A stretch of 64,000 nt of DNA from Candidatus Roizmanbacteria bacterium RIFCSPLOWO2_01_FULL_39_19 (GTDB lineage Bacteria; Patescibacteriota; Microgenomatia; UBA1406; HO2-37-13b). The position numbers were made by a program, and so were the translations under genes. The stretch covers positions 12,470 to 76,469 of the forward strand of contig MGAM01000015.1 in assembly GCA_001789725.1 (NCBI GenBank). Reading direction: 5' to 3'. The notes under the pieces are model-generated. The model did no database searches and was not told the origin of the DNA. It saw only the letters and a list, made by a program, of their open reading frames with translations. Each line of letters opens with the position of its first letter. Within the stretch, counting starts at the first letter, position 1. Shown in pieces: positions 1-64,000 of this stretch.

Positions 1-777
1 AAGAGAGGACTGGATGTTCTTTAAGTGGGCTTCGGCCTCTTCTTTAGTTCCTGAAGAAATTACAATTCTAATCACCGTCTCATATCCGGATTTAGTAACT
101 TTCTCATCAATCTTTTCGAGTGTTTTCTGATCAACCTTAAAAGTTGCTTTTTCGGGATTAGATTCGTCTTTTTTAGTTTTGGAAATATATCCCTTGCCAG
201 CCTTCTTCCATGAAGAGTCAGCCCCTCGGATTAACATTTGAAACATCGCTCCTTCCCCTTCTCCCATCTTTGACATGGCTGAAGTTATTGATGATATTGA
301 ATCGGTTGCCAACTCTTTATATGTTTTGATTGGTTGGTAGTTGGCGTGTTTTGTATGGAGTGAAGCGTAGGCCACTTTGCCTTGGGCTGAGAATATGTTT
401 GGCTCCTCAATTACCTGGATGTCAGCTGTTGGATAATAGGCATAAATCTGCTTTTCAACTAAATCTTGTAATTTCTTTGGGGTAGTTATAATAAATTTAA
501 TCTCGGCGTGTTTGGCAATAATCTCAAACCCCAAAGTATCATCAACATCAAGAAGTGCAAAACGCCCAGATTTTTTAAGCCAGGAAAATGATGAGAAAAG
601 TTGTTCTGCCCCATCAATTTTGATTTCATTATCCTTTGGCAGTCTCAGTTCAAGAGAAACTGAGTCGACTGCCTTCTTTTCTCTTTTCTTATATCGAACA
701 AAAAAGATAACAGCAGCAAATATCGATGCTGAAAATAAAAAGCTTGCTCCCACAAATAGGACCAAATATATAAGCAT
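1..777 (-). CDS. Membrane-anchored protein, 5' part only (runs off the left edge). Resembles the N-terminal region of CPR TraG/VirD4-like type IV coupling proteins.
   Basis: Absent from the ORF track because it has no stop in the window. My reverse-strand translation from the ATG at 775-777 reads MLIYLVLFVGASFLFSASIFAAVIFFVRYKKREKKAVDSVSLELRLPKDNEIKIDGAEQLFSSF...GFEIIAKHAEIKFIITTPKKLQDLVEKQIYAYYP... and stays open to position 1. The 512..856 + ORF is its antisense shadow. Confidence 0.6.
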   Translation of the reverse strand, partial: MLIYLVLFVGASFLFSASIFAAVIFFVRYKKREKKAVDSVSLELRLPKDNEIKIDGAEQLFSSFSWLKKSGRFALLDVDDTLGFEIIAKHAEIKFIITTPKKLQDLVEKQIYAYYPTADIQVIEEPNIFSAQGKVAYASLHTKHANYQPIKTYKELATDSISSITSAMSKMGEGEGAMFQMLIRGADSSWKKAGKGYISKTKKDESNPEKATFKVDQKTLEKIDEKVTKSGYETVIRIVISSGTKEEAEAHLKNIQSSL

Positions 778-903
778 TAAAACTCCTGAAGCTAACTCTT
801 GGAAGAATTCCATACTCCATTATTATAGAATACTTCTATCGTATTATCCTGATTAAACAAATATTTTATGAAACATAAAAGAAAATTATTACAAGATAGC
901 GAA

Positions 904-1007
904 ATCCACGGCCTGGTAAGCCGTGGATGGAGACGACATAATTGGCGCGAAGCGCAAACAAAGCGTAACAACAATATCACGGGTGAAACCCGTGGATTGT
1001 TATTTTT
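904..1007 (+). promoter_or_regulatory. Attenuator-like leader of three hairpins; the last is followed by a U-run that ends 2 nt before the ATG at 1009.
   Basis: Hairpin A is 904-912/920-928 (9 bp, AUCCACGGC/GCCGUGGAU). Hairpin B is GCGC-GAA-GCGC at 945-955. Hairpin C is 978-983/989-994 (CACGGG/CCCGUG) followed by AUUGUUAUUUUU. The 8-mer CCGTGGAT occurs at both 921-928 and 990-997, so the 5' arm of A could pair with either copy. Confidence 0.35.
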
Positions 1008-1008
1008 A

Positions 1009-1383
1009 ATGTTACTTTTTTTCTTTGTTGCCACTAACATATTTGCTTCCCAACAATATCCGAAAGATATGTTTGATATTTTGCTTTATAAGAATAGAGC
1101 TAAAAGTTTGTCTTTACTTATCAATTTACAGAATGACCCAACCTTTGTCGATCAACAATCTTTCTTAACCTGGTTTACCAATTTTGATTATCAGTTTATA
1201 TTCTCTGAAAAAAAACAGGCCGTATATTCTAAAGTTGCTCAAATTGAAGAAATTCTTAAACAAAATCCCAATCAACCCGAGATATTATATCTTTTATCAC
1301 GTGAATATCGCCGTTTAGGTAATTTTAAAAAGTCAAGAGAGTTGCTTACTCGCGCCCGTCAAATCGACCCAATGAGGTATTAA
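1009..1383 (+). CDS. Small membrane-anchored protein with a TPR-like C-terminus. The ORF track offers a longer version starting at 868.
   Basis: MLLFFFVATNIF is a hydrophobic N-terminus, and ...PEILYLLSREYRRLGNFKKSRELLTRARQIDP is TPR-like. The 868-1008 extension coincides with stacked RNA hairpins, so the start is uncertain. Confidence 0.45.
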   Translation: MLLFFFVATNIFASQQYPKDMFDILLYKNRAKSLSLLINLQNDPTFVDQQSFLTWFTNFDYQFIFSEKKQAVYSKVAQIEEILKQNPNQPEILYLLSREYRRLGNFKKSRELLTRARQIDPMRY

Positions 1384-1792
1384 CAGTCTCGTCATGAGCT
1401 TTATTAACCAATGAGTCGGCGTGGACGTTGTCTGATCGTTTCACCCAGTTATAATAAACGGGAATATTAACTATCCTCTCAAGTATTTTTGCTTGGTTAA
1501 AGAGTTCCTTAATGTGGGGCGTTTTAACTTTAAATCTCCCAGATAACTGTTCAACTAAAAGCCTTGAGTCACTTTTGAAATTAATAATATCAACGTCCCA
1601 CTCTCCCAGTTTGGGGGAGAGCATCTCAAATGCCCTTATGATTGCCGTGTATTCAGCCACATTATTTGTGGCAATTCCAATGGTTTCATGATGGGAAAAA
1701 ATCTGTTTATCTCCCAAGTGGGCAACAAAGCCAATTGATGCCGGCCCCGGGTTACCACGAGATCCGCCATCGGTAAAAACAGAAAGAGTCAT
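1346..1792 (-). CDS. rnhA: Ribonuclease HI
   Basis: TDGGSRGNPGPASIGFV...NNVAEYTAIIRAFE...HADSLVN matches the RNase H DEDD-type motif layout. Confidence 0.85.
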   Translation of the reverse strand: MTLSVFTDGGSRGNPGPASIGFVAHLGDKQIFSHHETIGIATNNVAEYTAIIRAFEMLSPKLGEWDVDIINFKSDSRLLVEQLSGRFKVKTPHIKELFNQAKILERIVNIPVYYNWVKRSDNVHADSLVNKAHDETVNTSLGRFDGRE

Positions 1793-1805
1793 ATTTCAAA
1801 TATTA

Positions 1806-2648
1806 CTAAAGTTCTCCAAGCTTTTCACGTGAGGTTCCTTGTTCTTTAATAAGCTCCAAATATTTCTCCGTTGACGAGAGTCTTTTGTGGCCAACGATTT
1901 TAGAAATATAAGAGATTGAGGCGCCATTCATGAGTTGATAGGCAATGAATGTATTTCGCAAGTCCTGAACTTTGGCGTTCTCTATTCCCACTTCGCGAAA
2001 ACAGCGAGCGATGATGCTTCTAATATTTCGAACCAACAGAGGTTTGCCTGATTTAGTCACAAAAAGATGAGGATCGTTAGAGTCATAACGAGCTTTTATA
2101 TAGTCTGAGATCGCCTTTGACACCGCCTGATTTAACGGGATATCTCGCCCTCCAACCCTTAATGAATCATTCACTACATCATCAAGTTTGATTCGGGCCA
2201 GCTCACCAATACGAAGTCCTGTTTGAAGTAAAATCTCAACTATTGCGTATGTTCTTGGGTCCTCTTTAGCAACGTCTCTTAAAGCTCTGTATTCAAGTTT
2301 TGAGAGAATTCGAGGCGGAGCTTGAGTATATTTAGGATGAGACACTTCAAGAGACGGATTTACCTGAAGCAGCGACTCTGTTTTTAAAAAACGAAAGAAT
2401 GTCCGGATTGAATTAAGTTTGCGTGAGGCTGATTTCTTGGTGTATCCGTCATGTAAAAGTTTGGCAATAAATGCCTCAATGTCTTCTTTTTTGACTTCCC
2501 TAATATCGTTTTTTTCAACCGAGGCAAGATGTCCTACGAATTGCTCCATGTCCTTTTTGTATGCTATAATAGTGTGTCTTGATTTGCCCGCACCCTCAAG
2601 TGATGTTATAAATGTGTTTATCAGGGAGCGAGTATTTGTTGGTTCCAT
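1806..2648 (-). CDS. Tyrosine recombinase, XerC/XerD-like
   Basis: N-terminal SAM-like core-binding region (RHTIIAYKKDMEQF). C-terminal catalytic region has LRIGELARIKLDDV, LRNTFIAY and HKRLSSTEKYLEL (R..H..R..Y pattern). Confidence 0.85.
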   Translation of the reverse strand: MEPTNTRSLINTFITSLEGAGKSRHTIIAYKKDMEQFVGHLASVEKNDIREVKKEDIEAFIAKLLHDGYTKKSASRKLNSIRTFFRFLKTESLLQVNPSLEVSHPKYTQAPPRILSKLEYRALRDVAKEDPRTYAIVEILLQTGLRIGELARIKLDDVVNDSLRVGGRDIPLNQAVSKAISDYIKARYDSNDPHLFVTKSGKPLLVRNIRSIIARCFREVGIENAKVQDLRNTFIAYQLMNGASISYISKIVGHKRLSSTEKYLELIKEQGTSREKLGEL

Positions 2649-2699
2649 TGTTGACCTATAATATCACAGATAAAGTCATTTTTCAAGCACAATTTATCT

Positions 2700-3038
2700 A
2701 TGATTCAAACTATCAAAAATATTGCCTTTTTCTTTGTTGCAGCAGCTTTGATTGCTTCTCTTACTAACAGTTTAAATGAGTATCGAAAAAAACAAAATTT
2801 TTATAACACCTATGAAAAACAGCTTCAAAACGAGCGTGTCACGAATAAAAAATTAAAAAGCAAGATAGCTCAAAGTCGTGATTATTTTATCATTGAGGAG
2901 ATAATCCGGGAAAAACTTAACAAAACAAAACCCAACGAATACATTATTATCATGCCCCCGCCAAAACAAGTCGCTCAAAGTATATCCCAACATACCAAAC
3001 CGACCTATAGACAATGGATGGATTTATTTTTTTATTAA
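2700..3038 (+). CDS. Septum formation initiator (FtsB/DivIC-like)
   Basis: One N-terminal TM, a coiled coil, then EEIIREKLNKTKPNEYIII, which is typical of the DivIC/FtsB family. Confidence 0.6.
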   Translation: MIQTIKNIAFFFVAAALIASLTNSLNEYRKKQNFYNTYEKQLQNERVTNKKLKSKIAQSRDYFIIEEIIREKLNKTKPNEYIIIMPPPKQVAQSISQHTKPTYRQWMDLFFY

Positions 3039-3718
3039 GCTATCATGGATTCATATAGTCCCTCAAATCCCCCTAAAGATTCTCTGAGAATAGATAGGCT
3101 TTTGGATACTCTAATCCTTAAAACTCCCCTATATGAAGATCTTTTGTCAAACACTTTCTTAAGAGGTGTTTTAATAACTGTAGGTTTTTGAAATTGACTT
3201 AAAGGAATTCCAGCCGTTTGGGACCAGTATTCTTCTATCTCCCTAATTCTGTCTTCATGTAGTTTGTTAATTACTAGCCTCAATCGTATGTCTGTATATG
3301 AAAACCCCATAACATTTACAAACCAATTGATAATCGTTTTTATCATCCTAGGATCTGTATTTGCAAACCCGATTTGATTATCTTTTTTAAATCCCTCTGC
3401 CCAATATAATGAAAGACCAACGAGGTACTTCTATCTTAAAGATAATGTCGAAATAGATTGTTTACCTTTTAAAAATAGCTTGGCGATAGTTTGATCTTTT
3501 TTATCTTTTACTGTCTTAAGATATATTGCTCTTTTTCCATAATATGGGTCTTTCATGCGACGTTGTAAATTATCAATTTGTTCTTGTGTAAGCTCTATAT
3601 CCCTGCACCATATACTAACAGAACCTGAAGAAACATGGAGTTTTAAGGCTATCTCTTTTATGCTGTTTCCATTCTTTCTAAGCTTTCGGGCCAGCATCAT
3701 TAGTTTTGTTTTTGCCAT
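3035..3718 (-). pseudogene. HTH plus LAGLIDADG-like (LYWAEG motif) protein interrupted by one in-frame TAG at 3431-3433.
   Basis: ORFs 3431..3718 and 3035..3346 are in the same frame (3718-3346=372). The 84 nt between them translate cleanly as KYLVGLSLYWAEGFKKDNQIGFANTDPR, directly continuing into MIKTIINWF. Confidence 0.6.
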
Positions 3719-3778
3719 ATAAGATTTTTAAAGTGGTATCTAGCGATTCAAGTACTATGATATCATCTTCATGATTTA

Positions 3779-3806
3779 TTGACAAGAGCTAAATCAAATG
3801 TATAAT
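3779..3806 (+). promoter_or_regulatory. Consensus sigma70-type promoter: TTGACA (3779-3784), 16-nt spacer, TATAAT (3801-3806).
   Basis: Both hexamers match consensus perfectly (12/12). The predicted start near 3813-3815 lies just upstream of the structured RNA. Confidence 0.7.
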
Positions 3807-3813
3807 AAGGTAT

Positions 3814-4090
3814 CTACTCTTCGCGGGGTAGTGTACGGTAGCACAGGAGGCTCGAGTGGGCCACTACATGAGTAATTATGTATGTGAATTCGGCTATAAC
3901 GGTGAAATCCTTAATGTATTTGGGCAACGCCGTGGGAAGTCGTCCGTCTTTCGATGAGATTGACCCCGTAGAGACTACACGCCGACCCCCGATATTGTAT
4001 TGGGGTGAAGACATAGTCCGACACTTCGAGTAATCGAAGATAACAGTGCATAATCTCCTAGACTGAGTCCAATTCTCAGCCCCGCAACAA
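3814..4090 (+). ncRNA. Highly structured RNA of unassigned class; either a stand-alone sRNA or a long riboswitch-like leader of the downstream GT2 gene.
   Basis: GC-richer than its flanks, and no credible ORF (3814..4014 and 3975..4295 minus ORFs look like junk). The closing helix is GCGGGG 3823-3828 / CCCCGC 4080-4085. A second helix is AGGAGG 3845-3850 / UCUCCU 4054-4059. A GUAA-tetraloop hairpin spans 4024-4039. Further hairpins lie at 3862-3886, 3940-3957, 3985-4006 and 4063-4079. Several G-U pairs (3850-4054, 3942-3955) would be C-A mismatches on the other strand, which supports the + strand. Confidence 0.6.
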
Positions 4091-4127
4091 GCTTTCTGTT
4101 AGAAAATCGTTGGTGTATAATACTCAT

Positions 4128-5060
4128 ATGAAAAAAGGGTTTCTTGTTTCTATTGTTGTGCCTGTATATAACGAAGAAGGAAATATTAATCTCCTTCTGT
4201 CTAAGCTCATACCTGTTATTAATAAATATAGCTACGAAATAATTTTTGTTAATGACGGATCGAACGACAAAACTATCGATGAAGTTAAAAAACAATCCGA
4301 AACAAACAATAATATTAAGCTTGTCTCATTTATTCGCAACTTTGGCCATCAATACGCGCTTTCTGCTGGTTATTTTAGGTCCAAAGGAGATTGTGTTATC
4401 ACTATTGACGCCGACCTTCAAGATCCGCCCGAGCTAATTGATGAAATGATTAAAAAATGGCAGCGAGGATACAAAATAGTTTACGCCAAACGAAGCGAGC
4501 GTCATGAGTCATTCTTTAAAAAACAAACCGCGTCAGTTTTTTATAAATTAATCAACGCCTTATCGGACACACCTGTGCCTGAAAATGTTGGGGATTTTAG
4601 ACTTCTTGATCGAGTGGTTGTTGATTTTTTGAATAATTTACCTGAGCAAAATTTATTTTACAGAGGGCTGGTTGCCTGGAGCGGATACCCCTCAACCAAT
4701 ATCGAATTTGTCCGCCAGCAACGTCAAATTGGCAATACTCATTATCCCCTCATAAAAATGCTAAATTTTGCTTTAAATGGAATCACTTCCCTATCAACAA
4801 AGCCTTTAAAATTTGCTACTTACTTAGGTTTCATATCGTCTTTTTTAGGAGGGGCGGGGGTGGTGTATGGTTTATATCGAAGACTGTTTCTTCCATCGGA
4901 GTATTGGGTTACGGGCTGGACAGCAATTTTTGTCTCCGTTATGTTTTTCGGAGGAGTTCAGCTTGTCACGATTGGGATAATTGGCGAATACATCGGCAAA
5001 ATATATAAAGAAATTCAGGGAAGACCATCTTATCTTGTTGATGAGAACAAGAGTATATGA
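4128..5060 (+). CDS. GT2 family glycosyltransferase (polyprenyl-phosphate glycosyltransferase, GtrB/ArnC/DPM1-like)
   Basis: VSIVVPVYNEEGNI...IIFVNDGSNDKT...DADLQDPPELI plus two C-terminal TM helices. The ATG at 4128 is preferred over the TTG at 4110. Confidence 0.85.
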   Translation: MKKGFLVSIVVPVYNEEGNINLLLSKLIPVINKYSYEIIFVNDGSNDKTIDEVKKQSETNNNIKLVSFIRNFGHQYALSAGYFRSKGDCVITIDADLQDPPELIDEMIKKWQRGYKIVYAKRSERHESFFKKQTASVFYKLINALSDTPVPENVGDFRLLDRVVVDFLNNLPEQNLFYRGLVAWSGYPSTNIEFVRQQRQIGNTHYPLIKMLNFALNGITSLSTKPLKFATYLGFISSFLGGAGVVYGLYRRLFLPSEYWVTGWTAIFVSVMFFGGVQLVTIGIIGEYIGKIYKEIQGRPSYLVDENKSI

Positions 5061-5206
5061 AAATAGTCGGAATGGGACTTATTATTATTGGGATTGCGCT
5101 GTGCATCGTTGTTGTTTACTCCTACATTAAGGAGCAGTCAAGGTTTATATCGCCTATCCCAGACACTGAAGGGGTGAGGGTCATTCTTATTTCTCCAAGC
5201 GAGTAG
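5057..5206 (+). CDS. Small (49 aa) single-TM protein, translationally coupled to the GT2 gene.
   Basis: ATGA start/stop overlap with the GT2 stop. My translation is MKIVGMGLIIIGIALCIVVVYSYIKEQSRFISPIPDTEGVRVILISPSE. It is below the ORF-track length cutoff. Confidence 0.45.
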   Translation: MKIVGMGLIIIGIALCIVVVYSYIKEQSRFISPIPDTEGVRVILISPSE

Positions 5207-5548
5207 CTATAATTCAGGAATTTCAAATCTGAAAATCCTTCCCTGTCCTCCTAAGAACAAAACATCGACGATGCTCAGAAGAAGATAGGCGCCGACAAAG
5301 AATAATAGGCCAATAAAAGCATAAGTAAGCGTGCCTCGGGCTACTTTTAACTTGTCAGCATTCCCTCCTGACCAAATGAATCTGATTCCGCCGACAATTA
5401 ACATGGCAAAAAGCACCAGTATGGCAACCGTTGAAGAGATAAAGATAATATTGCCAATAACAACCTCAAGACATTTTAATGTGGGAACTCCGTCAACAAC
5501 ACAGTCGCCCCAATCGTTTACTGCAGCTAGAACAACACCTGAGACCAT
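5207..5548 (-). CDS. Type IV secretion system pilin-like protein (TrbC/VirB2-like, CPR T4SS_pilin type)
   Basis: VPTLKCLEVVIGNIIFISSTVAILVLFAMLIVGGIRFIWSGGNADKLKVARGTLTYAFIGLLFF shows two TM helices flanking a GG..(D/E)K motif, as in CPR pilin-like proteins. Confidence 0.6.
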   Translation of the reverse strand: MVSGVVLAAVNDWGDCVVDGVPTLKCLEVVIGNIIFISSTVAILVLFAMLIVGGIRFIWSGGNADKLKVARGTLTYAFIGLLFFVGAYLLLSIVDVLFLGGQGRIFRFEIPEL

Positions 5549-5561
5549 TATAGGTTGAAGC

Positions 5562-5987
5562 TTATGTCTTTTTTAACAAGACGGGCAATTTCATATCACA
5601 TGAAACGCCAAAACAAAGCGCCTCTTTAAATACGACTTGTTCCAGAGTCCAAATAAGAGAGAGCGTGGCAACAATAACAATTACACCAATTAGCGCGTTC
5701 ATAATTTTGCTGCGAGCTTTCTCGACTTTTTCTTTCTCCCCTCCTGAAATAATCCAATCAAGAGACCCCCAAAGCAAATAAAGCAGTGCCGAAAGCCCCG
5801 CGAGTACAAAAAAGAAACGGATTAAAAATGTCAATAATATTGACAGGTTGGGAATTTCAAACCCCAATCCTTGAGGGCCCGGGTCAACCCTAACCGTGTC
5901 GCTTGCTGCTTTGACAAAAAAACCACCAATTAAAAACAAGTTAAATTTATCGGTCAAAGAGAAGATTCTTTTTTTAAGAAACTGCAT
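5562..5987 (-). CDS. Type IV secretion system pilin-like protein, second paralog
   Basis: Same architecture as the first: LLTFLIRFFFVLAGLSALLYLLWGSLDWIISGGEKEKVEKARSKIMNALIGVIVIVATL. Confidence 0.6.
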   Translation of the reverse strand: MQFLKKRIFSLTDKFNLFLIGGFFVKAASDTVRVDPGPQGLGFEIPNLSILLTFLIRFFFVLAGLSALLYLLWGSLDWIISGGEKEKVEKARSKIMNALIGVIVIVATLSLIWTLEQVVFKEALCFGVSCDMKLPVLLKKT

Positions 5988-6080
5988 ATCATGAGTATGA
6001 ACAACACGTATCCGTTTGTCAAGAGTTAAGATAATTTAATTATTGATAACTTATAGTATTTATGATAGAATCTTTTTAGT

Positions 6081-6446
6081 ATGGATAGTACTAATAGGGT
6101 GTTAGCTTTGTTCGTGGGACTCTTTGTCGTTATCTTAATTGTTGGGGTTGGATTATCTCGTCTTGCCAAAAATAAAAAACCATTCACCGGCAGTCTGGGA
6201 AAGATTTTTACATCATCAAAGATAACTCCCACCCCAACCCGCAAGCCTGATAGAATAACAATTGTCACCAGCCCAACCGATTCTGTCTCTTATGACAAAC
6301 GACCAAAAAAGGACACCTCCGGTAATGAGACTTATAGCACAACGTCAACCCCGTCGTCTATTCCTGATACAGGAGCAGAGACTCTCCCTTTAATTGGCTT
6401 TGTTCTGGGAACTGGCATTTACCTAATAAAGCGATCCAGAGCTTAA
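6081..6446 (+). CDS. Small Thr/Ser/Pro-rich surface protein with an LPXTG-like sorting signal (IPDTG).
   Basis: N-terminal TM/signal anchor, a low-complexity T/S/P region, then IPDTGAETLPLIGFVLGTGIYLIKRSRA (motif, hydrophobic stretch, basic tail). Confidence 0.6.
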   Translation: MDSTNRVLALFVGLFVVILIVGVGLSRLAKNKKPFTGSLGKIFTSSKITPTPTRKPDRITIVTSPTDSVSYDKRPKKDTSGNETYSTTSTPSSIPDTGAETLPLIGFVLGTGIYLIKRSRA

Positions 6447-6490
6447 AAAGAATTTTTACTTCCCTCGTTCTCTCTTGATATAATTAACAA

Positions 6491-8200
6491 ATGAAACGTG
6501 TTTTATGTGGAATCATAATAATTTGTTTATTGACAACAGTTGTTGGTGGTGTTTTTGCTGATGAGCTTGATGATATTAACACAGAACTTTCGAAATTAAA
6601 AAGTTCTCTTGATGTGTCGCGAAACGCGACAAAACCTCTTGAAATTGACTTGAACAAAATCAACCAACAGCTTGTCTCAATTAAAAATCGCCTAACAACA
6701 ATTGAAACAAGTATCTCTGTTAAAGAAAAACAAATAAAAACAGCCGAACGTGCGTTTGTTGCCCAAAAACATATTCTAGACAAGCGAATTAAATCTCATT
6801 ATAAAAACATCAAAAAAGTGCAAAATTCTTTTCTTAATCTTCTTGTGACAGACAATGCTGCCACATCAATCCAGGGTTATTTTTATCAAAAAAAGGCAGC
6901 CGACAATGATAAACAAATTATCTTAAGAATTGTCGCCCACATTGAGTTGGTTGAGGAACAAAAAGATCAGTTGGATAATGAAAAAACAAAACTTTCAGCA
7001 ACCAAAAAGACAGTTGATGAACAATGGAAATTCTTAAACAACGAAGTTGTAAAGGCTAAACAATATCAAACTGAGTTATCAAGCAAAATTGCCCAACTTT
7101 CAGCTCAGCAACAACAGCTTATCGCCCGAAAACTTGCCAGTCTTAACCTTCCGACTTCTCTTGGCGCCGGTCCCTTGTTTTGCACCGACGATCGCAAGCT
7201 TGATCCGGGTTTTGGGCAAGCTTTTGCATTCTTTACTTATGGCATTCCCCATCGCGTGGGAATGAATCAGTACGGAGCACTTGGGCGTTCTAAAGCTGGC
7301 CAAAATTACAAGGACATATTGAATGCATACTTTGACGGCGTAACATTCGAAAAAAAAGATCCCCATATGAAAATAAAAGTGCAAGGATTTGGCGAGATAG
7401 ATCTTGACCAATATTTACTTGGGATTTATGAAATGCCCGGGTCTTGGCCGATCGAAGCTCTTAAAGCTCAGGTGGTTGCAGCAAGGTCGTACGCCTTATC
7501 ATACACCAATAACGGACAAAAGGAAATTTGCACTACGCAATCATGTCAGGTATATAAGGGAGGTAACAAAGGGGGTGACTGGGAAAGGGCGGTTCATGAT
7601 ACTGAAGGTGAGGTTTTAACAAGAGACGGACAGGTAATTACAGCATGGTATGCCTCAACGGCAGGAGGATATACATATACCTCATCAGATGTGGGCTGGG
7701 GAACACGACCTTGGACAAAACGCATGTCCGACTCTCCGGCAAACTACTCAAATTTTACAGATCTAAATAATAGTGCCTATGATAAAGAATCTCCTTGTTT
7801 TTATGCAGCTCAAGGATCAAGGGCTGAGTTTAATAAATCCGCCTGGTTAAAACCGCAAGAAGTTGCTGATATTGTAAATACCATACTTCTTGCTAAGGCT
7901 GACTCCTCAACGCAGCCTCATCTTTCCCAACTTGACAAACCCAACCCCGACGGAACTGACACGTGGGATATAGAGCGAGTTAAACAGGAACTTAAAAATC
8001 GCGGGATTAGTCCTTACTCTTCGATCTCATCAGTGTTAGTTGGCGCCGATTTTGGAATAGGCAAAACCACCTCGGTTAACTTCTCTGGAGATGGCGGATC
8101 TACATCGTTTGATGGCGGTGAATTCAAAAACTACTTTAACCTGCGCGCTCCTGCCAATCTCCAAATCGTTGGGCCACTTTTTAATGCAGAGAGAAAGTAA
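6491..8200 (+). CDS. SpoIID/LytB domain protein with an N-terminal coiled coil
   Basis: Signal peptide and a long coiled coil, followed by EALKAQVVAARSYAL...TQSCQVYKG...VLTRDGQVITAWYASTAGGYT (SpoIID signature). Confidence 0.8.
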   Translation: MKRVLCGIIIICLLTTVVGGVFADELDDINTELSKLKSSLDVSRNATKPLEIDLNKINQQLVSIKNRLTTIETSISVKEKQIKTAERAFVAQKHILDKRIKSHYKNIKKVQNSFLNLLVTDNAATSIQGYFYQKKAADNDKQIILRIVAHIELVEEQKDQLDNEKTKLSATKKTVDEQWKFLNNEVVKAKQYQTELSSKIAQLSAQQQQLIARKLASLNLPTSLGAGPLFCTDDRKLDPGFGQAFAFFTYGIPHRVGMNQYGALGRSKAGQNYKDILNAYFDGVTFEKKDPHMKIKVQGFGEIDLDQYLLGIYEMPGSWPIEALKAQVVAARSYALSYTNNGQKEICTTQSCQVYKGGNKGGDWERAVHDTEGEVLTRDGQVITAWYASTAGGYTYTSSDVGWGTRPWTKRMSDSPANYSNFTDLNNSAYDKESPCFYAAQGSRAEFNKSAWLKPQEVADIVNTILLAKADSSTQPHLSQLDKPNPDGTDTWDIERVKQELKNRGISPYSSISSVLVGADFGIGKTTSVNFSGDGGSTSFDGGEFKNYFNLRAPANLQIVGPLFNAERK

Positions 8201-8375
8201 CGACTAGCAGACTTGACATGTGATTGCTAACAGAGTATCGTTTTGATGGCGAACCGATTGTCGACTACAAAAGCAAAAATGTAGTTTTTGATATTACTAA
8301 ACGAAATTAAATTATTGACAAGAATAGTTTTCAAGATTTATACTTACCTGTTTGTTGACAGATTAGGTAAAATTT

Positions 8376-8699
8376 ATGGCAATAGCACTCACATCAACAT
8401 CAACGTTTGATACCGATGTTCTTAAAAAGGAGGGAGTAGTTTTTGTTGATTTTTACGCTAACTGGTGCGGGCCCTGTAAAATGACCGAGCCGATTGTCGA
8501 AGAGCTTTCCCAAAGTCCAAACTACAAAGATGTTAACTTTGTTAAAGTCGACGTTGACGCCCATAACGAACTTGCAGCCCGTTATAATGTTTTATCTATC
8601 CCAACATTTATGATATTTAAAAAAGGCCGGGTCGTATCTCAATTTATTGGCGCTCGTGATAAAGCATTTTTTGAGCGGGAAATCAAGCTGGCCTTATAG
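8376..8699 (+). CDS. trxA: Thioredoxin
   Basis: WCGPCK active site, ~107 aa, typical thioredoxin fold sequence. Confidence 0.9.
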   Translation: MAIALTSTSTFDTDVLKKEGVVFVDFYANWCGPCKMTEPIVEELSQSPNYKDVNFVKVDVDAHNELAARYNVLSIPTFMIFKKGRVVSQFIGARDKAFFEREIKLAL

Positions 8700-9117
8700 G
8701 GTCGTTTATCCTCATAATCCTTCCATGGATCATTTTAAGATGCATATGAGCTCTTCTAAGTAGATAGAGACAAAACTCTGAAAGCCACCTCAGAGAAGAT
8801 GAATAGGGGGCCTTAAGACCGGTGATCACTGCATTGTCAGAGAGAGGCAGCGTTACTGACTGGGTAGTTGTAAATTGAGAAACGCCGGTGCTTTCAACTC
8901 CCATCGACTGAAGGTCGGGGCTTATTTCGATAACATCGGGTCTATGTTCGACAAATTCTTGTACCTCTTGTTCTGGTTTATGTTCAACAATCTCGTGCAT
9001 TGGAGCATTCTCAAATGTCTTTGGAGATACAATAGCCTCTTGTCTTTCAACTCCTAACGAAGGCGTTGCTCCCGTACTAAGTAGGTGGTCAATTGGAGTG
9101 TAGTTTTGCATGTCCAC
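8683..9117 (-). CDS. Hypothetical protein
   Basis: 144-aa ORF, co-oriented and 42 nt downstream of the 9160.. gene. It has an acidic N-half and a basic/hydrophobic C-terminus (LRWLSEFCLYLLRRAHMHLKMIHG). I recognise no family. Confidence 0.45.
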   Translation of the reverse strand: MDMQNYTPIDHLLSTGATPSLGVERQEAIVSPKTFENAPMHEIVEHKPEQEVQEFVEHRPDVIEISPDLQSMGVESTGVSQFTTTQSVTLPLSDNAVITGLKAPYSSSLRWLSEFCLYLLRRAHMHLKMIHGRIMRINDPIRPA

Positions 9118-9159
9118 TACTATCGTATCAGTTTTTTATCTAAGTTGCCTTTAAAAAAA

Positions 9160-10320
9160 CTATGCAGCTTTTGAGCCCTTAACTATTGGTTCAACGCAGT
9201 TGGTTGAGGCTCCACAATTGCTACATTCTAAATAACTTCTGGCAAGTACGTTTGAGGCTAAGAATCGTACTTCATTATTACATATAGGACACGTTGTGAC
9301 TCGAAGATCACCCGTTACAGCTAATGATAGTGATTCTCTCATTTTTCTAAAAAGCGGACTACTTGGTGTTAATAACTCACCAAATGAGGTGCTCAAAGCA
9401 AGCTCTCTTATCAAGCTACCCATGGCATGCTTTGACCCTCCACAGGCAGTTGCAATCTCAATATCACTCCAGCCATATCGTCTTCCATACCAAACGGTTG
9501 TTGTTAAATAAATTTCTCGCACTTGTTGCTTTGTGAACTTCACGGTGCCTTTTTCTTCTATAAATCTGTCTATTATTTTCTCTGCAAGAATCTTACCCTC
9601 GCCTTCAAGCGTTCCCTCAAACGCCACATTAATTTGGTTGGCAATGTTTAATAGCGTTACAACAGAACCATGCTTGTTTTTATGAACCATCATATTCCTC
9701 CACGACGCCGTTCTTAATCTATTGGTTAAGTCACAAATGTCTAAATTTGTAGCTACTGGAGATAGTGTGTAGTAGGTAATAAAATCTTCTGTTGTCTGTT
9801 TAAGCCCTTTTGGTAGGGGCAATCCAAAACTATTGAGTATCCCCAGGGCGATCACTTCATTGGAGATAGTTACAGCTGATGCCTCAGCAACCCCGTCGTT
9901 ATTATGTCTGAAAACATACAATTGGCCACTGTGATAATATCCCCTTTTATAGTCTCCCCGTTGAGTCTCTTCAAAAGAAGATGGGCCAATTGGACTATAT
10001 TGAAGAACAATCGTTCTTAATGGTGAATTACGTAGGGCTTCAAAAACCGCAGCCATTCCTGGTTGGGTTATGCCTCCCCTTTGAGAAGGGTCTGTTTCGA
10101 TGATGTCACCTATTTGTCCATTGCTTAATACAAATCTTTGTGTTCCATCAGGATAAAGTTTCAAACTATACTTTTTGGATACGGCAGTATCGGTTAATCC
10201 ATGATCTACAAAAGTTTCTAAGTTTGCTCGAAGCAAGCTTACGCTTGCTGGCCCGCCTTCTTTCAAACGCCTCGCTTCATTTTGAGAGTTAAAACCATAT
10301 AAACTAAGTTCACTTGCCAT
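9160..10320 (-). CDS. Hypothetical protein with a C-terminal double CxxC zinc ribbon
   Basis: C-terminus is TTCPICNNEV...ECSNCGASTNC. I prefer the start at MASELSLYGF (10318-10320), because the 10321-10410 extension lies in a hairpin-rich, GC-richer stretch. I recognise no family. Confidence 0.55.
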   Translation of the reverse strand: MASELSLYGFNSQNEARRLKEGGPASVSLLRANLETFVDHGLTDTAVSKKYSLKLYPDGTQRFVLSNGQIGDIIETDPSQRGGITQPGMAAVFEALRNSPLRTIVLQYSPIGPSSFEETQRGDYKRGYYHSGQLYVFRHNNDGVAEASAVTISNEVIALGILNSFGLPLPKGLKQTTEDFITYYTLSPVATNLDICDLTNRLRTASWRNMMVHKNKHGSVVTLLNIANQINVAFEGTLEGEGKILAEKIIDRFIEEKGTVKFTKQQVREIYLTTTVWYGRRYGWSDIEIATACGGSKHAMGSLIRELALSTSFGELLTPSSPLFRKMRESLSLAVTGDLRVTTCPICNNEVRFLASNVLARSYLECSNCGASTNCVEPIVKGSKAA

Positions 10321-10500
10321 AATACTTTCCCTGCTTCGGGGAATTAATCTGTTTTGGTATTCGGGCTTTAACCGCTGCGGCACAGCTGCTGAATTACACA
10401 GCATTCCCATTCACACGCACGTATGCGCTGGCCTTCCCATCCCAAAGTAACATCGGGACAGTGACCATCTCCCAATCATGTTGGGGGATGAAACAGAAAC
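10321..10500 (-). promoter_or_regulatory. Structured leader RNA (candidate riboswitch-like element) between the ATR gene and the 387/416-aa ORF.
   Basis: Minus-strand RNA hairpins are CAUCCCCCAA/UUGGGAGAUG, UCCC/GGGA, a GCGCA-UACG-UGCGU tetraloop hairpin, two GCUG/CAGC hairpins, and UUCCC-CGAAGCA-GGGAA overlapping the SD-like GGGAAAG before the AUG. Motifs include GUCACUG...GGGAAGGCC and AAAGCCCGAAUACC. Confidence 0.35.
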
Positions 10501-10506
10501 TAAAAA

Positions 10507-11037
10507 CTAAGTCAACATATCGCCCTGTTCTCTGTTATACCACCGAGATAAAACAAACAGATAATCAGATAGTCTATTAATATAAGCAATCACATTTAAA
10601 ACGCTGTTTTTTTCAAGAACGTTTAATTTAAAAAACTCCACAAGTTGCCTTTCACACCGTCGTGTCGTTGTACGAGCAATGTGACAAAACACACAAAGGG
10701 GCGTTCCTTGAGGCAAAATAAAACGGTTTAGCTTTGGTAATACTTTTTCTTTTCTGTCGATTTCCTCCTCAAGATAAACTGTTGCCTTACTTAAATCTCT
10801 TATTAACTTATTCCCTGCCCCAGATAAGAAGCCCATCACGTTGTAAAGATTTTTTTGAATTGATGTCAAAAGTAACCTATCTTTGCTATCGATATTTTGT
10901 AAAAGAACTAAACCAAGGAAACTTGTTACCTCGTCAACTGCTCCATAAGCTTTAACTTGAGCGTTATTTTTAAGCAAACGCTTCCCTCCAAAAAGAGATG
11001 TTGTCCCATCATCTCCGGTTCTTGTGTAAACAGGCAT
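10507..11037 (-). CDS. ATP:cob(I)alamin adenosyltransferase, PduO type
   Basis: MPVYTRTGDDGTTSLFGGKRL...AYGAVDEVTSFLG is the canonical PduO-type ATR N-terminus. Confidence 0.85.
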   Translation of the reverse strand: MPVYTRTGDDGTTSLFGGKRLLKNNAQVKAYGAVDEVTSFLGLVLLQNIDSKDRLLLTSIQKNLYNVMGFLSGAGNKLIRDLSKATVYLEEEIDRKEKVLPKLNRFILPQGTPLCVFCHIARTTTRRCERQLVEFFKLNVLEKNSVLNVIAYINRLSDYLFVLSRWYNREQGDMLT

Positions 11038-11043
11038 TTTTTG

Positions 11044-13449
11044 TTAGCACGCAGAATACCCGCAACTATAACATTTTTTACAACCTTCTTCAAAAACTAA
11101 CGATGCTCCTCCGCATTCGGGACAGATATCAAAGTGTTGCTTTTCTTCGCTAAATAAATGTGGTTGATTGACGTTTGACACAGGGATGCTGCCAATCGGC
11201 TCTTTAAGTTGGGTGGGAGTATGGGTCCCATTTCCATTAGCAGCAACACTTTCGCTTGTCGCATCGATTAGTTTGCTATCAAGATTGTAATGAATCGCTA
11301 AAACCTTGGCAATTGCATCGGGCAAGCTTCGAACTCTTTCTTTGCCAAATCCGTAAGCTTGAGCTCCTCCAATGTGGGAAAGTTGATGGACAATTTCTTT
11401 AATACGAGCGTGTGGTGGTAAGTGAGATGAAAACCTCAATGCAACAGAGATCATTCGTCCCAATCCTTCAGCCATTGCCCCAACATCAGAACCGGCCTTG
11501 CCGACATTAATAAACACTTCTAAAGGTTCTTGGTTCCCATTGGTATTAACTGTTACGAAAGCAGTTCCAACGGGTGTTTTTATTTTATAAGTTGAACCGC
11601 TAACTACCATAGGTCGTGGTTTTACTAAATAAACCGAGGCATTTGTTTTCTCCTCTTTTTTCTTAGAATCGGAGTCTTCCCGCTCCAGTACCCCAGGACG
11701 TGATCCTTCTCTCATATAAGCAACCCCTTTACACCCAAGATCGTAGGCTAGGTTATATAACTTCTTTACATCATCAACGGTATGATTTTTGGGAGCATTG
11801 ACGGTTTTTGAGATTGAAGCATCAACATAATACTGGATTGTCGCCTGAATTTTGACATGATCCTCAGGGATCAAGTCGTTAGCTGATACGAACCATTCGG
11901 GACGGGTTACTTCGCCGGTCTCAATCTCAGCTTTATGATTAGCAAACCACTCATCATACAAATGATGGCGAATAATATGTTTGCCAAGTCTGTCGCGACG
12001 GACAAATTCAAATTCATACACCGGCTCAATTCCCGAGGAGGCTGTTGCCATAAGTGAAGTTGACCCCGTTGGCGCTTGCATAAAAAGCAAAGAATTTCTT
12101 ACTCCATGTTTGGCAATATCAACTTGAATGTTTTGAGGAAGTCTTTTTATAAATTTTCCTTGTGGATAAAGTTTCTTATCAAATTTTGGAAATGCCCCCT
12201 TTTCCTTTGCAATCTCAACCGATGCGATAAATCCTTCATCACGAATTATTCGGTAGATTTTCTCAACAATTTTTAAGGCTTCTTCAGAACCGTACCTCAT
12301 GTGCATTTTAATCAAGGTGTCACCAAGCCCCATGGTCCCAAGCCCAATACGTCGCTCTCCATTAAGTTGGGTGTCTTTGATGCCCTGGAAAATATAGGGA
12401 TCCATGTCAATGACGTTATCTTGAAATCTTACTGCGGTGTGAACTGTTTGACGAAGCATGTCATAGTCAAACTCTCCTACTTCGTCAATTGAATTTGAAT
12501 TGATAAAAGCCGAGAGATTGATTGACCCAAGATTACAAACTCCCCACTCAGGTAGAGGCTCCTCGCCACATGGGTTGACACAGTTAACTCTATTCCAATA
12601 CCAATTGCTGTAAAGTTTATTCACCCGCTCCATAAATACAACTCCGGGCTCAGCAGATCTCCACGCTGCATCAGATACCAGATCCCAAATTTTTCTGGCC
12701 TTAACCGTCTTATGGACGATAACGCTCTTACCTAGCTTTTTCCATATTTCCAAGTCCCCATTCCAAATCTCATCATATTCGGGGTCGTCCTTATCAGGAA
12801 AGACCAAATCCCAATCCTCATCGCGCTTTACGGCTGTCATAAACTTATCAGAAACACATACTGATAGGTTGGCACCATTAATCCTAGTTAAATCTTGCTT
12901 TACAGTAATAAATTCCTCGATATCGGGATGCCAATCCCACATCATCAACATTAACGCTCCCCGTCTCGACCCTCCTTGTTGGATGATGTCTTTTGTTGCA
13001 AGAGAAAACATCTCTGCCCAATTACATGGTCCCGAAGAAAATCCGTTAACTTTCTTAACTCTTGCTCCTCGCGGACGAAGCGATGAAAGATTAATTCCAA
13101 CTCCCCCGCCGTGGGCCATTATTTCAATCATTTGTGTCAGGGTTTCCATAATGCCCCCTCTTGAGTCTTTGGGTGAGGGAATGACAAAGCAGTTATAATA
13201 GGTAACCTGATATCCTGTCCCGGCTCCAGCCAGTATCCTGCCCCCCGGTACATATTTAAAGTCGATCAAAGCATCATAAAATCTTGTCTCCCATGTTTTT
13301 TTGTTTTTATAACCTTTTTCAACCTGAGAAACGGCATGGGAAACCCTCTTCCACATCTCTTCAGGAGATTTTTCTATTGGACTACCAGATTTATCCTTTA
13401 AAGAATAACGGTCCAAAAAAACTTTTTCTGATACTCCGGTTAACTTCAT
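11044..13449 (-). CDS. nrdJ: Adenosylcobalamin-dependent (class II) ribonucleoside reductase
   Basis: 801 aa with the class II RNR core (NCFV, GGGVGINLS, SNPCGEEPL-type motifs) and a C-terminal Cys cluster CPECGG...CKKCYSCGYSAC. Confidence 0.85.
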   Translation of the reverse strand: MKLTGVSEKVFLDRYSLKDKSGSPIEKSPEEMWKRVSHAVSQVEKGYKNKKTWETRFYDALIDFKYVPGGRILAGAGTGYQVTYYNCFVIPSPKDSRGGIMETLTQMIEIMAHGGGVGINLSSLRPRGARVKKVNGFSSGPCNWAEMFSLATKDIIQQGGSRRGALMLMMWDWHPDIEEFITVKQDLTRINGANLSVCVSDKFMTAVKRDEDWDLVFPDKDDPEYDEIWNGDLEIWKKLGKSVIVHKTVKARKIWDLVSDAAWRSAEPGVVFMERVNKLYSNWYWNRVNCVNPCGEEPLPEWGVCNLGSINLSAFINSNSIDEVGEFDYDMLRQTVHTAVRFQDNVIDMDPYIFQGIKDTQLNGERRIGLGTMGLGDTLIKMHMRYGSEEALKIVEKIYRIIRDEGFIASVEIAKEKGAFPKFDKKLYPQGKFIKRLPQNIQVDIAKHGVRNSLLFMQAPTGSTSLMATASSGIEPVYEFEFVRRDRLGKHIIRHHLYDEWFANHKAEIETGEVTRPEWFVSANDLIPEDHVKIQATIQYYVDASISKTVNAPKNHTVDDVKKLYNLAYDLGCKGVAYMREGSRPGVLEREDSDSKKKEEKTNASVYLVKPRPMVVSGSTYKIKTPVGTAFVTVNTNGNQEPLEVFINVGKAGSDVGAMAEGLGRMISVALRFSSHLPPHARIKEIVHQLSHIGGAQAYGFGKERVRSLPDAIAKVLAIHYNLDSKLIDATSESVAANGNGTHTPTQLKEPIGSIPVSNVNQPHLFSEEKQHFDICPECGGASLVFEEGCKKCYSCGYSAC

Positions 13450-13499
13450 TATGTTTTTCTTATGTCTCCTTTTTTTAAGGCAACTATTAAATGCTACTT

Positions 13500-13946
13500 T
13501 TACGCAATTGCTCTAATCTCCTGTTTAAACTCCTCAACGTCGACAAACCTTCGAAATACACTCGCAAACCGAATATAGGCAACTTTATCTATTTTCTTTA
13601 GTTTGTCAGCAACGATTGCCCCAATTTTTTGACTTTCTACATCGGTACCATCTTCTTGTTTCAGCTTGGTCTCTACTTTAGTTACTATTTCTTCGGCTAT
13701 TTCGAGACTTATCCTAGTTTTTTCGGTCGATTTTAATATCCCTTTTAAGAGTTTATTTCTGTCAAATCGCTCATGTCTGCCATCTCTTTTTATTACCATC
13801 AACGGCAGCTGTTCTACTCTCTCGTAGGTTGTGAATCGACGCAAACATCCGCCACATTCTCGTCTTCTCCTAACTACACTGCTTTCATCTGACGGGCGCG
13901 TTTCAACAACGTCTGTGTCGAATTTGTTGCAAAAAATACATCTCAT
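13500..13946 (-). CDS. nrdR: Transcriptional repressor NrdR
   Basis: MRCIFCNKFDTDVVETR zinc ribbon plus an ATP-cone, 148 aa. Confidence 0.9.
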   Translation of the reverse strand: MRCIFCNKFDTDVVETRPSDESSVVRRRRECGGCLRRFTTYERVEQLPLMVIKRDGRHERFDRNKLLKGILKSTEKTRISLEIAEEIVTKVETKLKQEDGTDVESQKIGAIVADKLKKIDKVAYIRFASVFRRFVDVEEFKQEIRAIA

Positions 13947-13957
13947 ATCCGTTTTTC

Positions 13958-13993
13958 ACACTATATCTTGTGGTAAGACACAATTTAGTACAC
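13958..13993 (-). promoter_or_regulatory. NrdR box (good) plus a second degenerate box, upstream of nrdR-nrdJ-ATR.
   Basis: ACACTATATCTTGTGG (13958-13973) matches acaCwAtATaTwGtgt at 14/16. ACACAATTTAGTACAC (13978-13993) matches at ~10/16 and starts 20 bp away. The boxes lie 11-50 nt upstream of the nrdR ATG. Confidence 0.5.
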
Positions 13994-14189
13994 CAAAAGT
14001 GCTAATGCAAGCAGTCAAAATATATACAAAATAGATCAAGAAAGTTATCCAAACGTGAAAGATAAATAAATTATGTTGATACTCAAAAAAAATTGAACAA
14101 ACATATTTGTTTGCGTTTCTAAAACAGATTAAATTTAAGAAAACACCCTCGTAATTGACAACCGTAGACAATTAGATGACAATAACACT

Positions 14190-14762
14190 ATGGAGGAAAA
14201 AAACAACGGGGCCCATTTAATAACTAATCCACAGGTATTATTTTCTTGGAGGGCACCAGTACGGGCATATAAACAAAAAACTGAGGGGATCTTAAGATTT
14301 TATTTTGCCCTAGCTCTCTTATTGTCCGTTGTTGTTGCTCTATTTGGAGATTGGATATTGATTCTCCCCATTGCTGCATCGGTTTTTTTGTTTTACGCAC
14401 TTACTATTACTCCTCCGGGCAATGTTGATTATAAAATCACCCGTTTTGGCATTGAGGTTGGCGGAATAGCATATCGATACGAAAGTTTGGCTGGATTTTA
14501 TATTACCCAGCGCTTTGACTATTTTGTAATCACGGCTGTTTCAAACAGTCCCTTTTTCAACCACATATATCTAATTACCAACAGTCAAGAAACTTTACAG
14601 ACAATAGTTGACGTTTTGTCTGATCATATTGTCTTTGTTGAAAAGCCCCAGAAAACATTTACTGACAAACTTGCTTCGGTTCTCTCAAGTCTCTTACCTG
14701 AGGAAAAGATTATTGTAGAGCCTCAAGAGAAGCATGAAACTGAGAAGGAGAAACCTCGTTAA
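14190..14762 (+). CDS. Hypothetical membrane protein (two TM helices)
   Basis: 190-aa ORF with a hydrophobic hairpin (LRFYFALALLLSVVVALFGDWILILPIAASVFLFYAL). Its 3' end overlaps the convergent gene by 53 nt. Confidence 0.5.
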   Translation: MEEKNNGAHLITNPQVLFSWRAPVRAYKQKTEGILRFYFALALLLSVVVALFGDWILILPIAASVFLFYALTITPPGNVDYKITRFGIEVGGIAYRYESLAGFYITQRFDYFVITAVSNSPFFNHIYLITNSQETLQTIVDVLSDHIVFVEKPQKTFTDKLASVLSSLLPEEKIIVEPQEKHETEKEKPR

Positions 14763-15333
14763 TTCCTATCATCCTCCCCCAACGCATCACTCCTTCATCA
14801 GCAGAGACTAATGCGCCGTCAACTTCGCGGGCAAGTAAAATAAGATCGATGTCAGCAGCGCTATCGATGAAGTTAAAACGAGTCGCCTGCCTAAAACGCT
14901 CTCTAAACTTAGTTATCACTGCTCCTATTTCTTTTTGATAATCCACCGCAGACATTGTGTCCTTGCCCATCATGAGTTTTGCTCCGACATCAATCTCTTC
15001 CTCGGCTACCTTCATACCTCGATAGGCACGATTTCTCGTCTCTTCGACAAATTCTCTTAAAACATTTGCTCCAATTGTCCCTTTGGCGCTGTCTGGAGAC
15101 TTCACGATGATGTTGGTAAAAAATGCATTTAAATAATCCGGCTCGTCGGTGAAAAAACTTTTCATCTCATCAACTATGTTTGGCGTCATATAGAAGAATG
15201 CTTTTTTTTGCTGGACAAGAATCGTTGCATATTGATTGAATTTCTCAATTACTTCTTTTGATGATCCCCCCCATTGAAGCCCGGACTGTAGATTGAAAAA
15301 AAGATTAGTATCAAGGGCAAATGAGTTAATCAT
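14710..15333 (-). CDS. PIN_5/UPF0278-family protein; candidate RNA-free RNase P (HARP, homolog of Aquifex Aq_880).
   Basis: ~200 aa with FALDTNLFFN (PIN Asp), FFYMTPNIVDEM, ITKFRERFRQATRFNFIDSAADIDLILLAREVDGALVSADEGVMRWGRMIGI. The order and spacing match my memory of the archaeal/Aquifex UPF0278 signature (LDTSvF.N, FYMPp.v..E, LR..YR.A.R.G.lDS..D.d.llLA.ElDG.lVSADeG...WA...GI). Confidence 0.65.
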   Translation of the reverse strand: MINSFALDTNLFFNLQSGLQWGGSSKEVIEKFNQYATILVQQKKAFFYMTPNIVDEMKSFFTDEPDYLNAFFTNIIVKSPDSAKGTIGANVLREFVEETRNRAYRGMKVAEEEIDVGAKLMMGKDTMSAVDYQKEIGAVITKFRERFRQATRFNFIDSAADIDLILLAREVDGALVSADEGVMRWGRMIGINEVSPSQFHASLEALQ

Positions 15334-15335
15334 AT

Positions 15336-16277
15336 TTAAAACACATATAAAAACATAACCACAATAACAATCCAGAGCATTATCGTGAAAATCAACGGCC
15401 TGTCTCGGGTAATTATACGCTCTGGGGCTTCCCCTTCAGCTCTTTCGTAAAGAAGATATGCATATCGCGAAATACCATAAACTACCATTGGTATCGTTAC
15501 CATAAACCACTTTCTTGCCTCAAACGAGCTTACCAAAGGGCTAAATAAGCTTGAGAGGGCGCTTTGGGCAAACATTGGCTTTTCCAAGAAAGAATAGAGA
15601 GAATAAGTTGTTATGGTCAGCGTTGCAAACGTAGTGGTTAAAAAATTTAAGAAATATTCCTTATATGAATAAAGGGATTTCCTTGTCGATGATCCATGAG
15701 CCACCAGCTCTGCGTGGCGTTTGACGGTGGCAATAAAAAGAGAGATAAAAAATATCGTCAGCAAAAGCCAAATCTGAATGTGATATCCGGAAATCACTTG
15801 TCCGGCAAACGCACGCAGCATAAATGAGAATGAAATTGCAAAAATATCCAGAATTGGTCGGAATTTAAAGTAAAGTGAGTAAAAAAAATGCAGGAGTAAA
15901 AAGACAAAAGCTACGCCAAAAAAGGGGATTGAAAAAAACAACGATGTAAGAAGGGCAATAAAGGACAACAAAAAAACCACAAAACTTGCGTCCTGCACAC
16001 TTAGCTTCCCCGCTGCAATTGGCCGTTTACTTTTGCTTGGATGTTTTTTGTCATAGGGATAGTCGATAATATCATTTAAAAGATATGAGGTTGACGAGAG
16101 TACTGAGAAAATAACAAAACCAATAAATGTTTTGCCAAACAAAACCGGGTCAAACAATTTTCCTGAAAAAACAAGTGATGTGTAGATTATAAGATTCTTT
16201 ATCCATTGGTTGGGCCGGGCGGTTTGTAAAATCAATTGCAATTTTCGACGATTTATCATAAGAGGTATAGTTAACAA
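15336..16277 (-). CDS. UbiA-family prenyltransferase, decaprenyl-phosphate phosphoribosyltransferase-like
   Basis: Polytopic membrane protein with NDIIDYPYDKKHPSKSKRPIAAGKLS, a DPPR-synthase-like Asp-rich motif. Confidence 0.7.
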   Translation of the reverse strand: MLTIPLMINRRKLQLILQTARPNQWIKNLIIYTSLVFSGKLFDPVLFGKTFIGFVIFSVLSSTSYLLNDIIDYPYDKKHPSKSKRPIAAGKLSVQDASFVVFLLSFIALLTSLFFSIPFFGVAFVFLLLHFFYSLYFKFRPILDIFAISFSFMLRAFAGQVISGYHIQIWLLLTIFFISLFIATVKRHAELVAHGSSTRKSLYSYKEYFLNFLTTTFATLTITTYSLYSFLEKPMFAQSALSSLFSPLVSSFEARKWFMVTIPMVVYGISRYAYLLYERAEGEAPERIITRDRPLIFTIMLWIVIVVMFLYVF

Positions 16278-16299
16278 TTATACTGTTTGCGATGCTATA

Positions 16300-16878
16300 T
16301 TAAAAGGGAAGAGTTAGGCTGATGTCGTGCTGTTCTTCTAGCGGGCGTCTATAGGTTTTCCAAGAGACTGGGACTGCTGTTTTAGCTACTCCTTCAAGGA
16401 AATAAACCGTTGCGTGCTCGCATCCATATTCAAAGAGATCTTTTGTAAATAAAACATCGTGCAAACAATATGATTTCAGCTCTTCAATTTTCCCTTCTTT
16501 ATAAAATTCAACCGCCTGCAGCCCGTGACCGGTTTTCTGCTTCCCGAGCGTTGCTTTAAGAAGCATGTCTAAGCTCAGACGTCTCCCTAGTTTATTTCTA
16601 ATGTCATCAAGCAAATCAAGTGTTTTAAATTGCTTCACATCCCCGGGGTAATAGGCTGACAAAACAGGCAAATCAAACCCGACAATATTAAATCCAACAA
16701 TGTATGAAGCTTTCTCCATTAAAGAATAAAGTTCTCCTAACTCTTCTTCCAAAAAGGTGTGGCTTGTATCGGTTGCATAATCATATGCGCCAACAACGGT
16801 TATTCTCAGTTGCTTTGGGTCGGAATATTGCCTAAATGTATATTTCGTCTCCAAATCAATAACAAGAGGCAATCTCAT
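16300..16878 (-). CDS. RNase H-like / DEDD 3'-5' exonuclease domain protein
   Basis: VIDLETKY (ExoI-like), GFNIVGFDLPVL (ExoII-like), YCLHDVLFTKDLF (ExoIII-like). Confidence 0.6.
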   Translation of the reverse strand: MRLPLVIDLETKYTFRQYSDPKQLRITVVGAYDYATDTSHTFLEEELGELYSLMEKASYIVGFNIVGFDLPVLSAYYPGDVKQFKTLDLLDDIRNKLGRRLSLDMLLKATLGKQKTGHGLQAVEFYKEGKIEELKSYCLHDVLFTKDLFEYGCEHATVYFLEGVAKTAVPVSWKTYRRPLEEQHDISLTLPF

Positions 16879-16894
16879 AAATTGTGCATCGTGG

Positions 16895-17296
16895 TTAATT
16901 TATCAATTTTGGGGTATTGGCTCCGTCTTTAAAAACCTCAAGTTTTAGCGGAGTTTTGGGTATTGAGTGATGCAAACTCTTCTTAATAAGTTGATGATTA
17001 AAATCCAATTGAGTTTTATATTCAAACTCTTCCAAAAAATCAAACAAAACTTCTTGTTCTTCGCCGGACAAATTATATAAGTATTTTTGAACAATCTCAT
17101 CAGCTCGTCCCATTTTCCACAAAGGTTTTAAAAAAAACGCCTGAATTCTTTCAAAAAGAGCAATGTCTCCTGAGACCGGCTTGATCTTAAAACCCATGCG
17201 TTGAATGTCTACCCACATTTGAGACTTGGTAACTTGTTTCAGTTCAATCGTGGTCATTATCTCGTCAATAACGTCCATTGCTTTTAGCTTTTGCAT
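16895..17296 (-). CDS. Hypothetical protein
   Basis: 133-aa ORF in a compact operon-like arrangement. I recognise no motif. Confidence 0.45.
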   Translation of the reverse strand: MQKLKAMDVIDEIMTTIELKQVTKSQMWVDIQRMGFKIKPVSGDIALFERIQAFFLKPLWKMGRADEIVQKYLYNLSGEEQEVLFDFLEEFEYKTQLDFNHQLIKKSLHHSIPKTPLKLEVFKDGANTPKLIN

Positions 17297-17351
17297 ATTC
17301 GTTGTGCTGCTTTATTATAAGCCAAGTTTTGGTAAAATTGTAAACATTAAT

Positions 17352-17792
17352 ATGTTACTTCAATTATTGCAAGACAATCTTAATAAATCACTCATTGCCC
17401 ACGCCGTCAAAGAGGTTGAAGCATTAAGATACTTACTTTCTCAGATTAAAAATGTTTCTATTGATTTAAAAAGAGACTTAAACGACGAAGAGGTTGTGTC
17501 CTGCATTAGACGCCAAGTTAAGCAGCTTCAGGAATCGGTCATCCTTTTTAAACAACAAAACAGGGACGACCTTGTTGGGGGGTATAGTAGTCAAATTGAT
17601 ATTTATTTACGTTATCTGCCAAAGGAGTTGGGAGATGAAGAGTTAACTCAAGAAATTAAAAAACTACTTGGGGCCAAAAAGCAAAATGCTAATTTTAACC
17701 CAAAACAGTTTATTGGGACGGCCGTATCAAGCTTGAAGGATAGAGCGTCACCCCAAAGAATAGTAAGTGTGGTAAACAATCTCATTCAATAA
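17352..17792 (+). CDS. GatB/YqeY domain protein
   Basis: LLQDNLNKSLIAHAVKEVEALRYLLSQIKN...LRYLPKELGDEEL is YqeY-like. The ATG at 17352 is preferred over the long overlapping start at 17226. Confidence 0.6.
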   Translation: MLLQLLQDNLNKSLIAHAVKEVEALRYLLSQIKNVSIDLKRDLNDEEVVSCIRRQVKQLQESVILFKQQNRDDLVGGYSSQIDIYLRYLPKELGDEELTQEIKKLLGAKKQNANFNPKQFIGTAVSSLKDRASPQRIVSVVNNLIQ

Positions 17793-17797
17793 CTGCA

Positions 17798-19018
17798 ATG
17801 CGTTATTTCATGAAAACATTTGGGTGCCAGCAAAATGCTGCTGACTCAGAAAGAATTAAAACAGCTCTCCGCGCACGTGGGATGAGGTCATCCTCATCGT
17901 ATAAAAACGCCGATTATGTTGTTATTAATACTTGCATGGTAAGAGAATCCGCCGAGAACCGGCTTTATGGTTTGGTTAAAAACCTTGAAGAACAAAAAAA
18001 GAACAAACAAAACCTAAAAATTGTCGTTACTGGTTGCATGGTGGGAGCTGCTTTTAGAGATAAGACAGGAAAATACTTACAAAGACTTAAAAGAGTCATG
18101 CCCGCCGTTGATGAATTTATGCCAATTGAAGAAGTTGGTTTTGATTTTACCCCGCTAAGATCAAATATACGCACTGCTTGGGTGCCAATATCAAACGGAT
18201 GTAATAATTTTTGCACTTTTTGTATTGTCCCCTTCACCAGAGGAAGAGAAATTTCACGACCCTTTAAGGACATTATTAAAGAAACTCAAGAATTAAAACA
18301 GAGTGGGTATAAAGAAATCGTTCTGCTTGGTCAGAATGTCAATTCTTACGGAGCCGATTTAATATTAGGGCCAGACTCAATTCAAGTAATGCGTGATTTA
18401 AAGCCCAAGTTCACTTATTTTAAAACTCCAATTAAAAAAACATACAAAATTGCAGGTAGAACAATTAAACCGGTTTTTATTAAACACCTAGGCAGACTTA
18501 GAATCCCAACCCTTTTCCCCCACTTGCTTGCCGAAATTGCAAAAATGGGGTTTGAAAAGATTGATTTCTTGTCATCTAACCCTTGGGATTTTTCTGACAA
18601 GCTTGTAGACGTAATTGCAAAATACCCCAATATCACACGAACTCTTCATTTGGCGCTCCAGTCTGGCGACAACAGCATCCTAAAGAAGATGAATCGATGG
18701 TACACGTCGGGTGAATATAAAAAACTTATCCAAAAAATTCGAGGTCGTGTCCCAGGGGCACAATTTACAACTGACATTATTGTTGGATTTTGTGGCGAAA
18801 CAGACAAGCAGTTTCAAAACACGGTTAAAATTTGTCAGGATATTGGTTTTGTCAAAGCATATATTGCCATGTATTCTCCCCGGCCATTTACGGCATCTTC
18901 CAGTGTTATGAATGACGATGTTCCTCACCCTATTAAAAAACAACGGTTTGAGCAATTAGATAAGATAATTAATAAGCCAAACCTTAAAAGAAGCGCCGGA
19001 ATACATAAGCACTATTGA
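17798..19018 (+). CDS. MiaB/RimO-family radical-SAM methylthiotransferase, apparently lacking the C-terminal TRAM domain
   Basis: MKTFGCQQNAADSE (UPF0004 N-domain) and the radical-SAM cluster CNNFCTFCIVP. The ORF stops soon after the radical-SAM core. Confidence 0.75.
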   Translation: MRYFMKTFGCQQNAADSERIKTALRARGMRSSSSYKNADYVVINTCMVRESAENRLYGLVKNLEEQKKNKQNLKIVVTGCMVGAAFRDKTGKYLQRLKRVMPAVDEFMPIEEVGFDFTPLRSNIRTAWVPISNGCNNFCTFCIVPFTRGREISRPFKDIIKETQELKQSGYKEIVLLGQNVNSYGADLILGPDSIQVMRDLKPKFTYFKTPIKKTYKIAGRTIKPVFIKHLGRLRIPTLFPHLLAEIAKMGFEKIDFLSSNPWDFSDKLVDVIAKYPNITRTLHLALQSGDNSILKKMNRWYTSGEYKKLIQKIRGRVPGAQFTTDIIVGFCGETDKQFQNTVKICQDIGFVKAYIAMYSPRPFTASSSVMNDDVPHPIKKQRFEQLDKIINKPNLKRSAGIHKHY

Positions 19019-19049
19019 CAAGTACAAGTAGTAGTAGTACCATTTTGCT

Positions 19050-19880
19050 ATGGCTGATGCAGGAGATGTTGAACAACAAAAAGGAATGGATCCTCGCTAT
19101 TTTGACCTTACTTCGGATCAAGCACAAACCGTTGCTGAGGCAGAAAAGAGAGGAGAAGAGGGTCTTGTTGAAGATCGAAAACGACCCAATCTCACAAGAG
19201 CTCAAAAATCAGCCCTGGCTGATCGAGAAAGAGCGCTTACAAAGTGGGGCTTTGACGCTCTTTACGCGGAACTTGATACAGATCCGGAAAAGGTTCGCAT
19301 CGCCCAACAAGCTGAATCTAAAATGAGAATTGATGCAGGAACCTTTTTGCGATGGCTTCGTGGCCTTCAGGGTGATAGAGAGGCGCCGAGGGCCAATCTT
19401 ATTTATGCTGGGTTCAAACGCGCCGCGGCTGACGGTGTCAGAAAAATTCTTTTACGCTCTGATAACGACTTGGTGACGGCTCAAAAGCAAATAGAGCATC
19501 TTAATAGACTACTGAATCAAGGAATAGATGATGCATTGCGCGACCTATCTTTTGTGGAGCTTTCGCGTTTAAGAAGAGAAGAGCTTAGTCATGATTGGAC
19601 AGATGATGATCTTGCGGTTTGGTATGAGGGGTTTGCGTTAACTAGAATTCCGCTTGCAACGTCGGACATCAGCGTAGGTGAAGGATTGTCAGCCCTTGAG
19701 GAGGCGGGTAAAATCAGAGGCAATCAAGATGGGGGCTTAGCCGAATGGCTCGACTATATTAAAGACGCGCGTCGCTTACAAGCGCACTCCCTCGCTGATG
19801 AAACACAAAGGAACATTGACGCAGCAATGAAAGATCGTGGATATGTTTATGACACGCAAGAAAAAACGTATACAAAATAG
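19050..19880 (+). CDS. Hypothetical acidic helical protein, compositionally foreign (visibly GC-richer)
   Basis: 276-aa ORF rich in A/R/D/E/L. I recognise no family. GC is clearly above that of its neighbours by eye. Confidence 0.55.
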   Translation: MADAGDVEQQKGMDPRYFDLTSDQAQTVAEAEKRGEEGLVEDRKRPNLTRAQKSALADRERALTKWGFDALYAELDTDPEKVRIAQQAESKMRIDAGTFLRWLRGLQGDREAPRANLIYAGFKRAAADGVRKILLRSDNDLVTAQKQIEHLNRLLNQGIDDALRDLSFVELSRLRREELSHDWTDDDLAVWYEGFALTRIPLATSDISVGEGLSALEEAGKIRGNQDGGLAEWLDYIKDARRLQAHSLADETQRNIDAAMKDRGYVYDTQEKTYTK

Positions 19881-19930
19881 ACCCTGACAACTAACAGGGC
19901 GGGCGCTGGTCAACAACGGTGTTTGTCTTG

Positions 19931-21220
19931 TTAAACTAGGCTCGCTGCAATTCTCCCCAACTTCACGGCATAGTTTGTCCCCCTGTCGTAGGGATATGTC
20001 ATGTCGAGATTAGCAACATAAAAATTTTTCTTGGGTGTTACAAAGTCCGGTTTATACTTTAAAAAATCTTTTTCAAATAAGGGCTGTGCGTAAGGTCCGT
20101 AAAAAGAGAAGCTCTTGAGAATTTTGTTTTCCTTATTTTTGGGGTTAATTTTCTCCAAATAAGGCCAAAGCGCCTTAATAAGCTCCTCTTTTTTCATTGA
20201 AACAAGCGGGTCTGACGCTTCAAGATAATAGCCAATATAACTCAGATGGTTGCCCCCATAATGTTTTTTATCAACAAAATTTGTGTGTTGCCCAATAAGC
20301 ATCATTGGAATTGACGGCGTACAAATATTTAACCAATAAATATCATCAAGAATGGGTTGTTTCGTCTCAAGTAATAAGGCCAGTGCGTTTAAGTATCTTA
20401 GTTTGGAAAAACGCCCGAGATAATCGCCGTCAAAAAGGCTCTTTGTAACCTTTGGCAGTATCGGCGAAGGAAGTGTTGAGACAATCGCGTCAAATTTTTC
20501 TTTGGTTCTTTGCCCACTCTGGTCAATAAATGCCTCGTACTCTCCTCTGTTTTGCTTTATTGACAGTATTTGTGTTTTTTTATTAATATGAACTTTTTTA
20601 TCATTAAGCGCTTTTTCGATGTGGTTTATAAATGTCTGGAACCCCCCCCTAATATAGCCCAACCGTTTTGTTCTCTTATGAATTCTCGCCCATAAAAACG
20701 ACATTAAAATATTTTCCGCATATTTACCGAACTTTTTCCGAAAAAGCTGCTCCCATAATATATTCCACGATCTCTCCCCTGTTGTTTTTGTCATAAATTC
20801 ATGGGCGCCCATTCTTTCATAAATTGGAATATTTGGGCCAAGTTTAAGTGCTGCTAATATGGTTGCCGTGCGCAGTTTAGATAAAACATCAAGGTGTCTA
20901 AATCGAAGTAAATCTGCCGGGGTGTCAAACGGGGTTGTTTCGTACTTTCCGCTTACTTCAAAAAGAGATGCTGTTGTGGGGGTTGAAAAGTAAATTCCAT
21001 TAAAGCCGGTGTCTCTTGCAAAATTAATAATATCCGTGTCGTTGGCAAACAAATGGTGATAGGCACGTTCAACTGGCCATTCCCAATGGGGTTGAAAAAA
21101 TCCTGAGGCCAGCCCACCCAAAACAGACGATCTTTCATAAACCACAACATCGTGCTTGTTTGAAGCATCAAAAGCACAGGCCAAACCAGAAAATCCCCCT
21201 CCTAAAATCGCTATTTTCAT
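19931..21220 (-). CDS. NAD(P)/FAD-dependent oxidoreductase (amine oxidase / desaturase-like fold)
   Basis: MKIAILGGGFSGLACAF...VVVYERSSVLGG is a Rossmann dinucleotide-binding motif; 429 aa. Confidence 0.7.
   Translation of the reverse strand: MKIAILGGGFSGLACAFDASNKHDVVVYERSSVLGGLASGFFQPHWEWPVERAYHHLFANDTDIINFARDTGFNGIYFSTPTTASLFEVSGKYETTPFDTPADLLRFRHLDVLSKLRTATILAALKLGPNIPIYERMGAHEFMTKTTGERSWNILWEQLFRKKFGKYAENILMSFLWARIHKRTKRLGYIRGGFQTFINHIEKALNDKKVHINKKTQILSIKQNRGEYEAFIDQSGQRTKEKFDAIVSTLPSPILPKVTKSLFDGDYLGRFSKLRYLNALALLLETKQPILDDIYWLNICTPSIPMMLIGQHTNFVDKKHYGGNHLSYIGYYLEASDPLVSMKKEELIKALWPYLEKINPKNKENKILKSFSFYGPYAQPLFEKDFLKYKPDFVTPKKNFYVANLDMTYPYDRGTNYAVKLGRIAASLV
20711..20740. repeat. Internal copy of the 11-bp phased triple 8-mer, ~500 bp inside the same gene.
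   Basis: ATTTTCCGcatATTTACCGaacTTTTTCCG. The 16-nt core CCGCATATTTACCGAA is identical to 21226-21241. Confidence 0.6.
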
Positions 21221-21250
21221 ATTTACCGCATATTTACCGAATTATTACCG
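21221..21250. repeat. Three 8-mers ATT(T/A)(T/A)CCG phased at 11 bp, abutting the start codon of the oxidoreductase gene.
   Basis: ATTTACCGcatATTTACCGaatTATTACCG. It matches 25/30 positions of an internal copy at 20711-20740. Confidence 0.6.
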
Positions 21251-21329
21251 TACTAACTGCTACGATCGTTTAAAGCAGCCGGCACATTCTCTCCCCTATC
21301 CTCATTGGGTGTTTGTATATAATTAAACA

Positions 21330-22466
21330 ATGAGACACTTGTTAAAAGTCATCCCCTCAATTTTACCAAGAATTATTCTTTTGTCTACGTTGGTGTTCTG
21401 TTTTATAGTCCCCGTATCGGCAGGGGAGTGCATAAACGCCAATGAGTGCAAAAAGAAAATAGAAGAATATGAAAAAAAACTTGGGGAGCTAAAAGAACAA
21501 AAAAACAATCTTTCTTCAGAGCTTGCCCGGATGGATACTCAAATATATTTAACATCGGCGCGAATTGAAAATACTCAACATTTAATTACCCAAACAACCG
21601 ATGAGATTGAGTCGCTGGGTTCTAAAATTGGAACACTTGACGCATCTTTAAGCCATCTTTCAAAACTCTTGCTTCAAAAAATTTCAGAGAGCTATAAAAG
21701 TAAGGACATTTCTTTATTTGAAATCTTTTTAGATTCAAATAGTGCCCATACGTTTATTGGCAAGGCACAATATCTGAAAGCAGCCCAACGGTCTGATCAG
21801 AAAGTTGCTTACCGGCTGCAGCAAGCTAAGTTTAACTACGAAGAACAAAAAGAACTCCGGGAGAAGAAAAAGCAAGAACTCGAAAATCTGACCGTCGAGC
21901 TTAATAAACAAAAAACAGAACTTGATTCTCAAAAAAAACAGAAACAAACCCTCCTTGAGCAAACCCAAAACGACCAAAAAAAATATTCCCAACTTCTCTC
22001 TCAGGCGTTGGCTGAATTCCAAGCAATTGAACGAGCTGTTGCGACAGGCTCTGTTGTGGGTCCTGTTAAGAAAGGAGAGCCTATTGCGCTTGTGGGAAAT
22101 ACCGGATATCCCAACTGTTCAACGGGGGCACACCTACATTTTGAGGTTAGGAGAAGTAGTCAGTGGACCGACCCTCTGGAGTTTTTATCGGCAGGAGAGG
22201 GAGGAAGAGGATCTTGGGACTGGCCACTTCAATCTCCTATTATTATCACGCAAGGATATGGCCATACCCCCTATTCGTGGCGCTACGCTTACAGCGGAGG
22301 AGTCCACACTGGGATTGATATGGTAAGCCGGTCAAGTGATGTAATTCGCGCCCCTGAGGGTGGCACGCTTTATACCTCAAGTCAAAACTGTGGAGGCCCA
22401 ATCATTAAGATAAAATACATTGATCACGGGTCGGGCATTATGAGCTTTTTTCTACATGTTCAGTAG
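21330..22466 (+). CDS. M23-family peptidase with an N-terminal coiled coil (EnvC-like); catalytic motifs appear in permuted order.
   Basis: Signal peptide and a long coiled coil. Then VKKGEPIALVGNTGYPNCSTGAHLHFEV (HxH motif) comes BEFORE PIIITQGYGH...GGVHTGIDMVS...IKYIDHGSGIMSFFLHVQ (HxxxD motif). Confidence 0.75.
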   Translation: MRHLLKVIPSILPRIILLSTLVFCFIVPVSAGECINANECKKKIEEYEKKLGELKEQKNNLSSELARMDTQIYLTSARIENTQHLITQTTDEIESLGSKIGTLDASLSHLSKLLLQKISESYKSKDISLFEIFLDSNSAHTFIGKAQYLKAAQRSDQKVAYRLQQAKFNYEEQKELREKKKQELENLTVELNKQKTELDSQKKQKQTLLEQTQNDQKKYSQLLSQALAEFQAIERAVATGSVVGPVKKGEPIALVGNTGYPNCSTGAHLHFEVRRSSQWTDPLEFLSAGEGGRGSWDWPLQSPIIITQGYGHTPYSWRYAYSGGVHTGIDMVSRSSDVIRAPEGGTLYTSSQNCGGPIIKIKYIDHGSGIMSFFLHVQ

Positions 22467-22542
22467 TGGTGGACCGGAGGGGACTTGAACCCCTGACCTC
22501 CGCACTGCCAGCGCGGCGCTCTACCAACTAAGCTACCGGCCC
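22467..22542 (-). tRNA. tRNA-Ala (anticodon GGC), CCA encoded
   Basis: The reverse complement is GGGCCGGTAGCTTAGTTGGTAGAGCGCCGCGCTGGCAGTGCGGAGGTCAGGGGTTCAAGTCCCCTCCGGTCCACCA. It folds as a cloverleaf with a CUGGCAG anticodon loop and the G3:U70 pair. It starts the base after the peptidase stop codon. Confidence 0.9.
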
Positions 22543-22631
22543 AAAAAAATCTTACAAATTATATCACTTTCTCTATTTGAAATAGAAACGCCGATATTGT
22601 TGTTGATTGTTATATAAAAATGTGGTTGAAA

Positions 22632-22674
22632 TGTGGATAATGTTTATCTAATATTTGTGGATAAGTTATCCACA
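22632..22674. promoter_or_regulatory. Cluster of three perfect DnaA boxes (dnaA promoter / oriC)
   Basis: TGTGGATAA at 22632-22640 and at 22656-22664, and TTATCCACA at 22666-22674. The AT-rich flank 22546-22631 holds a degenerate TGTGGTTGA. Confidence 0.8.
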
Positions 22675-22680
22675 CACATT

Positions 22681-24000
22681 ATGATTGCCTGGGACAAGTT
22701 TTTATTCTTTGCATTACGGGAGCTTGGGTCGCCCGTTCTAACTTCGATCCTAAAAAAAACAAATCCTATTAGGGAGGATGGAAACATGCTAGTGGTTGAG
22801 GCTGACAACCAGGGGTCTAGGCTCCTTTTAGAGAATAAGAAAGAGGTTATCCAAGAGCTTTTATCTGTTTTTAATAACCACCCAACGAAGCTTGTAATAA
22901 CTTTAAAAGAGAAAAAGAGGAAAGCGCCTGTCTCAAGTCTTCCTCTTATCTCCTACCAAGATTCGCCCGAGGCTGCATTTTCAAAAGCAAACCTTAACCC
23001 ACTGTTTAATTTTGAAAATTTTGCAGTTTCAAATTCAAATCAGATTGCCCACGCTGCTTCATACGCTGTTGCAACAAATCCGGGGAAACAATACAATCCG
23101 CTTTTTCTTTATGGTGGAGTAGGAGTAGGGAAAACACACCTAATGCACGCAATTGGGCAAAAGATACTCGCTGACTCGCCCGATAAAAAAGTTCTTTATT
23201 GTACCTCTGAGGAGTTTACAAATGATCTTATTGAGCTTATTAGGCGCAAAAACACCGGGCAGTTTAGAAACAAATATAGAACCCTAGATGTTCTTTTAAT
23301 CGATGATATTCAGTTTATTGCTGGTAAAACTTACATCCAAGAAGAACTGTACCATACGTTTAACACTATGGTTAGACTTAACCATCAAATAGTCTTCACT
23401 TCGGACAAGTCCCCTAAAGAAATTTCGGGGCTTGAGGACCGCCTTCGTTCTCGGTTTTCGGGGGGGTTAATGATCGATGTTCAAAAGCCGGATTTTGAGC
23501 TCCGGTGTGCTATTGTTATGATTAAAGCAAAACAAAGAAACATCCCAATTGACATAATGGCGGTTAAAACAATAGCTGAAAAAATTGAAGATTCAAGAGA
23601 GCTTGAGGGTATGATTCTTAATATCTACTCTAAGTCGCTCCTTTTAAATAATACAAGCCAAATTACTAACGATCTTGCAACTTATGAAATCAAAACTCAA
23701 AAAGAAACCCGTATTAAAAAAACAACTGCATCGGACGTTATTAAGACGGTTTGTGTTTTTTATGACATAAAACAATCATATATTAAAAGTCCTATTCGTA
23801 AGGATTCAATTGCCCGGGCACGACAAACCATTATGTATATCCTTAGAATTGAACTCAAAATGAAATACGAAGAAATTGCATTCTTGCTTAAAAGAAAAGA
23901 TCACACTACAATTATGCATGGGGTTGACAAAATAAAAAACGAAATAATGACAAACGATCGAATAAATGATGAGATTCAGCGAATTATTAACAGTTTATGA
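22681..24000 (+). CDS. dnaA: Chromosomal replication initiator DnaA
   Basis: Walker A GGVGVGKTHL, LLIDDIQF, sensor motifs and a C-terminal DNA-binding domain (DHTTIMHG). The ATG at 22681 is preferred because 22633-22680 is occupied by DnaA boxes. Confidence 0.9.
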   Translation: MIAWDKFLFFALRELGSPVLTSILKKTNPIREDGNMLVVEADNQGSRLLLENKKEVIQELLSVFNNHPTKLVITLKEKKRKAPVSSLPLISYQDSPEAAFSKANLNPLFNFENFAVSNSNQIAHAASYAVATNPGKQYNPLFLYGGVGVGKTHLMHAIGQKILADSPDKKVLYCTSEEFTNDLIELIRRKNTGQFRNKYRTLDVLLIDDIQFIAGKTYIQEELYHTFNTMVRLNHQIVFTSDKSPKEISGLEDRLRSRFSGGLMIDVQKPDFELRCAIVMIKAKQRNIPIDIMAVKTIAEKIEDSRELEGMILNIYSKSLLLNNTSQITNDLATYEIKTQKETRIKKTTASDVIKTVCVFYDIKQSYIKSPIRKDSIARARQTIMYILRIELKMKYEEIAFLLKRKDHTTIMHGVDKIKNEIMTNDRINDEIQRIINSL

Positions 24001-24138
24001 ATACACATAATATCAACCACGTTGTCCACAGACTTGAAATTGATATCCTATGTGCCAGTTCAATCCATTGAAAAGAACAGGCTGTTTTTATAAACTTATA
24101 CACACATCTAACACTTCTAATATATACATATTACTTAT
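24001..24138. other. dnaA-dnaN intergenic region with DnaA-box-like sites and an AT-rich stretch (candidate oriC / DUE)
   Basis: TTGTCCACA at 24022-24030 and TTATACACA at 24106-24114, each one mismatch from consensus. Followed by CTAATATATACATATTACTTAT. Confidence 0.5.
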
Positions 24139-25251
24139 ATGAAATTTTTAATTGATAAAGATGTTTTTCAAAAAGAAATAACCAACGCCGTAAAATTCAC
24201 TTCTTCCCAGCTATCTTCGCTCCCTTCTCTTCAGGGAGTGTTTATTGAGCTTGTAAACAAATCTTTTACTCTAAAATCAACAAACTTAAACGACTTTTAC
24301 CAAACTACTCTACCTACAGAAAGCAGCGACTCGTTTAAGGCCATTTTTGATGCCAAAAAAGTCCTGGAATTTTTAAATGTTTTACCGCAAGGAAAAATAA
24401 CAATATCCCTTAAACCGTCGGGGTTGTTAATATTATCGCCCTCACTCCAAGGCGAGTTTAATCTATTTCAATTAGATGACTATCCCGCTTTTCCGGAAAC
24501 CGACAGCCAAGAAGAAGTTGTATTGACTGAAGAAATGGTAAGCACCTTACCCCTTGTTTTGTTTTCATCCTCCCGCGATGATGCTCGTCCAGTATTAACA
24601 GGGGTTCTAATTGAATCCAAAGACGAAGTGGCCCGGTTTGTGACAACGGACGGGTTTAGACTTTCGGTTTCAAACTTTACAACAGACAATGCTAACAACT
24701 GGTCGTTTATCGCATCAAGTAGGTTCCTTCAAGAATTAATTGTTTTATACAAAGGCAAGGAACTTCATCTTAAATATTCAAAAGAAAATAAGGTTTTTAT
24801 TTCCAAATTTGGGAACACCCGCCTTATATCCAGAACAATCGAGGGAGATTTTCCGCCATATCAAAAGGTAATTCCTGATAAATCAACCACGAACATAACT
24901 TTAGATGTTTTAAAACTTTCAAAAAACATAAAAGCAGTCTCTATTTTTGCAAGAGATCAATCTAATATTATTATTCTGGATATTCAGAAAAACCTTCTTA
25001 CTATTAAGCCCAAAGGACAAAAAGGAGAAAGTTCATACGCTACGCAAGAGATAGTTTCTTTTGATGGAGAACCAATTAAAATTGCTTTTAACTATCGTTT
25101 TATTCTTGATTTTTTAAATATTATTCCATTTGAAAAAATAACCGTAGGGTTAACCACATCTGTGTCCCCAGTTGTTTTTAAAGAAGACAGTGGGGATCCC
25201 AACTATCTTCATATAATAATGCCGCTAAGGACAGAAGAGATAGAAGGCTAA
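24139..25251 (+). CDS. dnaN: DNA polymerase III beta sliding clamp
   Basis: 370 aa, positioned after dnaA, with typical three-domain clamp sequence features (e.g. RLISRTIEGDFPPYQKVIP). Confidence 0.85.
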   Translation: MKFLIDKDVFQKEITNAVKFTSSQLSSLPSLQGVFIELVNKSFTLKSTNLNDFYQTTLPTESSDSFKAIFDAKKVLEFLNVLPQGKITISLKPSGLLILSPSLQGEFNLFQLDDYPAFPETDSQEEVVLTEEMVSTLPLVLFSSSRDDARPVLTGVLIESKDEVARFVTTDGFRLSVSNFTTDNANNWSFIASSRFLQELIVLYKGKELHLKYSKENKVFISKFGNTRLISRTIEGDFPPYQKVIPDKSTTNITLDVLKLSKNIKAVSIFARDQSNIIILDIQKNLLTIKPKGQKGESSYATQEIVSFDGEPIKIAFNYRFILDFLNIIPFEKITVGLTTSVSPVVFKEDSGDPNYLHIIMPLRTEEIEG

Positions 25252-27003
25252 TTACTTTTTTGTTTCAATGATTTCTTTTTCTTGGTTTGATGCAATTACT
25301 TGTATTGCAACGTGGGACCGTCCGGCAAAAAAAAGCCCTTCCCCAATTCCGCCCGATAACAAAAGCTGTTTCTCTCCCGCCGTTAGATTAAAAACACCCG
25401 ATAATAATTCTATTGCTGCGGGGGACTGTTTGAGTAGTATTTGAAGAGACGAGTTGGTTAAAATTGCCCGGCCCTGTTGAGTGCTCAAAAAATCCTCAAC
25501 ATCCTGAGTTACCGTTGTTAATCCCAGGTCATATTTCCTGGCCCTTTTGGCAAAGTCAAATAAATAATCAGCGGAATCTTTGTGTTTGATTAAATACCAA
25601 GCTTCATCAACAACAAGAATACGGCGCTTGTCGTCATTTCGAATTAGGTTCCAAATGAAGTTTAAAACAACATACATTGCAATTGGTCTTAAATTTTCCT
25701 CTAAATCTCTTATCCCAAACACAGTGTAGGGGTTGTTGATTTTAAAGTTTGATTGACTGTTGAAAATTCCAGACGCTGATCCCTTAATAAATTTTTCCAA
25801 CCTATAGGCGATATCTTGTCCCTCCTGTGTTTCATACCCCAGCATTATTTTATAAACATCTTCCAAAAGTGGCGGCTCATTATAAAACGTTTTTGGATCG
25901 TCGGTTATCCCCTTCTGCTTATAGGAAGCAACTATTGCCCTGTCAACAATTGCGTCTTGTGATGGGGTTAAGTCTCCCACCATAACCCCAATTAACGAAT
26001 GAAGGTTGAGAATTTTGTTTGATAGCTCATCAACTTCAGGATTTATTGTATTTAAATCAAACGGATTAACCCGAAACTCAGACTTCAGTGAAAAAGATAA
26101 AAATTCCCCGCCAAGCGAGTCAGCTATGTGTTCATATTCATTTTCAGGATCAACAACAAGAACATCAATCCCCAACATAAGCGTTCTAATGGTTTCGAGC
26201 TTTATCAAGAAACTTTTTCCCCCGCCTGACTTGCCAAGGACCGCGGAGTTTGCCGATTCAAGCTTGAACCTATCAAACAAAATTAAGCTTCCATCAAGCT
26301 GGTTGACCCCGTATAGGATCCCCATTGTATCAGTTAATGACGAAGTTGAAAATGGAAATGTCATAGCCAAAGACGCAGTATCCATATTCCGCCAAACTTG
26401 TAATCTGTCGGTGAATAAAGGAAGAGTGGACTTGAACCCCTCCTCCATCTCAAGAGTGGCCTTTTTAGCAACAACAAGCAGTGACGACAAAAGAGAGTCA
26501 ACCTCACGGGTGATGGTTTCTAGTTCTTCTAAAGTTTCTGCAGGAATAGTAATATAGAGGCCAAACTGAAAAAAACGCTCTGACCCTTGGGCCAACTCTG
26601 CCTGGATAGACAGGGCGTCGTTTAGTGCAACTTGGACCGATGGGTCAACGACTTTTCCTGCTTTTATATCACCCTCGATTGTTGCCTCCATTTCGGTGAT
26701 TTTCCTCTTTATTTGTTTAAGCATTTCTCCCGACTCGGTGGGATAGATAAAATAGGAAATGTATAAAGGATGATCATAGGCAATTAATTGGTTTAACCAG
26801 TTTGATTGTACATATCGAGGGTAACCAACAACAAAAAGGGTTCGGTAGTATTTATCATCAATTTTCAAATGATTAAAATCAACCTCAACAAATGAGGGAG
26901 CAATTAAATCTTTAACAGAAACAGACCCCCGTCCCATTTGTTGAGAAAAGGGTTTCGTAGAAACTTCTTGCTTTGATTCTTTTTTTTGTGAAAAAAAAAG
27001 CAT
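25252..27003 (-). CDS. VirB4/TraC/TrbE-like type IV secretion ATPase
   Basis: Walker A VLGKSGGGKSF and Walker B ILVVDEAWYL, with an N-terminal VirB4-type domain. The ATG at 27001-27003 lies 1 nt after the upstream gene's stop. Its stop codon directly abuts the dnaN stop. Confidence 0.8.
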   Translation of the reverse strand: MLFFSQKKESKQEVSTKPFSQQMGRGSVSVKDLIAPSFVEVDFNHLKIDDKYYRTLFVVGYPRYVQSNWLNQLIAYDHPLYISYFIYPTESGEMLKQIKRKITEMEATIEGDIKAGKVVDPSVQVALNDALSIQAELAQGSERFFQFGLYITIPAETLEELETITREVDSLLSSLLVVAKKATLEMEEGFKSTLPLFTDRLQVWRNMDTASLAMTFPFSTSSLTDTMGILYGVNQLDGSLILFDRFKLESANSAVLGKSGGGKSFLIKLETIRTLMLGIDVLVVDPENEYEHIADSLGGEFLSFSLKSEFRVNPFDLNTINPEVDELSNKILNLHSLIGVMVGDLTPSQDAIVDRAIVASYKQKGITDDPKTFYNEPPLLEDVYKIMLGYETQEGQDIAYRLEKFIKGSASGIFNSQSNFKINNPYTVFGIRDLEENLRPIAMYVVLNFIWNLIRNDDKRRILVVDEAWYLIKHKDSADYLFDFAKRARKYDLGLTTVTQDVEDFLSTQQGRAILTNSSLQILLKQSPAAIELLSGVFNLTAGEKQLLLSGGIGEGLFFAGRSHVAIQVIASNQEKEIIETKK

Positions 27004-27004
27004 G

Positions 27005-27649
27005 TTATTTAGTAACAACAAAATTTGTATAGGTATTGATTGGAGCCAATCGTCTTCCGGTTTGTGACGGATTAAATAGATTATAAAACAACTCAACGAT
27101 CTCTTGTTGTTTCAAAACCCGTCCTCCAAGCCCGCCTTTCTCAAGCATTTTAACAATATGATCGCGTTTAGGATAAAGGGAGGCTTTGGCCCGGGCAAAA
27201 ACATAAGCTGGGTCGGTTTTCTTCAAAGCAACCGCTCCCATCTCAAGGGGGGAGAATGGGATTACAATGTAAAAACTCTTTTCAATTATTGAGTTTTGTC
27301 TCACTGTGTTTTTAATAAATTCTTTATAAGATTCTAAATAAGTTATCATTTTTTCGTTTTGCTGATTAAGAGTGTTGAGGTAATTTAAATAGGAGAAAAT
27401 ATCGGTTTTTTTTGAAAGAATGAGAATTTGAATGGGGAACGAGAGAGAGTTGATTAACTGAGAAAATGAAAAGATAATTGCCTGTTGTTCGTCAGGAGAC
27501 AGTAATTGAAAATTAACTCCACTGGACTCAATAATACAACAACACCTTCGATCGCTCATTAAAAGAACATCGTCATCAACCGCCTCAATTTCAACAAACT
27601 GTTGTGTGGTTGCTTTAACTGGGGCAACGATATTATTTTGCTTGCTCAT
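27005..27649 (-). CDS. T4SS-associated protein of unknown function
   Basis: 214-aa ORF, translationally coupled on both sides (4-nt overlap upstream, 1-nt gap downstream) within the PrgI-like/VirB4-like operon. Confidence 0.5.
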   Translation of the reverse strand: MSKQNNIVAPVKATTQQFVEIEAVDDDVLLMSDRRCCCIIESSGVNFQLLSPDEQQAIIFSFSQLINSLSFPIQILILSKKTDIFSYLNYLNTLNQQNEKMITYLESYKEFIKNTVRQNSIIEKSFYIVIPFSPLEMGAVALKKTDPAYVFARAKASLYPKRDHIVKMLEKGGLGGRVLKQQEIVELFYNLFNPSQTGRRLAPINTYTNFVVTK

Positions 27650-28512
27650 ACGACTTCTTTTGATTGTAAATTAAGATCAACAGGAATATCTGGGGACGTA
27701 ATGTGAAAATTTATTGTATCAAAAAAATAATTATTGCCCAAATCGCGCGCTTCAAGAATATATTCTCCCGTATTCAGCGGGCGATATAGAGCAAACGCTC
27801 CCCGAGCGTCAGTTTTAAGCATCCTTACCGAGTTTAATTGTTTATCTTTCACATACACCATGATATTTGGTAATTTAATTCCTTTACCATTTTCAATGGT
27901 TCCTTTTATATAAGCCGTCTCTTCTGTACTGCCCGCTGATGCAGCTTTTTGAGAGGTTGTAGGCTCTTGTTGCAGTTTGTCCGGCTGGTCTTGGACAGCC
28001 GCTTCCTGCTGGGGCTCCTGCGTTGGCATGGGTTCTACAAATGTTACATCTTGCGCTTGGGAATTTTCATGAATTGTCTCTGTGGGCATGACGAGGGGGG
28101 TTGGTGTTTGAATGTTGTTTTTACCAATATTAAGATATTTATTAATCTTATCTTGAGCATCAATGTGGGTATTGACAACTTGAGGATCAGGATTGGGCGG
28201 GGCTTGAAATACGCCTAGGACACCAACGTCTTTTTTATAAAAATATTGAGAGGGAGTGGTAAGGCGGATAAACAAATTCCTTACCCAAACATCAAAAGGT
28301 CGCTCGTTTATTTTAATAAAAGCAAAAGCAACCCCGACACTACCAACCACAACCCCTAGTATTAAATTTAAATAAGGAATTTGTATAAGAAGAAAAATTA
28401 AAAATCCAAGACCGGCAAAAAAAATAATGTAGAGAAATTGTTTTATAGTTAAAAAACCTATTAATTTAAACTCAAAAGTGGTGATTTGGCGGGGAATTGA
28501 ATGTGGTTCCAT
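27646..28512 (-). CDS. PrgI-family (VirB3-like) membrane protein with a C-terminal Ig/CarboxypepD_reg-like domain
   Basis: IPRQITTFEFKLIGFLTIKQFLYIIFFAGLGFLIFLL plus a second TM matches the PrgI-type N-terminus. A Q/P-rich linker follows, then a beta-rich C-domain (YILEARDLGNNYF). Confidence 0.55.
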   Translation of the reverse strand: MEPHSIPRQITTFEFKLIGFLTIKQFLYIIFFAGLGFLIFLLIQIPYLNLILGVVVGSVGVAFAFIKINERPFDVWVRNLFIRLTTPSQYFYKKDVGVLGVFQAPPNPDPQVVNTHIDAQDKINKYLNIGKNNIQTPTPLVMPTETIHENSQAQDVTFVEPMPTQEPQQEAAVQDQPDKLQQEPTTSQKAASAGSTEETAYIKGTIENGKGIKLPNIMVYVKDKQLNSVRMLKTDARGAFALYRPLNTGEYILEARDLGNNYFFDTINFHITSPDIPVDLNLQSKEVV

Positions 28513-28582
28513 ACTAGCACCCAGTATACCAATAAAACCAGCAGGATTTTCAGGGCGATTTTTGGGTATAATGTTCCCGTTA

Positions 28583-29587
28583 ATGGATATAGAAAAAATT
28601 ACTATCGTTGGCGGAGGACCGGCGGGGCTGGCAGCTGCAATTTATAACGCCCGGGCATTTTTAAGCCCTCTTGTTATTGCCGGCTCCCCCTCAGGTGGGC
28701 AGTTGATGTTGACGGCCGACGTTGAAAATTACCCAGGATATGAGTCAATATCGGGCCCCGATCTTATTAAGAAGTATAAGGATCACGCTCTAAAATTCGG
28801 GACCCGTTTTATTGAAGAAAACGTAAGTAAGGTTGATTTTAGTAAACGACCCCTCACTCTAACTCTCTCATCGGGTAAAGCCGTAAAATCACAATCGGTT
28901 CTAATTGCAACCGGGGCGGACGCTGACTGGCTAAATCTTCCGTCAGAGCAGCGCTTAAGAGGTAAAGGAGTTTCAGCATGTGCAACGTGCGATGGATTCT
29001 TTTTTAAAGGAAAAGAAGTTGCTGTTGTGGGTGGAGGAGACACGGCAATGGAGGAGGCGCTAACATTAACTAAATTTGCAACAAAAGTGTATGTAATTCA
29101 TCGTCGTGATAAATTCAGAGCCTCACAAATTATGCAAAGGAGAGTTTTAAATCACGAAAAGATTGAAGTGTTATGGAATACAACAGTCGGGGAAGTATTA
29201 GGTGAAGATCGCGTGGAGGGCATAAAAATTAAGACTGACGGAGAAGAATCAAACCTTGATGCCCAAGGGCTTTTTCTAGCAATCGGTCACAAACCGGCAA
29301 CGGGATTTTTAAAAGATTCAGGAGTCGAGATTGATGAGAAAGGATATTTATTCACTGCCGGCAGGTGCGCGTGGGAGGAAAAGTCAAAAAAAGGATTTCA
29401 CCATCAATGTTCAAGCTATAAAGCCGATCCAAAGCTATTTGAATCTGGGTTCTGGTATCAAACCAACATTCATGGGGTATTTGCAGCTGGGGATTGCGTT
29501 GATTATGTATACCGACAGGCAGCAACGGCGGTTGGCATGGGCGTGGCTGCTGCGCTTGAAGTTGAAAAATATCTAGCCGAGATCTAA
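28583..29587 (+). CDS. trxB: Thioredoxin-disulfide reductase
   Basis: IVGGGPAGLAAAIY, redox CATCDG, GGGDTAMEEA, and GVFAAGDC preceded by a ~35-aa insertion. The ATG at 28583 is preferred. Confidence 0.85.
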   Translation: MDIEKITIVGGGPAGLAAAIYNARAFLSPLVIAGSPSGGQLMLTADVENYPGYESISGPDLIKKYKDHALKFGTRFIEENVSKVDFSKRPLTLTLSSGKAVKSQSVLIATGADADWLNLPSEQRLRGKGVSACATCDGFFFKGKEVAVVGGGDTAMEEALTLTKFATKVYVIHRRDKFRASQIMQRRVLNHEKIEVLWNTTVGEVLGEDRVEGIKIKTDGEESNLDAQGLFLAIGHKPATGFLKDSGVEIDEKGYLFTAGRCAWEEKSKKGFHHQCSSYKADPKLFESGFWYQTNIHGVFAAGDCVDYVYRQAATAVGMGVAAALEVEKYLAEI

Positions 29588-30241
29588 GTTATTTCCCAAG
29601 TCAGAAAATCTTGAAAAGCATCGTTAATTGTACTCCCTTGAACATCAGACAGATCAATTGAACGGTGTTTTTGTAAAAGATTTTCGCATTTTCTGAGGTT
29701 GTTTCGATGTTTTCGTACGATCTGAGACGATGCCCATTGAGAATTTGGTTTGTGACCAGGTCGCGCTACCAAATCACCGAGACGCTCGTTAAATCCAACA
29801 ATTCCCCCGGGCGCAATGCGGTAATCACAATAGGTGGCAATTAATAGTGGCCAGTCATTTTGCGATAAAATAAGCCCTAATTCCTCAATACTAATTACTA
29901 TTAGTAATCTCAATAATGGAATTGCTGACGTCGATCTTATTTAAAATCTTTTCAGTCACAACGTGTGCGTCTGCTCCATATTTTTGAACAAAATTGTCTT
30001 TAACGTCCCTTAGTTCAGCAATCTTAGAAGGGCTGATAGGAATAGTTTTCACCGAAAAATCAAATTTTACGATGTTGCCCATGTCATGGACAAGTAGTGC
30101 TTTAATAAGGATATTTTGGTCGATCTTAATATCCTTCGACAGATTGTCAGCTATGATTTTCCCAAGCCCAGCAACACGCAACATATGGGTACGCAAATTT
30201 TCTGGAATAAAAAATCGGTTGTAAATATCCAAAAGTTTCAT
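29584..30241 (-). pseudogene. HD-domain protein split by a frameshift near 29890-29915
   Basis: ORF 29891..30241 carries the HD motif (LLVHDMGN). The overlapping ORF 29584..29913 continues the family-typical C-half (YCDYRIAPGGIVGFNERLGDL) in another frame. Confidence 0.5.
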
Positions 30242-30294
30242 ATGTTCAAGGGTATTGTCAACAAAATTACTCCAACGTGGAGTAATTGGTCAAC

Positions 30295-30540
30295 TCAAAT
30301 ATATTTAACGATTCCCCAGCGAGCTTTTAGAAGATCGATAAAAAAGTGCGACACAAGAATGATTATTAGTTGTAATGGTGAAAGCCCGGCTCCCAATAAA
30401 ACAAATGTTGCGGTATAAGTTGCAGCATGATAAAAGTTAACCTCATAACTTTTACCCTTATTTTGAGCCATCCAGTCAGTTTGAAAGGCAAAATCTCCAA
30501 TAAAATGTGCCGCAAGGGCGCGAATTAGTTGTTGCTCCAT
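30295..30540 (-). CDS. DUF3307-like small membrane protein
   Basis: HFIGDFAFQTDWMAQNK...SHFFIDLLK pattern; 81 aa. Confidence 0.55.
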   Translation of the reverse strand: MEQQLIRALAAHFIGDFAFQTDWMAQNKGKSYEVNFYHAATYTATFVLLGAGLSPLQLIIILVSHFFIDLLKARWGIVKYI

Positions 30541-30630
30541 GATTCTTAATATTAGATACTATATATATCATCAATATACAACATAGTAGTGCTATTTAAA
30601 CCTAGACCCTTTAGATTATAAATCCTATAG

Positions 30631-30703
30631 TCAGGGTGGCGGGACTTGAACCCGCGGCCTCTGTCCCCCCAGAACAGCGCGCTAGCCTCTGCGCCACACC
30701 CTG
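30631..30703 (-). tRNA. tRNA-Pro (anticodon GGG), CCA not encoded
   Basis: The reverse complement is CAGGGTGTGGCGCAGAGGCTAGCGCGCTGTTCTGGGGGGACAGAGGCCGCGGGTTCAAGTCCCGCCACCCTGA. It has the C1-G72 pair, a CUGGGGG anticodon loop and G37. Confidence 0.85.
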
Positions 30704-30780
30704 TTTTTTTACAAGACTCTTACCGAATTTTGTGTTGTTTTTTCCTAACCACCCCATTATACTAAACCAATTCTTTATTT

Positions 30781-31809
30781 ATGGCTACTTCAAACAAACT
30801 CGATCTAAACAAACAAAAAGCCGTAACTTCAGCTCTTGAAGCCATTCAAAAACAATTTGGTAAAGGAGCAATTATGCGACTTGGAGAGAGGTCAGCTATG
30901 GAAGTTGAGGTTTTAAAAACCGGCATTCCAACACTTGATATTGCCCTTGGCGTCGGTGGCGTACCCAAAGGTAGGATCCTTGAGGTTTACGGGCCAGAAG
31001 CCTCAGGGAAAACAACCCTTTGTTTGGCCATTATTGCCCAATCTCAACGTGAGGGAGGAGTGGCAGCGTTTATTGATGCCGAGCACGCTCTTGACCCTGC
31101 CTGGGCAAGGACGCTTGGAATAAAGCTTGATGACTTGCTTATTTCCCAACCTGACACCGGCGAACAAGCACTTGAAATTGCCGAAACCCTAATTCGTTCT
31201 GGCGGAATTGATGTTTTGGTTATTGACTCCGTTGCCGCGCTAGTCCCAAGATCCGAGATTGAGGGGGAGATGGGCGACTCCTCAATTGGAGTGCAAGCGC
31301 GACTAATGTCGCAGGCCTTAAGAAAGCTGACGAGCGTTGTTTCAAAATCAAACACAATTGTGATTTTCACTAACCAAATCAGACTCAAAATTGGCGTAAT
31401 GTTTGGCAATCCCGAAACAACCCCCGGCGGACTCGCATTGAAGTTTTATTCCTCCTTAAGAATGGACGTTAGGAAAAGTGAGGTTATCAAGAAAGGAGAA
31501 ATGGTCATCGGCTCGCGACATAAGGTAAAAATTGTTAAAAATAAAGTTGCTCCTCCGTTTAAGATCGCAATGTTCTCAGTTACCGCCCAAGGGATTGATC
31601 AGGAAGATTCACTGATTGAGGCAGCACTGCAAACGGGCGCCATGTCAGCGTCAGGTTCTTTCATTAAATACAACGATAAAACACTGGGCCAAGGACGAAC
31701 CCAAGTTGCTGATCTTCTTCGCAAGGACGCTAAACTAAAAGCGCAAATAGAAAAAGAAGTGCAAAAAAAAGCATCAAGCGTACAAGATCCTCCACCACAG
31801 ACTGAATAA
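30781..31809 (+). CDS. recA: Recombinase RecA
   Basis: [10 protein letters not shown] Walker [10 protein letters not shown], and the VIDSVAAL motifs. Confidence 0.95.
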
Positions 31810-31811
31810 TA

Positions 31812-32279
31812 ATGGGAAGACCACATCCAACAGATCGCCGCCTAGATAGATTTCTTGGGTTTCGCCCTCGCTCCATAGAAGAAACGAAAGATTTTCTTGA
31901 AAAACGACTTCAGCTTAGTGAGGATGAGCAGGAAAAACACATTACAAAACTCATTTCCTCAGGAATTCTTGATGATTTAGCCTTTACTCGTTGGTGGGTT
32001 GATGCAAGAACACTGAAACGTCCCCGCTCTTTTTTTCTAATAAAACATGAACTTTACAAAAAAGGAGTGAGTAAAGACATCATAGAGAAAGTTTTAAAGG
32101 AAAGTGGAGCCAATGATAAAGATACAATTAAAGCCCTTCTTGAAAAGAAAATACCCAGTTTTAGTCATAAATACACAGGAGAAGAAATGACTCAGAAATT
32201 GATTGTTTTCTTAATGCGCCGTGGCTACTCATATTCACTTTCAAGACATGCGGTTGAAGATTTCCTTTCAAAGGAGTAG
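31812..32279 (+). CDS. recX: Regulatory protein RecX
   Basis: Immediately downstream of recA. Helical-repeat protein with LDDLAFTRWWVDAR. Confidence 0.75.
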   Translation: MGRPHPTDRRLDRFLGFRPRSIEETKDFLEKRLQLSEDEQEKHITKLISSGILDDLAFTRWWVDARTLKRPRSFFLIKHELYKKGVSKDIIEKVLKESGANDKDTIKALLEKKIPSFSHKYTGEEMTQKLIVFLMRRGYSYSLSRHAVEDFLSKE

Positions 32280-32357
32280 AATGCTTATTAACAAGTTGTT
32301 TGTTGAGTTTAATCATTATACATTTTAAGCAAATCTTTAAAGTCCATGCATTTTTAT

Positions 32358-32405
32358 AAAAGAATTTTTCACAAATACGCTGCTTTCGGGCAGGCGCATT
32401 CTTTT
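32358..32405 (+). terminator. Long imperfect hairpin with a U-rich 3' arm downstream of recX
   Basis: AAAAGAAU (32358-32365) pairs with AUUCUUUU (32398-32405). The inner stem is GCUGC..GCAG. Confidence 0.35.
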
Positions 32406-32451
32406 ATCCTCCTTGCTCTATAAAGATTTGTAAACAAATAACCTGCTTTTT

Positions 32452-33948
32452 ATGAAGGTAATAAAACTTGAGGAGCTGGTTCCTTTCCTGAAAAGAAATA
32501 AAATTGACGGTGTTCAAATAGGTGAATTACCAGAAGATGCTGGAGCAACTCGGGAGACCAGAGAATCTCTCGATAGGGCCAGGATCGAGGCCAAAGAAAT
32601 TGTTGTTAAGGCAAAAGAGGAAGCGCTTCGAATTGAAAAAGGAGCGGAAGATACTGCAAAACGCATAACTGGGGAAGTTGTTGAACTAGAAAAAAGGATC
32701 AATGCCAAACAGGCCGAACTTGACACAGCCGAAAAAAGAACTAATGAAAAACAGGCCCAACTTGAAAAAGAACTAGTAGCGGTTAGAGAAAAAAGAGAAG
32801 AAATTCTTCAAAAACTAGAGAAGGTTTCGGGACTCTCGAAAGATCAGGCCAAAGACTTGATATTAAAAGGCTGGGAAGAAAAACTAAAAGGAGAAATTGC
32901 CAGAAGAATCCGCGAGAGCGAAGAAGATATACGGGCAAAAGCTGAAGAGGTAGCTAGAGAAATTCTGGTTGATACTATGCGCTTTGGGGCGGTTGATTTT
33001 ACGGCAGAATACACCCTCTCTACCATCGCAATTCCAAACGACGAATTTAAGGGGAGAATAATTGGTAAGGAAGGTCGGAATATTAGGTCATTTGAACTGG
33101 CAACGGGGGTTGATGTTGATCTGGAGGAAGAAGGAGTTATTAAACTGTCCTCATTTGATGCGGTCAGGCGAGAAATAGCTCGAGTGTCAATGGAGAGGCT
33201 TATTAAAGACGGCCGTATTCAACCGCCTCGGATTGAGGAGATTGTTAAAAAAACAGGTGAGGATATTGAAAAAGTAATGCAAAAAGCCGGCGAGGACTTG
33301 TGCCATAGCGTCGGCGTGTATAGCCTACCCATTGATTTAATTAAAATGCTGGGGAGATTTAAATATCGCTATTCATACGGCCAAAACATGATTCTTCACA
33401 CTCTTGAAGAGACTAAAATTGGGATTGCTATTGCTAATGAGGTTGGTGCCGATGTGATGACTGTTAAACTTGGCTGCTTGCTTCATGATATTGGCAAGAT
33501 TGTCGCCGATAAAGAAGGTTCACACATTCAACTTGGGGTTGATCTGCTGCAAAAACACAAACTTCCCCAAAAAGTGATCGATGCTGTTGCTTCTCACCAC
33601 GAGGACGTTCCCTTCTCCTCTGTTGAGGCGGTTATTGTCTACATAGCTGATGCAATGTCAGGTGGCAGACCGGGGGCACGACACGAGGATTTTGAAGAAT
33701 ACTTAAAAAGAATTAAAACAATTGAAGCAGCAGCAAAGTTACAAAAAGGAGTGGCAGAAGTTTACGCGCTTCAGGCGGGACGAGAGCTAAGGGTAATAGT
33801 TCGCCCCGAGGAAGTCACCGAAGATGAGATGACAATAATGGGAGCTAATATAAGAGCTGAAATTGAGGAGAAGTTTCCAACATTTCCAGGCCAGGTGAAA
33901 ATTACCATTATCAGAGAAGTGCGTACTGTTGCAACAAGTCATTCTTGA
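32452..33948 (+). CDS. rny: Ribonuclease Y
   Basis: Coiled coil, then a KH domain (IGKEGRNIRSFE), then an HD domain (LLHDIGK...ASHHED). Confidence 0.9.
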   Translation: MKVIKLEELVPFLKRNKIDGVQIGELPEDAGATRETRESLDRARIEAKEIVVKAKEEALRIEKGAEDTAKRITGEVVELEKRINAKQAELDTAEKRTNEKQAQLEKELVAVREKREEILQKLEKVSGLSKDQAKDLILKGWEEKLKGEIARRIRESEEDIRAKAEEVAREILVDTMRFGAVDFTAEYTLSTIAIPNDEFKGRIIGKEGRNIRSFELATGVDVDLEEEGVIKLSSFDAVRREIARVSMERLIKDGRIQPPRIEEIVKKTGEDIEKVMQKAGEDLCHSVGVYSLPIDLIKMLGRFKYRYSYGQNMILHTLEETKIGIAIANEVGADVMTVKLGCLLHDIGKIVADKEGSHIQLGVDLLQKHKLPQKVIDAVASHHEDVPFSSVEAVIVYIADAMSGGRPGARHEDFEEYLKRIKTIEAAAKLQKGVAEVYALQAGRELRVIVRPEEVTEDEMTIMGANIRAEIEEKFPTFPGQVKITIIREVRTVATSHS

Positions 33949-34084
33949 TACAGATTGTTACAGTAAGTTATTCTAAATCCGGATTGACAAGAGGCTTCAA
34001 ACCTATTACCATGTCTTGTAAGGTTTAATAAAATTATTAAATTCTTTTTTCTATTACAAAAACACAAAAGGGGGTGAGTGCAAA

Positions 34085-34357
34085 ATGACAAAAGCTGATT
34101 TAGTTGCCCAAGTTGCCAAAAAAGCAAATCTTACAAACAAGGCTGCCAAAGATGCAGTGAGCGCAGTATTTGGAACAATTTCCGAGGCTCTAAAACGAGG
34201 GGAAAAAGTCGTTGTTACGGGATTTGGAACATTTTTGGTTAGAAAAAGAGCATCCAGAAAGGGACGCAATCCTCAAACCGGAGCAGAGATTCAGATTCCA
34301 GCAACGGTAACTCCGGGATTTACCGCCGGAAAATCGTTAAAGAGACTTACAAAGTAA
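34085..34357 (+). CDS. hup: DNA-binding protein HU
   Basis: MTKADLVAQVAKKANLT...GFGTFLVRKRASRKGRNPQTGAEIQIPA. Confidence 0.9.
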   Translation: MTKADLVAQVAKKANLTNKAAKDAVSAVFGTISEALKRGEKVVVTGFGTFLVRKRASRKGRNPQTGAEIQIPATVTPGFTAGKSLKRLTK

Positions 34358-34379
34358 TACTTGTTAACAAGAGACAGGC

Positions 34380-35612
34380 TCATTCCTTCTTGAATGGGTT
34401 TGTTTCGTTAAAAACGATTCCCATAAAAACCCCAACAAAAAGTATGTTCTGTTGTGAGGTGATAGAGTAGTGATCAAACAATCCTGTTAATCCGATAACC
34501 CCAAAAAATATTAAAGACTTCTTATTTTTTTTGACCAACTCATACAAACAAAACCCAACAATTCCAAAAAGCAATAATCCCCACTCAACAAGCGCCACCA
34601 AAAAAATATTATGGATTGGTTGATTAAAAAGGTACAAAGATTTTGTAGGGAGCCGAGACAAAGCATAGAGATGCTGTCCTAACCCATACCCAAATAGTGG
34701 TTTTTGAAAAAATAAAACAATCCCGTTTTGCAGTAGTAATAATCTCTCCGTAATTGACACGGTATTGTTTACCGATGTTAAAAACAATCCCCCCAATGTC
34801 CCAACACTTAAAAATCTCGCCACTTTGCAAAATCGGCACGATGATAAAGTAAAAAAAAACAAATAGAAAGATGATACAACCATCCAAGTCAAGATTGCAT
34901 TTTTAGAAAACGAGAAAAGCACAAGGAGGCTTGATAAAAATAACAAAATATACGACCAAAACGAGTAATTCTTAGCAAGTTTTAGATATTTTTGAAAAAG
35001 AACGAGAGTGTAGACCAAGACATAAAACCCTCCTAAACTATTTGGGTGAGAGAAGGTTCCATAGGGACGCAACATTTCAACCCCATTTAGCGCAGTTTTG
35101 GCAATTGCCGGAGTGCTGACTGAAAAATATCTCTCACCTAAGTAATAAAAAATCCCCTGGAGCGACGACTGAGTCTTAATTTGTGAGATTGACAAAAATA
35201 ACTCAACGAGCGCTCCAATAACAAAAGCAAAGATAACCCTTCTAAAGTTGGTTGGTGCTCTATAAAAAATAATCCCAATACAAACGATTTCTAGATATTT
35301 TGTGAATATATAGGTCCCAACCATTAACTGAGGAGACAGTATAATATTAATTACAGAGAAAGCTAAGACAATCAAAACATATTTTCTATATTTGGCCAAA
35401 ACCCCAAAAATTATCTTGATGTTTAGGATTATAAGTAAAAGGGCCAGTAAATCCGTTAAATAAAACTTTGTTGCCAAGTAATCAACCCTTATTCCGTTGA
35501 TGTAAGAAAAATCAAAGAAAAAATGTTTCCCTAGCTGAGTCGGCAGAAAAAGCACTAGCAAGAAGATAAGTAATGGTGTGAATTTTTGTCTTATAGAATT
35601 AACGTTGAGCAT
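34380..35612 (-). CDS. O-antigen ligase / Wzy_C-family polytopic membrane protein
   Basis: ~10 TM helices with a central loop (GTFSHPNSLGGFYVL). Its start codon lies 2 nt from the divergent smpB ORF start. Confidence 0.65.
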   Translation of the reverse strand: MLNVNSIRQKFTPLLIFLLVLFLPTQLGKHFFFDFSYINGIRVDYLATKFYLTDLLALLLIILNIKIIFGVLAKYRKYVLIVLAFSVINIILSPQLMVGTYIFTKYLEIVCIGIIFYRAPTNFRRVIFAFVIGALVELFLSISQIKTQSSLQGIFYYLGERYFSVSTPAIAKTALNGVEMLRPYGTFSHPNSLGGFYVLVYTLVLFQKYLKLAKNYSFWSYILLFLSSLLVLFSFSKNAILTWMVVSSFYLFFFTLSSCRFCKVARFLSVGTLGGLFLTSVNNTVSITERLLLLQNGIVLFFQKPLFGYGLGQHLYALSRLPTKSLYLFNQPIHNIFLVALVEWGLLLFGIVGFCLYELVKKNKKSLIFFGVIGLTGLFDHYSITSQQNILFVGVFMGIVFNETNPFKKE

Positions 35613-35614
35613 GA

Positions 35615-36091
35615 ATGTTTGCTACAATAATAGAAACTCTTATGAAAATTATCAATAAAAACGTTAATAGAGAATATTCTATCCTCGATAAACTCGAGGT
35701 TGGTATTGTGCTGACTGGAGCAGAGGTTAAGTCAGTTCGTGGGGGAAGAATGAGTTTGGCGGGTTCTTATGTTCGATTTATTGGAGGAGAGCCGTGTTTG
35801 GTGGGCGCCCAGATTCATGCCTACAAGTTTGATGGGAGTCCTGATTATGACGATAAACGCACCCGGCGTCTACTGTTGCATAAAAAAGAGATATTAAAAC
35901 TAAATATTAGATTATCAGAGCGCTCCAGCTTGACAATTGTGCCTCTGACCTGCTATACTAAGGGACATCGAATCAAATGTGAAATCGCGCTTGCCCAAGG
36001 CAAAAAGACCTGGGAAAAAAAGCGGGTTGAAAAAGAAACGAGTGAAAGGCGACGCGTCGAGAAAGAAATAAAAGAAAAATACAGGGGATGA
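35615..36091 (+). CDS. smpB: SsrA-binding protein SmpB
   Basis: NREYSILDKLEVGIVLTGAEVKSVR...LLLHKKEI, with a basic C-tail. An alternative start is at 35642. The stop TGA (36089-36091) lies inside the tmRNA 5' end. Confidence 0.9.
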   Translation: MFATIIETLMKIINKNVNREYSILDKLEVGIVLTGAEVKSVRGGRMSLAGSYVRFIGGEPCLVGAQIHAYKFDGSPDYDDKRTRRLLLHKKEILKLNIRLSERSSLTIVPLTCYTKGHRIKCEIALAQGKKTWEKKRVEKETSERRRVEKEIKEKYRG

Positions 36092-36503
36092 GCGGATTCG
36101 ACAGGATGATAGGTACTTTAATAAATGGCAAGGGCGCACCTATGCGTCAAATAGAAAAAAAATACTTGAGAACGACATAAACGCTCTCGCTGATCGTGTT
36201 TTGGCATTAATCGTAAGACGAAATGCTGGATACAATCGGTTTGCTTACACAGTTGCTTAACCAACAGCAACGCACAAGCACTCATTTTAGGTTTTTTACT
36301 TTTTGATTCAACCTAAATTCTGAGGTAACCAATTAAAAAGATCACAATGATCGTGCGAGTGGATTATTGTTGAAACCCTTACTCGCCCACCTATAAACGT
36401 TTGATTATTTTTGTTTATAGCTTGGTGGTAAAAATAATCTACCCCTTGCTAGAACGTTTTTTAAAGACCATTCTGGACCCGGGTTCGACTCCCGGCATCT
36501 CCA
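36084..36503 (+). ncRNA. ssrA: tmRNA (SsrA)
   Basis: The 5' end is GGGGAUGAGCGGAUUCGACAGG. The 3' end is GGACCCGGGUUCGACUCCCGGCAUCUCCA. The acceptor GGGGAUG/CAUCUCC includes G3-U. A possible tag frame ends ...AYTVA-UAA at 36258-36260; the tag is not confidently assigned. Confidence 0.85.
36430..36502 (+). repeat. attL-like copy (functional 3' end of ssrA)
   Basis: AAAAATAATCTACCCCTTGCTAGAACGTTTTTTAAAGACCATTCTGGACCCGGGTTCGACTCCCGGCATCTCC. Confidence 0.75.
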
Positions 36504-38058
36504 CAAGTTGGTTTTTAGACGATCCATGATCGTTCATTAGCCTGATAGGAAGGGACAAAGTATCGGTTCCAAACCCTTTTTCATAATCATAACTCGGTTT
36601 CTTTCCAAAGTACATATAAAGTATCGTTCTTTTTGTTTCTATATTGTCGCTTTTCCACATCTTAACAGGCTCTTTTAGGGTTGAGAAGACCTTGTTGTAG
36701 GCGGTTCCAAACTCATCCTCGGTGTAGTGTATTTGTCCAAGTGATTCTTCTAATTCAGCCTTTTCCTTCATAAGTCCTATAAGTTTATTCTCAAACAGAT
36801 TGGCTACCGATTCATCTTTTGCTTTGCCACTCCTTATGACATAGCCCTCCGCTTCTTCAGTTATCTCTATTATTCTTTTTTCTTTACTTTTATTTATCCC
36901 GGCGTCATCAGATTTGGTTTTGTCCCATACTTCACTAAATATCTCTTTCGCTAATTCAATTACGCCCGGTCCCGGCTTTATCGTACTTAGCTTGCTTTCA
37001 AATTCAGGCTCAATTTTACTCTTGCCGATTGTTTTATATCGGTAAATACAACCATCGGTTTTACACCAATAATTAGGGTATTTTTGATTCCTTCCCTTAT
37101 TCCAACTTGCCGTATATGGTTGGTCACAAGCATTACACAAAACATTAGGTCGGAGGGGAAAATCAAGATTATAGTCATTTCTTAATTTCGGAGTTGCTCT
37201 CCCGGCGAGCTTATTCTGAACCGCTTTATAGGTATCAAGGCTAATAAACCCCTCATGTTTCCCCTTTGTTAAAGGAATCTCCCATGGTTCGTACTCAATG
37301 TAACCGGTATACAACAACTCAGTCAGTATGTTTTTTGTGCCATTTAATGAAAGTGTTCGCTTAATTCCGTGTATAGCATATTGACTTAGAATGAAAAGTC
37401 GTACTTCATCTTGTGTATTAAATCTATTGCTTTCAAATCCCTCTATTGCTTCCTTATAGATTGTCGCATAGGGTTCAACATTCGTTAAAACTTTTTTGTA
37501 GATGGGATGTCCTTCGTTTTTAAGTCCGGGAGGAGGACAAAAACACCAAAACGCATCAAGTAGACGAGCTCTCATTTTTTGCATGACTTGTCGTGTGTTT
37601 TGTTTTCTAGTTAATTGACTCGCACTTGCCAGTACAAGCTCAGCAAATTCGCTCTCCGGGTTGTCTTCAAAGTTAAAGTTAAGACATTCAATCTTCGCCC
37701 CTCGTGCCATAATTTCAGCTTTCAATCTAATATGTACTGCAACGTCTCTTGCAAAGCGTGATAGATCATCAAAGATAACAACGTATGATTTATATGGGTG
37801 AGCGTCAAGGTAGGCAAGAAGCTCCTTCATTGCAGGTCTTTCAAATAAACCACCTGATACTCCTTCGTCAGGAAAAACTTTTTCAATGGGATAGTTTTTA
37901 TCTTTTGAGTAATTTATACATCTTTGTTCTTGTGAGTCTAAACCATGCCCCTCTTTAACCTGCTTAGGTGATGAAACCCTACAATAGATTAACGCATGAA
38001 GGATTTCATTTGGTTGTTTTTGATTTTCCTTTTGTTTCTTCATGGATTGTCTTTTCAC
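36439..38058 (-). CDS. Large serine recombinase
   Basis: ALIYCRVSSPKQVKEGHGLDSQ is a resolvase catalytic domain. A recombinase domain and a Cys-containing zinc-ribbon region follow (CNACDQ...CKTDGC). The last ~21 codons are antisense to the tmRNA 3' end. Confidence 0.85.
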   Translation of the reverse strand: MKRQSMKKQKENQKQPNEILHALIYCRVSSPKQVKEGHGLDSQEQRCINYSKDKNYPIEKVFPDEGVSGGLFERPAMKELLAYLDAHPYKSYVVIFDDLSRFARDVAVHIRLKAEIMARGAKIECLNFNFEDNPESEFAELVLASASQLTRKQNTRQVMQKMRARLLDAFWCFCPPPGLKNEGHPIYKKVLTNVEPYATIYKEAIEGFESNRFNTQDEVRLFILSQYAIHGIKRTLSLNGTKNILTELLYTGYIEYEPWEIPLTKGKHEGFISLDTYKAVQNKLAGRATPKLRNDYNLDFPLRPNVLCNACDQPYTASWNKGRNQKYPNYWCKTDGCIYRYKTIGKSKIEPEFESKLSTIKPGPGVIELAKEIFSEVWDKTKSDDAGINKSKEKRIIEITEEAEGYVIRSGKAKDESVANLFENKLIGLMKEKAELEESLGQIHYTEDEFGTAYNKVFSTLKEPVKMWKSDNIETKRTILYMYFGKKPSYDYEKGFGTDTLSLPIRLMNDHGSSKNQLVEMPGVEPGSRMVFKKRSSKG

Positions 38059-38158
38059 ACAAATTATAAAGCAGAATCATTATATCCTCTACTTGTTTGT
38101 CGGTTAATTGTGAATACTTTTCTCCTAATTTTTCTCTTGCCTTCTGAAGGGACAGCAT
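38006..38158 (-). CDS. Possible small helical protein (50 aa) overlapping the recombinase start
   Basis: My translation is MLSLQKAREKLGEKYSQLTDKQVEDIMILLYNLCEKTIHEETKGKSKTTK. It is below the ORF-track cutoff and has no other support. Confidence 0.25.
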   Translation of the reverse strand: MLSLQKAREKLGEKYSQLTDKQVEDIMILLYNLCEKTIHEETKGKSKTTK

Positions 38159-38493
38159 TTTCGTAATTGCTTCTTTCCTTCAGCTTCAAAAAAAGCCTCA
38201 GGAAAAACTTCAGAAAGCTATAATCCATTGCCATTATTTGTTAGACAACTTAGCGTTCCGTGTTTCCCAAGGCCTCCCTCGGTGATCAGTAGTCAAAAAA
38301 CTACCTTTTCCGGCATATCGTTTGGTTCAGGAGATAGTTATCCTGCTAATTGTTACTATAAGAATAGTAAATTGTAGTCTTTAGGTCAATCCATAAGAAC
38401 TATATCAAAAAGGGTCAAAGCCGTTCTTATATTGCAACATTCTTTAACAGCGGACAGGGTGATACGTCTAACCTCTCATAAAATCATCCATAT

Positions 38494-38874
38494 TTAACAG
38501 TTCGCATTGTACAAACCAACGATTTTATGTATCTCTTGTATGTAGTGAAGTCGTGCCGTGTAATCTACCATTCCATTGCTTGTGACGGCGTCAAGTCCCT
38601 CGGTTAATCGTCGCTCTACTTTAGAATTATTTCCAACCAAACCAACCTTTTTGAGTTCATGTTGCAATGCTTTTACAATGTTAGGTTTTGAAAGGTATTC
38701 AGACGCCATTGAGCGAGCTGTAGCATCGGTTTTAACGTCATACACCCTCTTTATACATTCTTTCGGCTTGATCGGTTTTCCCATGCGTATAGCGGTCACT
38801 AAATGAGCAATAAAGAGTTGTTGTCTTAATGTAAGACCAAAAGGATTATGCTTGTTAATTGCAATGTAGGGCAT
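38494..38874 (-). CDS. Terminase small-subunit-like HTH protein (tentative)
   Basis: LTLRQQLFIAHLV...KECIKRVYDVKTDATARSMASEYLSKPNIVKAL resembles the Terminase_2 N-terminal pattern (LT.kQ..F...Y......A...aGY....a...a..ll..p.v...i). Confidence 0.4.
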   Translation of the reverse strand: MPYIAINKHNPFGLTLRQQLFIAHLVTAIRMGKPIKPKECIKRVYDVKTDATARSMASEYLSKPNIVKALQHELKKVGLVGNNSKVERRLTEGLDAVTSNGMVDYTARLHYIQEIHKIVGLYNANC

Positions 38875-38970
38875 AGCATATTATATCAAGCAAGAATTAT
38901 TTTCTAAAAAATTATTGTGCGATTTGATTAGGTGTCTTACCACTAGTTTTTGTGACCCAAACCCATCGTC

Positions 38971-39498
38971 ATGCCACCCCCCGACATCATAGAAAAATCC
39001 TATCATTTGTGCTACAATACAGCTTGTATGGATAGTCCAAACAGTAAAGCGATTGATATTATTTCAACGTATTTCATAGAGATAATACAAATAGTCATTC
39101 TCCTTGGATTTATTCTTCTTAAATTCGCTCAGGTAATTGATCAGCAAACACTTCTCGTTGTTTCCCTATTTGTAATAGGCTCAATTTCGGTAAGATTCTT
39201 AGCAACAACATATCTTAATTATGTTATCACAATAAGGAATACGGCATATTTCCAAGACAATAGAACCGCAAACTTTTTGACGTTTGATGCTTTGAAGTTT
39301 GTTTTGATACTTGTTAGTTTAATATCAATAATTGTTTTAGGGTTAAACAATGTTTTGAACAATGAAACAATAGCCACGTTATTGGGAGGCTTGATTGGAT
39401 CACTCTTAACTATGAGAGGTAGCTATTCAGATTTGAAACCATTATCAAAGAAAGAAATGGAGGAGTTAAACCCCACATCCCAAACACCACAACCTTAA
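38971..39498 (+). CDS. Hypothetical membrane protein (4 TM helices)
   Basis: The hydrophobic segments are clear. The true start may be the internal MDSPNSK. Confidence 0.5.
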   Translation: MPPPDIIEKSYHLCYNTACMDSPNSKAIDIISTYFIEIIQIVILLGFILLKFAQVIDQQTLLVVSLFVIGSISVRFLATTYLNYVITIRNTAYFQDNRTANFLTFDALKFVLILVSLISIIVLGLNNVLNNETIATLLGGLIGSLLTMRGSYSDLKPLSKKEMEELNPTSQTPQP

Positions 39499-39538
39499 TA
39501 CCGCCAACACACAGAAACCTTCTTATTTAAGACAAGTA

Positions 39539-40237
39539 TTAGTTATTCCCCACAACTCCATAGCGTACATTTGTTTTTCCATCCTCAATGGTTATGTTTG
39601 CAATCCAAATCTTACCTAACTCATCGGTTTTTTTAACATGAACACCACCATCGGGCATAGAAGGGTAGTCTCCTATCTTGATCATCCGCAAAGGCTTATT
39701 TCGTGGTAAATTTGGTGGTAAGAATTGACAATCTCTTTCTAGCTCCTCGTACGTTGCTTCTTTTGTGACAACTTCAAGCCCGGATTGTGCAATTTTATTG
39801 ACCTCGGTTTCAATTTGTTCCTTCAAAGAAACATCAAGTTCTCCTTCATATTCAAGGAAGGCTTTTTTACCATGACCTCCTCTTATGGGTTTAAGGTCTT
39901 TGACGATCGTCATTAAAACATCATGTAAAAGATGACCGGCAGTATGAATTTGCATATACTTATATCGCCAATTCCAATCAATAGTGCCTTTAACGGCGTC
40001 ACCTTTCTTCAGGTCTCCTTTAACTTGATGGATGATTTCACCATCCGATACTCTCACATATTCAACATGAGCGGTTCCCAAAGTTCCTCTATCAGATGGT
40101 TGCCCACCACCCTCGGGGTAAAAAATAGTTTGATCTAAAACAACGTTTAGTAGGCTCCCGGCTTGTTCGGCACTAACAACAGTACAATCAAGCTCGGTCT
40201 GATAAGGGTCTTGGTAATATATTTGTTTAGTATTCAT
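39539..40237 (-). CDS. AlaX-type alanyl-tRNA editing (trans-editing) domain protein
   Basis: VLDQTIFYPEGGGQPSDRG, IDWNWRYKYMQIHTAGHLLH (HxxxH zinc motif), and a C-terminal DGGVHV where the family normally has CGGxHV. Confidence 0.75.
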   Translation of the reverse strand: MNTKQIYYQDPYQTELDCTVVSAEQAGSLLNVVLDQTIFYPEGGGQPSDRGTLGTAHVEYVRVSDGEIIHQVKGDLKKGDAVKGTIDWNWRYKYMQIHTAGHLLHDVLMTIVKDLKPIRGGHGKKAFLEYEGELDVSLKEQIETEVNKIAQSGLEVVTKEATYEELERDCQFLPPNLPRNKPLRMIKIGDYPSMPDGGVHVKKTDELGKIWIANITIEDGKTNVRYGVVGNN

Positions 40238-40248
40238 AGGATTTTTAA

Positions 40249-40668
40249 TTATCTAAGGGATGGTAAACTCCCTGTAACTTTAGTAACAGATTTCTTGTCT
40301 CCATAGATCGCAATCGCATCTATGTCTAAATCATTGTAATTGGTCTCCGCGACCGATTTTTTGTATTCTTCATACGACCTCATTCCTTGTGCACGAGTCA
40401 GAAATACTATAATTTTGCACCCTAACTCCTCACCTCTTTTGCAAAGTTCAAGAAATGATATATTTGGCTTAGCAGTCAATATGGGAATAGGAATTTGTGT
40501 AAACCCCAAAAGTTCAATCCCATCTTTTGTAACTAAATTCTGACCGGGTAAGCTTGGAATATGCATCGCAAGACCGGTTGCAAGAACTGCCGCTCTATTT
40601 GCAGCTAACCCTATTCCTAAAGTTGAACTGACAACTATAACGACCTTTAATTCTTCATGTTCTTCCAT
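40249..40668 (-). CDS. DUF2000 family protein
   Basis: KVVIVVSSTLGIGLAANRAAVLATGLA...TKDGIELLGFTQIPIPIL...IVFLTRAQ...YGDKKSVTKVTGSLPSLR matches the DUF2000 pattern as I remember it. It lies 11 nt upstream of alaX. Confidence 0.65.
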   Translation of the reverse strand: MEEHEELKVVIVVSSTLGIGLAANRAAVLATGLAMHIPSLPGQNLVTKDGIELLGFTQIPIPILTAKPNISFLELCKRGEELGCKIIVFLTRAQGMRSYEEYKKSVAETNYNDLDIDAIAIYGDKKSVTKVTGSLPSLR

Positions 40669-40700
40669 ATTTCAATTATTATAACTAATAAATTTGTGAT

Positions 40701-40732
40701 TGGGCAAAGCGGGGAGGAATCATCCTCCCCGC
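40701..40732 (-). terminator. Strong 10-bp GC-rich hairpin after the 95-aa ORF
   Basis: GCGGGGAGGA (40709-40718), loop ATCA, TCCTCCCCGC (40723-40732). On the minus strand it is followed by UUUGCCC. Confidence 0.5.
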
Positions 40733-40749
40733 ATGGTATCAATGCCACA

Positions 40750-41037
40750 CTAGCCACTCCGAGGTGAAAAATGGGCAACACATGGTTCACATGATGTGCG
40801 GTGTTGATAAAGACCTTGTCTTGCCTCTTGAACTTCTAACATTGGAATAAGCTCTTCAGCCGGGTAGTCGGTTCTTCCTTCCCAAACCTCCGGTGCGTGT
40901 TCTTGCGAATAATTAACACGAATTGTCCCTCCTCCTATTCTTTCCAAAGCTGAAAGCTGTCGTTGTAAGCCTTGATAGGTTGGACACCAATGACTATCTC
41001 TTTCAACACCTCCTTTTCCTGATAATGCTTCTGACAT
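40750..41037 (-). CDS. Small (95 aa) Cys-containing hypothetical protein, GC-richer than its surroundings
   Basis: A strong SD (AAAGGGGGTGA) lies 6 nt upstream of the ATG. Terminator hairpins flank it on both sides. I recognise no family. Confidence 0.55.
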   Translation of the reverse strand: MSEALSGKGGVERDSHWCPTYQGLQRQLSALERIGGGTIRVNYSQEHAPEVWEGRTDYPAEELIPMLEVQEARQGLYQHRTSCEPCVAHFSPRSG

Positions 41038-41080
41038 AATTTCTCACCCCCTTTCATGTTTTAATTTATATTTGGCATAC

Positions 41081-41139
41081 TAAAAACCCGCCGGGTGGCG
41101 GGTCTTGTTGGCAAAAAAAATCCCCGCCTATTTGCGGGG
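41081..41139 (-). terminator. Two tandem intrinsic terminators (minus strand)
   Basis: T1 is ACCCGCC-GGGT-GGCGGGT (41086-41103) followed on the minus strand by UUUUU. T2 is CCCCGC-CTATTT-GCGGGG (41122-41139) followed by AUUUUUUUU. Confidence 0.7.
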
Positions 41140-41406
41140 TATGTGTTTTCTAATGCAATACATTAGTCACCCCGCGTAAGCAGGGTAAAAAAGTTATTGA
41201 TTCCTTTTATGTAGCCTTGTGTCAACATAATTCAATTATACCATGAAATGCTTCAAAAGCAAAACATCATGTTCAAACACTCCTATGTGATATTGGCATA
41301 CTATCTTCAGGCAAGTTCAGATTCAGATGATTGAGCACCGGATACCATTTCCAAACATACTCTTCTATTTGGTTCCAATTTTCAGCAAACTTGTCCACCG
41401 AAGAAT

Positions 41407-41934
41407 TCAAACATATTGGAGTAATTGTGGTATTTCTTTTATACCAAACGTATCAGTAAAGTGTCCGGCCCCCTTAATTAAAACACTTTTCCCTCCTAGC
41501 CTTTTACTCATCTGCTCATTAATAAAATAAGTACAATACGGATCATTATCAGAGCTTATACAATAAATCTCTGAAACATTTTTCTTAATTTTTTCATGAT
41601 CCAGAGCATTTGGCCAAAACAGCCGATGTTCTTTTGTTAAATCATTAAAATCCCAACCCGATATTAAAAACATTTTCTTAAACAAATATTTTTCAGCCAG
41701 TCTCATTGCTAGTAAACAGCCAATGCTGTGGCCAAAGATAATCATATTCCTATTAATAGTTAATAAATTCTTAATAAAATCCAACTGTTTCTTCATGTCA
41801 GGTAAGTCCGTATCCATAGTTGGAAGTTCGGGAAGATAAACTTGATATCTTCGTTTTTCAAGCTCTTGTTTTAACCACGAATACCAATTGTTTTCTGGCT
41901 TTTCATACCAAGCATGTAAAATGAGCGCTTTCAT
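41407..41934 (-). CDS. YdeN/RBBP9-type alpha/beta serine hydrolase
   Basis: ILHAWYEKPENNWYSWL... and the nucleophile elbow IIFGHSIGC; 175 aa. Confidence 0.65.
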   Translation of the reverse strand: MKALILHAWYEKPENNWYSWLKQELEKRRYQVYLPELPTMDTDLPDMKKQLDFIKNLLTINRNMIIFGHSIGCLLAMRLAEKYLFKKMFLISGWDFNDLTKEHRLFWPNALDHEKIKKNVSEIYCISSDNDPYCTYFINEQMSKRLGGKSVLIKGAGHFTDTFGIKEIPQLLQYV

Positions 41935-42029
41935 AAATGTATTATATCAAGCAAACAAAAACGATAAACGCGTTGATGTTTGACAGGACTTATATCCTGT
42001 GGTAAAGTATAAGTACCATACGCGTACCT

Positions 42030-43049
42030 ATGTATCAGCCATTTTTTGAAATCTCACCTAGAATAAGCAGTGCTCTGGAAGCAATTGGACAGATTCTTGG
42101 ATTTTTAAAAGCCACTCGTATCCCTAAAGCCTACGAAAAAGAATATCTAACAAAAGTAATTATAGATACTATAAATTCTTCAACTGCTATTGAAGGTAAC
42201 ACTCTTACTCCTTCTCAAATAAGAAAAGTTGTTAAGGGTAAAAAAATTATTGCTATGCAAAAGGATATCCAAGAAGTTAAAAATTATCATCGAGCCGTTA
42301 AGGAACTAATAAAAATTACGAAAACCAAAGACGATATATCTGAAAAAATAATTCTTAACTTACATAAAATTATTACCAACAAGCTTGATATTAATCGATC
42401 AGGTCAATATCGAAAACAGATGGTTATTGTTGGTGATTATTTATCTCCCAAACCTAATGAAGTTCTAAGACTAATGAAGGAGTTTGTCAAATGGATTAAT
42501 AAACCCACTCCAACAGACTTATCGCCACTTCTTTATGCTGGTATAGTTCATTATCGTTTTGTTGCCATTCATCCTTTTGCTGACGGTAATGGTCGAACGG
42601 CAAGGATTTTAACCAAATTAATTCTGATGAAATTTGGTTATAACATTACTAAGTTATTCTCTCTTGAAACTTATTATAATCGTGACAGAAAAGCTTATTA
42701 TCAAGCATTATCAACCATAGATAAATATCGTATTGACAGAAAAGAAAATTTAACGCTTTGGCTCGAATATTTTATTGAAGGAATGCTTGTTGAGGCAGAA
42801 AGAGCAAGGTCTAAAATAATTGAACTCCAGTCAAAAAGTAAACAGGTACCGATATTATTAACTAATAGCCAACAAAAAGCTTTAGTTTGGTTTACAAAAA
42901 ATAAAATTCTGCGAATGCAAGATTATATTAAAATATCAGGACTAAGCCGTAAAGGTGCATATAAAAGCCTAAATGTATTAGTTAAATTAAGGCAAATTAT
43001 CAAGGTCGGGGTGGGAAAACAAACCTATTACGTCTTGCTTGAAAAATAA
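42030..43049 (+). CDS. Fic family protein (AMPylase-type) with an N-terminal inhibitory motif and a C-terminal wHTH
   Basis: Active site HPFADGNGRTARIL. Upstream (S/T)xxxE(G/N)-type motif STAIEGN. C-terminal DNA-binding-like domain. The stop codon falls within the attR repeat. Confidence 0.85.
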   Translation: MYQPFFEISPRISSALEAIGQILGFLKATRIPKAYEKEYLTKVIIDTINSSTAIEGNTLTPSQIRKVVKGKKIIAMQKDIQEVKNYHRAVKELIKITKTKDDISEKIILNLHKIITNKLDINRSGQYRKQMVIVGDYLSPKPNEVLRLMKEFVKWINKPTPTDLSPLLYAGIVHYRFVAIHPFADGNGRTARILTKLILMKFGYNITKLFSLETYYNRDRKAYYQALSTIDKYRIDRKENLTLWLEYFIEGMLVEAERARSKIIELQSKSKQVPILLTNSQQKALVWFTKNKILRMQDYIKISGLSRKGAYKSLNVLVKLRQIIKVGVGKQTYYVLLEK

Positions 43050-43114
43050 TCTACCCCCCGCTACAACATTTTTTAAAGACCATTCTGGACCCGGGTTCGA
43101 CTCCCAACATCTCT
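43042..43114 (+). repeat. attR-like copy (degenerate tmRNA 3' fragment)
   Basis: AAAAATAATCTACCCCCCGCTACAACATTTTTTAAAGACCATTCTGGACCCGGGTTCGACTCCCAACATCTCT. It shares a 37-nt identical core with the first copy, has ~7 mismatches, and its T-stem is broken. Confidence 0.75.
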
Positions 43115-43120
43115 GCCAAA

Positions 43121-43822
43121 TTAGAATTGCATCTTAATAGGCAAATCTCTTGTTCCGTTGGGAAACATTCTTTTACCCATACGATGAACTCTATCGTATA
43201 CTTGTGACGAAGGTCTATAACTATCTCCTGCCTCAAAAAGGACTTGTGTCGAAGCTGACACAGCCCTCATGTTCATTTCTCTCATAACAGCAATTGCTTT
43301 TTGCTGTGTTTGTATATCTTGCCAAGAGATCCGTTCAATATCTCTCATCTGAGTTGCCCCCCCTGCCAAATGAGCCACAGCTTCAACAGGATGAGCCTGA
43401 GCATGTAAGAAAAATTGGATGGGAATTATGAAATAGGTTCTGTCATCATGAAGAGACCGAGTACTTATAATGCCCTCGGGTACAAAATGAGGAGGTCGAA
43501 TGACCGGAAGTCTCGTTATTTGAGCGGTTGTTGATAGCAGATCATTATTAAGCACCGTAACAACGGGGTGAGGACCAGGTTCTAACAAGCGCCATGCTTG
43601 AGTGCCAGTTTGACGGAGGAATGGACTTAATGCCCTATTAGCCAACCATCCTAAACCTGCATGGATATAGTCAATAAACACTCCAATATTTTGAGTGGCA
43701 AGCTGTTGTTGAAAAAATATAGCATTGCCTAAATATTGGGCATATCGAGCATTAATCAGATCAAATGCATGGGAAACGCCATCATCAGATGGTAAGTATT
43801 CCTCGGCTGTCTCTATAGTCAT
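43121..43822 (-). CDS. Hypothetical protein (233 aa), GC-richer, immediately outside attR
   Basis: Clean ORF. A TATAAT lies 8 nt upstream of the ATG. I recognise no motif. Confidence 0.5.
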   Translation of the reverse strand: MTIETAEEYLPSDDGVSHAFDLINARYAQYLGNAIFFQQQLATQNIGVFIDYIHAGLGWLANRALSPFLRQTGTQAWRLLEPGPHPVVTVLNNDLLSTTAQITRLPVIRPPHFVPEGIISTRSLHDDRTYFIIPIQFFLHAQAHPVEAVAHLAGGATQMRDIERISWQDIQTQQKAIAVMREMNMRAVSASTQVLFEAGDSYRPSSQVYDRVHRMGKRMFPNGTRDLPIKMQF

Positions 43823-43833
43823 TTGGGGATATT

Positions 43834-43864
43834 ATAGCATAGAGACAATCTATGCTATTTTTTT
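43834..43864. terminator. Perfect 10-bp inverted repeat followed by a T-run
   Basis: ATAGCATAGA-gacaa-TCTATGCTAT then TTTTTT, in terminator form on the + strand. It sits between the yidD stop and the start of the 233-aa ORF (both minus strand). The 3' arm contains the TATAAT of that ORF. Confidence 0.35.
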
Positions 43865-43865
43865 A

Positions 43866-44102
43866 CTAAACAAGATCGTGTCCTCCCTTTGAAAAAGGAT
43901 TACATCTTACAATCCTCCAGACACCAAGACTACTCCCCTTAATTACCCCGTATTTTCTAACAGCCTGCTCAAAATATTTAGAACAAGTTGGGTGAAATTT
44001 ACAATCTCCACCAAAAAGTAAAAAATGACTTCCCACGAGCAATCTTAATGGTTGGTTTTTCTGATACCATTTGATTAAAGAAACAAGCGGTTTTTTTATC
44101 AT
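43866..44102 (-). CDS. yidD: Membrane protein insertion efficiency factor YidD
   Basis: LIKWYQK...CKFHPTCSKYFEQAVRKYGVIKGSSLGVWRIVRCNPFSKGGHD. Confidence 0.9.
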   Translation of the reverse strand: MIKKPLVSLIKWYQKNQPLRLLVGSHFLLFGGDCKFHPTCSKYFEQAVRKYGVIKGSSLGVWRIVRCNPFSKGGHDLV

Positions 44103-44129
44103 TGTGTCAAACTAAAGTATAATACAAGC

Positions 44130-44897
44130 ATGAAAATAACAATAATTTCTCTCTTTCCTGAGATGATACGGGGTTTTTTAAACGAAAGTATTATCAAACG
44201 TGCCCAAGAAAAAGGCAAGGTCACAATAAAAACTATTAACTTAAGAGATTTTGGGGAGGGGGCATATAAACAAGTTGATGACAGGCCCTATGGAGGAGGA
44301 GCGGGGATGATCCTTATGGTTTCGCCTTTGGCAAAAGCCATAAAGAAATCAAAAATTAAAAATCAAAAAATAAAAATTAAGAAAAAAATTATTCTTACCT
44401 CTCCCAGAGGAAAGAAATATTCACAAGAGGTTGCTCAAGAATTTTCTAAACTTGATGATTTGACCATTATATGCGGACACTATGAAGGGATTGACGAGAG
44501 AGTCGTGGATTATGTTGATGAGGAGATATCGTTGGGGGATTTTGTTATGACTGGAGGAGAAATAGCAGCTTGTGCAATTATTGATTCTGTTGTTCGACTG
44601 ATCCCGGGAGTTTTAAAGAAGACAGAGGCAACAGCCGAGGAAAGTTTTTTTGATGTTTCGACTGAAGAGCTTCTTAAGTTAATTCCCGACGACGGGGATC
44701 TTTTAAATCTTTTTAAAAAAAATATTAAGAAGGTAAAACTCATTGAATACTCTCACTACACCCGCCCTGTCGACTTTGGGGGAGATAAGGTTCCCGAAGT
44801 ATTGTTATCGGGAGATCATAAAGAAATTCAGAATTGGCGGATAAAACAGGCTTTTTTATTAACCAAGAAACGCCGCCCCGACCTCTTGCGCAAGTGA
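44130..44897 (+). CDS. trmD: tRNA (guanine37-N1)-methyltransferase
   Basis: IISLFPEM...VDDRPYGGGAGM...CGHYEGIDERV...SLGDFVMTGGE, with a Lys-rich insertion (KKSKIKNQKIKIKKK). Confidence 0.9.
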   Translation: MKITIISLFPEMIRGFLNESIIKRAQEKGKVTIKTINLRDFGEGAYKQVDDRPYGGGAGMILMVSPLAKAIKKSKIKNQKIKIKKKIILTSPRGKKYSQEVAQEFSKLDDLTIICGHYEGIDERVVDYVDEEISLGDFVMTGGEIAACAIIDSVVRLIPGVLKKTEATAEESFFDVSTEELLKLIPDDGDLLNLFKKNIKKVKLIEYSHYTRPVDFGGDKVPEVLLSGDHKEIQNWRIKQAFLLTKKRRPDLLRK

Positions 44898-44921
44898 GAT
44901 GTGTCATGTATATTTCATCAC

Positions 44922-45608
44922 ATGGTAAATTTTCAAAAAGTCTCCAAAAAATTTGGAACTACAACTGCTGTCTCTGACTTAACTTTTTCAATAAAAGAGG
45001 GAGAAATCGTCGGACTTCTTGGGTTAAATGGGGCCGGCAAAACTACAACAATGAGGCTTATTGTTGGCGCTCTGTCTCCAAATGAGGGAGTCGTGAGAGT
45101 AAATAATTACGATCCAATTGCAAACCATCTTAACACAGCATCTTTAATTGGGTATCTTCCTGAGAATAACCCACTATACCTTGATATGTTAGTTAAGGAA
45201 TATTTAAAGTTTGTAAGCGCGGTTAAGGAAAAAACAAGCGATGATTATTTTACTGACATTATCAGGCAAACAGGTTTAATAGGATATCTAAACAAAAAAA
45301 TAGAAACATTATCTCGTGGATACAAACAACGAGTTGGGCTTGCAACAGCTTTGCTTGGCGACCCAAAGATAATTATCCTTGACGAGCCAACATCGGGCCT
45401 TGACCCAATTGAACAAGAAAAGATCAAAGACTTAATAGTTAATCTTGGCAAAAATAAAACAATAATATTTTCAACACATATCTTATCTGAAGTTGAAGAT
45501 ATTGCAACCCGACTCTTAATCCTTAATAAAGGAATCATTGTTTATGATGGAGAGAATCCGAGAAAGTTAGGATCGGTTGAAGTTTTATTTAAAAAATATG
45601 TTTCTTAA
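44922..45608 (+). CDS. ABC transporter ATP-binding protein
   Basis: GLNGAGKTTT, LSRGYKQRV, IIILDEPTSGLD. Confidence 0.85.
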   Translation: MVNFQKVSKKFGTTTAVSDLTFSIKEGEIVGLLGLNGAGKTTTMRLIVGALSPNEGVVRVNNYDPIANHLNTASLIGYLPENNPLYLDMLVKEYLKFVSAVKEKTSDDYFTDIIRQTGLIGYLNKKIETLSRGYKQRVGLATALLGDPKIIILDEPTSGLDPIEQEKIKDLIVNLGKNKTIIFSTHILSEVEDIATRLLILNKGIIVYDGENPRKLGSVEVLFKKYVS

Positions 45609-46329
45609 ATTAAGAAAAAACATTATCTTGTCTTTAACAAAAAAAGAGCTAGGTTATTATTTTAACAACCCATTTGGATATATTGCCGCAACTCTTTTTG
45701 GAATATTTGCATCTTTTGTGTTTGTTAAAGACATATTTTTAGTAGGGGACGGATCGATGAGGCAATTTTTTGAAATTCTAGTCTGGTTACTATTGATTTT
45801 TGTCCCTACCGTTGCTATGAGACTTTTCAGTGAAGAGAAGCGTTTAAAAACACTTGAGTTGCTGTTGTCTTTTCCGGTAACTATTGAAGAGATTGTTTTA
45901 GCAAAATTTTTGTCACTAATTGTTTTTTGTTTTATTGCCGTTACCCTAACGTTCTCAATTCCCGTCTCATTATTTTTTATATCCAGTCCTCCTGTATCGA
46001 CAATTATTGTTAGCTATTTAGGAGTTTTTATGTTTATTGGATTTCTTGGTTCCGTATCATTATTTTTCTCAAGCAGGACAACAAGCCAAATTGTAGCCTT
46101 ATTGTCTTCTGTTCTTGTATCATTCGTATTTTTAGTATTTGGAAGCGATTTTTTTGGTTCATTTTTACCCCTTTCTCTTAAAAACATACTGGTTTTTATG
46201 TCTCCCTTAAACTATTTGGACTTTTTTTATAAAGGGATCATTGACTTAAGATCGGTTATCTTTTTCTTGACATTTATTTTAGTTTTTTTAGTTTCTAGCT
46301 ATTTGTCAATTAGGAAAAATAGATCATGA
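45598..46329 (+). CDS. ABC-2 type permease (GldF-like)
   Basis: Six-TM permease, overlapping the ATPase stop. Confidence 0.65.
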   Translation: MFLKLRKNIILSLTKKELGYYFNNPFGYIAATLFGIFASFVFVKDIFLVGDGSMRQFFEILVWLLLIFVPTVAMRLFSEEKRLKTLELLLSFPVTIEEIVLAKFLSLIVFCFIAVTLTFSIPVSLFFISSPPVSTIIVSYLGVFMFIGFLGSVSLFFSSRTTSQIVALLSSVLVSFVFLVFGSDFFGSFLPLSLKNILVFMSPLNYLDFFYKGIIDLRSVIFFLTFILVFLVSSYLSIRKNRS

Positions 46330-47825
46330 TTAACAGGGCATTTTCAGAATTTTCAAATTTTTTGTTCTCAACCTCAACAAGTATAAAACTTGTCCTTTTT
46401 ATTTTTATCTGCTTAGTCACTAATATTCTAGCCTCTCTTGTCCCTTTAAGACTTGATATGTCGCGACAAAGCGCATATTCTCTCTCTACGCCAACTAAAA
46501 AAATCCTGTCCAAGGTTAACAAACCAATAATGATAACCGTTTATGTCTCATCAGACATTCCCTCACGTACTCTCCCGCTTAAACGAGACGTAATTGATTT
46601 CCTGAAAGAATACAAAAACACCTCAGGAGGTAAGATAGGACTGTCTTTTAAAGACCCGACAAAGGACAATAAAGCTAAAACTGAGGCAGTAAAAGCCGGC
46701 GTGCCTCAAATCCAATTTTCAGAAGTTGATAAAGATCAATATAAAGTTTCATCGTCTTTTTTTGGACTAACCCTAAGTGACGGAGAAAATACGGCAGTTG
46801 TGCCCCAAGTCGTAACCGTCTCAACGCTCGAATATGATGTCACCTCCGCGATTTATAAGATGACTCGGGTCACGCCTCAAAAAATTGCTTTGGTGGACTT
46901 TCCCCAAGCTTATGATCCTAGAGAAGATATGTTTACAACACTTAAAAGGTCACTGGGGAAACAGTTTGAAATAGAAAATATCAAGTTGGCAACCGACTCG
47001 TTGTCTCTTGACCCCAAAAAAACAAGGGCAGCTTTATTTATTGCTGATGGATTTTTGCCATCAACCAAAAAAGTTCATAAACAGCTGGCCAATTACATCG
47101 AAAATGGCGGGACGCTGGTTGTTTTTGCTGATGGAGTTGCTGTTTCTGACGGGCTTGAAGTGGGGCCTGCAACTCACGATTTATTTGATTTCTTTAAAAA
47201 ATATGGAATTGTTTTAAACAAAAACCTAGCGCTATCATTTAGCGCCCAGTCGGCTACTTTTGCAACAGGACTAGGAGCGTTTGTTGTGAAATATCCGCTT
47301 TGGGTTGCAACAAGTGAGTTTTCAAAACAAACGTCCGACTTTATTAACATTACACAGCTGATGTTCCCTTGGGCATCTTCAGTAAGCATCATCCCATCAA
47401 CAATTGCAAAAACTTTGGTTAAGAGTCCTTCAAATTCATGGGTCCAAACTAAGAATTTTATTGTTATTCCAAATGGTATCCCTGCGCCACAAAAAAACAA
47501 ACTTTCCTCATATTCCTTAATTGCAGAAAGCAGCGTAAACACAGGTAGACTTTTGGTTATCCCGTCAGCCCGATTTGTAAGAGAGCAGTATTTAGCCCAA
47601 GCGCAAGGAAACGTGGAGTTTGTTGTTAATGTGCTTAATCGATATGTGTCGGGAGGTGCATTGTCAGGAATTCGTGCCAGAGCCACTCTAACCAATCCTT
47701 TAAAACCATTAAACAACGAGCAGAAAGACAGAGTGCGTTTTAGAATTTTAGGTATATTGCCGGCGATCTTTTTGTTACTCGGAGGATTTAGGTTGTTTAA
47801 AAGATACAAATATCAAAATAAGTGA
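46326..47825 (+). CDS. GldG-like ABC transporter auxiliary component
   Basis: N- and C-terminal TM anchors flank a large extracytoplasmic domain. It follows the ABC ATPase and ABC-2 permease with a 4-nt overlap. Confidence 0.55.
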   Translation: MINRAFSEFSNFLFSTSTSIKLVLFIFICLVTNILASLVPLRLDMSRQSAYSLSTPTKKILSKVNKPIMITVYVSSDIPSRTLPLKRDVIDFLKEYKNTSGGKIGLSFKDPTKDNKAKTEAVKAGVPQIQFSEVDKDQYKVSSSFFGLTLSDGENTAVVPQVVTVSTLEYDVTSAIYKMTRVTPQKIALVDFPQAYDPREDMFTTLKRSLGKQFEIENIKLATDSLSLDPKKTRAALFIADGFLPSTKKVHKQLANYIENGGTLVVFADGVAVSDGLEVGPATHDLFDFFKKYGIVLNKNLALSFSAQSATFATGLGAFVVKYPLWVATSEFSKQTSDFINITQLMFPWASSVSIIPSTIAKTLVKSPSNSWVQTKNFIVIPNGIPAPQKNKLSSYSLIAESSVNTGRLLVIPSARFVREQYLAQAQGNVEFVVNVLNRYVSGGALSGIRARATLTNPLKPLNNEQKDRVRFRILGILPAIFLLLGGFRLFKRYKYQNK

Positions 47826-48529
47826 ATCTATTGTATCGCATTGTCGATTGTTTTTTCCCTCATTTCTGTGTTTGTTGCGGATCAATCGGCACAGATTTAT
47901 GTCTTAATTGTTTGAGTAAAATTAAGCCAAGAATAGTAGCTCAGTGTGTTTATTGTTATGATTATGTTGAAAATGGCAAAACGCACAAGAACTGTCTGAA
48001 AAAATACGGAATTGACGGCGTATGGATTCTATTTCCCTACGCACCCCTGTTAAGAACGATCATTCATGCCGTTAAATATCGAAACGTCAGAGGAGCAATG
48101 CGAGATTTAATTATCTCAAAAGGACAAACGCGTCTGGCTTATCAATGCAGACAGATTTTTCCACAGGATGCTATTTTAATTCCAATACCATTGTTCTCAT
48201 CAAGACATCGTAGCCGTGGTTTTAACCAGGCAGCTTACATAGCCGATGTATTTGGTCACCTGTTTAAATTAAACGTTGACGAGACGATTCTTTTAAGAAA
48301 AAAAGATACAACCGCCCAAAGTGCAATTAAAGAGAAAGGAGCCCGATTTGAAAATATTAAAGGCGCTTTTGAGATAAACACAAAACAGAAAATAAGAACA
48401 ATTGTTTTAGTTGATGATGTTTGGACAACAGGAGCAACAATGCTTGAGGCTTGCAAGGTTTTAAAACAAAGCGGAGTGATCCAAGTATTTGCCTTAATTT
48501 TATCAGGCAAAATACAACCAAGCGCTTGA
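47822..48529 (+). CDS. comFC: ComF family protein (phosphoribosyltransferase domain, ComFC-like)
   Basis: N-terminal Cys4 (CVCCGS...CLNC...CVYC). C-terminal PRT motif IVLVDDVWTTGATM. Confidence 0.75.
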   Translation: MNLLYRIVDCFFPHFCVCCGSIGTDLCLNCLSKIKPRIVAQCVYCYDYVENGKTHKNCLKKYGIDGVWILFPYAPLLRTIIHAVKYRNVRGAMRDLIISKGQTRLAYQCRQIFPQDAILIPIPLFSSRHRSRGFNQAAYIADVFGHLFKLNVDETILLRKKDTTAQSAIKEKGARFENIKGAFEINTKQKIRTIVLVDDVWTTGATMLEACKVLKQSGVIQVFALILSGKIQPSA

Positions 48530-48563
48530 AATGAGTTAATAAATTGTTTATACATAAAGATAC

Positions 48564-49538
48564 ATGGTTCAAAAAATCGAGATCTCCTCAAGGACGATAA
48601 TCTTCACCGTGTTTTTCCTCCTTTTCCTTTGGATTTTATGGATAATTAGAGAACTAATTTTTGCGCTTTTGTTTGCGTTCATTTTTATGAGTGCGTTCAA
48701 GCCAGCCGTATCTTATCTTCACCGGAAAAAAATCCCGCGGGGGATTGCTGCATTTGTTATATTTGCCACAGCAATTGGGTCGGCCGTCTTTTTGTTTAGG
48801 TTTATCCTCCCGCCTGTAGTTGGTGAAATTATTATTTTTGTTAAAAATTTGCCGTCTCTTATAACGGCAGCTTTTCCGTTCCTTGCCTCATCAATCAACA
48901 CGGACTCTTTGGTTGGGTTGCTACCTAATATTACCAACAATGCATTCCGACTCGTTACGGGCGTTTTTTCGAATGTGATATTTTTAATATCAGTATTGTT
49001 CTTTACCTACTATTTTCTTCTGGAGGAACAATTCTTAGGCAGTTTTGTTGGAAAGTTTTTAGAAAAACACAAGGCTGACTTAATTCTTGATATTATCGAT
49101 AAAGTCGAGAAAAGAATGCACGCATGGGTCTGGGGAGAGTTTGTATTAATGATGATTATTGGAATAATGACCTATATTGGACTTTCTTTTTTGGGAGTAA
49201 AATTTGGACTGTCCCTGGCCGTTATAGCGGGATTACTGGAAGTTGTGCCAATAATCGGGCCGATATTGTCAGCTGTTCCGGCGTTTTTTGTGGCAGGTGC
49301 CGTCTCGCCCGTTTTAGGCGGGACAATAATCGTTCTTTATGTAATTATTCAGCAGCTTGAAAATAACTTAATTGTTCCAATGATTATGAGACGGGCGGTT
49401 GGGATGAATCCGGTTTTAACACTCATTGCCCTTAGCATCGGTGGCAAGTTAGGTGGAGTTTTTGGAATTATTCTTGGCGTTCCAATTGCTCTTGCTGTTG
49501 AGACAATCTTAATTGAAGTATCGAAAAATAGACACTAA
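48564..49538 (+). CDS. AI-2E family transporter (PerM-like)
   Basis: Polytopic protein with the LLEVVPIIGPILSAVPA...QQLENNLIVP motifs. Confidence 0.75.
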   Translation: MVQKIEISSRTIIFTVFFLLFLWILWIIRELIFALLFAFIFMSAFKPAVSYLHRKKIPRGIAAFVIFATAIGSAVFLFRFILPPVVGEIIIFVKNLPSLITAAFPFLASSINTDSLVGLLPNITNNAFRLVTGVFSNVIFLISVLFFTYYFLLEEQFLGSFVGKFLEKHKADLILDIIDKVEKRMHAWVWGEFVLMMIIGIMTYIGLSFLGVKFGLSLAVIAGLLEVVPIIGPILSAVPAFFVAGAVSPVLGGTIIVLYVIIQQLENNLIVPMIMRRAVGMNPVLTLIALSIGGKLGGVFGIILGVPIALAVETILIEVSKNRH

Positions 49539-49544
49539 CTCTTA

Positions 49545-51068
49545 ATGCTTTCAACTGTAATTTCAGGTACAACAATCGGCCTTAAAGGGGTTTTGGTCAG
49601 GGTTGAAGTTGATGTGTACAATCGGGGATTTCCCCAGTTCAGGGTGGTTGGATTACCGAGCAAATCGATCGAGGAGTCCAAAGATAGAGTCAAAACCGCA
49701 ATAAAAAATCTAGGATTTAAGTTTCCACAGGGTAGAATTATTGTTAATCTGGCTCCTGCTGATATCCCCAAGGACGGTTCAATATTTGACGTTCCTATTG
49801 CCCTTGGAATACTCTCATCATCCGGCGTTGTCCCGCCCGAAACACTAAAAAAGAAGTTATTTTTTGGCGAACTCTCCCTTGAGGGGAAAATAAGAGCTGT
49901 TATTGGCTCGCTGCCAATTGCCATTTCGGCAAAGAAAGAAAATATAGACACTTTTTTTGTTCCACATGGAAACCTAAAAGAGGTATCTCTTTTAGATGAT
50001 ATTCATATATTTGCTCCTAAGACGTTAGCTGAAATTATTGAGCACCTCAATGAACAAATAACTTTACCAGAGTTTACTTCCTTAGGTATTGACGAGTTAT
50101 CAAATTTAGATTTGTCATCTGATTTTGCGGTGATTAAAGGTCAGACGGCTGCTAAGCGCGCTTCAGAAATTGCTGCAGCTGGAGGGCACAACCTCCAACT
50201 GATCGGTCCTCCAGGAAGCGGAAAGACAATGATCGCCAAGGCAATACCCGGCATTTTACCAAGACTAACCCGAGAGGAAACTGTCGAAGTTGCTCAGGTT
50301 TACTCAGTCGCTCGTCGTGAGGGAAATTTTATAAAGTCCTTAAAACGTCCATTTCGAAGTCCTCATCACACAATCTCAATTGTTGGTATGGTTGGAGGTG
50401 GCGGAGTCAGAGTTCTGCCGGGTGAGATATCACTTGCCCATAGAGGAGTATTGTTTTTGGATGAATTTCCGGAATTTCCCCGTTCAATTATTGAGTCGCT
50501 TAGGCAACCCTTGGAAGATGGAGTTATTACTGTGACCCGTGCATCAGGCTCAGTAGTGTTCCCGGCGAGATTTATGCTTGTTTGTGCCTCAAACCCCTGT
50601 CCGTGCGGATATCTGGGTCATCCTAAAAAAGATTGTGTTTGCACGGCATCTGACGTTGTTAAATATCAAAAGAAACTATCAGGGCCAATTATTGACAGAA
50701 TCGATTTGCATGTTCACTGCCAAGCAGTCAACACAAAGGAAATTCTTAATATGGATCCAAGCGAGTCAAGCGTAATCATCCACGCTCGTGTTGAAAAGGC
50801 AAGAGAAAGACAATATGAAAGATTTAAAAATGAAACCATGCAGACAAATTCGGAAATGGGTCAGAAAGAAATTAAAAAACACATTGCTTTAGACACACAA
50901 TGTCTTAATCATCTAAAAACGGCCATTGACCGCTACGGTCTTTCGGCCAGAGGATATTTTAGAATTCTAAAAGTAGCCAGAACTATTGCCGATCTTGCCG
51001 GATCTAGTAGTATACAAACTCCTCATTTGCTTGAGGCAATTCAATTCCGGGTATTTGAGCCTCAATAA
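49545..51068 (+). CDS. comM: YifB/ComM family Mg-chelatase-like AAA+ ATPase
   Basis: Lon-protease-like N-domain, GPPGSGKTM, GVLFLDEFPEF, and the C-terminal Mg_chelatase_C. Confidence 0.85.
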   Translation: MLSTVISGTTIGLKGVLVRVEVDVYNRGFPQFRVVGLPSKSIEESKDRVKTAIKNLGFKFPQGRIIVNLAPADIPKDGSIFDVPIALGILSSSGVVPPETLKKKLFFGELSLEGKIRAVIGSLPIAISAKKENIDTFFVPHGNLKEVSLLDDIHIFAPKTLAEIIEHLNEQITLPEFTSLGIDELSNLDLSSDFAVIKGQTAAKRASEIAAAGGHNLQLIGPPGSGKTMIAKAIPGILPRLTREETVEVAQVYSVARREGNFIKSLKRPFRSPHHTISIVGMVGGGGVRVLPGEISLAHRGVLFLDEFPEFPRSIIESLRQPLEDGVITVTRASGSVVFPARFMLVCASNPCPCGYLGHPKKDCVCTASDVVKYQKKLSGPIIDRIDLHVHCQAVNTKEILNMDPSESSVIIHARVEKARERQYERFKNETMQTNSEMGQKEIKKHIALDTQCLNHLKTAIDRYGLSARGYFRILKVARTIADLAGSSSIQTPHLLEAIQFRVFEPQ

Positions 51069-51105
51069 TTATTGTTTAATGTGAAAACTTAATATATCAT
51101 CAATA

Positions 51106-54100
51106 ATGATGCCTGCTAATAAAAAAACTTCAACAAAATTTTTTCAATTGGTCGGATTAGTTATTTTAATAATAATCGGGATTATTAGTCTTGTTTCATT
51201 ACAAAAATCCCAACCTTCCCAACCAAAAGCCCAAGACACAAGTGAATGTAGGAGTAATATAAAACTCAATATTCTTGATATGGCCGGGAAGACTTTTACC
51301 AACTTTTCATCACTTAGTTGGGGGTTAGATAACACAATCCTAAAAACTATTAATAAATTTTCGCCGACTGCTGATCTTAATGTTACAATACAAGACGATC
51401 GATCTCAAAACAGAAAACTCATATTTGACCAGTCTGAATTTGCAATAGTTGCTGCTAAACTTGATGAATCTGTTATTGATTCAACAGAAAATTCTGTTAG
51501 TTTCAGCTCGTTTTGTGGCAAAAAAACACTAACGATCCTGGCCCAACCCCAACCGAAAATAGAATTTGCCTCAAACGCGGCAGCTCAAAGCTCAGCCCAA
51601 AGTTGCAATACACGATGTGATGTTAAAGAGCAAAATTGTCCGGATGACTTCGTGTGTGTCTCAAGCTGTCTATCGGGCAAAGCCTGCCCGAAAACATTTC
51701 AAGGAGTTTGTCGGGCTGCAGCCTGCCCAAAAAGCCTTTCTTGTGGTTGTCTGCCTCCGCCAACGCCAACGGCATTGCAACCGCTTACGCACGGCGTAAA
51801 AGGGAAAATCCGTTTTACTGGCGGGGTCCAACCTCGTCGGTATATTCGTTTTTTCTTTCGTAGAGCTGGAACGGAAGATGATGGTAGCGAATATCAAAGC
51901 TTGAGTAAATACAAAATATCCCCAAACGGAGTTGATTTTCAGTTCAATCCCCATGAAAGATTTAGTAGTGGCTGGCGTGACTTTGTGATATATTCAAGAA
52001 AAGATTTTCTAAACTCTGATGGAGATATAATCGAGCAATTCCCAAAAGGGACCAAAATAATTTACAATGGTCCCTGCAAATCTTCGTCAAGACCGGATGA
52101 ATGCGAGTTGAATCTTCCTAGTGATGGGGGTGTTATTAACCTTGACATCACCATAAATTTTCCTCCAATTGATGAATCTAAAACTGGAGAGTTAGCAATT
52201 GGAGGAAAAATCGGCGGTTCAACTGAGAATCTGGCCGGTCGTTACTTAAAGTTTACTGCCTGCCGGGTTGATCCGATTGACAACACCTGTCTTGATCCGA
52301 TAAACAGTCAAAAATCGTTATTTGCTCTTATTCCACCCAATGGTCAATCAACTATTCTCTCCTCTCCCGTGTCTCTTACTCCCGGAAAGTATCTTATCAC
52401 TACTGAGACCGACTCTTATTCTGAATACTGGGGAGGCAACGCCATTCCCCTTCCTGACCAAACCGGAATAAACCCCCTTGAGGGAAAATGTGACGAATAC
52501 GACACTGATTTGCGCCATTGTTACCGTTGGGTCAGAGATGGCTATTCCTCCCAGGCTGATTTTTATTTCTTATTTCCATCTGAGGATCGCGGTGTAATAA
52601 AGGGGGAAATTCTTATCAATGGGTACTTACCTATCAAGGGTTATGTTGCCGAGGTAAAGCTTTGTAAGTGGAGTTTATCAAAGATAATTGGCGATTGTCT
52701 GCCGCCGTTTCAAACCCTCACCTTTCGCTATAGCGGCTACCAGCATCTTGTCATTCCCGATATTCCTCAGGGCAGATATGTTGCCAGCATGAGCAAGTAT
52801 TATTTTGAAGAGGACAGAACAATCTCATCCAAACCGATTCCATATCCGGTAGGTACCAGATATTCACTCTTATCAAATATTTACCCCCCTTATCGTCTAC
52901 CATTTTCTGACGATCAGACTATTATTGACGTAGGTAAAGGCGGGCAGTGGTATTCTGATGTTGCATTCAGAATTACACTATCTGAAACAGGCTGGTCACT
53001 TCCGATGGCCCTGCAGATGGATAGCCGGTTAAATTTTTCCGCAGAGGATGATAATTGGGGCCCGATGTTTGATGCTTGTCTGATAGTAAATAATCAGCCC
53101 GATTGCAGTCAAAAATATAGCGCGATGTTTATAGTGTCGGGAATATTAGAAAACTTACCCTTGCATTTTTATATTAATGAAGACTTTTCCCGGCTGCCCC
53201 AAGGGCAATTTTTGCTGACACCCCGAAAAGGACTTTATGACAGCGCCGGCAAGATGTTAATTGATCCCTACATGAAAATTATTCGCGAGAATTGTTCTGA
53301 GCCTTACGGCGAGTTGGGTTGTATTATCTCGTCGGTTGAAAAATATCAACCGCAAATGCCGGGGCCATTGTATAAATTTGATTTCCGTGTCCCGTCCCAC
53401 ATAAAAGGAACACTGCAAATCAGAAACACTACCGGAGTTAATCTTGACATTAATGATGTTGACTTCAATATCTGTCGCAACGATCGTGACAGTAAAGAGT
53501 GTTATTTGGCCAAATCAAAACCGGGCAACACACTTAATTTGACTAAAAAGAGCAGAAATTTGTTTGAAGTTAATTTCAACATTAAGGACGGGGCAACAAG
53601 CGCAATTACTACAGGCAACTCTTACGGCATACAGTCAATCATTAAAATTGCCGGCCGACCCGCTCCTCTTACAATATTTCACCAATATATCAGCGCTCCT
53701 CAGGATAATCTGCAGCTGGTAACAAACATAACCGATCTCAATCTTGATCCGGCACAAAAAGTAACTAAAAAAGTGCTTCTTTTAAAGCAAAATCCTTATC
53801 TGCCACTACTACACAAACGATTGTTTGAAGTATTTTATACATATGTTGATCAAAACAAGCTTGCCAACGATGCCATTTCATATTTAAACAAGAGTATTCC
53901 GGTTGCAACCTATGAACTTACCAAGATTATCGATTATGACCATATGCCACCGGCAAAAGATATTGGCGGGACAACCACTCAAGAGCAGGATTATATTGCT
54001 TGCACACAGCATGTATCCGCTGATAATCCGGGCTGTACGCGCCTCTCTAGCCGTACCATTGATTATATAAAGCTATTTGATGAGCCTGAGCTTAAAATCT

Positions 54101-54783
54101 GTGATCTGGTTAATGATAACAAGATCGATGAGGTGTGGAATATGGCATTGCCTTTTACGGGGGTTGGTGAGGGAGACATGGTCGGACCTAATCCTTACAA
54201 TGTAAACGGGTTGGTTGTCAAGAATACCAAATGTAACCGTAACGTTCCAATTTTAGGAATTGATATTACTCGCGCTCCAGAATTAGCAATACATTCTTTA
54301 GGGCACAGAATGGAGTCGACAATGACGCTTGTGTACCATTCTCTTAAATGGGACTATCCGCCAACAAATAATTGGGAAAAATATGTTATTGCCAAAAGCC
54401 ACGCAGTGCAAGGAGCCAAAATTTTTGGCTGCGGCAGCGTTCATGCACCGCCCAACGCCGTTAAAGGTTATGATTATCTTTTGTCAAACGAGGTAGATTC
54501 TTATTGTCAAAGTTTTTTTGATTATCCGGTAATTAACGAAAATAATTTTGTTAAAGTCAACAGTTTAACATGGGGGCAAACTGAAGCTGGATATTATCAG
54601 TGGTGGTTTAGTCATATCCCGTCAGTTGTGGGCAGGGGAGCTGACGGTGTTTTGCAAAACTGGTGGACATACTTTCTTGATCCTGATTTTACGGCTAAAG
54701 AAGCAGGAGTAACGTCCGTTGCTGAATTTAATAAAGCGGCAAGATCCCAAGTGCATAGCCGCTATTTAAATAAGGGTGAATAA
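51106..54783 (+). CDS. Giant (1225 aa) signal-anchored, Cys-rich extracellular protein of unknown function
   Basis: N-terminal TM, then a Cys-rich module (CNTRCDVKEQNCPDDFVCVSSCLSGKACP...CPKSLSCGC) and a PPPTPT linker. Long beta-rich middle region. The C-terminal ~350-aa domain carries GCGSVHAPPNA...YYQWWFSHIP...NWWTYFLDPDF. Confidence 0.7.
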   Translation: MMPANKKTSTKFFQLVGLVILIIIGIISLVSLQKSQPSQPKAQDTSECRSNIKLNILDMAGKTFTNFSSLSWGLDNTILKTINKFSPTADLNVTIQDDRSQNRKLIFDQSEFAIVAAKLDESVIDSTENSVSFSSFCGKKTLTILAQPQPKIEFASNAAAQSSAQSCNTRCDVKEQNCPDDFVCVSSCLSGKACPKTFQGVCRAAACPKSLSCGCLPPPTPTALQPLTHGVKGKIRFTGGVQPRRYIRFFFRRAGTEDDGSEYQSLSKYKISPNGVDFQFNPHERFSSGWRDFVIYSRKDFLNSDGDIIEQFPKGTKIIYNGPCKSSSRPDECELNLPSDGGVINLDITINFPPIDESKTGELAIGGKIGGSTENLAGRYLKFTACRVDPIDNTCLDPINSQKSLFALIPPNGQSTILSSPVSLTPGKYLITTETDSYSEYWGGNAIPLPDQTGINPLEGKCDEYDTDLRHCYRWVRDGYSSQADFYFLFPSEDRGVIKGEILINGYLPIKGYVAEVKLCKWSLSKIIGDCLPPFQTLTFRYSGYQHLVIPDIPQGRYVASMSKYYFEEDRTISSKPIPYPVGTRYSLLSNIYPPYRLPFSDDQTIIDVGKGGQWYSDVAFRITLSETGWSLPMALQMDSRLNFSAEDDNWGPMFDACLIVNNQPDCSQKYSAMFIVSGILENLPLHFYINEDFSRLPQGQFLLTPRKGLYDSAGKMLIDPYMKIIRENCSEPYGELGCIISSVEKYQPQMPGPLYKFDFRVPSHIKGTLQIRNTTGVNLDINDVDFNICRNDRDSKECYLAKSKPGNTLNLTKKSRNLFEVNFNIKDGATSAITTGNSYGIQSIIKIAGRPAPLTIFHQYISAPQDNLQLVTNITDLNLDPAQKVTKKVLLLKQNPYLPLLHKRLFEVFYTYVDQNKLANDAISYLNKSIPVATYELTKIIDYDHMPPAKDIGGTTTQEQDYIACTQHVSADNPGCTRLSSRTIDYIKLFDEPELKICDLVNDNKIDEVWNMALPFTGVGEGDMVGPNPYNVNGLVVKNTKCNRNVPILGIDITRAPELAIHSLGHRMESTMTLVYHSLKWDYPPTNNWEKYVIAKSHAVQGAKIFGCGSVHAPPNAVKGYDYLLSNEVDSYCQSFFDYPVINENNFVKVNSLTWGQTEAGYYQWWFSHIPSVVGRGADGVLQNWWTYFLDPDFTAKEAGVTSVAEFNKAARSQVHSRYLNKGE

Positions 54784-54857
54784 CACGAGGGGGCCTTGTT
54801 TTTTGACATAGTTTTTGATATATTACTAGCATCGAAAAACGAAAAGAGGTATGATTT

Positions 54858-55940
54858 ATGCCAAAGGTTACTAAAAAGAATACTCCGTTCCCCGCAACGT
54901 CAATGGATCAGCTTCTTCAATCTGTTTCCTTTCAACCTCCCAAAAAAGGTCTTGAAACTGACGCAAAAATTGTCTCAATCTCAAAAAAAGGCGTGTTATT
55001 TGATTTGGGGTGGAAGTCTTACGCCGTTCTTGGCGAGCTTGAAGTTCAGGAGCTAGGGCCATTCTCAGCGCATTTGCATGTTGGAGACGAAGTCAAAGTG
55101 AGAGTTGTTGTTGAGGAATCAAAAGAAGGATATCCGGTAGTTTCAATGAAACGTTTTTTTGACAAAGGGAGATGGGATTTGTTGGAAGAAAAATTTAAGA
55201 ATGAAGGAGAAATTGAAGTAATGTGCGGTGATTATGGCAAAGGGGGAGTGTTTATTGATTTTATGGGGATAAGAGGAGTTATTCCTAAAATTCAATTAAC
55301 TCAGGAGTATATTGATAGTCCTCAGAAATTAAAAGGGCAAAAATTAAAAACAAAAGTTTTAGAAGTTGATCGCCAGAAAAATCGTCTTGTCGTTTCTCAA
55401 AAAGCAGCAGTACTTGGAATTTCATATAAAAGTATCAAAGAAAAATTCGACAAAATTGTCATTGGTAAAAAATACAAGGCAAAGATCATAGGATTCTCCG
55501 AATTTGGGGTTTTTTGCGAAGTTGACAAAATTGAAGGATTGATTCATATCTCAGAAATTTCGTGGGCCAAGGTTATCGATTCAAGTAAGTATCTTGAAGT
55601 AGGGTCGACAATTGACGTTGTTGTCGTTGAAAAGAACGAAGATAATCTAAAACTTAATCTTTCAATAAAACGCTTAACCCCCGATCCTTGGGAAGAGCTT
55701 GAAAAGAAATATCCAAAAGAAAAAGCAATAACAGGTGAGATTATTCGTAAAGAGAGATATGGATATATTGTCAGACTAGAACCGGGTATTGAAGGGCTTA
55801 TCCATATCTCAAAAGTTGAAGGTAATGACACAATTGTCGTTGGACAGACCGTATCGGTTTACATTGAAAATATAGATGCTAAAAATCGTCGGATTAGCCT
55901 CGTGTTAGTCCCTCTTGAGAAACCAGTAGCCTATCGTTAA
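54858..55940 (+). CDS. rpsA: 30S ribosomal protein S1 (four S1 domains)
   Basis: Repeated S1 OB-fold motifs (GVLFDLG, GVFIDFMGIRGVIP, GVFCEVDKIEGLIHISE, GYIVRLEPGIEGLIHISK). Confidence 0.85.
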   Translation: MPKVTKKNTPFPATSMDQLLQSVSFQPPKKGLETDAKIVSISKKGVLFDLGWKSYAVLGELEVQELGPFSAHLHVGDEVKVRVVVEESKEGYPVVSMKRFFDKGRWDLLEEKFKNEGEIEVMCGDYGKGGVFIDFMGIRGVIPKIQLTQEYIDSPQKLKGQKLKTKVLEVDRQKNRLVVSQKAAVLGISYKSIKEKFDKIVIGKKYKAKIIGFSEFGVFCEVDKIEGLIHISEISWAKVIDSSKYLEVGSTIDVVVVEKNEDNLKLNLSIKRLTPDPWEELEKKYPKEKAITGEIIRKERYGYIVRLEPGIEGLIHISKVEGNDTIVVGQTVSVYIENIDAKNRRISLVLVPLEKPVAYR

Positions 55941-55945
55941 TTTGC

Positions 55946-55974
55946 TTGAAAATAGCCTTTCAATCTTGTATAAT
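55946..55974 (+). promoter_or_regulatory. Promoter for 5S rRNA: TTGAAA (55946-55951), 17-nt spacer, TATAAT (55969-55974).
   Basis: Near-consensus hexamers ~7 nt upstream of the 5S 5' end. The element begins 6 nt after the rpsA stop codon. Confidence 0.6.
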
Positions 55975-55980
55975 CGTTCT

Positions 55981-56094
55981 TGCTCTGGTGATTTGAGCGT
56001 TTTGGAACCACCTCTTCTCATTCCGAACAGAGTCGTGAAACGAAACAGCGCTGACGATACTCTTATTGGGGGACAATAAGTCGTTGCCAGGGCT
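55981..56094 (+). rRNA. rrf: 5S ribosomal RNA (orphan, not linked to 16S/23S in this window)
   Basis: Helix I is GCUCUGG/CCAGGGC. Conserved motifs are CCGAACAGAGUCGUGAAACG and AGCGCUGACGAUACU. A T8 run follows. Confidence 0.85.
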
Positions 56095-56149
56095 TTTTTT
56101 TGGCCAAAAACAAAAAACCAAGCTGGGATATCTGCTATAATCAAGTCAA

Positions 56150-56716
56150 ATGCCAGACATATCTCCTTTACCCAAGTTACAATCTCATAGTGTTTTTCAC
56201 ACCTTTTGTAAATATCCGCAAGTTGCCTTTGAAAGTCAGCACGAACATGAAATTGTTATTTTAACACTTCGAGCTCACCCATTTACCCAGACTAATTGGA
56301 TTATAATTTCAATTATTGGGTTTTTGTCGCCTTTTGTTTTGGATGTTTTTTTAGTCGGACGAGCTCAAGTTTTAGTGGTTTTATTTGCCAATGTTTTCTG
56401 GACTTTGATAGTTTTGAGTTTTGCATTCTACAACCTGTTAAGGTGGGTATTTAATGTTGGTATTATAACTAACGAGCGGGTGCTAGACGTTGATTATGTT
56501 TTTATCCAAAAAGAGATAACCGAAGCTGCAATATATGACATTACCGATGCAACGGCTCGAACCACGGGTTTTTTCCCAAACCTATTTAACTACGGAGACG
56601 TTTTTGTACAAACAGCAGGAACAAATGAAAATATTGAATTTTTAGCGGTGCCTCATCCAAACGAGGCAGTTGGGATCATTAATCAGTTTGCTCAAGCTAC
56701 TCATGGAGATAATTGA
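56150..56716 (+). CDS. Membrane protein with a bacterial PH (bPH_2/YdbS-like) domain
   Basis: Two TM helices, then ITNERVLDVDYVFIQKEITEAAIYDITDA...GDVFVQTAG. Confidence 0.55.
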   Translation: MPDISPLPKLQSHSVFHTFCKYPQVAFESQHEHEIVILTLRAHPFTQTNWIIISIIGFLSPFVLDVFLVGRAQVLVVLFANVFWTLIVLSFAFYNLLRWVFNVGIITNERVLDVDYVFIQKEITEAAIYDITDATARTTGFFPNLFNYGDVFVQTAGTNENIEFLAVPHPNEAVGIINQFAQATHGDN

Positions 56717-56945
56717 CAGAGTTTTTGAATTTATTCAAAGCGGTAACTTATTTGTCTTTTTTACAAAACTTTTTGGAATAGTCCTGGGAGGACTTTATCT
56801 TTTTTTTACACTCGTCATGGTCCAGCAGGTAATTACTCTCAAGAAAGTTGTTGAGGTACATGACCGGGGTATATTATTACTTTTATCTCAAATACAATTT
56901 GTAGCAGCGATTGGAATTTTGTTATACGCAGTAGTAATCTTGTAG
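56703..56945 (+). CDS. Small two-TM hypothetical protein
   Basis: MEIIDRVFEFIQSGNLFVFFTKLFGIVLGGLYLFF... Its start overlaps the upstream gene's end. Confidence 0.45.
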   Translation: MEIIDRVFEFIQSGNLFVFFTKLFGIVLGGLYLFFTLVMVQQVITLKKVVEVHDRGILLLLSQIQFVAAIGILLYAVVIL

Positions 56946-56946
56946 T

Positions 56947-58668
56947 ATGAAACTACAGCATGAGTTTTTTCTCCAGGCGGTAGCCGATAGCCAATATTTA
57001 ACCGATGGGATTTGTGAAGACTCTATGGCTCTATTTTTGAGAGTTTTAAAGCAGGACGAGGGACTGCTGACTGAAGGACCACTCCAAAATATTCAAAAAG
57101 AAATTAAAGATAAAACACCAACAACGCTGACCCAATTTGCCAAGATAATAAATTCTGTTTTAACTGCGCTTGAATTTCAATCGAGCTTTGCTTTTTCAGC
57201 ATGTTATTTAATTGAAGATAGAATCTATCTTGTAACGGCCGGTCTGGGTGGAATATTTATAACCCAAAATAACAAAGTAGCCCGTCTTATCATGGGAGAA
57301 CAAAATGCCTCAGGTCGCCCTAAACCAGACGAGCTGCTAATACTTGGGGCGTACGATACAACTTTCAAAGATGCTCAGACTTCCAGCCTTAACTTAATCG
57401 GAGAAGAATTTGATGAAAAAATGACCAATTTATACAGCCTGCACGATATTGGTGGTTTTGTCGTGAGCCACCTTATGCAAGATGTCCCAACAACAGCCGT
57501 TGCTCAAGTAAGACCCGATGAAGACAATAAAAACGTTCCAAATGAAGAAGAAATACTCTCGACAACAACCGGTAGTACAAAAAAAAGAAAAATAACACTA
57601 ATTGCGTCCGTTGTAATAATACTGATTCTATTCTGGAGCGTAGTGTTTGGTTATCAACGTCGTCAACGACAGGAGATTTTGTCCGTGTTAAAACAGACAG
57701 AACCCCAGATAGAATCAAAGATACAGGACGCCGAAGAGGAACTTGAATTTGATCCCCATGCAGCGAAATCTTTAGCCTCTGAGGCTGAGTTACTCTTTGA
57801 ACCAATATGGCAAAAAGCCCAAAAAAATAATTTAACAGAAGAAAAGGACGTAAAACAAATTCACGAAAGAATTGAAGCAACTATTTCTAAAATAAGTAAT
57901 GTCGGGAATAAAAAACCTGAGGAATTTTACGATCTTACTCTCTTAAGTAAAAATGTTAATATCACTAGACTTATGCCAACGGACGACGATTCAATTGGGT
58001 TTCTGGACACGGAACATAAAAAGATCTATCAAGTGGCAATAGAGAAAAAATCGGTTAAAACCTTCTCGCCAAAAAAATTAACTGATAAAAGTCTGGCGGT
58101 TATCGACAAGAACAGATTGTTTTTCACAACCTCTGACGGTATTTTCATGGATGATTATACAAATAACAAGAAGATTGCTAACCATGAAGAATGGGGCAAC
58201 GTTGTTGATTTTATAACATTCAATGGTAATCTCTATCTTCTTGATATCCAAAAAGATGAAATCTATAAATATCTAGTTGTTGATGCGTCAACTTTTTCCA
58301 ATAAAAATTCTTATTTCAAGACTGGACAATCTGTTGACCTTAAAAACGCTACAAGCTTTGCTGTAGATGGAGCTTTTTATATAGGTTTTTCTGACGGTAA
58401 AGTGCTGAAATATATAAGCGGAATAAAACAAGATTTTACGTTGAAATCTCCTAGAGAACTTAAGGTCTCGAAGGTACTTACAAATATTAATACTGATAAT
58501 CTTTACGTCTTTGACCAAAAGCAAGGGGTAGTGTTTGTCTTTTCTAAAGAAGGAGAGTACAAAAAAGAAATTGTGTCTCGGTATTTAAAAGATGCGACCA
58601 ATATGGCGCTTATTAAAGGAGATAAGATAATCTTTCAGGCGAGTTCAAAAATATACATCTTGAAATAG
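56947..58668 (+). CDS. Hypothetical bitopic protein (cytoplasmic N-domain, one central TM, beta-rich C-domain)
   Basis: 573 aa. TM at ITLIASVVIILILFWSVVFGY. The C-half has repeated beta-strand-like segments (possible propeller). No confident family. Confidence 0.55.
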   Translation: MKLQHEFFLQAVADSQYLTDGICEDSMALFLRVLKQDEGLLTEGPLQNIQKEIKDKTPTTLTQFAKIINSVLTALEFQSSFAFSACYLIEDRIYLVTAGLGGIFITQNNKVARLIMGEQNASGRPKPDELLILGAYDTTFKDAQTSSLNLIGEEFDEKMTNLYSLHDIGGFVVSHLMQDVPTTAVAQVRPDEDNKNVPNEEEILSTTTGSTKKRKITLIASVVIILILFWSVVFGYQRRQRQEILSVLKQTEPQIESKIQDAEEELEFDPHAAKSLASEAELLFEPIWQKAQKNNLTEEKDVKQIHERIEATISKISNVGNKKPEEFYDLTLLSKNVNITRLMPTDDDSIGFLDTEHKKIYQVAIEKKSVKTFSPKKLTDKSLAVIDKNRLFFTTSDGIFMDDYTNNKKIANHEEWGNVVDFITFNGNLYLLDIQKDEIYKYLVVDASTFSNKNSYFKTGQSVDLKNATSFAVDGAFYIGFSDGKVLKYISGIKQDFTLKSPRELKVSKVLTNINTDNLYVFDQKQGVVFVFSKEGEYKKEIVSRYLKDATNMALIKGDKIIFQASSKIYILK

Positions 58669-58710
58669 TTGTCTTGACAATATAACTTACGTTTGTCATT
58701 ATCATATATT

Positions 58711-59370
58711 ATGAAAGTCATTAAACACGTTGTTGTTTTTTTTGTTGGCCTATATATTGTTTTGGCGTCGAACATGTTTTTTGTTCACACACTTATAAGT
58801 AGTGGCGACTCACTATTTCAGCCGGTGAAAGAAGCAAATGCACAATCTATTGTCTTGCCGACAATAACGCCAACTCCCACATCAGTGCCTACCAATACTC
58901 CAACGCCCACACTGCTGGTTGTTGGCGATCCAGTAACTATTGAAATACCAAAATTTTCAATTAATACCCATATTGTCCCAGTTGGGATTGCAGAGGATAA
59001 CACAATGCAAACCCCAGGTGACTTTAGTCAGGTCGGATGGTATAACAAAGGGATACGCCCCGGGGAGGAAGGAGCCGCGATAATTAACGGCCATTATGAT
59101 GATACTCAAGGTAAGCCGGCAGTTTTCTACAATCTATCTGATCTAAACACAGGAGATGAAATTGTCGTTAAAACAGCATTGGGGAAAATACTAAAGTTTC
59201 AGGTGGAGTCGTCATACAGTGAAGAATATACTTCTTTTCCAAAAGAGTTGGTTTATTCAAAATATGAAGGAAAAGGAATCCGATTGATTACTTGTGATGG
59301 AGTATGGATTACGAAAGAAAAAACCTATTCAAGACGACTCGTAGTTAACGCAAGATTGGTTAAGGATTAG
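58711..59370 (+). CDS. Sortase family transpeptidase
   Basis: N-terminal TM and a TPTP linker, with AIINGHYD and the catalytic IRLITCDG motif. Confidence 0.75.
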   Translation: MKVIKHVVVFFVGLYIVLASNMFFVHTLISSGDSLFQPVKEANAQSIVLPTITPTPTSVPTNTPTPTLLVVGDPVTIEIPKFSINTHIVPVGIAEDNTMQTPGDFSQVGWYNKGIRPGEEGAAIINGHYDDTQGKPAVFYNLSDLNTGDEIVVKTALGKILKFQVESSYSEEYTSFPKELVYSKYEGKGIRLITCDGVWITKEKTYSRRLVVNARLVKD

Positions 59371-60383
59371 ACAAAATCAGCTAACTTCTCAACCAAATCG
59401 ACCAATCGAGAAGAGTACCCCCATTCGTTGTCATACCAACCAAATATCTTCATTAAGTTATTTGGCATAACTGCAGTATAATTTGCGTCGAATATGCAGG
59501 AATAAGGACTTCCAATGTAATCTGATGAGACAAGCTGCTCATCTTCATATGCAAGATACCGATGTAAATCGCCCTCTGCTCTATTCTTGAAACTTTGATT
59601 GATTTGATCAGTTGTTGGGTTTTTTTCAACAATACAACTTATATCAGAATAAGACACCACAGGAACAGGGACTCTAATTGAAGTGCCGTCAATCAAACCT
59701 TCAAGTTTAGGAATAACTCTAACAATCGCATCCGCCGCCCCAGTTGTTGAGGGAATGATTGATAAGGGAGCAGCTCTTGATCTTGTAAAATCATGACCGC
59801 TATTATCAAGCAATTGTTGGGATGAGGTGTATGAGTGGATAGTTGTTATATACCCGCTTTTTATCGTAAACGAATCATGCAAGACTTTAAACATGATGGC
59901 TGCACAGTTGGTGGTGCACGATGCGTTTGAAATAATATCAGCTTTCTCAAATGGAAAATCTTTATCGTTGACTCCCAAAACTATATGAGGAATTGTTTTG
60001 TCGTTTGAAGGAGAGGTAAGAACGACTTTCTTAACAGACGCGCCGATATGCTTGGCTAACTCTTGTCGAGTTTCAAAAACGCCGGTACAATCAACAACAA
60101 CATCAACGTCCTGTGTATGCCAAGGTATATCTTGAGGATTTTTGTAGTTAAAGCAAGTGATTGATTTATTATCGATAGTAATTGAAGTTGAGGCGTGAGC
60201 AATATTTTTTTCAAATGTTCTGTATATTGAGTCATACCTTAGTAAGTAGGAAAGAATTTCTGGAGTGGATCTTGATGTATTGACGGCAGCAATCTCGATA
60301 TTTGAATTATCGCAGGCAATACGAGTAAAACACCGGCCAATTCTTCCAAAACCATTTAAGCCAACTCTTACAACTTTGCCCAT
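59367..60383 (-). CDS. gap: Glyceraldehyde-3-phosphate dehydrogenase
   Basis: VGLNGFGRIGR and the NASCTTNC active site. Confidence 0.9.
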   Translation of the reverse strand: MGKVVRVGLNGFGRIGRCFTRIACDNSNIEIAAVNTSRSTPEILSYLLRYDSIYRTFEKNIAHASTSITIDNKSITCFNYKNPQDIPWHTQDVDVVVDCTGVFETRQELAKHIGASVKKVVLTSPSNDKTIPHIVLGVNDKDFPFEKADIISNASCTTNCAAIMFKVLHDSFTIKSGYITTIHSYTSSQQLLDNSGHDFTRSRAAPLSIIPSTTGAADAIVRVIPKLEGLIDGTSIRVPVPVVSYSDISCIVEKNPTTDQINQSFKNRAEGDLHRYLAYEDEQLVSSDYIGSPYSCIFDANYTAVMPNNLMKIFGWYDNEWGYSSRLVDLVEKLADFV

Positions 60384-60406
60384 TTATAAATGATAGCAAA
60401 AAGTTA

Positions 60407-61111
60407 TTATTCTTGCTCGCTCTCTTTTGAAGACTCATCTTTTGACTCAAGTGGCTCCTCAGCGGGCGTCTCACCCTCGGTCGTCTCTACCCCAGCCTCT
60501 TCTTCTGGAATTTCAGCCGTTGTGTCTGGCTCAATACTCTCTTCCTTGTGGGCAACTATTCTAACGATAGTTGTCTCGGCCTCTTCAATAAGTTCAAAAT
60601 CATCAGATTTTGTTAGTTGTCCAAGAGTGATCTCATCATCAATCTCAACAAGGATTGAGATATCAATTTCAATTTGAGACGGAATTGCATCCGGCAAGGC
60701 TCTAACCAAGAGCGTGTCTTTAAGAGTTAACATGTCGCCCTTCTTCTTTTCAACCGCTCCTGACTCGCCTACAAATTGGATTGGAACTTCAGTTTCAATT
60801 TTCTGTTTCAGGTTAACTTTCTTGAAATTAACATGCAGTAGATCGTGGGTGATTGGGTGTTTTTGCACAGTATCAATTATTGTTGGATACTCCATTTTGT
60901 CAATAGTCACATACACAACTTGAGTAACGCCCGCGATTTTATAAATTTTTTTAAACTCTCCTAATTCCATCCATATTGATTGAGAAGTAAATCCAGCCCC
61001 AAAAATATTAGCCGGCAATTTTTCTTCCGCCCGTAGTTTTTTTACTTTCTTACCCAGAATGTCTCTTTTATGGGCATTAAGCTCAATTTTTTCCTTTTTT
61101 GATTTTTCCAT
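60407..61111 (-). CDS. rplY: 50S ribosomal protein L25/Ctc with an acidic C-terminal tail
   Basis: LNAHKRDILGKKVKKLRAEEKLPANIFG...HVNFKKV..., followed by an E/T-rich tail. The start at MEKSKK is preferred. Confidence 0.8.
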   Translation of the reverse strand: MEKSKKEKIELNAHKRDILGKKVKKLRAEEKLPANIFGAGFTSQSIWMELGEFKKIYKIAGVTQVVYVTIDKMEYPTIIDTVQKHPITHDLLHVNFKKVNLKQKIETEVPIQFVGESGAVEKKKGDMLTLKDTLLVRALPDAIPSQIEIDISILVEIDDEITLGQLTKSDDFELIEEAETTIVRIVAHKEESIEPDTTAEIPEEEAGVETTEGETPAEEPLESKDESSKESEQE

Positions 61112-61118
61112 TATGATT

Positions 61119-63350
61119 TTATAGCTTAATAAAGAAGACTCTATCAGATAACAGGACTGTATTGTATAGTAGTTGGCGATCTTTTTCAACGGGAGCAAAG
61201 TTCTGCGGTCTTAGATGATAAGAAGATTTGTTTGTGTCAAACGCTAAGCTCATTTCGTTGTTAATAGAACCTATCTGTTTTTGCACGACCAACTGATAGC
61301 TGTCAACAAAATCGGGCACATCAAGATTGTAGATGATTTTTATTGTTGTACTTTGCTGCGGAGGAACAGTAATAAACTGTGAAATTGTTTTAAAGCCTTT
61401 ATCAGAGGATACAGAAAATGTTGACGATGGGGTGTCGTTAACATCAACTCCAACATTTTGGCCACTAGCAGGAATATATAACCGGAAATAATTTTTGTAT
61501 TCTCCCCCGGGGAATGAGCCGTTGGGTGATTGATTTGTGAAAATAATTAAAACCTGACTTTTTAAGATCTTTTTTGAGACAAAATTGCTTGTTATATTAA
61601 ATTGGCGGGTAACATAATAGTTTGATTTATTAACTCCCAAATTAGCGTCAATTGCCGATACATAATTAACAAGACAATTCTTACCTTCCAAACACTGCGG
61701 AACCGTTAAATTACCTCCCCAACCATTCCGTTTAAAAAAAATATTAACTCGATTGTCAGCAATATTAAAAACAATATGTTTTTCGGCTAAAGATTTACCC
61801 AACCCTTCTCCCAACTTAGTTAAAGATGCCTTGTCAGACGAGAGAATTAATGCCTGCATAATCGAGCCAAGATAATTTTTTTTCTTTTTCGACCCCTCAA
61901 AATGATTGCTCTCAACCTCAGTTTGTGTCTTTAAAAAGAAGTTTTCTTGAGTTATGGTTTCATTGTAGTCAGACAGATAAACAGGGGGGAATGAAGACAA
62001 AATATTTGACAACGCGCTTGTTGTGATTCCAATATAACCGCTCACGTCCTGTCTTTGACCAAATATTTTCTCCAGGAAAGACTTAGCCACTTCTGAGTTA
62101 ACTGTAAAATCGGGGGAGAAATTGGAATCTCTTGTAAACCAATGAGGCTGATTTAAATAAATCCTTAGTGGCCCGGGTGGTTCAATATGGCCTTTAAGCT
62201 GGCCATCAATGTCATATATATCAAAAAGCTCCAAACTTTGAAGATGATAATTCTTGAGTGTCAAAGTTGCATATGATCCTAAGAATCCTCCCCCCGGGCG
62301 AAGTTCCATATTATTATAAAAAAAAATGAGATATTTCTTCTCACCATCTCTCCCCAGAAATTGGGGGGCTATGTCAATAAAATCGCGTACTTGGCTCAAT
62401 ATTTTTGAATATTTTTCCAATTTTTCAATATCGGTCTGTTTTATGATCGGGATCAAGCTAAGCTTGCCTGAGAGAACTTTTGAGTTTTTTTCTAGTTGCA
62501 AAGATTTATCTTTAAGAATTTTTAGACGAAGCGAAATTTCGCCTTTGTCTGACGGGACGGGTTCTTTATGAGTAATAAGAGCGACAAGTTGATGGGCATT
62601 TTCTGTTGAAGAGAGCGTTAGTTCAAGTGTAGTCGTTGAAATATCAACAGCATTAATGATGTTTTCAACTGTTGGAGCAATGTATAAAAAGCCTAAAAGT
62701 GGTCTTGCAATAAAATATAGAATATGGGTGCCAAATGACACCTGTTTTGCGTGCGCTACTGCATTCTTACTTTCAATAATTTTGCCAGTTTTGAATAAAT
62801 GACCTGCTTGGGATAGAAAAATGATTGAAATGCTAAGTGGTAACAAAAATAGTAATTGAGACAACAAAAAAACCACTAGTATGTGACGTTTTTTTAATTT
62901 AAACTGATTGGGCTTAACAATTGGCTTTAATGTCTCTTCAGGAGTCGATTTTAATGTTCTTATAAATATAGTTGGTTCTTCTCCCTTTGATAGTGCAAAC
63001 CATATAATTTTTTCAACAATTTCCTCATTATCAGTGTCTGAATCAAGATATATCAACTGAGTTTGTTCCCTATATTTTGCAAGAAAAGAGTTCCCCTTAT
63101 TTAGTGACTCTCTTGAGTGATTGGTGAATATCAGGTGAATTTGAACGTTCGGGCTTGGTTTAATATTAAGATTTTGTGTGGATGGGTCGACAACAAAAAT
63201 ATTTGTAGTCTGTGTCTCTTTTGCTTCAGTCTCAATGGAAATATTATGCTTTCTGGCATATTTAATAAGAGACCGTGCTATAAAAGAGGTTGTGTGACCA
63301 AGCAAAAAAAAATATTTTTTTGATGCAACAAAGTCCGCAGTTAATTTCAT
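61119..63350 (-). CDS. DUF4012 domain membrane-anchored protein
   Basis: 743 aa with a TM near residue 160 and the FFYNNMELRPGGGFLGSYATLTL motif typical of DUF4012. Confidence 0.65.
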   Translation of the reverse strand: MKLTADFVASKKYFFLLGHTTSFIARSLIKYARKHNISIETEAKETQTTNIFVVDPSTQNLNIKPSPNVQIHLIFTNHSRESLNKGNSFLAKYREQTQLIYLDSDTDNEEIVEKIIWFALSKGEEPTIFIRTLKSTPEETLKPIVKPNQFKLKKRHILVVFLLSQLLFLLPLSISIIFLSQAGHLFKTGKIIESKNAVAHAKQVSFGTHILYFIARPLLGFLYIAPTVENIINAVDISTTTLELTLSSTENAHQLVALITHKEPVPSDKGEISLRLKILKDKSLQLEKNSKVLSGKLSLIPIIKQTDIEKLEKYSKILSQVRDFIDIAPQFLGRDGEKKYLIFFYNNMELRPGGGFLGSYATLTLKNYHLQSLELFDIYDIDGQLKGHIEPPGPLRIYLNQPHWFTRDSNFSPDFTVNSEVAKSFLEKIFGQRQDVSGYIGITTSALSNILSSFPPVYLSDYNETITQENFFLKTQTEVESNHFEGSKKKKNYLGSIMQALILSSDKASLTKLGEGLGKSLAEKHIVFNIADNRVNIFFKRNGWGGNLTVPQCLEGKNCLVNYVSAIDANLGVNKSNYYVTRQFNITSNFVSKKILKSQVLIIFTNQSPNGSFPGGEYKNYFRLYIPASGQNVGVDVNDTPSSTFSVSSDKGFKTISQFITVPPQQSTTIKIIYNLDVPDFVDSYQLVVQKQIGSINNEMSLAFDTNKSSYHLRPQNFAPVEKDRQLLYNTVLLSDRVFFIKL

Positions 63351-63435
63351 GCAATAATTATAGAAGTAACAACCTCAGGTACGATTAAGCTTTCCCAGAT
63401 TACAATGGGGATCCCCATGTTTATATCATTGTTAA

Positions 63436-63579
63436 TCAGGCTCTGCCTATTTTGAACATACTTGTTCCGCAAACGGGACAAGTCGCCTTCATTGCTGGTT
63501 TACCATTCTTCATGGTGACAGCTTGTGGATTGTCGACGTCTCTTTTTGCTCTGCATTTGACGCAATACATTGATGCCAT
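63436..63579 (-). CDS. Small zinc-ribbon protein (DUF5679-like, 47 aa)
   Basis: My translation is MASMYCVKCRAKRDVDNPQAVTMKNGKPAMKATCPVCGTSMFKIGRA. A strong SD (AGGAGGTG) lies upstream. It is below the ORF-track cutoff. Confidence 0.6.
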   Translation of the reverse strand: MASMYCVKCRAKRDVDNPQAVTMKNGKPAMKATCPVCGTSMFKIGRA

Positions 63580-63627
63580 GTAATGTGTCACCTCCTTTCT
63601 TAAATTTTAAGCCTCATTGAGGCTAAC

Positions 63628-63873
63628 TCACTTAAGAGTAGCATAAAAGATAGTAAATTCAAGTGCAAATATAGAAGCAACTATAAGAAGTGTTTTAATT
63701 AGGTCTTTCTTTGTAGCTACTGTAGTTAACCGCTCTTGAGGATCTTGAAGGACAGGTTTAACTTGTATAGTGGCCTGTTTTCGATTTTCAAGTGGTTCGA
63801 CAGATATATGTATTTGGCGATTTTTTCTAATTCTATCGGCTCTGATTTTTTGGGCCTTACTTTTCCGGGGCAT
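63628..63873 (-). CDS. Hypothetical tail-anchored small protein
   Basis: Basic N-terminus and a C-terminal TM (LLIVASIFALEFTIFYATL). Confidence 0.4.
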   Translation of the reverse strand: MPRKSKAQKIRADRIRKNRQIHISVEPLENRKQATIQVKPVLQDPQERLTTVATKKDLIKTLLIVASIFALEFTIFYATLK

Positions 63874-63930
63874 ACATATTTAATTATACGATATTGACAC
63901 CGACAAATCCAATTGAGTAAACTCTTCCTT

Positions 63931-64000
63931 ATGGATAAAAAAATAGTTGCAATTTGTGCGGTTCTGCTTTTCGGAGTATCTTTTTATGCGACCCAATCGC
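63931..64000 (+). CDS. Start of a secreted/membrane protein (runs off the right edge)
   Basis: MDKKIVAICAVLLFGVSFYATQS is signal-peptide-like. Confidence 0.35.
   Translation, partial: MDKKIVAICAVLLFGVSFYATQS

What the first reader, a model, noticed from the sequence alone, without database searches (positions are those of the whole stretch)
36430..43114. ~6.7-kb island inserted in the tmRNA gene; its serine recombinase ORF reads antisense through the ssrA 3' end
Seen in the sequence:
- The last 73 nt of ssrA (36430-36502) recur at 43042-43114, with a 37-nt identical core and about 7 mismatches.
- The distal copy has a broken T-stem (CCCAAC instead of CCCGGC). It therefore looks like the displaced or decayed half-site.
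- Between the copies lie a 539-aa large serine recombinase, a 126-aa TerS-like HTH protein, and cargo genes of mixed composition.
- The recombinase ORF crosses attL. Its last ~21 codons (...VEMPGVEPGSRMVFKKRSSKG) are antisense to the tmRNA T-arm and acceptor.
- An equivalent tail (...LGVEPGSRMVFKKCCSGG) is encoded at the distal copy. The enzyme would therefore keep a near-identical C-terminus whether integrated or excised.

Established knowledge: tRNA/tmRNA 3' ends are classical island targets, mostly for tyrosine integrases. An integrase plus a TerS-like gene without capsid genes is the layout of phage satellites.

Inference: this is a satellite-like or decayed prophage element in a CPR-type host that uses a serine recombinase at ssrA.
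Basis: partly seen in the sequence, partly recalled or inferred. Interest (0 to 1): 0.7.

Follow-up and report, generated by a model that had tools for sequence, protein, structure and literature searches.

The report
Self-splitting serine integrase island at tmRNA
A 4.9-kb mobile island sits at the very last bases of the tmRNA gene of a Roizmanbacteria (CPR) genome, and its serine integrase gene is cut by its own integration, so the enzyme has a different C-terminal tail on the chromosome than on the excised circle.

Summary
The raw observations hold. ssrA is at 36084-36504, its last 72 nt recur at 43042-43113, and a 539-aa large serine recombinase (LSR) ORF reads antisense through the tmRNA 3' end.

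The island limits and the "same tail either way" inference are wrong. Two contigs from the same aquifer population join window 36504 directly to 41399. The mobile unit is therefore 36505-41398 (4,894 bp), flanked by TCCAC. The serine hydrolase, Fic gene and degenerate tmRNA copy remain in the empty site, so they are an older remnant.

Joining the element's ends gives the LSR a different 40-residue end (...LV|DKFAENWNQIEEYVWKWYPVL...). The same split occurs in at least 21 other genomes (more with a refined profile). All four homologues carrying the intact tail lie on small contigs that assemble as circles and lack tmRNA. Of the 120 nearest homologues, 114 end in tmRNA-antisense sequence. More distant relatives target tRNA 3' ends.

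The layout was noted in 2011 for Dehalococcoides ssrA islands (DsiB). I rate this a new variant of a known kind. New here are the conserved reconstituted tail, the 5-nt crossover core and the size of the clade. The function of the tail swap is inferred only.

The parts
35615..36091 (+). smpB, directly upstream of ssrA (host gene, context)
   Evidence: Pfam SmpB in the called gene. Cluster named SsrA-binding protein, Ca. Roizmanbacteria.
36084..36504 (+). ssrA (tmRNA gene). Its last 5 nt, TCCAC, are the crossover core.
   Evidence: ARAGORN. Rfam RF00023, 96 bits, E 5.6e-37.
36500..36504 (+). attL core TCCAC (U70-C71-C72-A73-C74 of the tmRNA acceptor end)
   Evidence: 5-nt overlap of the two alignment blocks of empty-site contig L009. 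The same GTGGA core is found at both junctions in the 21 delimited elements in other genomes (19 with exact GTGGA at both ends).
36505..41398 (.). The mobile element itself (4,894 bp)
   Evidence: Absent from L009 (ERZ27254845) and L015 (ERZ28563641), whose flanks are 99.95-100% identical to the window. Present in L007, L008, L012, L014, L017-L019 and, in part, L021-L024.
36439..38058 (-). Large serine recombinase gene, integrated form (539 aa from GTG; 534 aa from ATG at 38043). The last 21 codons are tmRNA antisense.
   Evidence: Pfam Resolvase and PHROG_95. Four invariant zinc-ribbon Cys. A homologue's AF2 model matches full-length SPbeta, Bxb1 and phiC31 integrases.
38006..38158 (-). Conserved ~50-aa ORF directly upstream of, and overlapping, the LSR start. 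Candidate partner or directionality factor.
   Evidence: Homologues sit in the same position in at least 13 other elements, including circular contigs L001 and L002. No Pfam or PHROG hit.
38494..38874 (-). 126-aa ORF, possibly a DNA-binding protein. Specific to this element.
   Evidence: Only a weak PHROG_51 hit (1.3e-4) and no Pfam hit. No homologue in related elements.
38971..39498 (+). 175-aa hydrophobic ORF (cargo, function unknown)
   Evidence: ORF list. No family hits.
39539..40237 (-). AlaX-like tRNA-editing domain protein (cargo)
   Evidence: Pfam tRNA-synt_2c C-terminal part (3.6e-11) and tRNA_SAD.
40249..40668 (-). DUF2000 protein (cargo)
   Evidence: Pfam PF09391, 2.4e-28.
40750..41037 (-). 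95-aa ORF (cargo, function unknown)
   Evidence: ORF list. No family hits.
41273..41398 (-). Detached 3' end of the LSR gene. It encodes VDKFAENWNQIEEYVWKWYPVLNHLNLNLPEDSMPISHRSV* and is joined to the gene body only in the excised circle.
   Evidence: Conceptual circle junction. Tail HMM E 3.4e-22. Homologous detached tails in 21+ genomes and intact tails on 4 circular contigs.
41394..41398 (+). attR core TCCAC
41407..41934 (-). Serine hydrolase gene. Part of an older remnant, not of the mobile unit.
   Evidence: Pfam Ser_hydrolase 1e-15. Present in empty-site contig L009.
42030..43049 (+). Fic/DOC protein with a C-terminal winged-helix-like region. Older remnant.
   Evidence: Pfam Fic 1.5e-20. 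Present in L009.
43042..43113 (+). Degenerate copy of the last 72 nt of ssrA (broken T-stem). Relic boundary of an older event.
   Evidence: Alignment. 37-nt core. Rfam sees only the T-loop, 10.5 bits. Present in the empty site.

Best explanation
**What it is (shown).** Window 36505-41398 is a 4.9-kb integrative element of a Ca. Roizmanbacteria population. A large serine recombinase (LSR) inserted it at TCCAC, the last five encoded bases of the tmRNA gene. The mature tmRNA sequence is left intact apart from the position corresponding to the second C of the CCA tail (attB ...CTCCACCG; attL ...CTCCACAA).

**The split gene (shown).**
- The element's attP lies inside the LSR's own ORF, about 41 codons before the stop.
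- On the circle, the gene would encode a 559-aa enzyme ending in a conserved tail, VDxxxxxWNQIExY[IV][FW][KR]WYPxL.
- Integration separates that tail (now at 41273-41398, next to attR) from the gene body.
- The chromosomal gene instead runs on into the antisense of the tmRNA acceptor and T-arm (VEMPGVEPGS...) until a chance stop.
- This is the standard architecture of a very large clade. Of the 120 nearest homologues, 114 end in tmRNA-antisense sequence. More distant members do the same at tRNA-Ala and other tRNA 3' ends.

**The rest of the flagged region (shown).** The serine hydrolase and Fic genes and the degenerate 72-nt tmRNA copy downstream are an older remnant of a separate event.

**Mechanism (inferred, about 0.35).** The tail swap makes the enzyme's form depend on the element's topology. 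The full-length enzyme from the circle would drive attP x attB. The tail-less chromosomal form would be attenuated or altered in directionality, perhaps acting with the conserved ~50-aa upstream ORF. This would stabilise integration while still allowing excision.

**Crossover position (inferred).** The central dinucleotide is probably CC (C71-C72). The evidence is the TGT-GG-ACA dyad in attP.
For: **Empty sites.** L009 equals window 30637-36504 joined to 41394-48705 with a 5-nt TCCAC overlap. L015, from another sample, reads ...CTCCACCGAAGAATTC. Contig L010 breaks exactly at 36504.

**Reconstituted ORF.**

**Family evidence.**
- At least 1186 homologues. Of the 120 nearest, 114 have a VE[M..] tmRNA-antisense end, 4 have the free-form tail and 2 are tRNA-type.
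- tmRNA overlaps the LSR 3' end in about 30 GTDB loci by ARAGORN. Rfam finds it in 8 of 8 loci that ARAGORN missed.
- The detached tail lies on the same strand, 3.3-10.3 kb upstream of the LSR, with a GTGGA core at both junctions, in 21 genomes. A refined HMM adds 7 more.
- All 4 free-form proteins are on contigs of 4.2-10.8 kb with terminal overlaps of 26, 55, 127 and 127 nt and no tmRNA.

**Selection on the tail.**
- All 25 detached tails stay open for at least 28 codons. Random 27-codon windows from the same loci are open 34% of the time.
- In codons 11-22, pairwise identity is 0.56 at codon positions 1+2 and 0.40 at position 3, with many synonymous codons.
- GTG is used 28/28 times, GAC 26/26 and AAC 23/24, which shows an att-site constraint at the DNA level.

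**LSR identity.**
Against: - No circular junction of this particular element was found. The attP 28-mer has 0 hits in JGI metagenome contigs. The reconstituted 554-aa protein is not in the 15-billion-protein collection.
- The empty sites could be never-occupied lineages rather than excision products.
- The AF2 model gives the tail low confidence (pLDDT 55-69), so no structural role can be read from it.
- Part of the tail's conservation (WNQ = TGGAACCA) is clearly at the DNA level and may reflect attP recognition rather than protein function.
- No recombination directionality factor has been identified.
- The functional effect of the swap is wholly untested.
Confidence: 0.8

Rival explanations
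1. One reading: one 6.7-kb island (36430-43114) is bounded by the two tmRNA 3'-end copies. The distal copy is the displaced native end, and the recombinase keeps the same tail in both states.
For: The 72-nt repeat is real and is the classical signature of a tDNA island. The antisense frame of the distal copy does translate to ...LGVEPGSRMVFKKCCSGG.
Against: - Empty-site contigs retain 41399-43114, including the distal copy.
- The true attR is at 41394-41398 and carries the conserved LSR tail.
- No tail-HMM hit lies near 43.1 kb.
- The family's junction core is 5 nt, not a long tDNA duplication.
Confidence: 0.03
2. The anatomy is as described, but the tail has no protein function. attP simply overlaps the 3' end of the gene for compactness. 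The apparent tail conservation is the DNA sequence of the P arm, and both enzyme forms are equivalent.
For: Codon choice at V, D and N9 is fixed at the DNA level, and TGGAACCA is nearly invariant including third positions. McMurdie et al. 2011 thought a coding role for the ssrA-antisense part unlikely (PMC3146451). The crossover falls in a low-confidence linker after the last folded domain.
Against: - Conservation extends to codon 22, which is 66 nt from the crossover.
- That conservation is at the amino-acid level, with synonymous codon variation: Y TAT/TAC; P CCT/CCG/CCA; L six codons; R five codons.
- All 25 detached tails are open for at least 28 codons.
- Several tails share a terminal [ILV][SP]Hxx[IVL] motif.
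Confidence: 0.3
3. The elements are primarily small plasmids (autonomous circles) that integrate only occasionally. The window copy is a dead-end integrated plasmid.
For: Four relatives assemble as circles of 4.2-10.8 kb with the intact gene. None of this family is in IMG/VR.
Against: - No replication initiator, partition or relaxase family is detected in 113 cargo ORFs from 23 elements.
- 114 of the 120 nearest homologues are in the integrated state.
- The window element is polymorphic within an otherwise near-identical population.
Confidence: 0.12
4. The element is a phage satellite or decayed prophage that depends on a helper phage for packaging through a TerS-like protein.
For: Weak PHROG_51 (terminase small subunit) hit of the 126-aa ORF, E 1.3e-4.
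Against: - No Pfam support.
- The ORF is not conserved in any related element.
- No capsid, portal, terminase or primase families occur in the family's cargo, which is dominated by restriction-modification, toxin-antitoxin and abortive-infection-type genes.
- No close relative in IMG/VR.
Confidence: 0.05

Closest known systems
Dehalococcoides ssrA-specific genomic islands with serine recombinase DsiB (McMurdie et al. 2011, BMC Genomics 12:287, PMC3146451)
   Same: - A ~540-aa serine recombinase lies next to attL and converges on ssrA.
- The ORF always overlaps attL, with its stop codon only inside ssrA or the next island.
- Islands can occur in tandem.
- No transfer genes are present (IME-like).
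- The authors already speculated that dsiB may be fully functional only on the circular element.
   Different: - Different host phylum.
- A 5-nt TCCAC core at the extreme 3' end, rather than a 20-bp direct repeat with an inferred crossover in the T-loop.
- No DsiA, RecF, ParB or Mom module in the window element.
- A conserved reconstituted tail, and circular contigs carrying it, are shown here. For DsiB the C-terminus was left unresolved.
- Sequence homology between DsiB and this clade was not tested.
Phage large serine integrases (SPbeta SprA, Bxb1, phiC31, Listeria A118/LI)
   Same: - Same domain order: catalytic domain, recombinase domain, zinc ribbon with coiled coil.
- Full-length structural match, E 1e-18 to 1e-13.
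- Short att sites and a very short identity at the crossover.
   Different: - In the textbook cases I know of, attP is not described as interrupting the integrase ORF, and the target is a protein gene or intergenic site (from my own knowledge, not checked here).
- Here attP is inside the enzyme's own ORF and the target is a tmRNA or tRNA 3' end.
- There is an extra helical region after the coiled coil (residues ~438-500 of P0003), followed by a linker and the detachable tail.
- No known RDF.
SSV1-type archaeal integrases (attP within the int gene, so the gene is partitioned on integration; reviewed in PMC8371274)
   Same: Integration splits the integrase gene, and the intact gene exists only on the circle. 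The target is a tRNA gene.
   Different: Those are tyrosine recombinases, in archaea. Their split removes a substantial part of the gene, whereas here only a ~40-residue tail is exchanged and the chromosomal ORF stays long.
Integration-dependent immunity of mycobacteriophages (attP inside the repressor gene; cited from my own knowledge, Broussard et al. 2013)
   Same: Integration changes the C-terminus of a phage protein and so couples protein form to integration state.
   Different: The protein altered there is the repressor, not the recombinase. The integrase is a tyrosine recombinase, and the mechanism is removal of a degradation tag. None of this was tested here.
Classical tDNA islands (Islander-type; Hudson et al. 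2015, PMC4383910)
   Same: Integration is at a tmRNA gene with the gene preserved. The older remnant at 41399-43113 carries the classical displaced-fragment signature.
   Different: The active element uses a serine rather than a tyrosine recombinase and carries no tDNA fragment. That paper states that serine integrases were not known to target tDNAs.

Membership tests
Large serine recombinase (serine integrase) | N-terminal resolvase-type catalytic domain with the serine nucleophile | tested here: met
   Pfam PF00239, 2.9e-21, residues 22-164. The YCRVSS motif is conserved. PDB profile hit to the TP901-1 integrase catalytic domain, 9e-20.
Large serine recombinase (serine integrase) | Recombinase domain followed by a zinc ribbon with an inserted coiled coil | tested here: met
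   The window protein has no Pfam hit for PF07508 or PF13408 at E<=0.01, but homologues carry them. Four invariant Cys (C308, C311, C332, C337). AF2 model has long helices 357-430 and a full-length Foldseek match to SPbeta, Bxb1 and phiC31 integrases.
Large serine recombinase (serine integrase) | Short att sites with minimal identity at the crossover, and a precise conservative junction | tested here: met
   5-nt TCCAC shared by attL, attR and the empty site. The same core occurs in 21 other elements.
Large serine recombinase (serine integrase) | Catalysis of attP x attB, and RDF-dependent attL x attR | not testable with these tools
   Needs recombination assays.
Dehalococcoides-type ssrA-GI (DsiB) | ~540-aa serine recombinase adjacent to attL whose ORF overlaps the ssrA 3' end | tested here: met
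   Description of dsiB in PMC3146451.
Dehalococcoides-type ssrA-GI (DsiB) | [quoted passage not shown] | tested here: not met
   The far boundary shares only TCCAC, and the crossover is at the acceptor end.
Dehalococcoides-type ssrA-GI (DsiB) | Syntenic integration module (DsiA small serine recombinase, RecF-like, ParB-like, Mom-like) | tested here: not met
   No such Pfam families in 36505-41398. A small Resolvase ORF does precede the LSR in relative L005.
Dehalococcoides-type ssrA-GI (DsiB) | Sequence homology of the recombinase to DsiB | not tested
   No DsiB sequence could be retrieved with the tools available.
Classical tDNA genomic island (tyrosine integrase) | Tyrosine integrase gene on the island | tested here: not met
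   No phage-integrase family hit among the ORFs of 36.4-43.8 kb.
Classical tDNA genomic island (tyrosine integrase) | A displaced tDNA 3' fragment marks the far end of the mobile unit | tested here: not met
   The fragment exists (43042-43113) but stays in the empty site. It may mark an older event.
Phage satellite | Integrase plus packaging-hijack genes (TerS or capsid-redirecting), with helper dependence | tested here: inconclusive
   Only a weak TerS-like hit, 1.3e-4. It is not conserved in the family. No structural or packaging families in 113 cargo ORFs. No close relative in IMG/VR.
Split-integrase elements (SSV1 type) | attP inside the integrase ORF, so that integration partitions the gene | tested here: met
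   This is an analogy only, because the SSV1 enzyme is a tyrosine recombinase.

The most novel reading that the evidence does not exclude
The C-terminal tail exchange is a built-in, topology-encoded directionality or dosage switch for a large serine integrase. Only the circle encodes the full-length, integration-competent enzyme. The chromosome encodes a tail-less form that is either silent or biased towards excision, possibly with the conserved ~50-aa upstream protein, and without a classical RDF. Because the target is the near-universal UCCAC end shared by tmRNA and tRNA-Ala, the clade could also provide broad-host integration tools.
Probability: 0.3. Interest if true: 0.8.

Novelty: new variant of a known kind. 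Interest (0 to 1): 0.62.

Why it matters
- **Target class.** Serine integrases are usually regarded as not using tRNA or tmRNA genes (Islander paper). Here a clade of more than a thousand members does exactly that, at the last five bases of the gene and without carrying a tDNA fragment. Island finders that look for tDNA duplications or tyrosine integrases will therefore miss these elements.
- **Directionality.** The integrase rewrites its own C-terminus on integration. This is a natural experiment on how large serine integrases control directionality, and it can be tested with two constructs differing only in the tail.
- **CPR biology.** The elements appear to be a main vehicle for defence and toxin-antitoxin cargo in CPR bacteria, whose mobile elements are poorly known.
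- **Testability.** Related enzymes occur in cultured Alphaproteobacteria at tRNA genes, so experiments are feasible.

Tried and rejected
- **attP junction search.** An exact search for the predicted junction (CAGCAAACTTGTCCACAAGTTGGTTTTT) in JGI metagenome contigs gave 0 hits. This searched assemblies only, not reads.
- **Reconstituted protein.** The exact 554-aa sequence is not in the protein collection.
- **Older remnant.** I searched metagenomes for relatives of the downstream trmD to find an ancestral site without the hydrolase/Fic remnant. The best hit has 61% identity and none of the 80 loci has a tmRNA nearby, so there is no synteny. The origin of the distal tmRNA copy stays unresolved.
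- **Tail-profile homologue search.** A profile of reconstituted C-termini returned only 21 short fragments and no further free-form proteins.
- **IMG/VR scan.** The best relative has 33% identity and sits at a tRNA-like end next to a tyrosine integrase. There is no evidence of a viral lifestyle.
- **AF2 model of a free-form homologue.** The body is confident (pLDDT 88) but the tail is not (55-69), so no docking site can be proposed.
- **PDB sequence search.** It matched only the catalytic domain.
- **Inovirus reading.** Considered because of element size and a paper linking CPR, inoviruses and serine recombinases. Rejected because no Zot/pI-like family occurs in the cargo.
- **Contig L011.** It diverges inside ssrA, but it folds back on itself through a long inverted repeat and looks like an assembly artefact.

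Full report
**1. Checking the observation**

ARAGORN and Rfam both place a standard one-piece tmRNA gene at 36084-36504(+). smpB ends just inside its 5' end.

The last 72 nt of ssrA (36430-36501) align without gaps to 43042-43113, with 6 mismatches. The 37-nt identical core occurs exactly twice in the window. None was seen in 100 shuffles, even allowing 3 mismatches. The distal copy reads CCCAAC where the gene has CCCGGC, which breaks two T-stem pairs. Rfam recognises only its T-loop (10.5 bits).

ORF 36439-38058(-) is 539 aa, or 534 aa from the ATG that gene callers use. It has a resolvase catalytic domain (Pfam 2.9e-21) and matches the PHROG serine-integrase family over nearly its full length (3e-51). 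Its last 21 codons (VEMPGVEPGSRMVFKKRSSKG) are the reverse complement of the tmRNA acceptor 3' strand, T-arm and preceding helix.

**2. The island limits are different**

I looked up contigs that encode exactly the window's SmpB and the 233-aa protein downstream of the region. This returned many contigs of the same population from Rifle-aquifer metagenomes. The organism is Ca. Roizmanbacteria bacterium RIFCSPHIGHO2_01_FULL_39_12b or a near-identical strain.

Most of these contigs carry the region as in the window. Contig L009 (13 kb, sample ERZ27254845) does not.
- Its first block equals window 30637-36504 (3 mismatches in 5,868 nt).
- Its second block equals 41394-48705 (0 mismatches in 7,312 nt).
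- The two blocks overlap by 5 nt, TCCAC.

Contig L015, from another sample, also reads ...CATCTCCAC|CGAAGAATTC, which is the same empty junction. A third contig, L010, breaks exactly at 36504.

The unit that is present or absent is therefore 36505-41398 (4,894 bp), flanked by TCCAC at 36500-36504 and 41394-41398. The serine hydrolase gene (41407-41934), the Fic gene (42030-43049) and the degenerate tmRNA copy all remain in the empty site. They are not part of the mobile unit.

The distal copy is best read as the scar of an older, separate event with the classical tDNA-duplication signature. I could not date or type that event, because relatives found through trmD share no synteny with ssrA.

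**3. The recombinase gene is split by integration**

Joining 41398 to 36505, as excision would, extends the LSR ORF across the junction. It then reads ...SSKNQLV|DKFAENWNQIEEYVWKWYPVLNHLNLNLPEDSMPISHRSV*, for a total of 559 aa.

Among the 120 nearest homologues (about 45-55% identity, 495-555 aa; the only closer hit is a 100%-identical copy), the C-termini fall into three groups:
- 114 end in ...V-E-[M/V/T..]-x-G-x-E-P-x-S..., which is the antisense of CATCTCCAC plus a T-arm;
- 4 end in a tail homologous to the reconstituted one (for example P0038, ...LVDILSNNWNLLTNYIYRWYPVLTKL...);
- 2 end in tRNA-type antisense sequence.

All four free-form proteins lie on contigs of 4.2-10.8 kb whose ends overlap exactly (26, 55, 127 and 127 nt). 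These are assembled circles, and none carries a tmRNA gene.

**4. The architecture is general**

A scan of one genome per GTDB species returned 515 relatives, of which the best 80 were kept.
- In the CPR members, the LSR converges on a tmRNA gene and overlaps its 3' end. ARAGORN finds this in about 30 loci. Rfam confirms tmRNA at the expected place in 8 of 8 loci that ARAGORN had missed.
- A small HMM built from five tails finds a detached tail on the same strand as the LSR and 3.3-10.3 kb upstream of it in 21 genomes. A refined HMM adds seven more.
- Every significant hit has the predicted position and orientation.
- At both junctions the shared sequence is GTGGA in LSR sense, which is TCCAC in tmRNA sense.

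TCCAC corresponds to U70-C71-C72-A73-C74. That acceptor end is common to tmRNA and tRNA-Ala, and Saccharibacteria and Gracilibacteria members of the clade do sit at tRNA-Ala. At 38-44% identity the clade continues into Alphaproteobacteria and other groups, at tRNA-Ala, Leu, Tyr, Met, Arg, Thr and Ser, again with the ORF reading into the tRNA antisense. I did not find their far ends within 10 kb.

**5. Is the tail a protein or just attP DNA? Both**

DNA-level constraint, typical of an att site:
- Codon 1 is GTG in 28 of 28 sequences.
- Codon 2 is GAC in 26 of 26.
- Asn-9 is AAC in 23 of 24, whereas Asn-6 is AAT in 8 of 8.
- TGGAACCA is nearly invariant, including third positions (third-position identity 0.74).

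Protein-level constraint:
- Codons 11-22 lie 31-66 nt from the crossover. They keep their amino acids (Y, I/V, F/W, K/R, W, Y, P, L) while using many synonymous codons.
- Pairwise identity there is 0.56 at positions 1+2 and 0.40 at position 3.
- All 25 detached tails remain open for at least 28 codons. Random windows from the same loci are open 34% of the time.
- Several tails end in a shared [ILV][SP]Hxx[IVL] motif.

A gene piece kept intact kilobases from its body implies that the elements regularly return to the circular state and that the full-length protein matters.

attP shows an inner dyad, TGT-GG-ACA. Positions 1, 2 and 3 from the centre are complementary in 100%, 92% and 67% of 24 sites, whereas attB lacks this symmetry. 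This suggests a GG/CC central dinucleotide, which is an inference. On the flank side of attB there is no conservation across genomes. Recognition therefore seems to rest mainly on the tmRNA half-site. That would also allow tandem insertions, and doubled tail fragments are seen in L035, L048 and L081.

**6. What kind of enzyme and element**

An AF2 model of free-form homologue P0003 has mean pLDDT 88. It shows a catalytic domain, a long helix E, a recombinase domain, a zinc ribbon, a two-helix coiled coil (357-430) and an extra helical region (438-500). After that comes a low-confidence linker (501-516, containing the crossover) and two short low-confidence helices that form the tail. Foldseek aligns the whole chain to the SPbeta, Bxb1 and phiC31 integrases (E 1e-18 to 1e-13). 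The enzyme is a bona fide large serine integrase.

Across 24 delimited elements, the only universal gene is the LSR. A ~50-aa ORF directly upstream of it (window 38006-38158) recurs in at least 13 elements, including circles. It is a candidate partner.

The 126-aa 'TerS-like' ORF is unique to this element and only weakly TerS-like.

Cargo in the family includes restriction-modification genes, Vsr, HNH, a SocA/Panacea antitoxin, a KAP NTPase, a reverse transcriptase, AbiV, Fic, TIR and trypsin-like proteases. No capsid, terminase, replication or relaxase families were detected. IMG/VR holds no close relative. These are small integrative islands carrying mainly defence-type cargo, not recognisable phages or satellites. 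The window copy carries an AlaX-like editing protein, a DUF2000 protein and three unknown ORFs.

**7. Mechanism**

Shown:
- insertion at TCCAC;
- preservation of the tmRNA (attB ...CTCCACCG, attL ...CTCCACAA; only the position of the second C of CCA changes);
- a split LSR gene;
- a conserved tail encoded only by the circle;
- presence/absence polymorphism in the population.

Inferred:
- The circle expresses the full-length enzyme, which carries out attP x attB.
- Once integrated, the element can make only a tail-less enzyme with a host-dictated extension. Among homologues this extension is 8-74 residues after the Val, median 15, and is otherwise unconserved.
- The tail sits behind a flexible linker, so its loss should not unfold the enzyme but could change activity, directionality or stability.
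- Convergent transcription with the highly expressed ssrA could further damp chromosomal expression. This is speculation.

I put about 0.35 on a real regulatory consequence and about 0.3 on the null view that the two forms are equivalent.

**8. Comparison with what is known**

The Islander paper states that serine integrases were not known to target tDNAs. However, McMurdie et al. 2011 described Dehalococcoides ssrA islands with a 540-aa serine recombinase, DsiB. [quoted passage not shown] They also suggested it might be fully functional only on the circle.

That is the same kind of system, so the phenomenon is not categorically new. What differs here:
- the phylum, and the size of the clade;
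- the 5-nt core at the acceptor end, instead of a 20-bp repeat with an inferred T-loop crossover;
- the lack of the DsiA/RecF/ParB/Mom module;
- direct evidence for a conserved reconstituted tail, plus circular contigs that carry it.

One Paracoccus phage with a serine recombinase at tRNA-Met has also been reported. SSV1-type archaeal integrases are the analogue for gene partition, but they are tyrosine recombinases. I found no paper on serine recombinases of Patescibacteria.

**9. Verdict**

The sequence observations are real. The proposed boundaries, the 'same tail' inference and the satellite reading are not supported.

What is there is a 4.9-kb, recently mobile, LSR-borne island at the tmRNA acceptor end. 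Its integrase gene is cut by integration. Next to it lies an older remnant that supplied the misleading repeat. I rate it a new variant of a known kind, of moderate to high interest.

Noticed in passing
L062-L106 (e.g. L070 Cereibacter azotoformans KA25 10001-11563; L087 Stappia indica; L076 Nitrosomonas marina Nm22): More distant members of the same LSR clade (38-41% identity), found in Alphaproteobacteria and other groups including cultured strains, also read antisense into tRNA-Ala, Leu, Tyr, Met, Arg, Thr or Ser 3' ends. Their far ends and tails were not located within 10 kb.
   Followed up: partly
window 38006-38158 (-): A ~50-aa ORF overlapping the LSR start is conserved in the same position in at least 13 related elements, including circular contigs (consensus ITIxxARxKLGEKxxxMTDKQIExxLxxLYxLCxKxID). 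It has no family hit and may be a directionality factor or regulator.
   Followed up: partly
Reconstituted tails, alignment A3 columns 114-119 (window 41276-41293, - strand): Many tails end in a shared terminal motif [ILV][SP]Hxx[IVL] (ISHRSV, ISHTGI, LSHDNV, IPHISI, VPHIGL, YSHTSI, ISHIGV; LSHEEI in P0003). It could be a degron or a docking peptide.
   Followed up: no
L035 (tails at ~6300-6530 and 7399-7554), L048 (4931-5017 and 5709-5867), L081 (4092-4235 and 5014-5208): Two tail fragments lie upstream of a single LSR. This suggests tandem insertions, or remnants of earlier elements at the same tmRNA or tRNA site.
   Followed up: no
L044, attR around 4681-4788: The detached tail begins VEMPGVDLNQ..., so its first 17 nt still match tmRNA antisense. 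This points to a shifted crossover or a gene-conversion event in this element.
   Followed up: no
window 39539-40237 (-): The island inserted at the alanine-accepting tmRNA carries an AlaX-like trans-editing domain protein, a family that deacylates mischarged tRNA-Ala. This may be coincidence, but it is a curious match of cargo to target.
   Followed up: no
window ~25615-28512 (= L007 1-2898): VirB4/TrbE-like ATPase, TraC-like and PrgI-like genes, that is, components of a type IV secretion or conjugation-like apparatus, lie about 8 kb upstream of ssrA. They could bear on how such islands move between cells.
   Followed up: no
L011 4419-4811 (diverges from the window at 36169, inside ssrA): The contig leaves the tmRNA sequence and returns to its reverse complement through a ~45-nt inverted repeat around a ~330-nt AT-rich insert. 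It looks like a fold-back assembly artefact.
   Followed up: partly
L045 9440-9554 (-): A LOOT RNA motif (Rfam RF03000, 66 bits) lies inside a related element, just upstream of its LSR gene. No such match occurs in the window element.
   Followed up: no
L201 3916-4006: A 4.2-kb circular relative carries a tRNA-Ser(UGA) gene as cargo.
   Followed up: no
window 36439-38043 (-): The 534-aa LSR protein is recorded only from JGI and ENA assemblies. Its neighbours SmpB (OGK15255) and TrmD (OGK15244) are in the GenBank MAG. The recombinase may have been dropped from, or marked as a pseudogene in, that annotation, perhaps because it overlaps ssrA.
   Followed up: no
L005 6458-6829: In one relative (GCA_964412815.1) a 123-aa resolvase-domain ORF directly precedes the LSR. 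This resembles the DsiA/DsiB and CcrA/CcrB pairs.
   Followed up: no

What the first reader, a model, noticed from the sequence alone, without database searches (positions are those of the whole stretch)
39539..43049. Island cargo centred on aminoacyl/peptidyl-tRNA chemistry: AlaX-like, DUF2000, Fic and a serine hydrolase
Seen in the sequence:
- An AlaX-type trans-editing domain gene (HTAGHLLH present; the second zinc motif is DGGVH instead of the usual CGGxH) lies 11 nt downstream of a DUF2000 gene.
- On the same island are a Fic enzyme and a YdeN/RBBP9-type serine hydrolase. The Fic has an intact HPFADGNGRTAR site, an upstream STAIEGN inhibitory-type motif and a C-terminal wHTH.

Established knowledge (from memory): AlaX hydrolyses mischarged tRNA-Ala. 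DUF2000 is structurally related to PTH2-type peptidyl-tRNA hydrolases. Fic/Doc enzymes commonly modify translation factors or GTPases.

Inference: this is a mobile module that manipulates or protects charged tRNA and translation. It could be toxin/immunity, abortive infection or counter-defence. It is carried in the ribosome-rescue locus and not described as a unit as far as I know.
Basis: partly seen in the sequence, partly recalled or inferred. Interest (0 to 1): 0.6.

Follow-up and report, generated by a model that had tools for sequence, protein, structure and literature searches.

The report
Portable tRNA-proofreading gene pair on island
A small mobile island in the tmRNA gene of a candidate-phyla bacterium carries a conserved gene pair (a DUF2000 protein and an aspartate-variant AlaX-type protein); in related bacteria the same two parts are built into tRNA-charging enzymes, whereas the neighbouring Fic and hydrolase genes are unrelated passengers.

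Summary
Window 39539-43049 encodes:
- an AlaX-M-like protein (HTAGHLLH kept, DGGVH in place of CGGxH);
- a DUF2000 protein whose stop lies 11 nt upstream of the AlaX-like start;
- a Ser_hydrolase;
- a Fic enzyme.

All four lie in a 6.6-kb island bounded by 72-nt repeats of the tmRNA 3' end, next to a large serine recombinase.

- DUF2000 plus AlaX is a real unit, together with a small Cys/His protein. The trio recurs in other Roizmanbacteria islands, there flanked by 107-nt repeats and without Fic or the hydrolase.
- The nearest AlaX relatives are fused to PheRS, at the beta C-terminus or the alpha N-terminus. One is fused to TrpRS.
- In Gottesmanbacteria, DUF2000 sits between pheS and pheT.
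- In Gracilibacteria, LysRS, DUF2000 and AlaX form one polypeptide.
- Asp-for-Cys marks a conserved clade under purifying selection. It is not a relic.
- DUF2000 has a PTH2-like fold.
- The Fic matches the known single-gene SoFic defence model.

My best reading is a synthetase-accessory aminoacyl-tRNA deacylase pair, probably serving tRNA-Phe, captured as island cargo. The activity itself is inferred, not shown.

The parts
36084..36504 (+). tmRNA (ssrA) gene, the integration target; its 3' end is rebuilt by the island-side repeat
   Evidence: ARAGORN; Rfam RF00023, 96 bits; sequence read
36430..36501 (.). attL-side copy of the 72-nt direct repeat (the functional tmRNA 3' end)
   Evidence: the repeat finder family D1; core pattern expected 0.01 times by chance
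43042..43113 (.). attR-side copy of the repeat (92% identical; the T-stem and acceptor-strand bases differ, so it is a decayed duplicate)
36439..38058 (-). Large serine recombinase (539 aa). Its last ~22 codons run antisense through the tmRNA 3' end.
   Evidence: Pfam Resolvase 2.9e-21; PHROG integrase phrog_95 3.3e-51; 49% identical to the recombinase in the same position in L001/L024
38494..38874 (-). 126-aa protein with a weak match to the DNA-binding part of small terminase; possibly a recombination directionality or HTH factor
   Evidence: PHROG phrog_51 1.3e-4; no Pfam or NCBIfam hit
38971..39498 (+). 175-aa hydrophobic (membrane-like) protein of unknown function; variable cargo
   Evidence: translation; no family hit; no relative in related loci
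39539..40237 (-). Asp-type AlaX-M-like protein (232 aa): H98/H102 kept, D196 in place of the zinc Cys, H200 kept
   Evidence: dN/dS 0.04 against the L024 orthologue
40249..40668 (-). DUF2000 protein (139 aa) with a PTH2-like fold, 11 nt upstream of the AlaX-like gene
   Evidence: PF09391 2.4e-28; model pLDDT 87, Foldseek 2gax TM 0.83, then PTH2 structures; profile hit to 2gax 1.6e-5; dN/dS 0.07-0.12
40750..41037 (-). 95-aa Cys/His-rich protein (HWCP...CEPCVAHF), the third conserved member of the cassette in island versions only
   Evidence: Homologues directly upstream of DUF2000 in L001, L024-26 (52%) and L032 (80%); dN/dS 0.17; no family hit
41407..41934 (-). YdeN/RBBP9-type serine hydrolase (175 aa); independent cargo
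   Evidence: PF06821 1e-15; GHSIG, D and H motifs; no relative in the first 108 loci fetched
42030..43049 (+). Class II (self-inhibited) Fic AMP-transferase of the SoFic type; independent single-gene defence-type cargo
   Evidence: PF02661 1.5e-20; PADLOC SoFic 7.2e-57 over model positions 28-350 of 361; motifs at residues 51-57 and 181-192; SoFic biology in PMC12249575

Best explanation
The stretch is variable cargo of a 6.6-kb island that a large serine recombinase inserted into the 3' end of ssrA in a Roizmanbacteria-type (CPR/Microgenomates) genome. It is not one system.

(1) The cassette. DUF2000, the Asp-type AlaX-M-like protein and the upstream 95-aa Cys/His protein form one conserved cassette. 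It is an accessory of aminoacyl-tRNA synthetases. In sister lineages the same AlaX clade is physically fused to PheRS (alpha N-terminus or beta C-terminus), and once to TrpRS. DUF2000 is inserted between pheS and pheT, or fused between LysRS and an AlaX domain.

The most likely mechanism is as follows. The AlaX-like protein binds the acceptor end of a charged tRNA, most probably tRNA-Phe, and hydrolyses a non-cognate aminoacyl ester at a His-His-Asp(-His) metal site. DUF2000, on a PTH2 fold, hydrolyses a second class of aberrant (aminoacyl or N-blocked aminoacyl) esters on the same tRNA.

- Shown: the domain identities, the folds, the conserved linkage and fusions, and purifying selection.
- Inferred: the hydrolase activities, tRNA-Phe as the client, and the identity of the wrong amino acid.

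(2) The Fic gene is a SoFic-type, self-inhibited AMP-transferase. This is a known stand-alone abortive-infection defence gene.

(3) The YdeN-type serine hydrolase is a further independent passenger.

The position next to smpB and ssrA reflects the integrase's target choice, not function.
For: Island:
- tmRNA plus 72-nt repeats plus a serine recombinase.
- The same type of ssrA island, with a recombinase 49% identical, carries the same trio but otherwise different cargo (SEC-C, PIN_12, AlbA_2/HATPase, EamA) in L001 and L024-26.
- In L024 and L032 the trio is bracketed by copies of a 107-nt repeat that separates cargo cassettes.

The pair is a unit:
- DUF2000 followed by AlaX lies after a ribosomal-protein operon in L023.
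- AlaX-PheS fusion, DUF2000, PheT in L002, L009 and L013; DUF2000, AlaX-PheS, PheT in L014.
- LysRS-DUF2000-AlaX occurs as single polypeptides (P0284, P0272, P0346, P0348, P0385) in Candidatus Gracilibacteria.

Link to PheRS:
- In a search of 1.84 billion representatives, the best hit (P0098, 57% identity) is a PheT-AlaX fusion. It is sister to the window protein with 99/91 support.
- The Asp motif occurs in 22 of 26 PheS fusions, 5 of 5 PheT fusions and the 1 TrpRS fusion. It occurs in 0 of 16 LysRS fusions.

Aromatic amino-acid context:
- Free Asp-type AlaX lies between trpA and tyrA (L031), and between a TrpB-like gene and a class Ib (Trp/Tyr-type) synthetase gene (L033).
- DUF2000 lies directly before prephenate dehydratase (L007) and chorismate mutase (L016).
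- DUF2000 also lies in a plasmid cluster with a BacA-type prephenate decarboxylase.

The genes are functional:
- dN/dS is 0.04-0.17.
- HxxxH, GGQ, R91 and D196 are invariant across the Asp clade.

Folds:
- AlaX-M, TM 0.80-0.88.
- DUF2000: 2gax at TM 0.83, then six PTH2 structures at probability 1.0.

Fic: PADLOC SoFic 7e-57; described in PMC12249575.
Against: - No biochemical data exist for any Asp-type AlaX or any DUF2000 protein. Not one paper in the searched library contains 'DUF2000'.
- The AlaX-like score is below the NCBIfam AlaXM equivalog cut-off (155 against 300 bits).
- The canonical zinc Cys is missing. In many clade members the fourth ligand is also lost (Q, L or I). Activity could therefore be altered or gone.
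- A precedent exists for an appended, non-catalytic AlaX-like domain on apicomplexan TrpRS (PMC3680381).
- Many close free-standing Asp-type AlaX genes have no DUF2000 next to them (L029, L031, L033, L034). Many CPR DUF2000 genes stand alone (L004, L005, L012). The partnership is therefore facultative.
- PheT-AlaX fusions keep the B3/4 editing residues H265, E334 and A356, so it is unclear which error is left to correct.
- LysRS fusions show that the DUF2000-AlaX tandem is not Phe-specific in general.
Confidence: 0.6

Rival explanations
1. AlaX-like, DUF2000, Fic and the hydrolase act together as one mobile conflict system (toxin/immunity, abortive infection or counter-defence) that targets or protects charged tRNA. 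Fic would be the toxin and the deacylases the protective arm.
For: - All four genes lie in one small island.
- Fic is a defence-type toxin.
- Cargo of the sister island (PIN_12, SEC-C, AlbA_2) looks defence-like.
- One unrelated CPR contig (L008) has a Fic, 29% identical, about 1.3 kb from a DUF2000 gene.
Against: - Fic and the hydrolase are absent from the five other loci that carry the trio.
- In L024 and L032 the trio is its own repeat-bounded cassette.
- Fic carries its own inhibitory helix, and SoFic works as a single gene, in E. coli with a small downstream antitoxin.
- The pair has no PADLOC hit. DUF2000 has no relative in viral contigs, and the few AlaX hits there are Cys-type with no DUF2000 beside them.
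- Elsewhere the pair is embedded in housekeeping synthetase operons.
Confidence: 0.07
2. The Asp-type AlaX-like protein no longer edits. It is a tRNA-binding or structural helper that improves aminoacylation by PheRS, as proposed for the AlaX-like domain of Plasmodium TrpRS. DUF2000 would be a similar non-catalytic adaptor.
For: - The canonical Cys is lost, and often the fourth zinc ligand too.
- CPR PheT proteins lack the usual N-terminal tRNA-binding B2 domain: B3_4 starts near residue 84-110.
- Precedent in PMC3680381.
- B3/4 editing residues are retained, so a second editing site is not obviously needed.
Against: - Unlike the Plasmodium domain, which lost all four ligands, this clade keeps HxxxH, the GGQ loop, R91 and an invariant Asp at the Cys position.
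- dN/dS is 0.04.
- That pattern is what an intact, remodelled active site would show. His-His-Asp is a common catalytic metal triad (established knowledge, not tested here).
Confidence: 0.15
3. The pair recycles N-blocked or peptidyl-tRNA, not mischarged tRNA. DUF2000 would act as a PTH2-type hydrolase on N-acyl-aminoacyl-tRNA, for example the products of GNAT tRNA-acetylating toxins or ribosome drop-off. That would make it a portable rescue or counter-toxin function.
For: - PTH2-like fold.
- Carriage on an island among defence-type genes.
Against: - There is only fold-level similarity to PTH2 (TM about 0.55) and no sequence match.
- PTH2 catalytic residues were not mapped.
- The core-genome placement inside pheST and the fusion to LysRS point to a co-synthetase role, not a general rescue role.
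Confidence: 0.1
4. DUF2000 is not a tRNA enzyme. It would be a small-molecule enzyme or regulator of aromatic amino-acid metabolism acting on prephenate, arogenate or analogues. Its link to PheRS and AlaX would then reflect shared phenylalanine homeostasis.
For: - It is adjacent to prephenate dehydratase, chorismate mutase, aminotransferases, a BacA-type prephenate decarboxylase cluster, AraC or Lrp regulators, and DMT or LysE exporters.
Against: - Direct in-frame fusion between LysRS and an AlaX domain is hard to explain for a metabolic enzyme. So is insertion between pheS and pheT.
- The nearest folds after 2gax are all tRNA ester hydrolases.
Confidence: 0.08

Closest known systems
AlaX-M (AlaXp-M) trans-editing proteins, e.g. 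Pyrococcus horikoshii PH0108 (PDB 2E1B) and P. furiosus (9IUW); also C. perfringens 3KEW
   Same: - Same two-domain fold, beta-barrel plus editing core (TM 0.80-0.88).
- Same length, and free-standing.
- HxxxH motif, GGQ loop and conserved H122 are all present.
   Different: - The zinc-binding Cys of CxxxH is Asp throughout this clade.
- The score is below the NCBIfam equivalog cut-off.
- Its relatives are fused to PheRS or TrpRS, not associated with AlaRS.
- It is partnered with DUF2000.
- The client tRNA and the amino acid removed are unknown.
Peptidyl-tRNA hydrolase 2 (PTH2; archaeal 3ERJ, 1WN2, 1XTY, 2ZV3, 1RLK; human Bit1/PTRH2 1Q7S) and the DUF2000 structure Atu0240 (2GAX)
   Same: - The fold of the predicted DUF2000 model matches 2GAX (TM 0.83) and then only PTH2 structures (probability 1.0, TM about 0.55).
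   Different: - No sequence-level match to PTH2.
- The CPR subfamily has its own invariant motifs (NRAAVLATGL, LTRAQGMRSY, LDID), which are not shared with Atu0240.
- It is linked to synthetases, not free-standing and housekeeping.
Appended AlaX-like domain of apicomplexan TrpRS (PMC3680381)
   Same: - An AlaX-type module attached to a synthetase for an aromatic amino acid that is not AlaRS or ThrRS.
   Different: - The Plasmodium domain is AlaX-S-like and has lost all four zinc ligands, and it is considered non-editing.
- Here the module is AlaX-M-like and keeps His-His plus an invariant Asp.
- In this window it is free-standing and mobile.
FthB/FthC of Streptomyces cattleya (a trans-editing deacylase plus an exporter that protect against 4-fluorothreonine; the deacylase is mentioned in PMC11295145, the exporter is from my own memory)
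   Same: - The logic of an accessory, non-essential trans-editing factor that removes a toxic amino-acid analogue from tRNA, sometimes placed beside an exporter.
- Here a LysE exporter lies inside the L032 cassette and a DMT exporter lies beside DUF2000 in Clostridium.
   Different: - FthB is a YbaK/ProX-type protein.
- No analogue or producer pathway is identified here. The similarity is one of logic only.
SoFic single-gene anti-phage defence (PADLOC PDLC03963; PMC12249575)
   Same: - The window Fic matches the model end to end (7e-57) and has the catalytic and inhibitory motifs.
   Different: - It is far below the NCBIfam SoFic equivalog cut-off (74 against 550 bits).
- No small downstream antitoxin gene is evident, because the gene ends at attR.
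- Defence activity is untested.
Genomic islands integrated in ssrA (tmRNA genes as integration hot spots; established knowledge)
   Same: - A duplicated tmRNA 3' end as att sites, with the recombinase gene next to attL.
   Different: - It uses a large serine recombinase, where ssrA islands more commonly use a tyrosine integrase (my own knowledge). The recombinase ORF ends inside the tmRNA gene.
- In relatives the cargo is arranged as repeat-bounded cassettes.

Membership tests
AlaX-M trans-editing proteins | Beta-barrel plus editing-core fold | tested here: met
   AF2 model pLDDT 93.5. Foldseek 3kew TM 0.88; 2e1b and 9iuw TM 0.80/0.79.
AlaX-M trans-editing proteins | Score above the NCBIfam NF040865 equivalog cut-off | tested here: not met
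   154.9 bits against a cut-off of 300.
AlaX-M trans-editing proteins | First zinc motif HxxxH | tested here: met
   H98-T-A-G-H102, invariant in the clade.
AlaX-M trans-editing proteins | Second zinc motif CxxxH | tested here: not met
   DGGVH: D196 aligns with the Cys of 2e1b. Asp is present in 22 of 26 PheS fusions, all 5 PheT fusions, the 1 TrpRS fusion and the free-standing relatives scored as Asp-type.
AlaX-M trans-editing proteins | Hydrolysis of Ser- or Gly-tRNA-Ala with G3:U70 recognition | not testable with these tools
   Needs deacylation assays.
DUF2000 (PF09391) | Pfam score above the gathering threshold, and the fold of 2GAX | tested here: met
   99.2 bits against 25. Foldseek 2gax TM 0.83. 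Profile hit 1.6e-5.
PTH2 peptidyl-tRNA hydrolases | PTH2 fold | tested here: met
   Six PTH2 structures at probability 1.0, TM 0.43-0.58.
PTH2 peptidyl-tRNA hydrolases | Sequence membership (Pfam PTH2) and catalytic residues | tested here: not met
   No PTH2 family hit and no PDB sequence hit to PTH2. Catalytic residues could not be mapped because no structural alignment was available.
Fic / SoFic defence | HxFx(D/E)GNGRxxR catalytic motif and an (S/T)xxxE(G/N) inhibitory motif | tested here: met
   HPFADGNGRTAR at residues 181-192; STAIEG at 51-56.
Fic / SoFic defence | Match to the PADLOC SoFic model, and to the NCBIfam SoFic equivalog | tested here: inconclusive
   PADLOC 7.2e-57 with near full-length coverage. 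NCBIfam NF046030 gives only 73.8 bits against a cut-off of 550.
Ser_hydrolase (YdeN/RBBP9, PF06821) | Pfam score above gathering, and a GxSxG nucleophile with Asp and His | tested here: met
   58.5 bits against 22. GHSIG, SDNDPY and GAGHF present.
ssrA-integrated genomic island | Direct repeats of the tmRNA 3' end bracketing a recombinase and cargo | tested here: met
ssrA-integrated genomic island | An empty site in a relative, or an excised circle | not tested
Multi-gene defence or toxin-antitoxin system including AlaX/DUF2000 | Match to a known defence model, and conserved co-occurrence of the pair with Fic or the hydrolase | tested here: not met
   No PADLOC hit for the pair. Fic and the hydrolase are absent from L001, L024-26 and L032. 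Only L008 has a distant Fic nearby.

The most novel reading that the evidence does not exclude
DUF2000 and Asp-type AlaX together form a previously unrecognised, horizontally transferable two-enzyme proofreading cassette for aromatic aminoacyl-tRNAs. It would strip a prephenate-derived, hydroxylated or otherwise aberrant Phe-like amino acid (or its D- or N-blocked form) from tRNA-Phe.

In some CPR lineages the cassette is hard-wired into PheRS. In Roizmanbacteria it travels as an island cassette, sometimes with an amino-acid exporter. That would be antimetabolite resistance by tRNA editing, analogous in logic to FthB/FthC.
Probability: 0.2. Interest if true: 0.8.

Novelty: new variant of a known kind. 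Interest (0 to 1): 0.55.

Why it matters
Post-transfer editing is thought to be covered by a short list of domains: the AlaRS/ThrRS type, INS/YbaK, CP1, B3/4 and DTD.

This locus, read with its relatives, shows three things.
- An AlaX branch with an Asp in place of the supposedly essential Cys is dedicated to PheRS and TrpRS, not to AlaRS.
- The uncharacterised DUF2000 family, which has a PTH2 fold, is its recurrent partner. DUF2000 is also fused into LysRS.
- The pair can move between genomes as a cassette.

This gives DUF2000 its first concrete, testable function. It suggests an extra layer of phenylalanine quality control in reduced-genome bacteria. It also suggests that translational fidelity factors can be mobile accessory traits.

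The Fic and hydrolase genes are ordinary, unrelated island passengers.

Tried and rejected
I could not look for pheS/pheT, dtd or pth in the window's own genome, and pheS/pheT are not in the window.
- A single-sequence search of DUF2000 against PDB found nothing. Only the profile and the fold search did.
- Idea rejected: invariant H122 is a compensating ligand specific to the Asp clade. It is equally conserved in Cys-type AlaX.
- Idea mostly rejected: the AlaX module replaces a decayed B3/4 editing site. H265, E334 and A356 are kept in the four PheT-AlaX fusions aligned. Only the L002 PheT has E334 replaced.
- Idea rejected: the 131-aa gene upstream of DUF2000 in L023 is a homologue of the 95-aa Cys protein. 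It shows no similarity.
- DUF2000 has no relative in viral contigs. AlaX hits there are Cys-type with no DUF2000 beside them.
- Plasmid hits for DUF2000 are on replicons of 0.1-2.6 Mb, 31 of 32 typed non-mobilizable, with metabolic neighbours.
- The 107-nt cassette-boundary repeat of the sister islands is not present in the window.
- Rfam finds no RNA other than tmRNA in 35-45 kb.

Full report
**Observation.** ORF listing and translation give, inside 39539-43049:
- a 232-aa gene at 39539-40237 (-);
- a 139-aa gene at 40249-40668 (-);
- a 95-aa gene at 40750-41037 (-);
- a 175-aa gene at 41407-41934 (-);
- a 339-aa gene at 42030-43049 (+).

Family assignments are as follows.
- The 139-aa protein is DUF2000 (Pfam PF09391, 2.4e-28).
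- The 175-aa protein is a Ser_hydrolase (PF06821, 1e-15).
- The 339-aa protein is Fic (PF02661, 1.5e-20).
- The 232-aa protein matches the C-terminal end of the AlaRS model and, weakly, tRNA_SAD. NCBIfam places it nearest AlaXM (NF040865, 2.7e-45), but at 155 bits it is below the 300-bit equivalog cut-off.

Against PDB the best sequence hit of the 232-aa protein is AlaX-M of P. horikoshii (2e1b, 4e-23). In that alignment the Cys of 'PCGGTH' lines up with Asp196 of 'PDGGVH'.

**The island.**
- ARAGORN and Rfam find tmRNA at 36084-36504, immediately after smpB.
- A 72-nt direct repeat (36430-36501 and 43042-43113, 92% identical) duplicates the tmRNA 3' end. Its 19-nt core is expected 0.01 times by chance.
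- The distal copy has mismatches in the T-stem and the acceptor strand, so it is a decaying duplicate.
- Next to the proximal copy lies a 539-aa large serine recombinase (Resolvase 2.9e-21; PHROG integrase 3.3e-51).

The stretch is therefore cargo of a 6.6-kb island integrated in ssrA. The 'ribosome-rescue locus' context is a matter of integration-site choice.

**Which of the genes travel together?**
DUF2000 homologues are from CPR Microgenomates: Roizmanbacteria at about 90% identity and Gottesmanbacteria at about 65%. Their contexts are informative.

- In a Roizmanbacteria MAG and three metagenome contigs (L001, L024-26) the same kind of island sits at the same ssrA site. Its recombinase is 49% identical and again overlaps the tmRNA 3' end.
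- That island carries the same three consecutive genes: a homologue of the 95-aa Cys/His protein, then DUF2000, then AlaX-like.
- Its other cargo is different: SEC-C, PIN_12, AlbA_2/HATPase and EamA. It has no Fic and no Ser_hydrolase.
- In L032 the trio recurs with a LysE-type exporter inserted between DUF2000 and AlaX.
- In L024 and L032 the trio is bracketed by copies of a 107-nt repeat. That repeat occurs five times between cargo genes of the L024 island, so there the trio is a discrete cassette.
- The hydrolase has no relative in any of the first 108 loci fetched. A distant Fic (29% identity) occurs near a DUF2000 gene once, in L008.

The pair plus the small Cys/His protein is a unit. Fic and the hydrolase are not part of it.

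**What the AlaX-like protein is related to.**
An exhaustive HMMER search of 1.84 billion representatives found 39 proteins at E below 1e-30.

- The best hit (P0098, 57% identity) carries the domain at the C-terminus of a PheRS beta subunit with B3_4, B5, core and FDX-ACB domains.
- P0103, P0110, P0113 and P0141 have the same architecture.
- Many others carry the domain at the N-terminus of PheRS alpha (P0097, P0111, P0116 and more).
- In a maximum-likelihood tree the window protein is sister to the PheT fusion P0098 with 99/91 support. Free, alpha-fused and beta-fused forms interleave.
- A further search found an Asp-type domain fused to TrpRS (P0248). It also found Cys-type domains fused to class II LysRS and to LeuRS.

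| Partner synthetase | Fusions examined | Asp at the Cys position |
|---|---|---|
| PheS | 26 | 22 |
| PheT | 5 | 5 |
| TrpRS | 1 | 1 |
| LysRS | 16 | 0 |

(All counts.)

Across the Asp clade, HxxxH, the GGQ loop, R91 and the Asp itself are invariant. The fourth ligand position varies (H, Q, L or I). The window protein keeps His there. The D-for-C change is thus the signature of a conserved subfamily that goes with aromatic-amino-acid synthetases. It is not decay. dN/dS against the sister-island orthologue is 0.04. The predicted structure (pLDDT 93.5) superposes on AlaX-M and AlaRS editing domains at TM 0.80-0.88.

**What DUF2000 is related to.**
- The AF2 model (pLDDT 87) matches the DUF2000 crystal structure 2gax (TM 0.83). 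After that it matches only PTH2 peptidyl-tRNA hydrolases: 3erj, 2zv3, 1wn2, 1q7s, 1xty and 1rlk, at probability 1.0 and TM about 0.55.
- A profile of the family hits 2gax at 1.6e-5 but no PTH2 sequence.

**Linkage of DUF2000 with AlaX and with synthetases.**
- In Gottesmanbacteria-type genomes the conserved thrS-infC-rpmI-rplT-pheS-pheT operon reads [AlaX-PheS fusion]-DUF2000-PheT (L002, L009, L013).
- L014 reads DUF2000-[AlaX-PheS]-PheT. L015 reads PheT-DUF2000.
- In L023 the free pair DUF2000 then AlaX follows the rplM-rpsI operon.
- In Candidatus Gracilibacteria, LysRS, DUF2000 and AlaX are one polypeptide, in the same DUF2000-then-AlaX order as the window genes (P0284, P0272, P0346, P0348, P0385).
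- Other members of the same LysRS group have AlaX without DUF2000.

The partnership is recurrent but facultative. Several close free Asp-type AlaX genes lack DUF2000 (L029, L031, L033, L034). Several DUF2000 genes stand alone.

**A theme of aromatic amino acids.**
- Free Asp-type AlaX lies between trpA and prephenate dehydrogenase in L031.
- It lies between a TrpB-like PLP enzyme and a class Ib (Trp/Tyr-type) synthetase gene in L033.
- DUF2000 lies directly upstream of prephenate dehydratase (L007) and of chorismate mutase (L016), and near aminotransferases (L016, L018).
- On a Pseudomonas plasmid it lies in a cluster with a BacA-type prephenate decarboxylase, an AMP-binding enzyme and a transaminase.
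- Exporters (LysE, DMT) and AraC or Lrp regulators are frequent neighbours.

This fits a role in handling Phe-like or other near-cognate amino acids. It is circumstantial.

**Does AlaX replace a lost PheRS editing site?**
I aligned CPR PheT proteins with E. coli PheT. The editing-site residues H265, E334 and A356 are retained in the four PheT-AlaX fusions aligned. Only the L002 PheT has E334 replaced. Simple compensation is therefore not the explanation.

**Fic and the hydrolase.**
- The Fic has the catalytic motif and an N-terminal (S/T)xxxE(G/N) inhibitory motif, which makes it class II.
- It matches the PADLOC SoFic model over nearly its whole length (7.2e-57).
- SoFic is a described single-gene abortive-infection defence, regulated in E. 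coli by a small downstream antitoxin (PMC12249575).
- The hydrolase has an intact catalytic triad and no conserved association.
- Neither the pair nor the Cys/His protein hits any PADLOC model.
- DUF2000 has no relative in viral contigs. On plasmids it occurs only in records of 0.1-2.6 Mb, 31 of 32 typed non-mobilizable.
- AlaX hits in viral contigs are Cys-type with no DUF2000 beside them.

**Literature.**
- No paper in the searched library contains 'DUF2000', and none mentions Atu0240 or PF09391.
- Recent reviews list the AlaX-type domain only in AlaRS, in ThrRS and as free AlaX-S, -M and -L (PMC11580382, PMC11295145).
- The one precedent for an AlaX-like domain on another synthetase is apicomplexan TrpRS. 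There all zinc ligands are lost and the domain is considered non-editing (PMC3680381).
- Earlier notes of this scan, read after my own searches, report the PheRS and LysRS fusions independently. They also report a Legionella plasmid operon of DUF2000, YbaK and AlaX. I treat those as leads. I re-derived the first two here and did not test the third.

**Conclusion.**
The island cargo is not one system. The DUF2000 and Asp-type AlaX pair, with the small Cys/His protein, is a conserved and selectively maintained cassette. Its relatives are wired into PheRS, and its Cys-type cousins into LysRS.

The most economical reading is a synthetase-accessory pair of tRNA-ester hydrolases, most likely serving tRNA-Phe, picked up by an ssrA island.
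- The linkage and the folds are shown.
- The activities, the client tRNA and the substrate are inferred.
- The Fic is a SoFic-type defence gene.
- The hydrolase is an unrelated passenger.

I could not see whether the host's own PheRS already carries the module.

Noticed in passing
L024:2722-2828, 5231-5337, 6294-6400, 6950-7056, 8942-9048; L032:1620-1726 and 4179-4256: A 107-nt repeat (66-91% identical, starting GTGGACAYRGTCCG) lies between the cargo genes of the sister ssrA island and brackets the Cys-protein/DUF2000/AlaX trio. It looks like a cassette boundary or recombination site. It partly overlaps small 61-62-aa ORFs and is absent from this window.
   Followed up: partly
window 36439-36504: The serine recombinase ORF ends inside the tmRNA gene, running antisense through its 3' end. 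The same holds in L024 (recombinase 13082-14614, tmRNA 14553-14901). The C-terminal peptide '...VEMPGVEPGS' is conserved between the two.
   Followed up: partly
window 43121-43822: A 233-aa ORF sits immediately outside attR. It has no hit in Pfam, NCBIfam, PADLOC or PHROGs, and its amino-acid composition differs from its neighbours. It may be a remnant of an older insertion.
   Followed up: no
window 40750-41037: A 95-aa Cys/His protein (HWCP...CEPCVAHF) is conserved directly upstream of DUF2000 only in the island versions (52-80% identity, dN/dS 0.17). It has no family and may be a zinc-binding third component.
   Followed up: partly
L032:2758-3375: A LysE-type amino-acid exporter gene is inserted between DUF2000 and AlaX in one cassette variant. 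The AlaX gene in that contig appears frameshifted.
   Followed up: partly
L113 (P. aeruginosa plasmid NZ_CP096823.1, record 3973-10102): DUF2000 lies in an Lrp-regulated cluster with a Dabb protein, an AMP-binding enzyme, a branched-chain transaminase, a BacA-type prephenate decarboxylase and an ornithine cyclodeaminase. This looks like a pathway for a prephenate-derived non-protein amino acid.
   Followed up: no
P0141 (1089 aa) and CPR PheT proteins in L002, P0098: CPR PheRS beta subunits lack the usual N-terminal tRNA_bind (B2) domain. In P0141 a tRNA_bind domain sits after FDX-ACB and before the AlaX module.
   Followed up: no
P0276 (1086 aa), P0355 (670 aa): Cys-type AlaX-like domains are also fused to the N-terminus of a LeuRS and to an Aminotran_5 (cysteine-desulfurase-type) protein.
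   Followed up: no
window 38494-38874: A 126-aa island protein weakly resembles the DNA-binding region of phage small terminase (phrog_51, 1.3e-4). It could be a recombination directionality factor for the serine recombinase.
   Followed up: no
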